DNA from: a virus
Taxonomy: Duplodnaviria > Caudoviricetes
Virus record (IMG/VR): IMGVR_UViG_3300025066_000101
Location: 1-31,513 of that record
Reading direction: 5' to 3' (one strand)
Length of the DNA stretch: 31,513 bases
Below the pieces are notes generated by a model. It saw only the letters and a program-made list of their open reading frames with translations. It did not search any database and was not told where the DNA came from. The translations under genes and the position numbers were made by a program. This document shows, piece after piece, positions 1-31,513 of the stretch. Each line of letters begins with the position of its first letter. The first letter of the stretch is position 1.

Positions 1-54
1 GTGCGATTGCAATTTAAGGACTCATCTCAAAACTACACTTCCACATGTTTTAAG

Positions 55-233
55 TGAAAAGTGAGGGACTCGAACCCTCGATTTGTAACCAGATAGGCTA
101 TCGACCCACAAATGCAGTATGTGCCGACCCGTCTAGCCTTTGTCCATCTAGCGAGGCCATGAACCCCCGCACCGCTGCCTTATCCGTGAGCATCTCAGCT
201 CTACATTACCATAGGGCTCCAACGGCACCTTTC
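55..233 (-). ncRNA. Oversized tRNA-like structured RNA (~179 nt)
   Basis: Acceptor stem GAAAGGT/ACTTTTC with A discriminator and T-arm GAGGG-TTCGAGT-CCCTC. Interior has long stems (CCGT..ACGG, GCAG..CTGC, GTGC..GCAC, ATTTGTGG..TTACAAAT). Confidence 0.65.
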
Positions 234-302
234 GTATTTTTATCGGTCGATGTTAATTCACCTTTTAATATCCCACGGCATGAAGCCCAGGAATACCCGA
301 AG

Positions 303-381
303 TGGACCAGAGGGGAGTCGAACCCCTGTACCCAAATGTTCTCTTGCGAGGTTTACATTGGGGCGAAACCGTTGCTGGCCC
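303..381 (-). ncRNA. Minimal tmRNA-like RNA (tRNA-like domain only)
   Basis: GGGCCAG/CTGGTCC-A acceptor with G3.U70 and A73, stemless D-loop CAACGGTTTCG, P2-like stem CCCAATGT/ACATTTGGG capped by CTC-GCAA-GAG, then TAC and T-arm AGGGG-TTCGACT-CCCCT. Confidence 0.7.
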
Positions 382-538
382 TTAGTACCCCATGTCGGTT
401 ATGCTCCGACCTCTGCGGGTTGAAGGCCCGCCGACTGCACTAGTCGTCCTATGGGGCAAAGTGGTCGTCTTACATCGGACTTAGTACGCTTGTGAGCTAG
501 GCTCAACTTGGACTTAGTACACCATGCGACCATATGTG

Positions 539-727
539 TTATTCTTCCGTTACCTCTTGGTCGTAACGACCGTCGCGGAAGCTGGGATTAGCCGCGAGGA
601 ACTTCGCAGCTTGACGCTTGGTGACTTCCTTCTCACCGCAGAACTTGACGAGAGCCGAGTGCAACGGGTGCTCCGACTTCAAGAGTTGAGCGGACGATAG
701 CTTGACGATAGTGACCTTTTTCGACAT
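539..727 (-). CDS. Hypothetical protein (62 aa)
   Basis: ATG with GAGGA RBS, directly downstream of promoter at 768-795. Confidence 0.75.
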   Translation of the reverse strand: MSKKVTIVKLSSAQLLKSEHPLHSALVKFCGEKEVTKRQAAKFLAANPSFRDGRYDQEVTEE

Positions 728-941
728 GACGTTTTTTCCTCAGGTGGCTTGTGATGTGTGAGACTACATTATACACCTAATGCAGCCCGAGTCAAGTGCA
801 ATTCTGGTCTTAATTGCGGAAGGCGAACTATTTAAGTGGGCGTCGTTCGCTCTGCCCTTGTCTCTTATGTCCTAATTATAGCATTGATTGCGGCGGGGTC
901 AACAGGCAAATGGGTATTTTCTAAAAGAATTTAAGATTGAC

Positions 942-1020
942 GTAAGTCGTTGGTATGAAAGGAGTTAGGGGGCGCGGGGCTGCCCCGCTGGATGTAAGTC
1001 CTTTGGTAGCAAGGGGTTAG
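942..1020. repeat. Paired 27-bp palindrome element, copy 1
   Basis: Units 942-968 and 994-1020, 25-bp GC-rich spacer. Confidence 0.95.
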
Positions 1021-1169
1021 GGCTTGGCAATCTCTAATAGTGATTCCATAGTCGCCTTGACAATATCATATATTGATGTATTGGTATAGTTGTCACCAAT
1101 ACGACCCCCACAGATATAGCCCTCACGGTCCTCTACCTCATGGACCAGTTCCTCTAGCTTGGTTGTCAT
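1017..1169 (-). CDS. Hypothetical protein (50 aa, MTTKLEELV...), not in ORF track
   Basis: Manual translation; start overlaps the stop of the upstream ORF and the TAA stop lies inside repeat copy 1. Confidence 0.6.
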   Translation of the reverse strand: MTTKLEELVHEVEDREGYICGGRIGDNYTNTSIYDIVKATMESLLEIAKP

Positions 1170-1405
1170 TAATCTACCTCGATATAAAAGGAATCTAGTT
1201 CTTCACCGCACACGACGTAACAGCGACGGTTGCCGCACTCACATCGGTTGCTATCTTTAGGGGATTCGGGAAGCATAAAGCTACCGCACTCATCACAGTC
1301 GCACACCATAGCCTCATCGCTATCAAGGCCATCAAGCATAAACCTTGTAAACTGCTCATCTGTTAGGCAGTTATAGGAATAGTGTTTGTGTAGTTCGTTG
1401 ACCAT
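1169..1405 (-). CDS. Small Cys-rich (zinc-ribbon-like) protein
   Basis: Likely start MVNELHKH at 1405, since the longer ORF overlaps tRNA-like DNA; CDCDECG and CECG motifs. Confidence 0.65.
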   Translation of the reverse strand: MVNELHKHYSYNCLTDEQFTRFMLDGLDSDEAMVCDCDECGSFMLPESPKDSNRCECGNRRCYVVCGEELDSFYIEVD

Positions 1406-1530
1406 GTTTCTCTTTCGCTGCCTCAATATAAGATATAAAATATAATAGCAAGGAATGACGGGTATCGAACTAATGCTGGCGTGTTTCACCACAGCGCTAT
1501 GCGACCACGAGGGTGGATGCACCCACCCGT

Positions 1531-1592
1531 TGGGACCAGCCCGCATTTCCGGTTTTATAGACCGGTGTGTTAACCATTCACACTACATTCCC
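1531..1592 (-). pseudogene. Degenerate tRNA with incomplete T-arm
   Basis: GGGAATG-TA-GTGTGAATGGTTAACAC D-arm and CCGGT-CTATAAA-ACCGG anticodon arm, then GCGGG with no T-loop or 3' T-stem. Confidence 0.55.
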
Positions 1593-1603
1593 AACACTTT
1601 CAG

Positions 1604-1672
1604 CGACCCATAGGGGCTTTGCTCCCCTTACCCAGGATAGACAGTCCCGAGGCCAAACTGATTGGATAGGTC
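1604..1672 (-). tRNA. Atypical tRNA-Asp(GTC)
   Basis: Acceptor GACCTAT/ATGGGTC with G73, anticodon arm CGGGA-CTGTCTA-TCCTG, T-stem AGGGG/CCCCT with non-canonical loop AGCAAAG, short D-arm CCAA-TCAGT-TTGG. Confidence 0.55.
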
Positions 1673-1700
1673 GAATGAGGGGACTCTAACCCCTCTCGTG

Positions 1701-1997
1701 TCAAACAAACTTTCGGGCAAACTTTCGTAAGCCGAAGCACACCTTCCCCAGTGTAGGGGAATAGCGGTACAGCCCATCGGTTCGTTCGATGTAATAACAT
1801 CGCTTGTCACCGTTAGGGTGTTCCACGTTCACAAGCAACTGAGAACGCTTGAATTCCTTATCGCCGCTGCGATAGTCCTCGCTGCGAACCTTCTGCTCGT
1901 CCGTATCACGTACCGAAAGCACACGACCGAAACGACCAGACACCCCCTGTAAGGGCTGCTTGTACTTAAAGGAAACAACATCATTTTTCACAAACAT
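1701..1997 (-). CDS. Hypothetical protein (possible SH3/Sm-like beta fold)
   Basis: ATG with GAGG RBS downstream of promoter 2052-2079; fold is a guess from the alternating hydrophobic pattern. Confidence 0.7.
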   Translation of the reverse strand: MFVKNDVVSFKYKQPLQGVSGRFGRVLSVRDTDEQKVRSEDYRSGDKEFKRSQLLVNVEHPNGDKRCYYIERTDGLYRYSPTLGKVCFGLRKFARKFV

Positions 1998-2210
1998 CAA
2001 AAAACCTCTTTCAAAAAAACCTAGGGAAGTCGTCTCCCCTTCATGTTTCCAATTATACCATAGGAGTTCGTGGAGTCAAGCCCATAGCGGCAAAAACAAC
2101 AAGAAATCCAAAGATAATTAAAGCGTTCATTTTGTTCTCCCTTCCTACTACTATTATCGGCACTTGTCAACCCCAATCTTCACTAATTCCCAAAAGAAAT
2201 CGAAATAGTT

Positions 2211-2289
2211 GTAAGTCGTTGCTATCAAAGGGGTTACGTCGCGCGGGGCAGCCCCGTAGGCCCTAAGTGCTTACGCACAAAGGACTTAC
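2211..2289. repeat. Paired 27-bp palindrome element, copy 2
   Basis: Units 2211-2237 and 2263-2289. Confidence 0.95.
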
Positions 2290-2291
2290 GG

Positions 2292-2597
2292 CTATCGTAC
2301 ACCGCCTTTATATAGTGAAATCGTTTTCCTAAGTTCTAAAATAGTCCTATCTCTCTGAGCCAACTCCTCTCGCAACTCCTGACGCTCGCGGTCGCAGTCC
2401 CAACATTCGATTGAGTCGTCAACGTACCGCTTTAGCAGCGTCCACGTTTTACGGTCGAGAACGTGCCGCGCGTCACTACCAACCATAAGGCAGAACCTTA
2501 TTCGGTCGTCGCTGCTGCCAGGACCACAGTATCTAGTGATGCTCAACTTCACACCGCCCTCATCATGGGCTCTCAACTGGATAACTTGTTCACTCAT
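2292..2597 (-). CDS. Hypothetical protein with C-terminal coiled coil
   Basis: Coupled by 4-nt overlap to 2594..2797. Confidence 0.7.
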   Translation of the reverse strand: MSEQVIQLRAHDEGGVKLSITRYCGPGSSDDRIRFCLMVGSDARHVLDRKTWTLLKRYVDDSIECWDCDRERQELREELAQRDRTILELRKTISLYKGGVR

Positions 2598-2797
2598 TTC
2601 ATTTCCTTTATATATTCAAAGTCACTTGTGGCGAGGTAAAACCCAAATTCTGCGTGTGTGTTGTCTGGGCTAAATAGGAAACTACCATCTTCTTCCGTCA
2701 CGACCCCCGTACTATTTTTAGGGAAATCCAGCGAACACATAGTATCAATCTCTGTCATCGTTCGCGTTAGCCTTGCCCGTTTTTCACTCATTTCCAA
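2594..2797 (-). CDS. Hypothetical protein
   Basis: Downstream of promoter 2862-2889; overlaps next gene by 4 nt. Confidence 0.6.
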   Translation of the reverse strand: MEMSEKRARLTRTMTEIDTMCSLDFPKNSTGVVTEEDGSFLFSPDNTHAEFGFYLATSDFEYIKEMK

Positions 2798-2961
2798 ATT
2801 CTCTCTGGTTTGATGTTGACGAGATATTCATTTTCATCTCATTTCCCTTTCTGTTGCCCCAATTATACCATACATATAGACAGAGTCAACCCCTAAAACT
2901 CGCGTGCTAGTGCTTACAGCACACCTACCGGGGCGGCTTAGGTGGCACACCCCCGCCCAGA

Positions 2962-3315
2962 CTACACCTGCTCCTTGTCCAGGGTGGGGTAGTGGAAGCG
3001 GGACGTACACCCGGTGTAGATTGCCAAGTAATCGAATAGCATATTGAAGCAATCGAACCCGTAGGTTGTGCATGTGCAATATGGGGAAACGGCGGTGTAG
3101 CCAACGCTATCGCCTAGCTTGGTGAACAGCTCTACACTGTACGCATCGCTACCATAGATAGCGATATTGCTATCAGCATACGACGCAGCACGACGCATCG
3201 CGGCGGCTGCCTTACGGCACGCCTGTAGGGGCGAACGCCCAAAGAACACCTCACGCACGTCAACGCCGTTGGAGTTGGTGAAAGAAAAAACGGCTTTGTG
3301 TGTGAAATTCGACAT
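2962..3315 (-). CDS. Hypothetical protein (117 aa)
   Basis: GGAG RBS, promoter at about 3359-3386. Confidence 0.75.
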   Translation of the reverse strand: MSNFTHKAVFSFTNSNGVDVREVFFGRSPLQACRKAAAAMRRAASYADSNIAIYGSDAYSVELFTKLGDSVGYTAVSPYCTCTTYGFDCFNMLFDYLAIYTGCTSRFHYPTLDKEQV

Positions 3316-3426
3316 AACTTAAAACTCCAGATGAAACTAACAACCAAACAACTCCCCTATTATAGTAGTTATCGGCACCGTGTCAACCCCCACACCACTA
3401 AATTATAAAAGAAAATAGAAATAGTC

Positions 3427-3505
3427 GTAAGTCGTTGGTATGAAAGAGGTTAGGGCGCGCGGGGCAGCCCCGTGGCACCTAAGTCCTTATGTGGTAACGA
3501 CTTAG
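3427..3505. repeat. Paired 27-bp palindrome element, copy 3
   Basis: Units 3427-3453 and 3479-3505. Confidence 0.95.
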
Positions 3506-3687
3506 AGCGAGGGGAGCTTGAAGATGCTGTCGATGCAGATTACCCTCAATGTGGGGTAGTCCTTATAGCAGTCGAGCAACTGATTCACAGCGTGCCGCTC
3601 ATCGTTCGCGTCGAAGTCGCAGAACTGTACAAACGTCAACTGGTCCTTGGTGCAATATTCCTGATATGTCACGCGAAATTTGGACAT
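3502..3687 (-). CDS. Hypothetical protein
   Basis: TAATG coupling with upstream ORF; stop inside repeat copy 3. Confidence 0.7.
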   Translation of the reverse strand: MSKFRVTYQEYCTKDQLTFVQFCDFDANDERHAVNQLLDCYKDYPTLRVICIDSIFKLPSL

Positions 3688-4007
3688 TAGTAGTCCTCCC
3701 CAAAGTAACCATAAGATTCGTCACACTCGCAGAAGTCCTCACGCTCCTGCTGCTCAAGCATCAAGTCCCGCTGATACTCGGCTTCGGCTTCCCCGTCCTC
3801 ATCGTTCCACCAGCCGCACTGGCAGTCGGATAGCATATCCCCACACTCAATACAGGGGGTCTGCTGTGCAATGGCATCGGCGGTCACGTCGTCAGCCGCC
3901 CCCTCACACACGGGGCAGGTGTCCACGTCCCCCACGAGAGAACCGCAGTCCTCGCAGTTCCAAGAGCCGTTGACGATAACGCGGGAGTCGATTTCTTGCT
4001 TGCACAT
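3687..4007 (-). CDS. Acidic multi-CxxC zinc-binding protein
   Basis: CEDC, CPVC, CIEC, CQC and CEC motifs; AAGGA RBS; promoter 4049-4076. Confidence 0.75.
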   Translation of the reverse strand: MCKQEIDSRVIVNGSWNCEDCGSLVGDVDTCPVCEGAADDVTADAIAQQTPCIECGDMLSDCQCGWWNDEDGEAEAEYQRDLMLEQQEREDFCECDESYGYFGEDY

Positions 4008-4079
4008 GGCAGGGTTCCTTAGTGGGTGGCGTTGCTTGTTATGTCTTAATTATAGCGAATATTTTAGCTGAGTCAATAG

Positions 4080-4280
4080 CTATTTTGAAAAAACTTGTGA
4101 TTCGCAACAATCGGTTACAATCGAGTGCCCAGAAAATGGGAGGGTCTTAACCTCAATTTTCATATTCGGGTCACGATGCGTGTAGCTTACCCCCACGGTG
4201 CATTGGGTCTTACACCCAATAGAACTAGCGACTAACATACCAGCAACGAGAGCGACAACGATGTAAATGTATTTCTTCAT
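4080..4280 (-). CDS. Putative small lipoprotein or exported protein
   Basis: MKK, hydrophobic stretch and lipobox-like SIGC; AGGA RBS. Confidence 0.65.
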   Translation of the reverse strand: MKKYIYIVVALVAGMLVASSIGCKTQCTVGVSYTHRDPNMKIEVKTLPFSGHSIVTDCCESQVFSK

Positions 4281-4376
4281 GGCGATTCCTTAAATGAGAA
4301 GAACTATCTTACTATATATATTATCGACACGTCAACCCCAAATCTTGAGGCAAACAGAAGAAAACACAAAATAGTT

Positions 4377-4455
4377 GTAAGTCCTTTGATACCAACGACT
4401 TAGGGTGCGCGGGGCTGCTTAATGGGGTGTAACTCCTTTAGTACCAACGACTTAG
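4377..4455. repeat. Paired 27-bp palindrome element, copy 4
   Basis: Units 4377-4403 and 4429-4455. Confidence 0.95.
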
Positions 4456-4655
4456 GGCGTTTTTATCTTGGCAACAATCTCATCAGAGGGGAGCCACCCA
4501 ATCCACTCATCCGACTCAACCAAGAGGGCCTCTTTACCCCCCATGCAGATAGGTGTACCAGTATCAACCACACTAAAGAGTGGGCCGCGTTCCCTGATTC
4601 GGTTGCGCGTTCGTTGGCTTGCCTCTTTGGCTGCCTCAATATGTAAAATGCACAT
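4452..4655 (-). CDS. Hypothetical protein
   Basis: AAGGA RBS; stop inside repeat copy 4. Confidence 0.65.
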   Translation of the reverse strand: MCILHIEAAKEASQRTRNRIRERGPLFSVVDTGTPICMGGKEALLVESDEWIGWLPSDEIVAKIKTP

Positions 4656-4658
4656 AAT

Positions 4659-4832
4659 TTAATCCTTCCAAATATCACCCCACTGGATAGCCTGATAGTA
4701 CTCCCTATCAAGGTGGGCCAGCATTGCACGCCATCGGCCATCGCTCACGCCTGATGGCTTACCGCCGCCATAGTGCAGACGGTTAACCACCCGCACCATG
4801 TGTCGATTTAGTTCCATGTTCTGTACGCTCAT
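4659..4832 (-). CDS. Hypothetical protein
   Basis: ATGA overlap with upstream gene (start MSVQNM). Confidence 0.6.
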   Translation of the reverse strand: MSVQNMELNRHMVRVVNRLHYGGGKPSGVSDGRWRAMLAHLDREYYQAIQWGDIWKD

Positions 4833-5242
4833 TTTTGTTCCCAATTCTCGTAAAATTCATCCATCGAGGGGACATCAACTGGTCCATCGGAGGGGACATC
4901 CCCCTTTACCACCCCATAGTGGGCCTCTAGTTGGGCCACACGAGCGGCCCGAAAATCTTTGTCGCAACCGACCGAAACATCCACCATTGTGGGGAGCATA
5001 AAGGCCCCCTCATCGTCGTGTGCTTCCTTTACGGTTAGCTTTCCAGCAAAACCAAGCAATTGCTCAAGCGTTTTGTGCTCAACCTCAACCGCTTTGTGCT
5101 TGCGGGATTCCCACAAATCGGTGGTTTTCAATTCGTCGTCGTCGTGAACAACATCGACGTTGAAACATCCGAACAACTCAACATCGCTGATGTGTTCGCC
5201 GTTGATTAGTTCGCTAGTCGTGGCGTTTGGAAAGTTCTTCAT
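4829..5242 (-). CDS. Hypothetical acidic protein (137 aa)
   Basis: Likely start MKNFPN with AAGGA RBS, downstream of promoter 5282-5310. Confidence 0.75.
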   Translation of the reverse strand: MKNFPNATTSELINGEHISDVELFGCFNVDVVHDDDELKTTDLWESRKHKAVEVEHKTLEQLLGFAGKLTVKEAHDDEGAFMLPTMVDVSVGCDKDFRAARVAQLEAHYGVVKGDVPSDGPVDVPSMDEFYENWEQK

Positions 5243-5315
5243 TGTCTTGATTCCTTGGGGGGTTGTGTTTGGTATACTTGAATTGTAGCAGGTTTCGCGG
5301 GGCGTGTCAACACCC

Positions 5316-5507
5316 CTAGTCAACTTTTCCGAGAAAAAAGTTCACGCCATTGTGAAATAGTTTCGGATTAGGATTGCCGTTGGTGGACGACTTAGCCGCG
5401 AGGAAATTAAACGCGGCCACCGCTGCCTTTGCGTTGGTAAACGTGCCTTGCAGCTTACCATGGTTGCCGCCGAACAGTTTGAATGGGTGGTTGAAATTGA
5501 TTTTCAT
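5316..5507 (-). CDS. Hypothetical protein
   Basis: AAGGA RBS, promoter 5550-5577. Confidence 0.7.
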   Translation of the reverse strand: MKINFNHPFKLFGGNHGKLQGTFTNAKAAVAAFNFLAAKSSTNGNPNPKLFHNGVNFFLGKVD

Positions 5508-5618
5508 AACATCGTTTCCTTAGTGGGTTGTGTTGCTTAGTATTCCCCCATTATACTAAGTATCGGCAATTTGTCAACACCAAAACCACTAAATCTGCAA
5601 AGAAAGTCAAAATACTTT

Positions 5619-5634
5619 TGGCACGATATTTGCA
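5619..5634 (+). promoter_or_regulatory. sigma54 (-24/-12) promoter motif
   Basis: TGGCACG-ATAT-TTGCA, exact RpoN consensus. Confidence 0.65.
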
Positions 5635-5647
5635 GTACGGAATCGTC

Positions 5648-5726
5648 GTAAGTCGTTGATATGAAAGGACTTAGGGCGCGCGGGGCAGGCGGGCGGCACC
5701 TAAACCCTTGCCACGTAAGGACTTAC
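5648..5726. repeat. Paired 27-bp palindrome element, copy 5
   Basis: Units 5648-5674 and 5700-5726. Confidence 0.95.
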
Positions 5727-5830
5727 GTCAAGGCGTACGCTATAAGAATAATGGCAGTCGTGCCGAGGAACATCACGGCGGCGGGTATAACTATAATTTC
5801 AATTAAAAAAGCAACTATTTTACACAGCAT
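5723..5830 (-). CDS. 35-aa hydrophobic membrane peptide, not in ORF track
   Basis: MLCKIVAFLIEIIVIPAAVMFLGTTAIILIAYALT; stop inside repeat copy 5; no clear RBS. Confidence 0.45.
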   Translation of the reverse strand: MLCKIVAFLIEIIVIPAAVMFLGTTAIILIAYALT

Positions 5831-6000
5831 GTCAAGTACCTTGGAAAAGTGTCAAGTATGGTCAGTACATCGCGGCCAATCTGGTATTACGCCGATTCGA
5901 GGGGATTTCTCCAGTCCCCTTTTAGTAGCCCAACGGTCTTATCCTCCTCATGTTGAAACTGCTGACCCGTCTATCAGAGTCAGCTAAACTTGTCATGTGT

Positions 6001-6195
6001 TGGCGGGTGTGCCGAGAGTCGAACTCAGGTTGGTCTAGTCACTTGTTGACGTTATATCGCGATGTTCCCACATCAAAAGGGCTGTACATCACCCTTTGCG
6101 ACTAACTAAGGAGGGTTGGATAAACCCCTCCGACAACGACTAAACTGGATACCGCACATCGGCCACCCGATTTGTTTCGGATAACCTACACACCC
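6001..6195 (-). ncRNA. Oversized tRNA-like RNA with encoded CCA (~195 nt)
   Basis: Perfect acceptor GGGTGTG/CACACCC followed by G-CCA, U8A9, T-arm CTGAG-TTCGACT-CTCGG, large multibranched interior. Confidence 0.7.
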
Positions 6196-6533
6196 AGATT
6201 GTATTGTCGGTTTTTTTGCCCGCAGGACCGAAAACCTGCACTTGATTCGTTGGGCGGCGGCTAGGTCGCTCGTTAGGCCACCATTCCAGGCGGCACCCAT
6301 TTGTTTTAACCCGTTCAATCTGCCTGCGGGTTCGTGTACCCTGCGACAGACTTTTGAACGACCCAGCGTTTTTTATCAACGACTTACGCAATCGGAACGG
6401 ATGTCTTTTGCGGTTCGAGTGCCCATCTTATCACTCGAAACTTTCAGGGGTTGTAAAGCCCTACGGGGTCGCCATTACACGTCTCGCTTGTCTTATGTTT
6501 TCAATTATACCATAAATCTTATCGTTGTCAACC

Positions 6534-6689
6534 CTACTTGGGTAAAGTTTTCACTTTTTTTTGCCACTTGTATCGCGGGCCAAAGAAAACGGTTTTCATC
6601 CCGTTTTGCTTGTCGTAGGCGGCGACTAAGGTGTCAGCAAAGGTAGCCTTGCGGGCGATAGTTCGGACGGTGTAACGAGAAAACTTCAT
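6534..6689 (-). CDS. Basic hypothetical protein (51 aa, MKFSRYTVR...), not in ORF track
   Basis: AAGGA RBS; manual translation. Confidence 0.6.
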   Translation of the reverse strand: MKFSRYTVRTIARKATFADTLVAAYDKQNGMKTVFFGPRYKWQKKVKTLPK

Positions 6690-6704
6690 TCTATTTCCTT
6701 GTGG

Positions 6705-6762
6705 GCGGGGCTATTCAGTCTCAAATGAGCTATTCGCGTGGTGCGAATCCAGTAAGCCTCGC
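6705..6762 (-). ncRNA. Three-way-junction 5'-leader RNA motif, copy 1
   Basis: GGCT-TACTGG-ATTCGC(loop)GCGAAT-AG-CTC(loop)GAG-ACTGAAT-AGCC between promoter 6780-6808 and RBS. Confidence 0.6.
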
Positions 6763-7035
6763 TTGCTTGGTATATCTAAATTGTACCATAGATGTTGTGT
6801 GGAGTCAAGAGCTTAGGAGCCCTTTTTTCGAGATAATCTCGAATTCTTTTTGGGTGATTACCCCAGTTTTAACCCACTGGAATACCCACCCGATACGCTT
6901 CTCAAGGTAGGTGTTTTCTAGTTTGGCGATTCGTGCTTTTAGTTCGCTGGTCATTTCGATGCCTTAAAAAAACTTTCTTAACTGCCTTGCGTGTGTCCTA
7001 CACTATAAGGAAATTGCCCCGAAAGAGGGGTCGTC

Positions 7036-7150
7036 GTAACTCCTTACCACCACACGACTTACGTCGAAATTCCCCCTAAACAGCCTAATGTGTTATGTAT
7101 GTCACCCCCCGCTGATTATCGACATAAGTTGTTACTAGCACACGACTTAA
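7036..7150. repeat. Two unpaired copies of the 27-bp palindrome
   Basis: 7036-7062 and 7124-7150. Confidence 0.75.
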
Positions 7151-7187
7151 AATACTTCCTAAATACTTTATTTTCCAGAAGAGGTAT

Positions 7188-7203
7188 GTGACACGTTAGG
7201 TCA
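7188..7203. promoter_or_regulatory. Putative operator GTGACACGTTAGGTCA (also at 8132-8147 and 8453-8468)
   Basis: Three near-identical copies with TGAC-N7-GTCA dyad; two overlap the -35/spacer of promoters. Confidence 0.55.
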
Positions 7204-7279
7204 CGGGCCGCACGGGAGGGGGTTAGCTATAACTGTACCCCCCGAAATAGTTTTGCGTTTGGCACGATATTATATTGAC

Positions 7280-7358
7280 GTAAACCCTTGGTATCAAAGG
7301 ACTTAGGGCACGCGGGGCAGGCCCCCCGACCGTAACCCCTTACCACGTAAGGACTTAC
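7280..7358. repeat. Paired 27-bp palindrome element, copy 6
   Basis: Units 7280-7306 and 7332-7358. Confidence 0.95.
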
Positions 7359-7531
7359 GTCGAAAGTACTTCTTTCCATTCACCGTTGGTGTGGTCAACG
7401 TCGCCAATCAGCTCACCGTCTTTCCATACCTGTACAGCCGAACACTTAGGGTCAGCAACAGCCAAAGCCCGCGACAACGTAGGCCCCACGTAAATCACAT
7501 CGTAATAAGTAATTACAATATATATCTTCAT
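7355..7531 (-). CDS. Hypothetical protein, paralog of 9743..9916
   Basis: Likely start MKIYIV; stop inside repeat copy 6. Confidence 0.7.
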   Translation of the reverse strand: MKIYIVITYYDVIYVGPTLSRALAVADPKCSAVQVWKDGELIGDVDHTNGEWKEVLST

Positions 7532-7565
7532 TTTGTCAAGTACCTTAAAAAGTGTCAAGTATTGT

Positions 7566-7697
7566 TTAGCGAGTCAAGCCACCACCGTAGCGGCGACGGC
7601 AGCAAGCGCCACGCATTTTCTCACGCTTCAAATCGCTGGCCTTCTCTTTCGAGCGTAGGCGGCGGCGGTCAGCTTTGCGGTTTTGTCCCTTAGTCAT
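7566..7697 (-). CDS. Very basic 43-aa protein, not in ORF track
   Basis: AAGGA RBS, promoter 7735-7763; MTKGQNRKADRRRLRSK... Confidence 0.6.
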   Translation of the reverse strand: MTKGQNRKADRRRLRSKEKASDLKREKMRGACCRRRYGGGLTR

Positions 7698-7766
7698 TTT
7701 GTTTTTCCTTAGTGGTGTTGTTTTGTATTACTGAATTATAGCATAGGTGGCGATGGTTGTCAACCC

Positions 7767-8024
7767 CTATTCACAACCATAACGCTCACAATCGCGAACT
7801 TTGCTTGCGATGTACGCATCACGCACAACGTCAAACGCTGGCACGCGGTACACGTTGGCAGCGGCATCAAATTCTACTAGTTGATTACCAAACTCTTCGA
7901 CGTAAGCCCAAACGGCTTTATAGTCACCTAGCACACGATGTGCGTCGGTTTTGGTTTCGATTTTAGGCATATCCCAAACACTTGCAACAACTGTGGGGAG
8001 CAAGATTTCAGTAACTTTCAACAT
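7767..8024 (-). CDS. Hypothetical protein
   Basis: ORF behind a promoter and leader motif copy 2. Confidence 0.7.
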   Translation of the reverse strand: MLKVTEILLPTVVASVWDMPKIETKTDAHRVLGDYKAVWAYVEEFGNQLVEFDAAANVYRVPAFDVVRDAYIASKVRDCERYGCE

Positions 8025-8043
8025 TGTAAACTCTTTCTTATAA

Positions 8044-8097
8044 GCGGGGCTATTCAGTCTCGTGTGAGCTATTCACTTTTGTGAATCCAGTAAGCCG
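8044..8097 (-). ncRNA. Three-way-junction 5'-leader RNA motif, copy 2
   Basis: Junction nucleotides identical to copy 1, different loops, compensatory G-C to A-T change in the ATTC(A/G)C stem. Confidence 0.6.
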
Positions 8098-8144
8098 TTG
8101 CTTTGTTATATCAGTATTATACCATAGGGGCGTGACACGTTAGG

Positions 8145-8399
8145 TCAACGGTCCAGGGAATTATCGTGATTTTCTTTAAGGCTTTTCCAAACCTTACGGA
8201 TGTATCGCCAGCTATGGCCATCGGTCCAACGGGAGCTAAGCTCACCATCAGCTTCTACCACACGGATTTCACCGAAGTTTTTATCGTGGCGAATCAACAC
8301 AACGTCAAGCATGTGACGCATACCGTCATAAAGACCACCGGAACCCCCACCGGGGCGTTCGATTGCGTTCTTCTTAGTTTCGATAATTCCTAGTTTCAT
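8145..8399 (-). CDS. Hypothetical protein
   Basis: Shared leader AGAAAGAGTTATTATG. Confidence 0.7.
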   Translation of the reverse strand: MKLGIIETKKNAIERPGGGSGGLYDGMRHMLDVVLIRHDKNFGEIRVVEADGELSSRWTDGHSWRYIRKVWKSLKENHDNSLDR

Positions 8400-8468
8400 A
8401 ATAACTCTTTCTTAAGACTCTGTTTTGTATAACTGTATTGTATCAGAAGGTAGTGACACGGTAGGTCA

Positions 8469-8759
8469 CTAGCCTAAATATTTCATACGTTTTGCGGAAA
8501 GTATTTCCTGTTCGGTCAGGCTGTAGTCTACAGTGGGATTTGCCGAAACCTTACCCTCATATACGAGGTACTTCCAAGCGAAGCTTAAGCACCCCTCACT
8601 AGAGCGGTTTTCCGTCAACACCTTAGCGTTGTAGGTCTCCTTGTCCTCTAGTCCGAATTCTGCAAACTCGTCAGCACTAACCAACAGCACGCTAGTAAAT
8701 GGGTATGCTCGCAACTGGATTTGCACGGTTCCAACTGGGGTATTCTTATCTAGCTTCAT
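8469..8759 (-). CDS. Hypothetical protein
   Basis: ORF preceded by a sigma54-like rather than sigma70 promoter. Confidence 0.7.
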   Translation of the reverse strand: MKLDKNTPVGTVQIQLRAYPFTSVLLVSADEFAEFGLEDKETYNAKVLTENRSSEGCLSFAWKYLVYEGKVSANPTVDYSLTEQEILSAKRMKYLG

Positions 8760-8821
8760 TTTAACTCTTTCTTAAAAAACTCTTAGCTTGGCTTGTGCCT
8801 TGCTTTCTATTATATATATAA

Positions 8822-8837
8822 TGCACTATTCGTGCCA
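8822..8837 (-). promoter_or_regulatory. sigma54 (-24/-12) promoter motif
   Basis: TGGCACG-AATA-GTGCA on the minus strand, GG-N10-GC intact. Confidence 0.55.
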
Positions 8838-8862
8838 AAACTCACAAAATTGAAATTTAGTT

Positions 8863-8996
8863 GTAAGTCGTTGTGTGGTAAGGGTTTACGTCGTGCCAAA
8901 ACATCTTCTCAAAACCCCCCTTTTGTCAAGAAGTGTCGTCAATTTGTGAGCGTTTTCCAAAATGGCGATGTAAGTCGTTGTGTGGTATAGAGTTAC
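8863..8996. repeat. Two unpaired copies of the 27-bp palindrome
   Basis: 8863-8889 and 8970-8996. Confidence 0.85.
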
Positions 8997-9056
8997 AGCG
9001 ATTCTCAAATCGGGACTCGATTCTCATTATGGGATTCTTTTCAGATTGTTGGCGTT

Positions 9057-9072
9057 TGGCACGCCGTTTGCA
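9057..9072 (+). promoter_or_regulatory. sigma54 (-24/-12) promoter motif
   Basis: TGGCACG-CCGT-TTGCA, exact consensus. Confidence 0.65.
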
Positions 9073-9085
9073 ATAAGAAATCGTC

Positions 9086-9164
9086 GTAAGTCGTTGGTAC
9101 TAAAGGACTTAGAGCGAGCGGGGCAGGGGGGCTCGACGTAAGTCGTTACCACCAAAGGACTTAC
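9086..9164. repeat. Paired 27-bp palindrome element, copy 7
   Basis: Units 9086-9112 and 9138-9164. Confidence 0.95.
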
Positions 9165-9529
9165 AGCCCCAATTTGGCGTCCCGCTTGGCCTTACGCTCG
9201 GCCTTACGCTGGGCAGCCAATTCGGCCTTAGTCACCCCCTGTTGGCAGTAGACGACGGCGTCGTAAGTAACCCCACTATCAGGGCACTCACGCCCCTCTT
9301 CCTTGACCACATAGGACAAGTCAAAGGACAAACCAACCGAAACCGACCGAGCGAATTCGCGGTCGAATTTGGTGAAGTTTTTCAACGCACGACCGTCAGC
9401 CGTCACCATGGTGATAGCAACGAACTTTTCCCAAATCGCGTCACCGTAGCGGTCGGTGCCCATGTGAAGATTCTCGCGGGCGAATTCGATGATGCTGGCG
9501 ACGGTAACTTGCTCAGTGATACGGGACAT
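9161..9529 (-). CDS. Hypothetical protein (122 aa)
   Basis: GAGG RBS; stop inside repeat copy 7. Confidence 0.75.
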   Translation of the reverse strand: MSRITEQVTVASIIEFARENLHMGTDRYGDAIWEKFVAITMVTADGRALKNFTKFDREFARSVSVGLSFDLSYVVKEEGRECPDSGVTYDAVVYCQQGVTKAELAAQRKAERKAKRDAKLGL

Positions 9530-9651
9530 AACTAAACCTCAAAAGTGAATGATTAACAACTCAACTACGTTGATTGTACTCTTATCATCGGCATATGTCA
9601 ACACCTATCACCACCAATTCTGTAATAAACTTGAAATAATTTACAATCGTC

Positions 9652-9730
9652 GTAAGTCGTTACTGCCAAAGGACTTAGGTCGGCGCACCCGGCTGGTTTT
9701 GATGTAACCCCTTGGTATCAAAGGGTTTAC
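9652..9730. repeat. Paired 27-bp palindrome element, copy 8
   Basis: Units 9652-9678 and 9704-9730. Confidence 0.95.
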
Positions 9731-9742
9731 GTCGATATTTTT

Positions 9743-9916
9743 TTAGTATATCTTTTCCACCCAGCCATCCCCCGTGCGGGTCATCTCACCCACCATTTTG
9801 CCTAGCTGCCATATCTGTATCCCACTGCCACCATTGGCGGCTGCTGTGGCACACTCGGAGGATAGCCCAGCGTACAGGATAAAATCATAATCAAACACAA
9901 TATAAATCTTAGGCAT
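9743..9916 (-). CDS. Hypothetical protein, paralog of 7355..7531
   Basis: Likely start MPKIYIV with GAGG RBS. Confidence 0.7.
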   Translation of the reverse strand: MPKIYIVFDYDFILYAGLSSECATAAANGGSGIQIWQLGKMVGEMTRTGDGWVEKIY

Positions 9917-9929
9917 TGCAAGCCCCTCT

Positions 9930-10106
9930 TTAGTACTGCCAATGTGAAGTGAGCACGTCACCCGCTAGGAAATTACGATTAACGATTCGGTTTACCTCGA
10001 CCTGAACAGCGTCATAACTGCCGTCAGTCTCAACCAAATACCATTGGGAAACCCGCTTGTTATCAGACGAGCGAACAACGATAACTTGAACCCACTCTTT
10101 AATCAT
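9930..10106 (-). CDS. Hypothetical protein
   Basis: Likely start MIKEWV with AAGGA RBS. Confidence 0.65.
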   Translation of the reverse strand: MIKEWVQVIVVRSSDNKRVSQWYLVETDGSYDAVQVEVNRIVNRNFLAGDVLTSHWQY

Positions 10107-10155
10107 TTTGTTTTCCTTTGTCATGCCTCAATTTTACCACGTTGGCCGATTGGTG

Positions 10156-10377
10156 TCAAGAGGTAGGACGCGACCAATTGGGATTATATAGAAAGTTTTC
10201 CGCTTTCTTATCTTCCAAGATAACACGGTATACCCCTCTATCGGACCATACCGAATTTCGTACCGTGAAACCCTCCCCTTTGTACTCTTGAATTAGTTCA
10301 TCCAACAACCTACGCTTGGTATTGCCAAACTCGATAACAACGTGTTTGAAATTAACTAGCGGTTGTGAAGATTGCAT
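10156..10377 (-). CDS. Hypothetical protein
   Basis: AAGGA RBS plus shared promoter-leader. Confidence 0.7.
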   Translation of the reverse strand: MQSSQPLVNFKHVVIEFGNTKRRLLDELIQEYKGEGFTVRNSVWSDRGVYRVILEDKKAENFLYNPNWSRPTS

Positions 10378-10455
10378 TTTGTTTTCCTTGGTGGCGTTGT
10401 GTTTTGTGTAACTGTATTGTAGCAGATAGGGAGAGGTTTGTCAACCCCCCTTTTC

Positions 10456-10602
10456 TTATTTTTCTTCAATGTAAAACCGCTCAGCGGATTCACCTTCGGC
10501 TACCATTTCAGCCAACTCAGCCACGGCCTCTTCCCGCGAAGCAAACGGGGCAAAGCAAGGGAGGGAAAGCTCAGAACAAACGATTTCTTGGATAACAAAC
10601 AT
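10456..10602 (-). CDS. Hypothetical protein (48 aa, MFVIQEIV...), not in ORF track
   Basis: Manual translation; promoter at about 10661-10688. Confidence 0.6.
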   Translation of the reverse strand: MFVIQEIVCSELSLPCFAPFASREEAVAELAEMVAEGESAERFYIEEK

Positions 10603-10736
10603 GATAACTCTTTCTAGAAAAACTCTTTGAGAGACAACCTTGCCTCCTCTTCATGTTTCTATTATACCATAACTTTCAAATTTGTCAACCCTCAAACACC
10701 TTTATTTTCAAAGTATTTTCAAAGTATTTTTGTGTC

Positions 10737-10815
10737 GTAAGTCGTTGGTGTCAAAGGGTTTACGTCGAGCCAACCTGCTCCGCTCGTCGTAAGTCGTTGC
10801 TGTGTAAGGGGTTAC
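10737..10815. repeat. Paired 27-bp palindrome element, copy 9
   Basis: Units 10737-10763 and 10789-10815. Confidence 0.95.
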
Positions 10816-10827
10816 GTCAATTTCATA

Positions 10828-11013
10828 TTACTTTTCTGGTTCGTTCAGAAAGTTTTCGTATAGCCCCTTGTAGGGGGGCACTGGCTTAGGGAAAGCACAA
10901 GCACCGTGGAACAGCACAGCACCGGCAACGGGTTTACCGCAGGGCTTACCGCATAGGCCGCAGTTTCCCGAACCCTTTTCCTTGTGTTCCCAAACGTGTG
11001 GTTTTCGCGGCAT
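10828..11013 (-). CDS. Small zinc-finger-like protein
   Basis: Likely start MPRKPH; CGLC...HGAC motif; AAGGA RBS. Confidence 0.65.
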   Translation of the reverse strand: MPRKPHVWEHKEKGSGNCGLCGKPCGKPVAGAVLFHGACAFPKPVPPYKGLYENFLNEPEK

Positions 11014-11075
11014 GATGTTTTTCCTTGGTGGTGTTGTTTTGTATAATCGAATTGTAGCAGATTGGAGAATAGGTG

Positions 11076-11273
11076 TCAAGCCCATTTCTTAATAAGTTTC
11101 CAACCGTTATCAACCCACTGGTCGATAATTTGCTGTTGGTTGCTAACCCCAGTACGGGTAGAATCGGTTTTTCCGTCCTTCTCAAACTTTAGGTTTACCA
11201 TAGGGGATTGAGTACCCCATACTTGGGAAGCTCGGAAGCGACGGGCCGAATTGTAATTTGTTTTGTTCATCAT
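11076..11273 (-). CDS. Hypothetical protein
   Basis: Own promoter-leader. Confidence 0.65.
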   Translation of the reverse strand: MMNKTNYNSARRFRASQVWGTQSPMVNLKFEKDGKTDSTRTGVSNQQQIIDQWVDNGWKLIKKWA

Positions 11274-11316
11274 AACTTTCGTAAGACTTTGTTTTGTATA
11301 ATTGAATTGTAGCAGA

Positions 11317-11520
11317 TTAGTTGGCTGCTGTCAACCCCTGATGGCAGATTATTAGAACATTTCTCATCAGGCTATCGAAATCAGCATAGGATACAATCCC
11401 ACGACCATTTAGGTCGAATAGCACGTCAACAGCTACATCCATACCGTATCGGTCGATTGCATTGAAGCAATCATTGATGGTAAGGTCGCAACGGGCAAGG
11501 GTGTCATTTACGTTAGGCAT
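11317..11520 (-). CDS. Hypothetical protein
   Basis: AAGGA RBS plus promoter-leader. Confidence 0.7.
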   Translation of the reverse strand: MPNVNDTLARCDLTINDCFNAIDRYGMDVAVDVLFDLNGRGIVSYADFDSLMRNVLIICHQGLTAAN

Positions 11521-11583
11521 TTTAGTTTTCCTTAGGGGGTTGTGTTTTGTATAACTGTATTGTATCAGATAATGTTGCGTTTG

Positions 11584-11733
11584 TCAAGGGGTGAAAGCGT
11601 TAAATTCCATAAGTAATCCGAGAAATGTTTTTCCCTCGGATTCCATGCAGAGATTAAAGAATTCAATGCCCCACGTAGAAACGATGAATTCTTTGTTTGC
11701 TTCACATTCGACTTTTGTAATGAATCCGCTCAT
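11584..11733 (-). CDS. Hypothetical protein (49 aa), apparently near-leaderless, not in ORF track
   Basis: ATG about 10 nt downstream of the TATAAT at 11743-11748, no RBS. Confidence 0.55.
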   Translation of the reverse strand: MSGFITKVECEANKEFIVSTWGIEFFNLCMESEGKTFLGLLMEFNAFTP

Positions 11734-11820
11734 GTTGCCCTAATTATACCATAGGTTCGAGATTTGTCAACCCCATATACCGTTATTTTGAAAAGATTTT
11801 CAAAGTAATATGAAATTGAC

Positions 11821-11899
11821 GTAACCCCTTGGTACTAAAGGACTTAGGGCGGCGTAGCCGGGTGGATTTGCTGTAACCTGTTGGTATCAAAGGACTTAC
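11821..11899. repeat. Paired 27-bp palindrome element, copy 10
   Basis: Units 11821-11847 and 11873-11899. Confidence 0.95.
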
Positions 11900-11992
11900 G
11901 GCAATATCTTCTTCCCCCATGAGTCATTGCGCTGGGACTCTATAGGGGAGTGGGTTAGGTAGCACACCCCATGTGTGTGGTGTACATGTGTG

Positions 11993-12476
<484 letters not shown>

Positions 12477-12548
12477 GTTGTTTCCTTGGTTGGTTATCGT
12501 TGTTTTGTATGGTTTAATTATACCATGTTGTCGATTGGTGTCAACCCC

Positions 12549-12713
12549 TTACATCCACCAATCCGAGAAAACTACATCGTCAGCTTCTTTGGACGATAGC
12601 CCAAACTCATCTTGTAGCTCGACAGCCAAAGCGTCCAACGCATCGGGGTAATCATCATCCATAACGGAGACCATGGCTTCTTTGACGAACTTTTGTGCTT
12701 CTTGAAAACTCAT
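12549..12713 (-). CDS. Acidic hypothetical protein (54 aa), not in ORF track
   Basis: AAAGGA RBS; own promoter. Confidence 0.65.
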   Translation of the reverse strand: MSFQEAQKFVKEAMVSVMDDDYPDALDALAVELQDEFGLSSKEADDVVFSDWWM

Positions 12714-12789
12714 TGTGTTTTTCCTTTGGGTTGTGTTGTTTTGTATAATTGAATTATAGCAGGTTGGTTGGTGGCTGTCAACCCCTAGT

Positions 12790-13044
12790 TTAGAATTCTA
12801 CATAGAATCCCTTAGGCCCTGATACCGTTATATCCTTGCCCTGCAATACCACATCGTATCCATTGTCACCGCAGAACCTAACAACGCGAATCATCGTATC
12901 CATATCAATCGTGATGTTTGGATTCCACTGGTCGTCGTCAAGACCGTCAAACATACCCAAGTCACTTAAGAATGAGACAAGAGAAACATCGTCATTCTGT
13001 CGTAAAGCGTAAGCAAGCGAGCCGTTGTAAGATAAGTCAAACAT
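12790..13044 (-). CDS. Acidic hypothetical protein
   Basis: AAAGGA RBS; promoter 13084-13112. Confidence 0.7.
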   Translation of the reverse strand: MFDLSYNGSLAYALRQNDDVSLVSFLSDLGMFDGLDDDQWNPNITIDMDTMIRVVRFCGDNGYDVVLQGKDITVSGPKGFYVEF

Positions 13045-13154
13045 TGTATTTTCCTTTGGGTTGTTGTTGCTTTGTATGCTTCCATTATATAGTATGTATC
13101 GTCATTTGTCAACAGCTATCGTGATTAATTCTATGAAATATCCAAAGTATTTTA

Positions 13155-13275
13155 GCGATGTGTTGTTGATGTGTTATCTATGTTACATAGATGTGATGAT
13201 GATGTGATGATGATGCGACGATGATGTGATAGCGATGTGATAGCGATGTGATGATGATGTGATGCGATGCGATAG
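13155..13275. repeat. Low-complexity (GAT/GATGT/GATGC)n tandem repeat
   Basis: Directly visible, non-coding. Confidence 0.85.
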
Positions 13276-13445
13276 GACGCATAAGCGGGGGTTTATCTAA
13301 TCTCACATGAGTTAGGGATACTCACGGACTATCTGGGGGGGTGGTGCAAACACAACGAGCGGCAATTACGTGAAATGACTACTTTTAGCAACGCCGTTCC
13401 AAAAAAAATCGACCGCCCCTATTTTAACGAAGTGGCAACTTAACG

Positions 13446-13476
13446 AAAAAAAGCCCCAGATGTTACTCTGAGGCTT
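13446..13476 (-). terminator. Intrinsic terminator after the protease gene
   Basis: AAGCCTCAGA-loop-TCTGGGGCTT followed by a T run on the minus strand. Confidence 0.8.
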
Positions 13477-13504
13477 CTGCAACTAATGCTTCAATGGCCA
13501 CCGC

Positions 13505-14386
13505 TCATCTTGTCTGACGCCCACTCCACGTAGCTCGTACACGGCCTTTCGTAAAGAGGCGACCAAGCGGCCCTGTTGTCGTATTTGGCGAGAAGGGAAC
13601 ATTGTTGGCCCCTTGTTCTGCCCCACCATCTGACGTAGTTTGTAATCCTGCTTTGCCCACTGGTATAGGTTTTGACGCAGGCTTCTTTTTTGAGAAGCTG
13701 ATAAGCTCCTTGATTCTCTTGGCGCTAACACACGATGAGTCCTGTCTAAGAACAATACCGAGGACTTCGTCCCCATTTGAGTCCATCACCACAGAGCCAC
13801 TTCTACCGCCCTGAACTTCCGCGTTGAATCGGAAGCCCGTAGAGAAGGTCATGTCAACCTTCCCCCATATCATGGAAGGTGGATTGGAGTTTGCACACCC
13901 AATCGAAATAACCCTGTCACCCTTATTAGGAATGGCCTTAGCCAGCCTTAGCCTTGTCTTAATATGCTTTATCTTGTCCGTTGGAATTGATACGACCCCC
14001 ACATCTTGATTCACTGATGCGAAGAACATGTCTAGGAGCCCAAGAGTATGGAGCAACTTATCACTGTCATCGACCCTGTGATAAGTGTTCATAATCATAG
14101 TCCCCTTTACCAGCGCCATCCTCTCAGGGTAGAAGAACTCCACCCACACTTCCTTAAAGTCCGTAGCGAACATATGCCCAGCCGTAATCAAATATGCTGT
14201 GCCCTCTTTCTCTGCCTCAGTTTCAACCAACCAAGCCGTGCCGGTTGCCGTGCTGTAGGTGTTGGTCTTTGGATTGAGGCGTTTTACGTGTATCCTGGCG
14301 GTTGCTCTTACTGGGTCCAAAAGGTCGGCGTTCGCCGCCCCTATAGAACTCAGGAAAAGCACCATAGTAAGTATAAGTCTATACAT
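13505..14386 (-). CDS. Secreted trypsin-like serine protease
   Basis: Signal peptide ending ANA-D; catalytic triad motifs LITAGH, DVGVV and GGRSGS. Confidence 0.85.
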   Translation of the reverse strand: MYRLILTMVLFLSSIGAANADLLDPVRATARIHVKRLNPKTNTYSTATGTAWLVETEAEKEGTAYLITAGHMFATDFKEVWVEFFYPERMALVKGTMIMNTYHRVDDSDKLLHTLGLLDMFFASVNQDVGVVSIPTDKIKHIKTRLRLAKAIPNKGDRVISIGCANSNPPSMIWGKVDMTFSTGFRFNAEVQGGRSGSVVMDSNGDEVLGIVLRQDSSCVSAKRIKELISFSKKKPASKPIPVGKAGLQTTSDGGAEQGANNVPFSPNTTTGPLGRLFTKGRVRATWSGRQTR

Positions 14387-14406
14387 GGTTGCCTCCGTAG
14401 GTACAT

Positions 14407-14437
14407 AAAAAAAGAGGGCGGGAAAAACCCACCCTCC
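14407..14437 (-). terminator. Intrinsic terminator
   Basis: GAGGGTGGG-loop-CCCGCCCTC followed by T7. Confidence 0.7.
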
Positions 14438-14460
14438 TTATATAGTATACCCCTATGGCA

Positions 14461-14766
14461 TCAGTTTAGCCACTTAATTGGCTCCTCGTCCGTTGGGACG
14501 TGGTGCTCATTCTCCTCACACCACCTCAAATAGTCAGGATGAACCTCTCCTAGTGTATAAATAGTATTCTTGGTTTCCACCTTTCGAGGGAACCCCTCTA
14601 CCTTGCCCTTGATTAAGGACGTACGAGTCAGCTTCCCGTCTGTACGATGGGGATGGCCGTATACGCGCCCTACAAGGGTTAGGGCCATGTGCTCTGGGGG
14701 CGTGTAGAGACTTCCTGCTCCGTCTACACTCCAATTCTCAATTCTTACTTCTGGTTTAGTTGTCAT
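14461..14766 (-). CDS. Hypothetical phage protein
   Basis: ATGA-coupled to the HAD gene. Confidence 0.75.
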   Translation of the reverse strand: MTTKPEVRIENWSVDGAGSLYTPPEHMALTLVGRVYGHPHRTDGKLTRTSLIKGKVEGFPRKVETKNTIYTLGEVHPDYLRWCEENEHHVPTDEEPIKWLN

Positions 14767-15146
14767 GCTAACACCTTCGTCCCGTTCTCGATGATGTGGT
14801 CGATACCTTCCAGGGCTCGCTCGTACGCGAAGTCATTAAACTGGGGGCGACATGTGATGGCGCGGTCATCAATGAAGACGGCGGCGTCAGGTTTGCCCTT
14901 GCCACTCCACAGGGAGTCGTAGGCCAAGTCGTGAGCTTGCATATATGCAATGATGCCGTCCTTTCCAGCCTGCTCGTCAGCCCTAGCTGAGAAAATCATA
15001 ATCTTGTGGCCCTTAGCTCTAATTGCTAATAGAAATTCCCTGGCCCCTTCGATTGGGGGGTCAATTGTTACAGGGCCTCTCCAGCCGCTCCATGAGGCGA
15101 TGACGCCATCAAAGTCCACGGCGATTGTTCTTATTTTTCTTCCCAT
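14763..15146 (-). CDS. HAD-superfamily hydrolase
   Basis: IAVDFDGVI motif I, FSAR motif II, KP..VFIDDR motifs III/IV. Confidence 0.85.
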   Translation of the reverse strand: MGRKIRTIAVDFDGVIASWSGWRGPVTIDPPIEGAREFLLAIRAKGHKIMIFSARADEQAGKDGIIAYMQAHDLAYDSLWSGKGKPDAAVFIDDRAITCRPQFNDFAYERALEGIDHIIENGTKVLA

Positions 15147-15404
15147 TGAGGTTTTCTTCCTTATTTTTTAGTTTGTGTATGTGTGAGGCAGTCAAAAGGC
15201 CCCTATTGCTAGGGCTTTAGTGACTAAAACCCACTGACAAAAGTTTGGCTTTCCTGGGTGGTTCTTCCTTAACCAGCCCCCTAGAGCCTCACTCTGACTA
15301 CTTTTTTCTCTTAGATATATATGTCATTAGGTCCAGCCCTAGAGACACCACAATTGCCGTAATAAGCAGGGCCGCTATGATGGGGCCTACGATAGATGTG
15401 CTCA

Positions 15405-15731
15405 TTAGTATTCCAATCTATACGCTAAGTTAATGTCCTCGAATACCAGCTCGTGGGCTCCAAGATTGTCAATGTCAATCTCACAAGTCCCGTCAACCCC
15501 CACTCTGATAGTGTCGTCCTCTACGACGAAGCTGGTAACAGCGTAGTAAGTTCTATGGTTAATATAAGCGTCGAGCTTCTCCCAGTTGAGACAGTCCCAG
15601 GCCGTCCACTTTTCTTCTGAATTGCCGTCGTCTATGAGGATAGTATACTTAGGGCGACCGTCGTCTTTGTCGGTCTTCTGTATCCCCATCCTCTTTATGT
15701 TTTCAAATTGTATAGCCATATCAGTCATCAA
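15405..15731 (-). CDS. Hypothetical protein
   Basis: ORF in leftward operon; start uncertain. Confidence 0.6.
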   Translation of the reverse strand: MMTDMAIQFENIKRMGIQKTDKDDGRPKYTILIDDGNSEEKWTAWDCLNWEKLDAYINHRTYYAVTSFVVEDDTIRVGVDGTCEIDIDNLGAHELVFEDINLAYRLEY

Positions 15732-15874
15732 ATATAATAAGGAAAAGAATTACAAAAAACAATACGGTAAATAGTGCATCGTTACTCATCGACGCCCTCC
15801 CCTCTGTCCAGCCAGCAAACTAGTGCGGTCATAATGGCTACGATGCCAAGCAATACAAGTAGTCCGTCCATCTA

Positions 15875-16096
15875 TCATCCTCCCCACGGTAGGTGGTTAG
15901 CGGTCAAGGTGACCTTAAAGTCCCCATTACCAATAGACTTTGTTACCTGCTCATCCGTAACCTGCTCACCATGGGGGTAATCATCAACGACCTCACAAGT
16001 ACCGCCCCTGTCCTCAATGGCCTTCTGTATCGCTTTCATGTGAGACCAGAAGCAACCCCCTGGACCAGTAACCTTTATATCTACATTAATGCTCAT
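15875..16096 (-). CDS. Hypothetical protein
   Basis: GGAG RBS. Confidence 0.7.
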   Translation of the reverse strand: MSINVDIKVTGPGGCFWSHMKAIQKAIEDRGGTCEVVDDYPHGEQVTDEQVTKSIGNGDFKVTLTANHLPWGG

Positions 16097-16175
16097 TTAA
16101 GTATCTCCTCTGCCAAGCCCCTGAGGCTCCAGCCTATCATAAAACCACACACCATAACAGTTAGGGTAATTCCCA

Positions 16176-16490
16176 TCAAACCCCCTCCTCAGGCCAGTCC
16201 TTCAAGCTCTCAACCTCATCCCTTATACGCCCAACCTCCTTAGCAGATAGACGGACCCGAGGTTTCTCCCCTTTGTCTGTGGCCCCCTCTTCCTGCCTCA
16301 CCACTTTGCAGACCCCTCTACCGGGTTGCTTTGTAATGCCTAGTTTTGTACGCTGTTTTCTCACAGCATATACCGTAACTCGCCGTCCGCTGCTGCGTGA
16401 TAGTTTTACGGCCATTTCAGAGTCCTTCATAAGTCCTGAGTTATCTCTGATAAACTGCTTCTCGCCTTCTGTCCAAACAATATTCGCCAT
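16176..16490 (-). CDS. Putative HTH DNA-binding protein
   Basis: WTEGEKQFIRDN...SEMAVKL...VYAVRKQRTKLGI pattern. Confidence 0.65.
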   Translation of the reverse strand: MANIVWTEGEKQFIRDNSGLMKDSEMAVKLSRSSGRRVTVYAVRKQRTKLGITKQPGRGVCKVVRQEEGATDKGEKPRVRLSAKEVGRIRDEVESLKDWPEEGV

Positions 16491-16849
16491 TAGATAAAAT
16501 CCTTATACTTTTCGCCTTGTTGGGCACCCATATTCCACACTACCACGACACCCTCTTTGTTTTCAAGGCGGTGGTACAATATATCATTTTCCAAGAGTAC
16601 TTTCTTGACAATCTCTCGACGCCACTCGTTCTTCTCTGCGAGGTTCTTCCTTAGTTCGTCATCTTTTTTCTTTTGTTGCTTGATGGCGTTGTTCCTTTCT
16701 TCCCTTGCTTCTTTCCAGGCTCTATCTAGGCCCTCCCGATAGCCCGCCTTACGATACTCCTCTGGAGGGGTGCGAATAACCCATGGGACGACTATCACAA
16801 GCAGCCCTAGTACACCAATAATTTGCCAAAATAATCCTAAATCAAACAT
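16490..16849 (-). CDS. Membrane-anchored coiled-coil protein
   Basis: N-terminal transmembrane segment; likely start MFDLG. Confidence 0.65.
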   Translation of the reverse strand: MFDLGLFWQIIGVLGLLVIVVPWVIRTPPEEYRKAGYREGLDRAWKEAREERNNAIKQQKKKDDELRKNLAEKNEWRREIVKKVLLENDILYHRLENKEGVVVVWNMGAQQGEKYKDFI

Positions 16850-16961
16850 TTTTACACAATTTCTCCGTTTCGTTGTTAAAAAAGCCATACGTTATGTGTA
16901 TAATAAAAGTATAGGCCACTTTTAAGTGGAGTCAACCCGTTTGTTCAAAAAAAGTAGAATT

Positions 16962-17129
16962 ATGAATCACAATCTAATTAAGACTGAGCTACACACAAGG
17001 GCAACTGAGGAACTTGATGCCGAAGTGAAGGAAGAGTTGGAGCTAGACGCTCCTGAAGGGACAATGGCGGCGTTGGTTGCCAAGGTTAGGAAAAAGAACA
17101 AGGAACGCGACAATGAGGACACCGAATGA
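16962..17129 (+). CDS. Hypothetical protein
   Basis: Follows GTGTATAAT; ATGA-coupled to next gene. Confidence 0.55.
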   Translation: MNHNLIKTELHTRATEELDAEVKEELELDAPEGTMAALVAKVRKKNKERDNEDTE

Positions 17130-17410
17130 AGATACCGCCTAACATGACTAAAGAAATGGTCATGGCGGTAATACAGGGAATAGCCGAAGAGGCTTCTGAG
17201 AAGTATCTGTTCAGCTATCATGGCACCGAAGACATCAAGCAGGAAGCCTATGTGGCAGCAATGAGTGGGCTTGAGAACTACAGGGGCAGTCGTCCTCTGG
17301 GGGATTTTTTAAGAACCCACATCTTTAATCGCTTGATGGGCCAAAAACGAAACAGCTATGAGCGCAACGTCTGCGTGATACCCATTCACTTACTTGAGGA
17401 GGAGATATAG
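17126..17410 (+). CDS. Truncated sigma-factor paralog (region 2 only)
   Basis: 47 of the first 80 residues identical to the downstream sigma-like protein (manual count). Confidence 0.75.
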   Translation: MKIPPNMTKEMVMAVIQGIAEEASEKYLFSYHGTEDIKQEAYVAAMSGLENYRGSRPLGDFLRTHIFNRLMGQKRNSYERNVCVIPIHLLEEEI

Positions 17411-18040
17411 ATGAAGATTCCTCCCAATATGACAGAAGACGAAGTCGTGGCGGTAATGCAAAAAATAGCCAGGGCTGCCAAGCACAAGTACAGGTTTGGA
17501 TACTACGAGGCAGACGACATTGAGCAAGAGGCTTATTTTGAGGCCATCAAGGGACTAGAGAAGTACGACGGCAAGAGGCCGTTGGAAAACTTCCTCAGAG
17601 TCCACGTTTTAAATCGCTTAAAGAATTTAAAGCGTAATAAGTACGAGCGGAGAGACAAGCCGTGTGGTAGCTGTCTTCTGGCGACCTACTGCAAGAAAAC
17701 TGAAGAGTGTTCAGAGTTTGAGGACAAGACAGAGTGCAGTATCTATTACAAGTGGTACGAGCGAAATACCGCTAAGAAGAACCTTATGAATCCTGTGGGG
17801 ATTGGTGTGATTAAAGACCATGAAGAGGAGCACATGAGGTACGACGACGACATCTTGGACAGCCTGATTGTAGGGGAGATGCTTGAGATTATCGAGGGCA
17901 ACCTTACCAGCGGGGAACTTAGGAAAGACTGGATTAAGTTGAAGCATGGGCTTAAAGTCCCGAAACATCGTCGCCAGCGTATCCGAGATGAGGTGACACG
18001 CATCCTAAGGGAGAACGGAATAGATGAATATGAAGCCTGA
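17411..18040 (+). CDS. Phage sigma70-family-like factor with Cys-rich insert
   Basis: Region-2-like DDIEQEAYFEAIKGLEKYDGKRPLENFLRVHVLNRLKNLKR; CGSC..C..C..C insert. Confidence 0.7.
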   Translation: MKIPPNMTEDEVVAVMQKIARAAKHKYRFGYYEADDIEQEAYFEAIKGLEKYDGKRPLENFLRVHVLNRLKNLKRNKYERRDKPCGSCLLATYCKKTEECSEFEDKTECSIYYKWYERNTAKKNLMNPVGIGVIKDHEEEHMRYDDDILDSLIVGEMLEIIEGNLTSGELRKDWIKLKHGLKVPKHRRQRIRDEVTRILRENGIDEYEA

Positions 18041-18863
18041 ACGAAAGCGCGGTCCTCTAAGTATGGAGGAGCGTAATTATATTATAAAAAATGTTCACGA
18101 GCAGTCTGTCGAAGAAATTGCTGACGTTCTTAATAGGAACGCGGCACCCGTTGAGAAGTTCATTAAGAACAATGACCTTAGGGGCAAGGACAGCGTTGGT
18201 GACCAGGACAACCATGAGATTCTATTGTCTAAGCTAAGGCATCGCCCTTACTACTATGATATTAGGGCGCAGCTCACAGACGAGGAGCTGAGTTACTTTG
18301 AGAAGAACTGGGTCTTCCTAATTGCACAGTTCCGAGAGGATGTTCTGTATTCAGAAGAACTCTCCCTGAAGCAATTGATTATCGTTGATGTTCTGATGAA
18401 CCGCTCCATGGTTGAGAGGCGGGCGCACCAGGAGGATGCCAACCGTCTACAAGAATCTCTAGACGACGAAATGGCAAAGCACCCAGACGACAGGGATAGG
18501 GACTATATCCTAAACCTTGAGACTCAGTTGGCGTTCGCTAGAACGTCCATCACCTCTTATACCAACGAACATGTCAAGCTCTTGAAAGAGAGACGAGACA
18601 TAGACAAATCACTAAAGACAACTCGTGACCAACGTGTCAAAAGAATTGAAGACGGTAAGACTTCTTTTAGCGGCTGGCTGAAAACCCTTGAGGATGAAGG
18701 CGAGCGAGTTAAGTGGGGGGAGTACGCTGAACTAATGCGTCTGTCCTTGTTTAGAGCTATGGAGAGGCTATCACAAAATCACGTCTACGAAGATGAGAAA
18801 GTAGACATTCCATATTTAACTGTAGAATCCGCAAAGATGAACGAGGAAAAACAAAATGGCTAA
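18024..18863 (+). CDS. Hypothetical protein with N-terminal HTH and coiled coil
   Basis: SVEEIADVLNRNAAPVEKFI is HTH-like; could be a terminase small subunit (unverified). Confidence 0.75.
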   Translation: MNMKPERKRGPLSMEERNYIIKNVHEQSVEEIADVLNRNAAPVEKFIKNNDLRGKDSVGDQDNHEILLSKLRHRPYYYDIRAQLTDEELSYFEKNWVFLIAQFREDVLYSEELSLKQLIIVDVLMNRSMVERRAHQEDANRLQESLDDEMAKHPDDRDRDYILNLETQLAFARTSITSYTNEHVKLLKERRDIDKSLKTTRDQRVKRIEDGKTSFSGWLKTLEDEGERVKWGEYAELMRLSLFRAMERLSQNHVYEDEKVDIPYLTVESAKMNEEKQNG

Positions 18864-19449
18864 GAAGAGAACTAAGAAGACTCCTACGGAGCCCCAAGTT
18901 GACGCCACACAGGAACCAACCGAACTTAGTCCCAAGAGTAAAGAGTGGAACGAGGGAGTTGCCGCAGGCATTATAGAGGAAGATAGGGCTGAAATCTTTG
19001 TCGATGGGGAGACGGGTGAGGTTGTTCCGACACCAGAACTCTCAGACGACCACGAGACGGTGGACGAAGAAGAACATCAGAAGAGGGTTGCGGCGGCAGC
19101 AGCTAAGAAGCAAGAGCTAGAAGAAGCTCTTATTGCAGAGGCGCAAGAGGAACTTGATTCACTGGTTACGCCTGTTCCAGGCGGGAGTGTGGCAAGTCAG
19201 GAGGTGACAGGTGAGGGCTTTAGCTCAAAGAAAACGAGTGAGAGCGCTACTAATGCCGCAAGACGTAATGTTAATAACGCAAGGGAGAAAGTAGACACTC
19301 CTAAGTATCGTATGAATGTTAATGGCAACAACTCTGGTGACTATGCTAGTTCTTCTATTAAGACCAAGGTTAATAGCAATCGAAGCGGAGTCTTTAAGAT
19401 TCGCGATGATGAGCCTATTAATAACGCGAAAGGAACACACAGGGAATGA
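18856..19449 (+). CDS. Acidic, likely disordered hypothetical protein
   Basis: Coupled ORF with GAGG RBS. Confidence 0.75.
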   Translation: MAKKRTKKTPTEPQVDATQEPTELSPKSKEWNEGVAAGIIEEDRAEIFVDGETGEVVPTPELSDDHETVDEEEHQKRVAAAAAKKQELEEALIAEAQEELDSLVTPVPGGSVASQEVTGEGFSSKKTSESATNAARRNVNNAREKVDTPKYRMNVNGNNSGDYASSSIKTKVNSNRSGVFKIRDDEPINNAKGTHRE

Positions 19450-19745
19450 TACGTTTATGGAAACTAGGTGATGCAGAGCGTGGGATTCTCCCTACGAGAG
19501 AAGCAGCCATAACACTGGCGAAGATGCTGCAAGACAACGAGGGCTCTGCGACCACGGATATAATATGGGGTCCAGATATTGAGTGTCTGCATATTCCAGA
19601 CAACTCAGAAGAGTGTAAGGACTTAATTGCTTTGGATGAGGCAATTAGCAAGGTAAGAATCTTTAGCACGTCTATACCTCCTCATATTGAGGAGGCTCTT
19701 GCTAATCAGGAGATTGAGAACTTGGAGGATATTGGGGATGAGTAA
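19446..19745 (+). CDS. Small protein homologous to an internal segment of the portal
   Basis: 28 of 45 ungapped identities to portal residues encoded at 25093-25227. Confidence 0.8.
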   Translation: MIRLWKLGDAERGILPTREAAITLAKMLQDNEGSATTDIIWGPDIECLHIPDNSEECKDLIALDEAISKVRIFSTSIPPHIEEALANQEIENLEDIGDE

Positions 19746-20898
19746 GTTTGAAAACCAAAAGACGGCAGTAGTCTTCGGAGTTACTGGGCAAGATGGTTCG
19801 TATCTTTCTGAGCTTTTACTTAACAAAGAGTATAAGGTCATAGGCGTCGGACGACGCTCAAGTGTCAACACTCAAGAAAGACTTCGCCCAGGCGTGTTAG
19901 ACAATCCAGACTTCACTTATGCCGAAGGCGACATAACGGACCTAGCTTCCGTATCGGGGATTATCGACGAGTGTCAGCCTGACGAGTGCTACAACCTAGC
20001 GGCTCAGAGTCATGTAGGGACGAGCTTTAAACAGCCCGTGGCTACGTTTCAAATCGACGCCGTAGGAGTGCTAAACATACTTGAAGGTATCAGAGTTCAT
20101 AGCCCGCAGACTCGCTTCTATCAGGCAAGCACTAGTGAGCTTTATGGGGATAACTATGACACGATAGATGAGGCTCCTTTCGAGGAGTATAAGATTCCTG
20201 TTAACTACCCCGAGAACAACGAGCATATTCCTTCGCTTAAGAACTACCAAACGGACGACACGGTGTTCGCCCCTCGTAGTCCATACGCTGCCGCCAAAGC
20301 TGCCGCGCATCATTTGGTGCATACCTATCGTGAATCCTATGGACTTCACGCGAGCTGCGGTATCCTCTTTAATCACGAGAGCGAACGTAGGGGAGAGAAC
20401 TTCGTCACCCGTAAGATTTCAAAGTGGGTAGGAGAGTTTGCTTCTAGCCCTATACCCTTCTCATTGCCACACGATGAACAGCTTGCGCTCGGTAATCTAG
20501 ACGCATATCGGGACTGGGGCCACGCAGAAGACTATGTATACGCTATGTGGTTGATGTTACAGCAAGATGTCCCTGATGATTACGTCATAGCTACCGGACA
20601 GGCTCATTCCGTACGAGACTTCCTAGACGCTGCGTTTAAATGCGTAGGCGTTGATGACTGGTCTCCTTACGTTCGTGTTGACCCTGAGTTCTTTCGTCCT
20701 GCTGAGGTTGAGTACCTATGCGGAAAGGCTATTAAGGCTAAAGAGAAAATGGACTGGACCCCCAAGGTCACATTCACTGAACTAGTAGAAAGAATGGTGC
20801 TTAGCGATGCCGAAAAAGCGAAAAAAGAGAAAGCTTACAGCCAAGCAAATATTCAGAGCGAGAGCGAAGGGCAGAGCTGCTGCAAGGGGAAATGTTAG
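19738..20898 (+). CDS. gmd: GDP-mannose 4,6-dehydratase
   Basis: GVTGQDGSY, YNLAAQSHV, FYQASTSE, PRSPYAAAK, GILFNHES and RDWGHAEDY motifs; likely start ATG 19738. Confidence 0.95.
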   Translation: MSKFENQKTAVVFGVTGQDGSYLSELLLNKEYKVIGVGRRSSVNTQERLRPGVLDNPDFTYAEGDITDLASVSGIIDECQPDECYNLAAQSHVGTSFKQPVATFQIDAVGVLNILEGIRVHSPQTRFYQASTSELYGDNYDTIDEAPFEEYKIPVNYPENNEHIPSLKNYQTDDTVFAPRSPYAAAKAAAHHLVHTYRESYGLHASCGILFNHESERRGENFVTRKISKWVGEFASSPIPFSLPHDEQLALGNLDAYRDWGHAEDYVYAMWLMLQQDVPDDYVIATGQAHSVRDFLDAAFKCVGVDDWSPYVRVDPEFFRPAEVEYLCGKAIKAKEKMDWTPKVTFTELVERMVLSDAEKAKKEKAYSQANIQSESEGQSCCKGKC

Positions 20899-21217
20899 CG
20901 GGGCTAGAGACTATCACGACCCCAAGTATAAGATGTGGCGAGCCGCCGTCTTAAGAAGAGATAGGCGTAAGTGTCAATGGCCTGGGTGTGACCTGAGAAC
21001 TGGTATTCAGGTCCACCATATCAGGCGATGGGCTGATTGTCCGTCCTTAAGGTATAATGTATCAAACGGTATCTGCTTATGCAGAGGACACCATAAATCT
21101 ATAGAAGGCAAAGAGCAACAATATGAAGCGCACTTTAGAAGAATCATCCTTAACGCAAGAGGACATCGACCGCCTCCTCCTAAGCGTAACGATAGTGACG
21201 GGAATGATAAACTGTGA
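20807..21217 (+). CDS. HNH endonuclease
   Basis: RDRRKCQWPGC...VHHI...NGICLCRGHH. Confidence 0.85.
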   Translation: MPKKRKKRKLTAKQIFRARAKGRAAARGNVSGARDYHDPKYKMWRAAVLRRDRRKCQWPGCDLRTGIQVHHIRRWADCPSLRYNVSNGICLCRGHHKSIEGKEQQYEAHFRRIILNARGHRPPPPKRNDSDGNDKL

Positions 21218-21229
21218 GGGTTTTATAAC

Positions 21230-21469
21230 GTGGACGACTTAAATATACGATATGGCAACCTGGAGAGAGACGGCAGGAAGCTAACTGAGATAATTGAGAA
21301 TGGCGTCTTTAACCCTGAGACTTTTACTGGCACAATTTGTGAAACAGCACTTAATAAAGACGATGTATCTGCTCAAACCATTGAGTGGGAGTTTTGCATT
21401 GTTGATGGTGTTATCGAGGCAACTAGATACAAGCAGGTATGGATAGATGAGCTTCAATGTAGTGATTGA
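21230..21469 (+). CDS. Hypothetical protein
   Basis: GTG start with GAGG RBS; fills operon gap. Confidence 0.6.
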   Translation: MDDLNIRYGNLERDGRKLTEIIENGVFNPETFTGTICETALNKDDVSAQTIEWEFCIVDGVIEATRYKQVWIDELQCSD

Positions 21470-21914
21470 CACCCGAGAGCAGCAACCCTGGCACATCGGA
21501 ACATCAAAAGAGGTAGACGAGGTAATTTCTCGTAAGCTAGACACCGGGGACTATGCCATCGAAGGTATGGAGCACTTGCTTTGTATCGAGAGGAAGATGA
21601 GCGTATCTGAACTAGCAACCAATATAAGTGAGAAGCGCTTCTGGAAAGAGATGGAGCGAATGAAGGAATACAAGTGGAAATATCTTATTCTTGAGTTCGA
21701 CATCGACGATATTACTATCTTCCCTGTGGGCTCTACTATTCCGGCGCACAAGCATAGCAAAGTCCGCGTTCGCGGCCCCTATATTATGAAGCGGCTTGCT
21801 GAGATACAGGTTGACTACAATATCAGTGTCTTATTTGCTGGAGACGTTGACAACGCTAGGTGGTCTGCATCTAACATTATGAAGAGAGTATATGAGCAAA
21901 ACAAAGAACAATAA
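21447..21914 (+). CDS. ERCC4/XPF-domain nuclease
   Basis: VIDTREQ, GDY and IERK motifs. Confidence 0.85.
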   Translation: MSFNVVIDTREQQPWHIGTSKEVDEVISRKLDTGDYAIEGMEHLLCIERKMSVSELATNISEKRFWKEMERMKEYKWKYLILEFDIDDITIFPVGSTIPAHKHSKVRVRGPYIMKRLAEIQVDYNISVLFAGDVDNARWSASNIMKRVYEQNKEQ

Positions 21915-24045
21915 TGGGCTAAGCTACAATAAGTACGATGATGCTTGGCTACAGTTGGGAGACACTGGGGAGATAGTTAAGCATCCGTCTTTCTTTAACC
22001 CTCTAATACGACGAACGGACGAGGAAAGAGCCCAGCCTGGACTACACGAGATGGGTGTTATGGTTAACCCTCAGTATCTAGCTCTGACGTGTAAGGTGTT
22101 TCTAAATATTGACATCCTTCCTGAGCAAGCGATGGTTTTATATGAGCTATGGGAAAGACCGTTCCCTATGTTTATCGCCAGTCGTGGTTTTGGTAAGTCA
22201 TGGATGCTTGCGGTTTATGCTATGCTTAAGATACTTCTTACACCTCGAAAGAACGATGGTTCTCCTGGTTGTAAGATTGTTGTCGTAGGTGCTGCCTTCC
22301 GTCAGTCCAAAGTTATCTTTGAGTATATGGAAACTCTATGGAAGAACGCTCCTGTCTACAGAGACGTGTGTAACGGCCTCAGTGGGCCGCGCCGAGATGT
22401 TGATAGGTGTACGATGAGGGTTAACGACAACTGGGCCATATGCGTGCCTCTGGGCGACGGCTCCAAGATTCGTGGTCTTCGTGCTACCATCGTTCTTGCT
22501 GATGAATTTGCATCAATCCCACCCGATATTTACGAGACCGTTGTTGCTGGTTTCGCGGCTGTATCTTCTGACCCCCTTGGTAATGTTCAGGCTTACTATA
22601 AGCGTGAGGCAATGAAAAGGGAGGGCCAGTGGACAAAGGACAAGGAAATTGTCTACCAGTCTCGCACGGGCAACCAAGCTATCCTATCTGGTACGGCTGA
22701 TTACAGCTTCAAGCACTTCGCTGAGTACTGGCGTAGGTATAAGGCTTACCTATACACAGGGGGCGACATGGAGAAGTTACAGAAGCTTCTTGGTGACGAC
22801 TTCGACGAAGAACAATTAATGAACATGAACCCGCACGACTATTCAGTCATCCGAATCCCTTATGAGTTAATTCCGAAGGGCTTCATGGACGAGAGAGTGG
22901 TTATGAGGGCGAAAGCTACGGTTCATTCCGGCATATACCAAATGGAATACGGGGCTGTTTTCACAGATGATTCCGATGGGTTTTTCAAGCGTAGCCTAAT
23001 AGAAAGCTGCGTTGCGCATAGCCAAAACATCAATAATATGTACTGGCCTAACTGGTGTCCAGTACCATTTGATGCTCTTACAAGGGGAACCCCCGATGCT
23101 AGGTATGTGTTCGGGGTGGACCCCGCTTCTGAGGCTGACAATCTATCTATTACCGTTCAAGAGGTTCTTCCTTATCATACTAGGATAGTCCATGTGTGGA
23201 CGACCAACCGAAAGGACTTCAACGAGCGAAAGAAGGCGGGCCTAACAGATGTTGCCGACTTCTACGGGTACTGTGCTCGCAAGATACGGGATTTGACCAA
23301 GGTCTTTCCGTTGGCAGAGGGCCATCCTCTTGGTGCCTCAATTGGCTTGGATGCTCAGGGCGGTGGTATAGCTATCATGGAGGCCCTACATGACCCAGAC
23401 AAGATGAAGGAGGGCGAAGTACCCTTCTGGCCTATCGTAGACCCCAATAAGAAGGGTGAATACGACTTAGAGCCTGGATTGCATATTATCGAGATGGTAC
23501 AGTTTGCTAGGGCAGAGTGGACCGTTGAGGCCAACCACGGCCTTCGTAAGGACTTTGAAGATAAGGTTCTCCTGTTCCCACGGTTCGATACGGTGACGCT
23601 GGAGATGGCTCTAGCTGAGGATAAGTTCAGATGTGACGACTTCGCCGCTAAGAACAAGGGGCAGAAGCTTACTTTATATGATACATTAGAAGATGCAGTC
23701 ATGGAAATCGAGGAGCTTAAGGACGAGTTGACAACAATCATTATGACCAGAACTGGTACAGGGGTTGGCGGTAGAGACAGATGGGACACTCCAGAGACCA
23801 AGCTGGAAGGTGGTAAAAAGGGCCGACTCAGGAAGGACCGTTACTCCTCCTTGCTTATGTCTAATATGATTGCCCGTAAGATTTCTAGGGCTCCTACTCA
23901 AATAGAGTATCAGGTTATTGGTGGTTTTGCCTCCGACATCCCAACCGAAAAAGAAGGGGACGGTGCTTTATATACAGGGCCAGACTGGTATACTAAGCCA
24001 ATGAATTCAGGATTTATCGGGCAGTCAGTCAATCGCGGTGTATAA
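21892..24045 (+). CDS. terL: Terminase large subunit
   Basis: Walker A SRGFGKS, GLRA..VLADE Walker B, nuclease FGVDPA and KDRYSS; adjacent to portal. Confidence 0.9.
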   Translation: MSKTKNNNGLSYNKYDDAWLQLGDTGEIVKHPSFFNPLIRRTDEERAQPGLHEMGVMVNPQYLALTCKVFLNIDILPEQAMVLYELWERPFPMFIASRGFGKSWMLAVYAMLKILLTPRKNDGSPGCKIVVVGAAFRQSKVIFEYMETLWKNAPVYRDVCNGLSGPRRDVDRCTMRVNDNWAICVPLGDGSKIRGLRATIVLADEFASIPPDIYETVVAGFAAVSSDPLGNVQAYYKREAMKREGQWTKDKEIVYQSRTGNQAILSGTADYSFKHFAEYWRRYKAYLYTGGDMEKLQKLLGDDFDEEQLMNMNPHDYSVIRIPYELIPKGFMDERVVMRAKATVHSGIYQMEYGAVFTDDSDGFFKRSLIESCVAHSQNINNMYWPNWCPVPFDALTRGTPDARYVFGVDPASEADNLSITVQEVLPYHTRIVHVWTTNRKDFNERKKAGLTDVADFYGYCARKIRDLTKVFPLAEGHPLGASIGLDAQGGGIAIMEALHDPDKMKEGEVPFWPIVDPNKKGEYDLEPGLHIIEMVQFARAEWTVEANHGLRKDFEDKVLLFPRFDTVTLEMALAEDKFRCDDFAAKNKGQKLTLYDTLEDAVMEIEELKDELTTIIMTRTGTGVGGRDRWDTPETKLEGGKKGRLRKDRYSSLLMSNMIARKISRAPTQIEYQVIGGFASDIPTEKEGDGALYTGPDWYTKPMNSGFIGQSVNRGV

Positions 24046-24046
24046 T
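24037..24046 (+). promoter_or_regulatory. Candidate late promoter GGTGTAT(A/C)A
   Basis: Also at 16896, 26562 and 27389, each just upstream of a late-gene start. Confidence 0.5.
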
Positions 24047-24093
24047 ACTATTGTCACCCGAATCAATACCATTATCAATTGCATTGTGAATAA

Positions 24094-26292
24094 ATGACAA
24101 GAAAACCAAGCAAAACTAAGAAGCAAGCTTTATCAGGCGAGACACATGGGTACGAACCCAATTACGTGTCTTGGGATGGCGACCTACTAGATAGCCAAGC
24201 AGATAAGGTTAAGGCTTTTGAGAAGATGAGTGAGGCAGTCGAAGAGTACCAAATAGTCTCTCGTACTACAGCCCACTTCTCTCATAGACAAAACTATAGT
24301 AATCTAAGTACCGACATAAGCGGTCGCCCCGGCTTAACTCGTAGGGATTATGAGTTGCACAGGCCAGACGAGGCTGTTCCTCGTAAGATTAAAGAGATTT
24401 TGTCTGTGGCTGATTCTATCTATCAGCGCGTGGGTCTTATTCGTAACATCGTTGATTTAATGGGCGATTTTACCTGCCAAGGAGTTAGGATAGTACACCC
24501 CAACAAGCGAATAGAAAAGTTCTATCGTAAGTGGGCGCGTCAGATTGGTATGCCGTTCGTCTCTGAGCGAATTGCAAACAACCTGTTCCGTTCAGCCGTC
24601 GCCATCTTGAACACTCAAACCGCTAAGCTGTCTAAGAAGGACCAGCTAAAGTTTGAGCGCTCTATGGCTAAGGACGAGATTGATATGGACATTCAGTTGA
24701 CCAAAGTAGCTAATCGAGTGCTTCCTTGGAAGTATACGATGATTGACCCTTTGATTGTTGATGTTGTCGGTGGTCCCTTGTCTTCATTTGTGAGTCAGCC
24801 CATCTACGGTATCAAGTTACCAGACAATCTTAAAAGGGCGATTAGGTCTCCTCAAAATCCTGCGGAAGCGGCAATCGTTGCTAAGCTTCCTAAGAACATT
24901 AAGGACGCTGCTGCTGTCGGAACAGACCAAGCTATGCTCTTAGACCCAGATAAGACCACCGTCCTTCACTACAAGAAAGACGACTGGCAGCCATGGGCCT
25001 TCCCTATGATTTACGCAGTCATGGACGATATTTTTGTTCTAGAGAAGTTGAAGCTGGCTGATGTCGCCGCTTTAGATGGAGCCATCTCTAATATCCGTAT
25101 CTTCAAGCTAGGTAGCTTGGAGCACTCAATCGCACCAACCAGAGAAGCAGCAACTAAGCTCGCTGGTATGCTGCAAGCCCATACTGGAGTAGGTACTCTT
25201 GATATGATTTGGGGGCCTGATATTGAGTTGATTGAAACTTCTACTAATGTTCATCAATTTCTAGGGGCTGGCAAATATGAACCTACACTTGCGGCAATTT
25301 ATGCTGGGCTTGGTATTCCACCCACTCTTACTGGAACCGGCGGTGCTGGCGGCACTACTAATAACTTTGTGTCGTTACAGACACTTATTAACAGGCTAGA
25401 TTACGGTCGCTCAGTTCTTAGAGAGTTCTGGGAGGCTGAATTTGTCAAGGTCCAGAAGGCTATGGGCTTCCGCTTTCCTGCGAAGCTTGAGTTCGACCAC
25501 CCAAATCTAGGAGACACACAATCTTCTATGGCTTTGATGGTCCAACTAGCAGACCGCAACCTTATCAGCGACGAACTACTTCGTGAGCACTTCAAACACG
25601 ACCCAGAGATGGAGAAGGTTCGTATCAACCGTGAGGCTAGAGACCGTAAGGCTGGTCGTGACGTACCTAAGGCTGGCGCTTTCCACGACCCTCAGTTCGA
25701 CATCACACTCAAGAAGGTATTCGCCCAGAGCGGAGCCATCACACCATCACAGGCAGGACTTGACTTACCCAAACCTAAAAAGGGTGAGCAACCTGCCATC
25801 AAGATGAAGCCCCCAACACCAGGAGGCGCTGGTAAGCCCGGCGCTAAGAAGCCTGGGGTGTCTGGTCAGGGCCGTCCTAAGAACTCTAAAGACACAACCA
25901 AACGGAAGACTAAAAGGTTCACACCTAAGTCTAAGGCCGTTGTAGAGTTATGGGCTAAAGCCGGTCAAGAGGCCATTTCTGAGTTTGTCAACCCGTATAT
26001 CCTTGAGATGTGCGAGAAGTCGAACATGAGGAAGCTAACCGAAACAGAAAGGGTCAGCGCTGAGGCTATCAAATTAAACGTCCTATGGGGTCACGACCCA
26101 CTTGGGGAGATTTCCCAGGCAACGGTCGTGGCCGCTCTACAGGGGTCCGCTCCTGAGGATGTCCTGATTAAGAACGAGAAGGTTATTAAAACATGCTCTA
26201 ATGAGCTTAACAGAAAACTAAGCGTAGAGGAGGTCCGAACTATTCAGGCCGCAACCTATGCTGAGTATCATGGAGACGATAAAAATGGCTAA
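24094..26292 (+). CDS. Portal protein
   Basis: Position after terL, size, IYAGLGIPPTL stem-helix-like motif, Pro/Lys-rich C-terminal extension. Confidence 0.8.
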   Translation: MTRKPSKTKKQALSGETHGYEPNYVSWDGDLLDSQADKVKAFEKMSEAVEEYQIVSRTTAHFSHRQNYSNLSTDISGRPGLTRRDYELHRPDEAVPRKIKEILSVADSIYQRVGLIRNIVDLMGDFTCQGVRIVHPNKRIEKFYRKWARQIGMPFVSERIANNLFRSAVAILNTQTAKLSKKDQLKFERSMAKDEIDMDIQLTKVANRVLPWKYTMIDPLIVDVVGGPLSSFVSQPIYGIKLPDNLKRAIRSPQNPAEAAIVAKLPKNIKDAAAVGTDQAMLLDPDKTTVLHYKKDDWQPWAFPMIYAVMDDIFVLEKLKLADVAALDGAISNIRIFKLGSLEHSIAPTREAATKLAGMLQAHTGVGTLDMIWGPDIELIETSTNVHQFLGAGKYEPTLAAIYAGLGIPPTLTGTGGAGGTTNNFVSLQTLINRLDYGRSVLREFWEAEFVKVQKAMGFRFPAKLEFDHPNLGDTQSSMALMVQLADRNLISDELLREHFKHDPEMEKVRINREARDRKAGRDVPKAGAFHDPQFDITLKKVFAQSGAITPSQAGLDLPKPKKGEQPAIKMKPPTPGGAGKPGAKKPGVSGQGRPKNSKDTTKRKTKRFTPKSKAVVELWAKAGQEAISEFVNPYILEMCEKSNMRKLTETERVSAEAIKLNVLWGHDPLGEISQATVVAALQGSAPEDVLIKNEKVIKTCSNELNRKLSVEEVRTIQAATYAEYHGDDKNG

Positions 26293-26557
26293 ACTAAGCC
26301 TAGAGTTCGACACTGTCGAAAAGAAGCTTGTCGCAACTATCGACGGCAAAAAGCTTAAAAACGTGAGTTCTATTGAGTTCTTTGGTGGGTTCGATGGCGA
26401 TTCTTTCGGTATGGAAGTTCGCTCTATTGAGTCCGACGAAGACAACGGGATATTTAAGGTGACTCGCCTTGTGGCAGGTGAAAAAGACCCCACAGAAGAG
26501 GTTGAAGAGGAAGACAAGGACTTAACACAAAGTATCGCTAAACGTCTATTCTCCTAA
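26285..26557 (+). CDS. Hypothetical protein
   Basis: Likely start MAKLSL overlapping the portal stop. Confidence 0.7.
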   Translation: MAKLSLEFDTVEKKLVATIDGKKLKNVSSIEFFGGFDGDSFGMEVRSIESDEDNGIFKVTRLVAGEKDPTEEVEEEDKDLTQSIAKRLFS

Positions 26558-26578
26558 TAAAGGTGTATCAATATTAAG

Positions 26579-28126
26579 ATGACTGATATTCCAATATATA
26601 AGGCAGAGGTTGACCTGGGACTTGCTGAAGCTATTAAAGCCAGCGCTTCCATCGCCTACTGCTCACAACTAGAAAAGTGGTCAAATGCAGACCATGAAGC
26701 ACTGAAGCGGTCTCTGGCAAGTATGCCTGAGTACAGTAAGGCTAGTGTTGATGACCTGTATCCGACCAAGTCCGTCCTTGTGACCACCAACTGGAACAAG
26801 AACGATGACGTATTCGGAAAGCTCTCTGTATGGGCCGCACGAAAAACCCCTCGGAATAAGCCAACCAATCTAGAGCACGACGAGAATCAGCTTGTCGGCC
26901 ATATGATTGACTCCTGGGCCATCGACTTCGACGGCAATCTTATCCCTGAGGACACACCTACTGATTCGCTGCCTCAACACTTCCATCTCTGTAATTCGGC
27001 TGTCATTTACAACGCATGGCAATGTGAGGAAAAAAAGAAGCGCACTGAGAATCTCATTGCGAAGATTGAAAAAGGCGAAATGTTTGTTTCGATGGAGTGC
27101 TTGTTTGCAGGTTTTGACTACGCTGTAGTATCACCTGATGGCCGCCACACCATCGTTCCGCGTGATTCTGCGAGCGCTCACCTCACCCAGCACCTACGTG
27201 CTTATGGGGGTCATGGCACATTTGATGGCCATAAAATAGGGCGTTTCTTACAGAATGTGGTCTTTACTGCTAAGGGCTATGTTGAGAAACCCGCAAATTC
27301 TGACAGTATTATTTTCAGTACTGCTGGCCTAGAAAACATCTTTGTTTTTGAGGAAAGTAGTAAGGGAAACCCCTTTGAAGAAGATGCTGGTGTATCATTA
27401 GATAGCAACCAATCGCTGGTTGCTCAAACTATTATTACTAAGGGTAGTAACGATATGAGTATTGAACTAGTCCAGAAGCAGCTTGACGAGACTAAAGCCG
27501 CGCTTGAGTCTGCCTTGGCAGATAAGAAGTCGTTGGAAGATAACTTGTCTAAAGCTGGTACTGAGAAGTATGAGGCTCGCATTGCTGAACTAGAAGGCAT
27601 TGTTGAGGCTAAGACCGACGAAGATGAGAAGAAGAAGAAGAAGGACGAAGAGGCTAAGGCCCGCACTGAAGAGTTGGAAGCACAGGTCGCTGAGTTGACC
27701 GAAGCTAACAAGACTCTAAGTGAAGCTGCTGCTTCCGCTGAGGCCGAGAAGGTTTCTGCAAGTCGTACTTCTACTCTCGTTGATGGCGGGATTGAGAAAA
27801 TTAAAGCAGAAGAGACTGTCGCTAAGTTCGACAATCTTAACGACGAGCAGTTTGAGGCTATTGCTTCTACTCTTATCGAAGCTGCAAAGGTCCAGACCAC
27901 AGAAGCTACTGAGACCGAAGAGACATCTGCTGAAGGTAGTGAGGAAGAGACCGACGATGCTGGCGAAGCCAGTGCCGAAGAGACCGACCTTGAAAACGCC
28001 GAAGCATCTGAAGAGGTTGATGCTAACGTACAGCGCGACCAAGAACAAGCTTCCTCTAACGAAAAAATGCAAGTCAACTTAGCCAAATTCGTGGCTAACA
28101 AGATGGGCATTACATTGGGAGAATAA
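26579..28126 (+). CDS. Prohead protease-scaffold fusion
   Basis: NKNDDVF, NLEH and VSMEC protease-like motifs; acidic coiled-coil C-terminal half; upstream of capsid genes. Confidence 0.75.
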   Translation: MTDIPIYKAEVDLGLAEAIKASASIAYCSQLEKWSNADHEALKRSLASMPEYSKASVDDLYPTKSVLVTTNWNKNDDVFGKLSVWAARKTPRNKPTNLEHDENQLVGHMIDSWAIDFDGNLIPEDTPTDSLPQHFHLCNSAVIYNAWQCEEKKKRTENLIAKIEKGEMFVSMECLFAGFDYAVVSPDGRHTIVPRDSASAHLTQHLRAYGGHGTFDGHKIGRFLQNVVFTAKGYVEKPANSDSIIFSTAGLENIFVFEESSKGNPFEEDAGVSLDSNQSLVAQTIITKGSNDMSIELVQKQLDETKAALESALADKKSLEDNLSKAGTEKYEARIAELEGIVEAKTDEDEKKKKKDEEAKARTEELEAQVAELTEANKTLSEAAASAEAEKVSASRTSTLVDGGIEKIKAEETVAKFDNLNDEQFEAIASTLIEAAKVQTTEATETEETSAEGSEEETDDAGEASAEETDLENAEASEEVDANVQRDQEQASSNEKMQVNLAKFVANKMGITLGE

Positions 28127-28130
28127 ACTA

Positions 28131-28586
28131 ATGGCTTTACGACCAGACCGTAACTATAACGATGGCGTTCAAATTGCATACTTTATGAATGAAGTAGCTG
28201 AGCGTGGTATTATTGTTACTCACACTACTAGTGCTTCTGGCGCTGGTATGGATGACAGCGCAGGCGTAGTAGGTATTCCAACGGGAACCGGAGACGGACT
28301 TGCCGCAGGTATGCTACTCAACAATGTTGTCAACAAAGACCTTACTCAGACACACCTAAACGCACACAAGGACGAAGTACAACTTGGTTCTAAGGTTGCT
28401 GTTCTAGCTCGTGGTTGGGCGGTTACTGACCAAATTAAAACGGGTGAGACGCCTGCTGCTGGTGCGGCTGCGTATTTTGATGCAAGCGGTGAACTTAGCG
28501 CAACTACAGGTAGTGCTGAAGTCGGCAAATGGCTTGGTGCCAAAGATGCTGACGGCTTCGCTAAAGTTGCAATCACCATTGAATAA
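28131..28586 (+). CDS. Putative capsid decoration protein
   Basis: Gly/Ala-rich 151 aa between scaffold and major capsid protein. Confidence 0.65.
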   Translation: MALRPDRNYNDGVQIAYFMNEVAERGIIVTHTTSASGAGMDDSAGVVGIPTGTGDGLAAGMLLNNVVNKDLTQTHLNAHKDEVQLGSKVAVLARGWAVTDQIKTGETPAAGAAAYFDASGELSATTGSAEVGKWLGAKDADGFAKVAITIE

Positions 28587-28603
28587 TAAGGAGAAGTCCT
28601 GAG

Positions 28604-29620
28604 ATGGCTACTGAATTACTTTTTACACCTGAGGAGCAAGCAGAGCTAGATTCTGTTTTGGTTACCTCTGGTTCTAAGGACAGAGAACAGTCTCTTGCTG
28701 GCGTCACTGAGTTGGCCAAGGCTTTAGAGCTTCCTCTTCGTCAGGGCGTGTTGTCCGGTGACATTCTCTTTAACATTTTCGAGCCAATTCGTTTGGCCGC
28801 AAATGCTACTGCTGAATTCCCATTGGATTTCTTGGCTCCTGGCACAGAGAAGAACTTTGTCGCTTACACCATTCCTAATCACGGCTATATTCCTCAGCGT
28901 CATGTTGAGGGTGATTACGTTAACGTACCTATCTATGATATTGGCGCTGCCATTGACTGGAACTTGAAGTACGCTCGCGATGCCCGTTGGGATATTGTTT
29001 CCCGTGCCATGGAAGTCATGCGCGCACAGTTCACTAAAAAGATGAACGACGACGGCTGGCACACAATTTTGAGTGCTGGTGTTGACCGTAACATCGTTGT
29101 CCTTGACTCCGATGCTGCTGCTGGCCAGTTTACCAAGCGATTGGTAAGCTTGATGAAGGTTGTTATGCGTCGTAACGGTGGTGGTAACTCCACTTCTAAC
29201 CGTCGCGGCAAGCTAACTGACCTTTACATCAGTCCAGAAGCTAGTGAAGATATTCGTAACTGGAATGTTGACCAAGTTGACGACCAGACTCGTAACCGTA
29301 TCTTCAATACGTCTGGCGACAATGCACTTAATAACATCTTTGGTGTTAACTTGCACGACCTAGACGAGCTTGGTGAAGGCCAAGAGTACGAGTTGTTCTA
29401 CGAAGACCAACTATCCGGCACGCTTCCCGGCGGTGACGTTGAGTTGGTTGTCGGTCTTGACCTAACTAATCGCGACTCGTTCGTGATGCCTGTTCGTGAG
29501 GAGCCTCAAATCTTCTCCGACGACACTTTGCACCGTCAACGACGCGCTGGTGTTTATGGTTGGGCTGAGCAAGGCTTTGCTGTCCTTGACAACCGACGTG
29601 TAATCTTGGGTTCTCTATAA
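28604..29620 (+). CDS. Major capsid protein (HK97-like)
   Basis: Size, strong AAGGAG RBS, gene order, C-terminal GVYGWAEQGFAVLDNRRV, followed by a terminator. Confidence 0.85.
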   Translation: MATELLFTPEEQAELDSVLVTSGSKDREQSLAGVTELAKALELPLRQGVLSGDILFNIFEPIRLAANATAEFPLDFLAPGTEKNFVAYTIPNHGYIPQRHVEGDYVNVPIYDIGAAIDWNLKYARDARWDIVSRAMEVMRAQFTKKMNDDGWHTILSAGVDRNIVVLDSDAAAGQFTKRLVSLMKVVMRRNGGGNSTSNRRGKLTDLYISPEASEDIRNWNVDQVDDQTRNRIFNTSGDNALNNIFGVNLHDLDELGEGQEYELFYEDQLSGTLPGGDVELVVGLDLTNRDSFVMPVREEPQIFSDDTLHRQRRAGVYGWAEQGFAVLDNRRVILGSL

Positions 29621-29647
29621 GAGACCTTAGGTACAACTGAGTTTAAT

Positions 29648-29683
29648 GCCAGTGGTGGCACATTGCTGCCACTGGCTTTTTTT
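29648..29683 (+). terminator. Intrinsic terminator after the capsid gene
   Basis: GCCAGTGGTGGCA-loop-TGCTGCCACTGGC followed by T7. Confidence 0.9.
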
Positions 29684-29702
29684 ATAGACTAGGAGAAATA
29701 AG

Positions 29703-30050
29703 ATGGCAGGATTATGGGAAAGAATAGCTAATAGTAGCGGACCTCAAGAGCATATTGGCCGAATAGGCATTAATCAGATTGAGGCTGCTCTTGTTCAAAA
29801 CGCAGCGGGAATGTATACTCCCACAGAAATCAAAACTAAGATAGATTTACGTCTAGCTAGTAAGGGTCACGAAGCATTAGACGTAGATGAGATTGCTGAC
29901 TTTACAACCTTGGTCGCTGTGCTTGACTCTCAAGCCTCTATGACCCTCAAGCTAATATGGCTATTGAAACTGCGCTCTATGCTAACAGACGCAGAAATGG
30001 GCCTCTGTGACGAAACTGAATTTCGCGCTAAAATGGAGATGACCCTATAA
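29703..30050 (+). CDS. Hypothetical protein
   Basis: AGGAG RBS. Confidence 0.75.
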   Translation: MAGLWERIANSSGPQEHIGRIGINQIEAALVQNAAGMYTPTEIKTKIDLRLASKGHEALDVDEIADFTTLVAVLDSQASMTLKLIWLLKLRSMLTDAEMGLCDETEFRAKMEMTL

Positions 30051-31339
30051 TGTCTTCTGTTGACGCTGACGTATACTGGAAAAGTATAGCAACTGGTTCC
30101 ACAGACTATGGTTTTACTCCATCTTTTCAAGCCGCTGGTGAGCAAACGCTTCCTGTAGAATTATTGATGTATAATTCCTTAATGGGAGTTGGCTCTAATG
30201 CTACAACAAGTGTCTCTTGCTCATGGGGACAAGGAATAGCCTCTAACGCTCGCCAGGGGCAGTATGGTTCAGTAGTACTGGCCGATGCCCAAGGAACTTC
30301 TCTAAGTAGTCGTGTTGGAGGCAATGTTTATCTTTGGAGTTCGTATCTCGACGCAGATATTGAGGAAGAATGCAATGTTAGGCTGTGGGGCTATGCAAAC
30401 GATGGTCGAAGTATCTATGTAGACCAACGACATAATGACGTATCACACTATGCCGCTTTAACCTCGTTGAGAATGGGCGAACAGCCGTGGATTCTTAGGG
30501 GTAATCACTGTGACACAACCACAGAGTCTAACTGGCAAATTCCCTTTGGGTTTGCTCCCGACTGGGTGTGGTGCTTCTCCGCAACCCCCAATGAGGATGC
30601 CTGGACCTCACCCATATATGAGGTTAGCGGAGTTCATTTCGATACGTTCGCACATCGTGACGGAACAATTGAATGTAATAGTGTCTGGGACCAGGATGGA
30701 CAATCTTCTACAAACTGTGGAACATATTACGACACGTCAAACTTTGTTACGCAGTACTGGAACAATGCTTTGTTTGCTCAGATAACAACGGCAACCTTTG
30801 AAGACTGGGGAATGACACTAAACGTAGCAACGAATGGTCCTACTGATAACAGTTACATAAACGGCTGGGGAATGGGTTTTCTTGCTGGTAAGAATGCAAA
30901 TAGTAAGGTGGGTCACTTTCAGGCTTATTCTGGAGATTCTGGATGGCGTAGTTCTGACTCAACAGTAAAGATAACAACGGGTTTTAGGCCGAGGATAATC
31001 TTTCTTCGTGGAGGCAATAGAAGCTATCCAGGTCATACTGTCCACTGGGTTTCAACTCGTGGTTTTATAGGCCCAGAAGGTGCTGACCAATGGAGTCAGT
31101 CTATGGTACAGCAAGATAATGATGGAACTTCTGATGTCTATGGGGCAAACTATAACGATAGATGTTTTCATCAGTTAACTTATAACGGCGGCGTAGACTG
31201 CACATTGGATTTTAACACAATGGAAGACGATGGGTTTAGACTAAATGTGACAAACTTAGGAAGTACGAACATTTCTTACTTAGCAATTGGAGACCCTCCA
31301 GACGCAGTTGTTCCTGCCTACGGAGAAAGTATTTTATGA
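30050..31339 (+). CDS. Putative virion surface or fibre protein
   Basis: Gly/Ser/Thr/Trp-rich beta-type composition; internal repeat-like motifs PFGFAPDWV and TTGFRPRII. Confidence 0.6.
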   Translation: MSSVDADVYWKSIATGSTDYGFTPSFQAAGEQTLPVELLMYNSLMGVGSNATTSVSCSWGQGIASNARQGQYGSVVLADAQGTSLSSRVGGNVYLWSSYLDADIEEECNVRLWGYANDGRSIYVDQRHNDVSHYAALTSLRMGEQPWILRGNHCDTTTESNWQIPFGFAPDWVWCFSATPNEDAWTSPIYEVSGVHFDTFAHRDGTIECNSVWDQDGQSSTNCGTYYDTSNFVTQYWNNALFAQITTATFEDWGMTLNVATNGPTDNSYINGWGMGFLAGKNANSKVGHFQAYSGDSGWRSSDSTVKITTGFRPRIIFLRGGNRSYPGHTVHWVSTRGFIGPEGADQWSQSMVQQDNDGTSDVYGANYNDRCFHQLTYNGGVDCTLDFNTMEDDGFRLNVTNLGSTNISYLAIGDPPDAVVPAYGESIL

Positions 31340-31513
31340 GCGTAATAGTAGCAGTCATGGCATGGCACGCTCCAATGAACTACCATCTACAAAGATGGCT
31401 GGCAGATAATAAGCTGGAATGGTTTAGAGGCTCACAAGAGTTTGGAGTTGACATCTGTCGTAATCAGGCAGTAGAAAAATTCCTTCAGGAGTATAACCAT
31501 GAGTATCTGTTGA
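31336..31513 (+). CDS. Partial CDS, possible glycosyltransferase (GT-A like)
   Basis: ATGA-coupled; VDICRNQAVEKFLQEYNHEYLL resembles the segment before a DxD motif; truncated by window end. Confidence 0.45.
   Translation, partial: MSVIVAVMAWHAPMNYHLQRWLADNKLEWFRGSQEFGVDICRNQAVEKFLQEYNHEYLL

Follow-up and report, generated by a model that had tools for sequence, protein, structure and literature searches.

IHF-assisted promoters include lambda PL, Mu Pe, and P. putida Pu, and many IHF sites, though not all, contain an A-tract on the half opposite the consensus. Borrelia Hbb (PDB 2NP2) is a sequence-specific HU/IHF protein that is encoded by a single gene and acts as a homodimer; we know of no phage arrays for it. 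In phages T5 and SPO1 the terminal repeats are densely packed with small ORFs and with strong promoters of host type, and to our knowledge neither phage has arrays of twin sites. Among recombination systems, partner sites of tyrosine recombinases need matching centres, and the attC sites of integrons form bottom-strand hairpins with covarying boxes and invariant AAC/GTT.

The published IHF consensus is WATCARNNNNTTR, with kinks 9 bp apart in a site of 35 bp; the TTR element of IHF sites lies 6 bp from the nearest kink. The PeSLs of T4-type phages consist of a promoter and a terminator-type stem-loop (PMC2839356, PMC4122927). The main text of one of these papers makes no mention of IHF, and excised mini-circles were estimated to occur in approximately 1 in 100,000 virions (PMC2839356). 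The locus described here resembles PeSLs in its repeated intergenic blocks, host-type early promoters, variable regions, and exchange of genes with scattered crossovers. It differs in what is conserved, which is not a stem-loop terminator but a double-stranded twin site that shows no covariation of paired bases.

The paired elements and their unit

The window, meaning the whole stretch of DNA that was analysed, is a 31.5-kb fragment of the genome of an uncultured marine phage. The ten pairs originally described in it are all present; each comprises a 27-bp unit, a 25-bp GC-rich spacer, and a second 27-bp unit, and they lie at 942..1020, 2211..2289, 3427..3505, 4377..4455, 5648..5726, 7280..7358, 9086..9164, 9652..9730, 10737..10815, and 11821..11899 (elements 1 to 10). 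The second unit starts 52 bp after the first in all ten, as originally described, but this spacing is specific to the lineage: 53 bp is commoner, and other lineages also have 50, 48, or 57–58 bp, of which 48 and 57–58 are off-phase. When the 20 units were turned into a profile, 23 sites in the window scored above 12; 100 shuffles averaged 0.05 such sites and never gave more than 1. A direct pattern search gave 21 matches, with 0.01 expected. Besides the pairs, single units lie at 7036..7062 (with a weaker companion at 7124–7150), 8863..8889, and 8970..8996. A relaxed pattern leads to an estimate of approximately 1200 stretches with the element in IMG/VR, and capsid relatives number more than 5000. 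No close cultured relative of the phage was found, nor was a published description of the paired element in the literature.

Each unit has inverted 10-bp arms around a 7-bp centre. This originally described layout holds, but the consensus as first written is exact in only one of the 20 units, and arms within one unit depart from perfect complementarity at 1–5 of 10 positions. All 20 units share TAA-N4-TT-N7-AA-N4-TTA, the invariant columns being limited to TAA (2–4), TT (9–10), AA (18–19), and TTA (24–26); in a wider set of 363 units these columns are at least 96% conserved. The centres of element 4 are inverted relative to most others. The spacer varies in sequence, as proposed, but is not unconstrained: its G + C content is 64–92%, compared with 47% in the region, and GCGGGGCWG is common to seven of the ten spacers.

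Judged by sequence, the invariant columns are a mirror-doubled AA-N4-TTR, the IHF consensus with its 9-bp kink geometry. The TT and AA steps lie 9 bp apart with TTA 6 bp farther out on both sides, and the AA-N4-TTR flank with 9-bp kink steps was found on both sides of all 20 window units. Known IHF sites (lambda H' and those of sigma-54 promoters) have the same flank and kinks within approximately 33–35 bp, and likewise occupy phased positions upstream of promoters and occur at the ends of IS elements and ahead of sigma-54 boxes. In contrast to them, the unit is fully symmetric, with TTR on both sides; the A-tract opposite the consensus is absent, its place taken by the TTR flank repeated in mirror image. 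Furthermore, the units form rigid pairs on a GC-rich spacer, ten times over, and are apparently read by a proposed beta-only homodimer instead of an IHF alpha/beta heterodimer. The WATC part between the kinks is loosely kept: the full WATCAR core is perfect in 14/122 proximal and 3/122 distal units, and has at most one mismatch in 51/122 and 24/122, respectively. On its minus strand, the left unit of element 5 matches the IHF consensus perfectly, and the full consensus is present in many units of other lineages.

It is very improbable that the element acts single-stranded, as an attC-like DNA hairpin or as an RNA terminator or stabiliser. Some elements are more stably folded than shuffled versions, with z down to -5.6 in two of the ten, and spacers across lineages have a palindromic tendency of 0.584 compared with 0.525. 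Against this, five of the ten have z above -1.2, the folds differ from copy to copy, no U-tract follows the spacer stem, and a terminator-like match overlaps only one of the ten elements, on the opposite strand. Once lineage was controlled, no covariation was found within units, between units, or within spacers. Across 122 elements, arm complementarity is 0.515 and 0.495, and 0.52–0.54 with shuffled partners; recognition is probably double-stranded because the arms are no more complementary than these shuffled partners. An attC-like fold was also rejected, with no covariation and AAC at the outer end in 3/10 elements (transcribed strand).

Unit copies in bacterial chromosomes

The unit also occurs in bacterial chromosomes. 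For example, one planctomycete chromosome has 19 copies, compared with 0 in the reversed control. Chromosomal units are found at the ends of insertion sequences (DDE transposases), before dnaN, and adjoining tRNA or tmRNA 3' ends in 18/125 loci; three of the tRNA-side units resemble terminators. In Planctomycetia, a half-unit precedes sigma-54 boxes in 45 cases, compared with 5 in the control, and the distance between the two is phased, with a peak at 29 bp (10/45, p ~5e-5). From their sequence context, these settings of the single unit are places typical of IHF. Planctomycetota carry the unit most often, accounting for 32 of the first 80 loci, and units were also found in genomes of Bacteroidota, a few Firmicutes, and Treponema; by estimate, some 17 of the approximately 230 chromosomal matches could be chance.

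A host-encoded binder is proposed because none of nine element-bearing phage records matches PF00216. The residues E-x-R, which align with EIR of IHF-beta, are present in all 30 of the top PF00216 proteins fetched from 41 Planctomycetia, and each of five carrier genomes has at least one E-x-R protein. Carriers of the unit have, in these proteins, a candidate cognate partner with IHF-beta residues. A unit lies within 500 bp upstream of an IHF-beta-like gene in 7/30 cases, compared with a shuffled mean of 0.11; these seven matches mostly have weak scores, two are near-identical loci, and 23/30 genes have no unit. The only strict pair in the 41 Planctomycetia genomes lies upstream of an IHF-beta-like gene. 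Borrelia Hbb is a precedent for an IHF-like homodimer from a single gene, and Treponema genomes carry the unit.

The units could instead be operators of another dimeric regulator, encoded by host or phage, with cooperative binding at a distance of five turns. The loose WATC core is consistent with this, as are positions 5–8, which are more biased than N4 requires, and most phage ORFs belong to no known family. The carriers also include lineages such as Bacteroidetes, said in a preprint to lack IHF-beta. Such a regulator is nevertheless unlikely given a site of 27–33 bp with four short invariant A/T patches at IHF spacing, the IHF-typical chromosomal contexts, and the full IHF consensus in units of other lineages.

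Promoters, phasing, and gene boundaries

The original description placed the pairs at module boundaries, between the end of one leftward module and the promoter region of the next, and this is borne out. Strong leftward sigma-70-type promoters lie 40–71 bp from six of the ten pairs: element 1 (-35 at 902, 40 bp), element 8 (-35 at 9601, 51 bp), and, with perfect promoters, elements 3 (-35 at 3386, 41 bp), 5 (5577, 71 bp), 9 (10688, 49 bp), and 10 (11770, 51 bp). Two further pairs, elements 2 (TTGACA at 2170, 41 bp) and 4 (a weak promoter, -35 at 4335, 42 bp), are near a -35 hexamer whose -10 partner is poor. No sigma-70-type promoter was found within 130 bp outside elements 6 and 7; element 6 has a promoter-like -35 (7297) within its left unit, and element 7 a sigma-54-type box at 9057. 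The window contains 26 sigma-70-type promoters with at least 10/12 matches (768..13112), all on the minus strand, three of which overlap a unit or a sigma-54-type box. They head small ORFs, nearly all without a known family. The majority have no element, and many are already perfect consensus promoters that may need no activator.

Over 1..13500 the contig depth is approximately 1.4–1.9 times the value in the structural region, and it changes stepwise near 13,470–13,500, a hint that this region may be a long terminal repeat. Dense host-type promoters and small ORFs that read inward from an end suggested by depth to be repeated are reminiscent of T5 and SPO1, with the difference that the terminal repeat is only hinted at here.

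Across relatives, the distance between pair and promoter is helically phased. Among 397 distinct elements, 190 belong to the 52/53-bp class with a promoter within 90 bp, and in 170 of these the pair lies 20, 31, 41, 51, 62, 72, or 83 bp (±2 bp) upstream of the -35 box. In the first element set, 58/62 were in phase with a period of approximately 10 bp, the promoter was on the opposite side in only 4/161 elements, and about half (78/161) had no detected promoter. This phasing to -35 boxes supports phased protein-binding arrays, one of the two readings originally offered.

We favour, at a probability of roughly 0.55 and on the evidence of motifs and spacing, an explanation in which each unit is a docking site for an IHF-beta-type homodimer of the host, and the pair, with its sites five helical turns apart and in phase with the next promoter, bends the DNA twice, shaping and likely stimulating the lead promoter of each block. 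The host would be Planctomycetota-like, and homodimeric binding by its only IHF-beta-type protein would account for the symmetry of the unit. Two U-turns on the same face of a stiff, GC-rich spacer would wrap the DNA tightly, the centre of the proximal site lying near -79, -89, or -99. The wrap would help RNA polymerase to engage the A/T-rich stretch that precedes the -35 box, and could also buffer the promoter from the upstream block.

Simple activation leaves unexplained the backward sigma-54-type boxes at a fixed 14 bp from elements. These boxes, which we take to be of sigma-54 type from their -24/-12 consensus, number three in the window. Two on the plus strand, at 5619..5633 and 9057..9071, end 14 bp before elements 5 and 7, respectively, and face them, the former against the early genes. 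The third, on the minus strand at 8823..8837 with one mismatch, faces ORF 8469–8759. The single unit at 8863..8889 occupies approximately -52 to -78 of this leftward box (at 8837), and that at 8970..8996 is flanked by two divergent boxes. More widely, 57/60 boxes lie in element arrays and 27/60 face backward at the fixed distance. RpoN is present in 3/3 Planctomycetota genomes, and PF00158, the enhancer-binding activator family, has no matches in five of five near-complete phage records.

The same binder could make the pair mainly a boundary: as a roadblock or topological insulator it would terminate or buffer upstream transcription, or it would compact the first-entering DNA, with phasing secondary. 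We consider this possible but clearly less probable, since a roadblock needs no strict helical phasing to a downstream -35 box. It draws on the closeness of elements to gene ends: the predicted upstream ORF ends on the distal-unit TAA in five of the ten pairs (1017, 3502, 4452, 7355, and 9161), an ORF with 40 or more codons terminates on the distal TAA in 17/128 elements compared with 5 on the other strand, and a stop codon lies within 20 bp in 51/128. The region shows no enrichment for intrinsic terminators (17 compared with 14.8 expected), many promoters already match the consensus, and IHF has been described as a supercoiling buffer that divides topological domains.

Module exchange and wider significance

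The other original proposal was an integron-like cassette system, with the unit as the core site of a tyrosine recombinase, of the host or unrecognised, that reorders or excises modules. Like tyrosine-recombinase cores, attC sites, and Xer dif modules, the units have inverted arms around a 7-bp centre and bound modules, and sometimes contain the upstream stop. Module order and content do differ between relatives, approximately twice as often at elements as elsewhere, in line with the PeSL precedent that had been invoked. Junction changes were seen at 22/109 elements, 14/135 promoter-only sites, and 29/262 positions inside modules (p 0.03–0.04, with events that are not independent and element windows that are wider). 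The expectation that breakpoints fall at elements was matched by enrichment but not by exclusivity, 43/65 lying away from them; like PeSLs, the blocks are places of gene exchange between relatives. For example, the order A-B-C in L029 is A-C-B in L044, with junctions at elements. The 7-bp centre is mosaic at a junction between L030 and L046, a second junction falls in the proximal unit, and L377 has a one-period (52-bp) insertion with its break at the edge between centre and arm. The adjacency of units to tRNA 3' ends in hosts would also suit such a system.

Other observations make it improbable. In two sets of 321 within-contig comparisons, only 8 and 2 showed identical centres (10/642 overall). 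The two cleanest crossovers lie beyond both units, at +95 and at +105 to +119 in the linker, and the remainder scatter at +23–28, +50–67, +76–87, and +144, with no fixed crossover, attC fold, or invariant AAC/GTT. A scan of 52 ORFs in the window turned up no recombinase gene, as originally noted. PF00589 was absent from nine element-bearing phage records, seven of them at least 90% complete, and from the 125 + 62 ORFs in the short flanks of chromosomal units, and PF00239 from five phage records. Promoter phasing would also be left unexplained. On present evidence, the elements are not a new recombination system. Module exchange is most likely ordinary recombination between repeats and not the work of a dedicated cassette recombinase; under the docking-site explanation it would be a by-product of homologous recombination between repeated element-linker-promoter blocks, as with PeSLs.

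A more far-reaching possibility, and a speculative one to which we give limited credence, is that a large family of uncultured phages of 150–230 kb uses a host protein to chromatinise its first-entering DNA. Each twin site would wrap approximately 80 bp on two IHF-beta homodimers, a nucleosome-sized turn, and together with the backward sigma-54 boxes would provide each early block with a boundary and a switch that senses the state of the host.

The elements represent a repeated control architecture across an abundant phage group without a close cultured member, and the motif may help to point to hosts. The unit also provides a concrete site for the question of whether IHF-beta-like proteins without an alpha partner bind sequence-specifically as homodimers, which has been raised for Acidobacteria in a preprint (10.1101/2024.06.24.600358). 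If the more far-reaching possibility is true, the PVC group and neighbouring phyla would have, in this unit, the first recognition site to be defined for their beta-only IHF proteins.

Paired elements in a marine phage fragment

The window contains ten pairs of a 27-bp palindromic unit (elements 1 to 10, starting at 942, 2211, 3427, 4377, 5648, 7280, 9086, 9652, 10737 and 11821), far above chance, and the second unit of each begins exactly 52 bp after the first, as originally noted. The consensus written at that time matches just one of the 20 units and is replaced here by the invariant bases TAA-N4-TT-N7-AA-N4-TTA. Three clear single units had also been overlooked (7036, 8863 and 8970), and the spacers of the ten elements have 64–92% G + C. 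A strict 52-bp pattern matched 50 stretches in IMG/VR, with 363 units around them; gaps of <200 bp between neighbours measured 52 bp in 141 of 175 cases, 53 bp in 13 and 51 bp in 3, a count biased by seed pairs chosen for 52 bp. An unbiased, variable-gap scan (7 of 64 parts of IMG/VR read; ~1200 stretches estimated) gave 255 distinct pairs, including 115 at 53 bp, 17 at 52 bp, 17 at 58 bp, 16 at 45 bp, 14 at 60 bp, 13 at 50 bp, 11 at 48 bp and 9 at 42 bp, with the 45-, 58- and 60-bp classes each derived from 2–5 loci only. Five helical turns are therefore dominant, not universal. In the lineage of loci L214 and L196, units carry the full IHF consensus and form tandem arrays with 58-bp spacing, and the spacer is a GACCCC-N4-GGGGTC hairpin. 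Pairs were restricted to one region of <15 kb in all five near-complete phage records.

The record, a 31.5-kb virus fragment analyzed in its entirety, carries on its right genes for a terminase, portal-like and capsid-like proteins, a sigma-factor-like protein and a sugar epimerase; small ORFs, almost all without a known family, occupy the left 13 kb. Habitat-labelled runs containing this phage are marine. Capsid identity to family members is 61–76% (genomes G001, G003, G010 and G011) or 33% (G163), and a search with the sigma-factor-like protein led to two distant loci. No close cultured relative was found (terminase identity of at most 27% among the 20 of 49 records listed), blastn found no element in the phage collection, and the capsid homologue search returned no host name. 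The fetched loci included no close relative of the window's array, so gene order was compared among other members of the family.

In 1–14000, every one of the 26 sigma-70-type sites that match at 10 or more of 12 positions reads leftward. In four runs, the ratio of contig depth left of ~13.5 kb to depth in the structural region is 1.4–1.9 (20.8/14.7, 318/170, 634/390 and 29.7/18.2), with a step near 13,470–13,500; in a further set, runs X3 and X6 show the same and X1 is ambiguous. Because contig depth is no copy number, this only hints at a long terminal repeat whose early promoters would read inward. A strong leftward terminator (13449–13478) lies close to the step and to repeats at 12133–12347 and 13180–13274, a (GT)n microsatellite within a 114-bp duplication and an 11-bp tandem repeat; these repeats are candidate genome-end features. 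A 591-bp contig of several-fold higher depth at 31277–31513 and an HNH gene at 20807–21217 are possibly repeated or mobile pieces. The only Rfam match in the window (40 bits; missed by ARAGORN) is a tRNA-like gene on the minus strand at 1450–1592 whose T-arm region carries a long insertion. By eye, T-arm/acceptor-like ends resembling pieces of tRNA or tmRNA were seen on the same strand at 55–100 and 300–395, possible small non-coding RNAs. A second palindrome, GTGAC-N7-GTCAC, occurs three times against 0.02 expected (7188–7204, 8132–8148 and 8453–8469); two copies lie directly upstream of leftward ORFs, and it is a candidate operator.

The unit as a probable IHF-type site and its candidate binder

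PMC8421141 and 10.1101/382655 describe an IHF consensus, WATCARNNNNTTR, with kinks 9 bp apart in a 35-bp site, and PMC5829579 places the TTR position 6 bp from the nearest kink. Kinks placed at the TT(9/10) and AA(18/19) steps would reproduce both distances on both sides, so the unit can be read as one IHF-type site in symmetric form. Conservation of the WATC core is loose, with 51 of 122 proximal units matching at one mismatch or fewer, although units of other lineages frequently have the complete core. The alternative of two IHF sites that overlap and exclude each other was discarded, since the kink steps are the same either way. No covariation of arms was seen within or between units, which favours recognition of the duplex and disfavours hairpins.

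No PF00216 protein is found in the nine phage records that bear elements. The single unit is present in bacterial chromosomes, most often of Planctomycetota, and also in Verrucomicrobia, Spirochaetes, Fibrobacter, Gemmatimonadota, Latescibacterota and Bacteroidota; five selected genomes have 1–20 copies versus 0 in controls. Chromosomal units adjoin DDE transposases, and one in a planctomycete (locus L535, 3000–3026) precedes dnaN-gyrB by ~90 bp. In 18 of 125 loci (L059, L063, L066, L094, L097, L108 and 12 more) the unit starts −1 to 5 bp from the 3′ end of a tRNA or tmRNA, with a T-tract at just 3 of the 18 and no integrase seen in their short flanks. In 151 Planctomycetia, a half-unit precedes sigma-54 boxes 45 times versus 5 in controls, in phase and with a peak at 29 bp, and PMC6524683 describes IHF assisting sigma-54 activators. 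These contexts are the ones that would be expected of IHF. Units also occur inside dispersed repeat families, one of ~20 copies with a poly-C run (G009:C13), one of ~10 copies with a MITE-like flank (G007:C1) and one at DDE-transposase ends (G006:C1).

PF00216 proteins were found in all 41 Planctomycetia searched. The 30 best-scoring ones, which were fetched, all have an E-x-R motif that aligns with E. coli IHF-beta, residues listed as IHF-beta-specific in a preprint (10.1101/2024.06.24.600358). Seven of these 30 genes have a unit in the 500 bp upstream versus 0.11 in shuffles (maximum 2), with mostly weak scores and two near-identical loci; the only strict pair in the 41 genomes, in G007 with its units 64 bp apart, is upstream of such a gene. 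Against an IHF-beta-type binder, carriers include Bacteroidota, which are reported to lack IHF-beta, and a few Firmicutes, where units may be chance matches or terminators.

Elements and the promoters downstream

The elements show polarity. Of 161, 83 are followed by a promoter no more than 130 bp downstream, and 4 have one on the opposite side. Distances from element to −35 cluster at 30–32, 39–43, 49–53, 62–63 and 69–73, with the gaps between them empty, in 58 of 62 distinct elements (four near-duplicate contigs left out) and in 170 of 190 of a larger set; the window itself shows 40, 41, 41, 42, 71, 51, 49 and 51. This puts the centre of the proximal site near −79, −89 or −99, where IHF acts at the lambda PL and Mu Pe promoters; Pu is a further promoter assisted by IHF. 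The option of phased protein-binding arrays is supported by the helical phasing, with protein binding as a prediction.

The linker between element and promoter is A/T-rich (32% G + C) and the spacer has 79% G + C. The pair would bend DNA twice, shaping the lead promoter of a gene block, and the double bend may also buffer this promoter from the block upstream. The data fit activation and insulation alike, because many promoters in the window have a perfect consensus, most promoters lack an element, genes often end at one, and terminators are not enriched in the region. On the minus strand, two promoter-like sites (7269–7297 and 10726–10754) have their −35 inside the proximal unit, where binding could repress.

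Perfect sigma-54-type boxes on the plus strand at 5619 and 9057 stop 14 bp short of elements 5 and 7, respectively, and face into them; a minus-strand box at 8837 is accompanied by a single unit at roughly −52 to −78, and partial boxes occur at 7259 (plus) and 8899 (minus). Such boxes keep fixed offsets from units, mostly facing backward, and are conserved in relatives, where 57 of 60 lie within arrays and 27 of 60 face backward at exactly 14 bp; comparison with gene direction in locus L223 bore out the backward orientation. A search of five phage records found no sigma-54 activator, and RpoN is present in three of three Planctomycetota genomes.

Module order and recombination

Gene modules had been proposed to change order at the elements. 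Relatives do reorder there (L029 versus L044; L030 versus L046), but changes also occur elsewhere: among junctions with both flanks mapped, the changed ones numbered 22 of 109 for elements, 14 of 135 for promoter-only sites and 29 of 262 for positions inside modules, from 29 non-independent pairs compared in both directions with wider windows for elements. Crossover switch points are scattered, the two cleanest lying in the linker (the events covered had shifts of at least 550 bp, and 10 of the 18 looked at had a usable parent pair), and one junction has a mosaic centre. The assembled contigs of four runs over 1–14000 include long pieces collinear across elements; rare variants are dropped in assembly, so this has no bearing on circles. 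Listed joints between elements look like other phages, because they have short sides (<40 letters) and foreign spacers.

A dedicated cassette recombinase, the other option considered originally, finds little place here, since the 7-bp centres are almost never identical between units, switch points scatter and no recombinase was found in the element-bearing phage records searched. For the same reasons, the shuffling appears to match better the recombination between repeated regulatory blocks outlined for PeSLs, the promoter/stem-loop cassettes of T4-type phages, in PMC2839356 and PMC4122927. The PeSL precedent is supported, with modules reordering at elements and crossovers scattered; the element array would likewise consist of repeated regulatory blocks between which recombination probably reorders modules.

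No description of the element was found in the literature searched, most subscription journals being outside its scope. The element is real, widespread and apparently unpublished, and with its putative binder, host and function it would be a new form of IHF-type promoter architecture that has PeSL-like effects on module order as a by-product.
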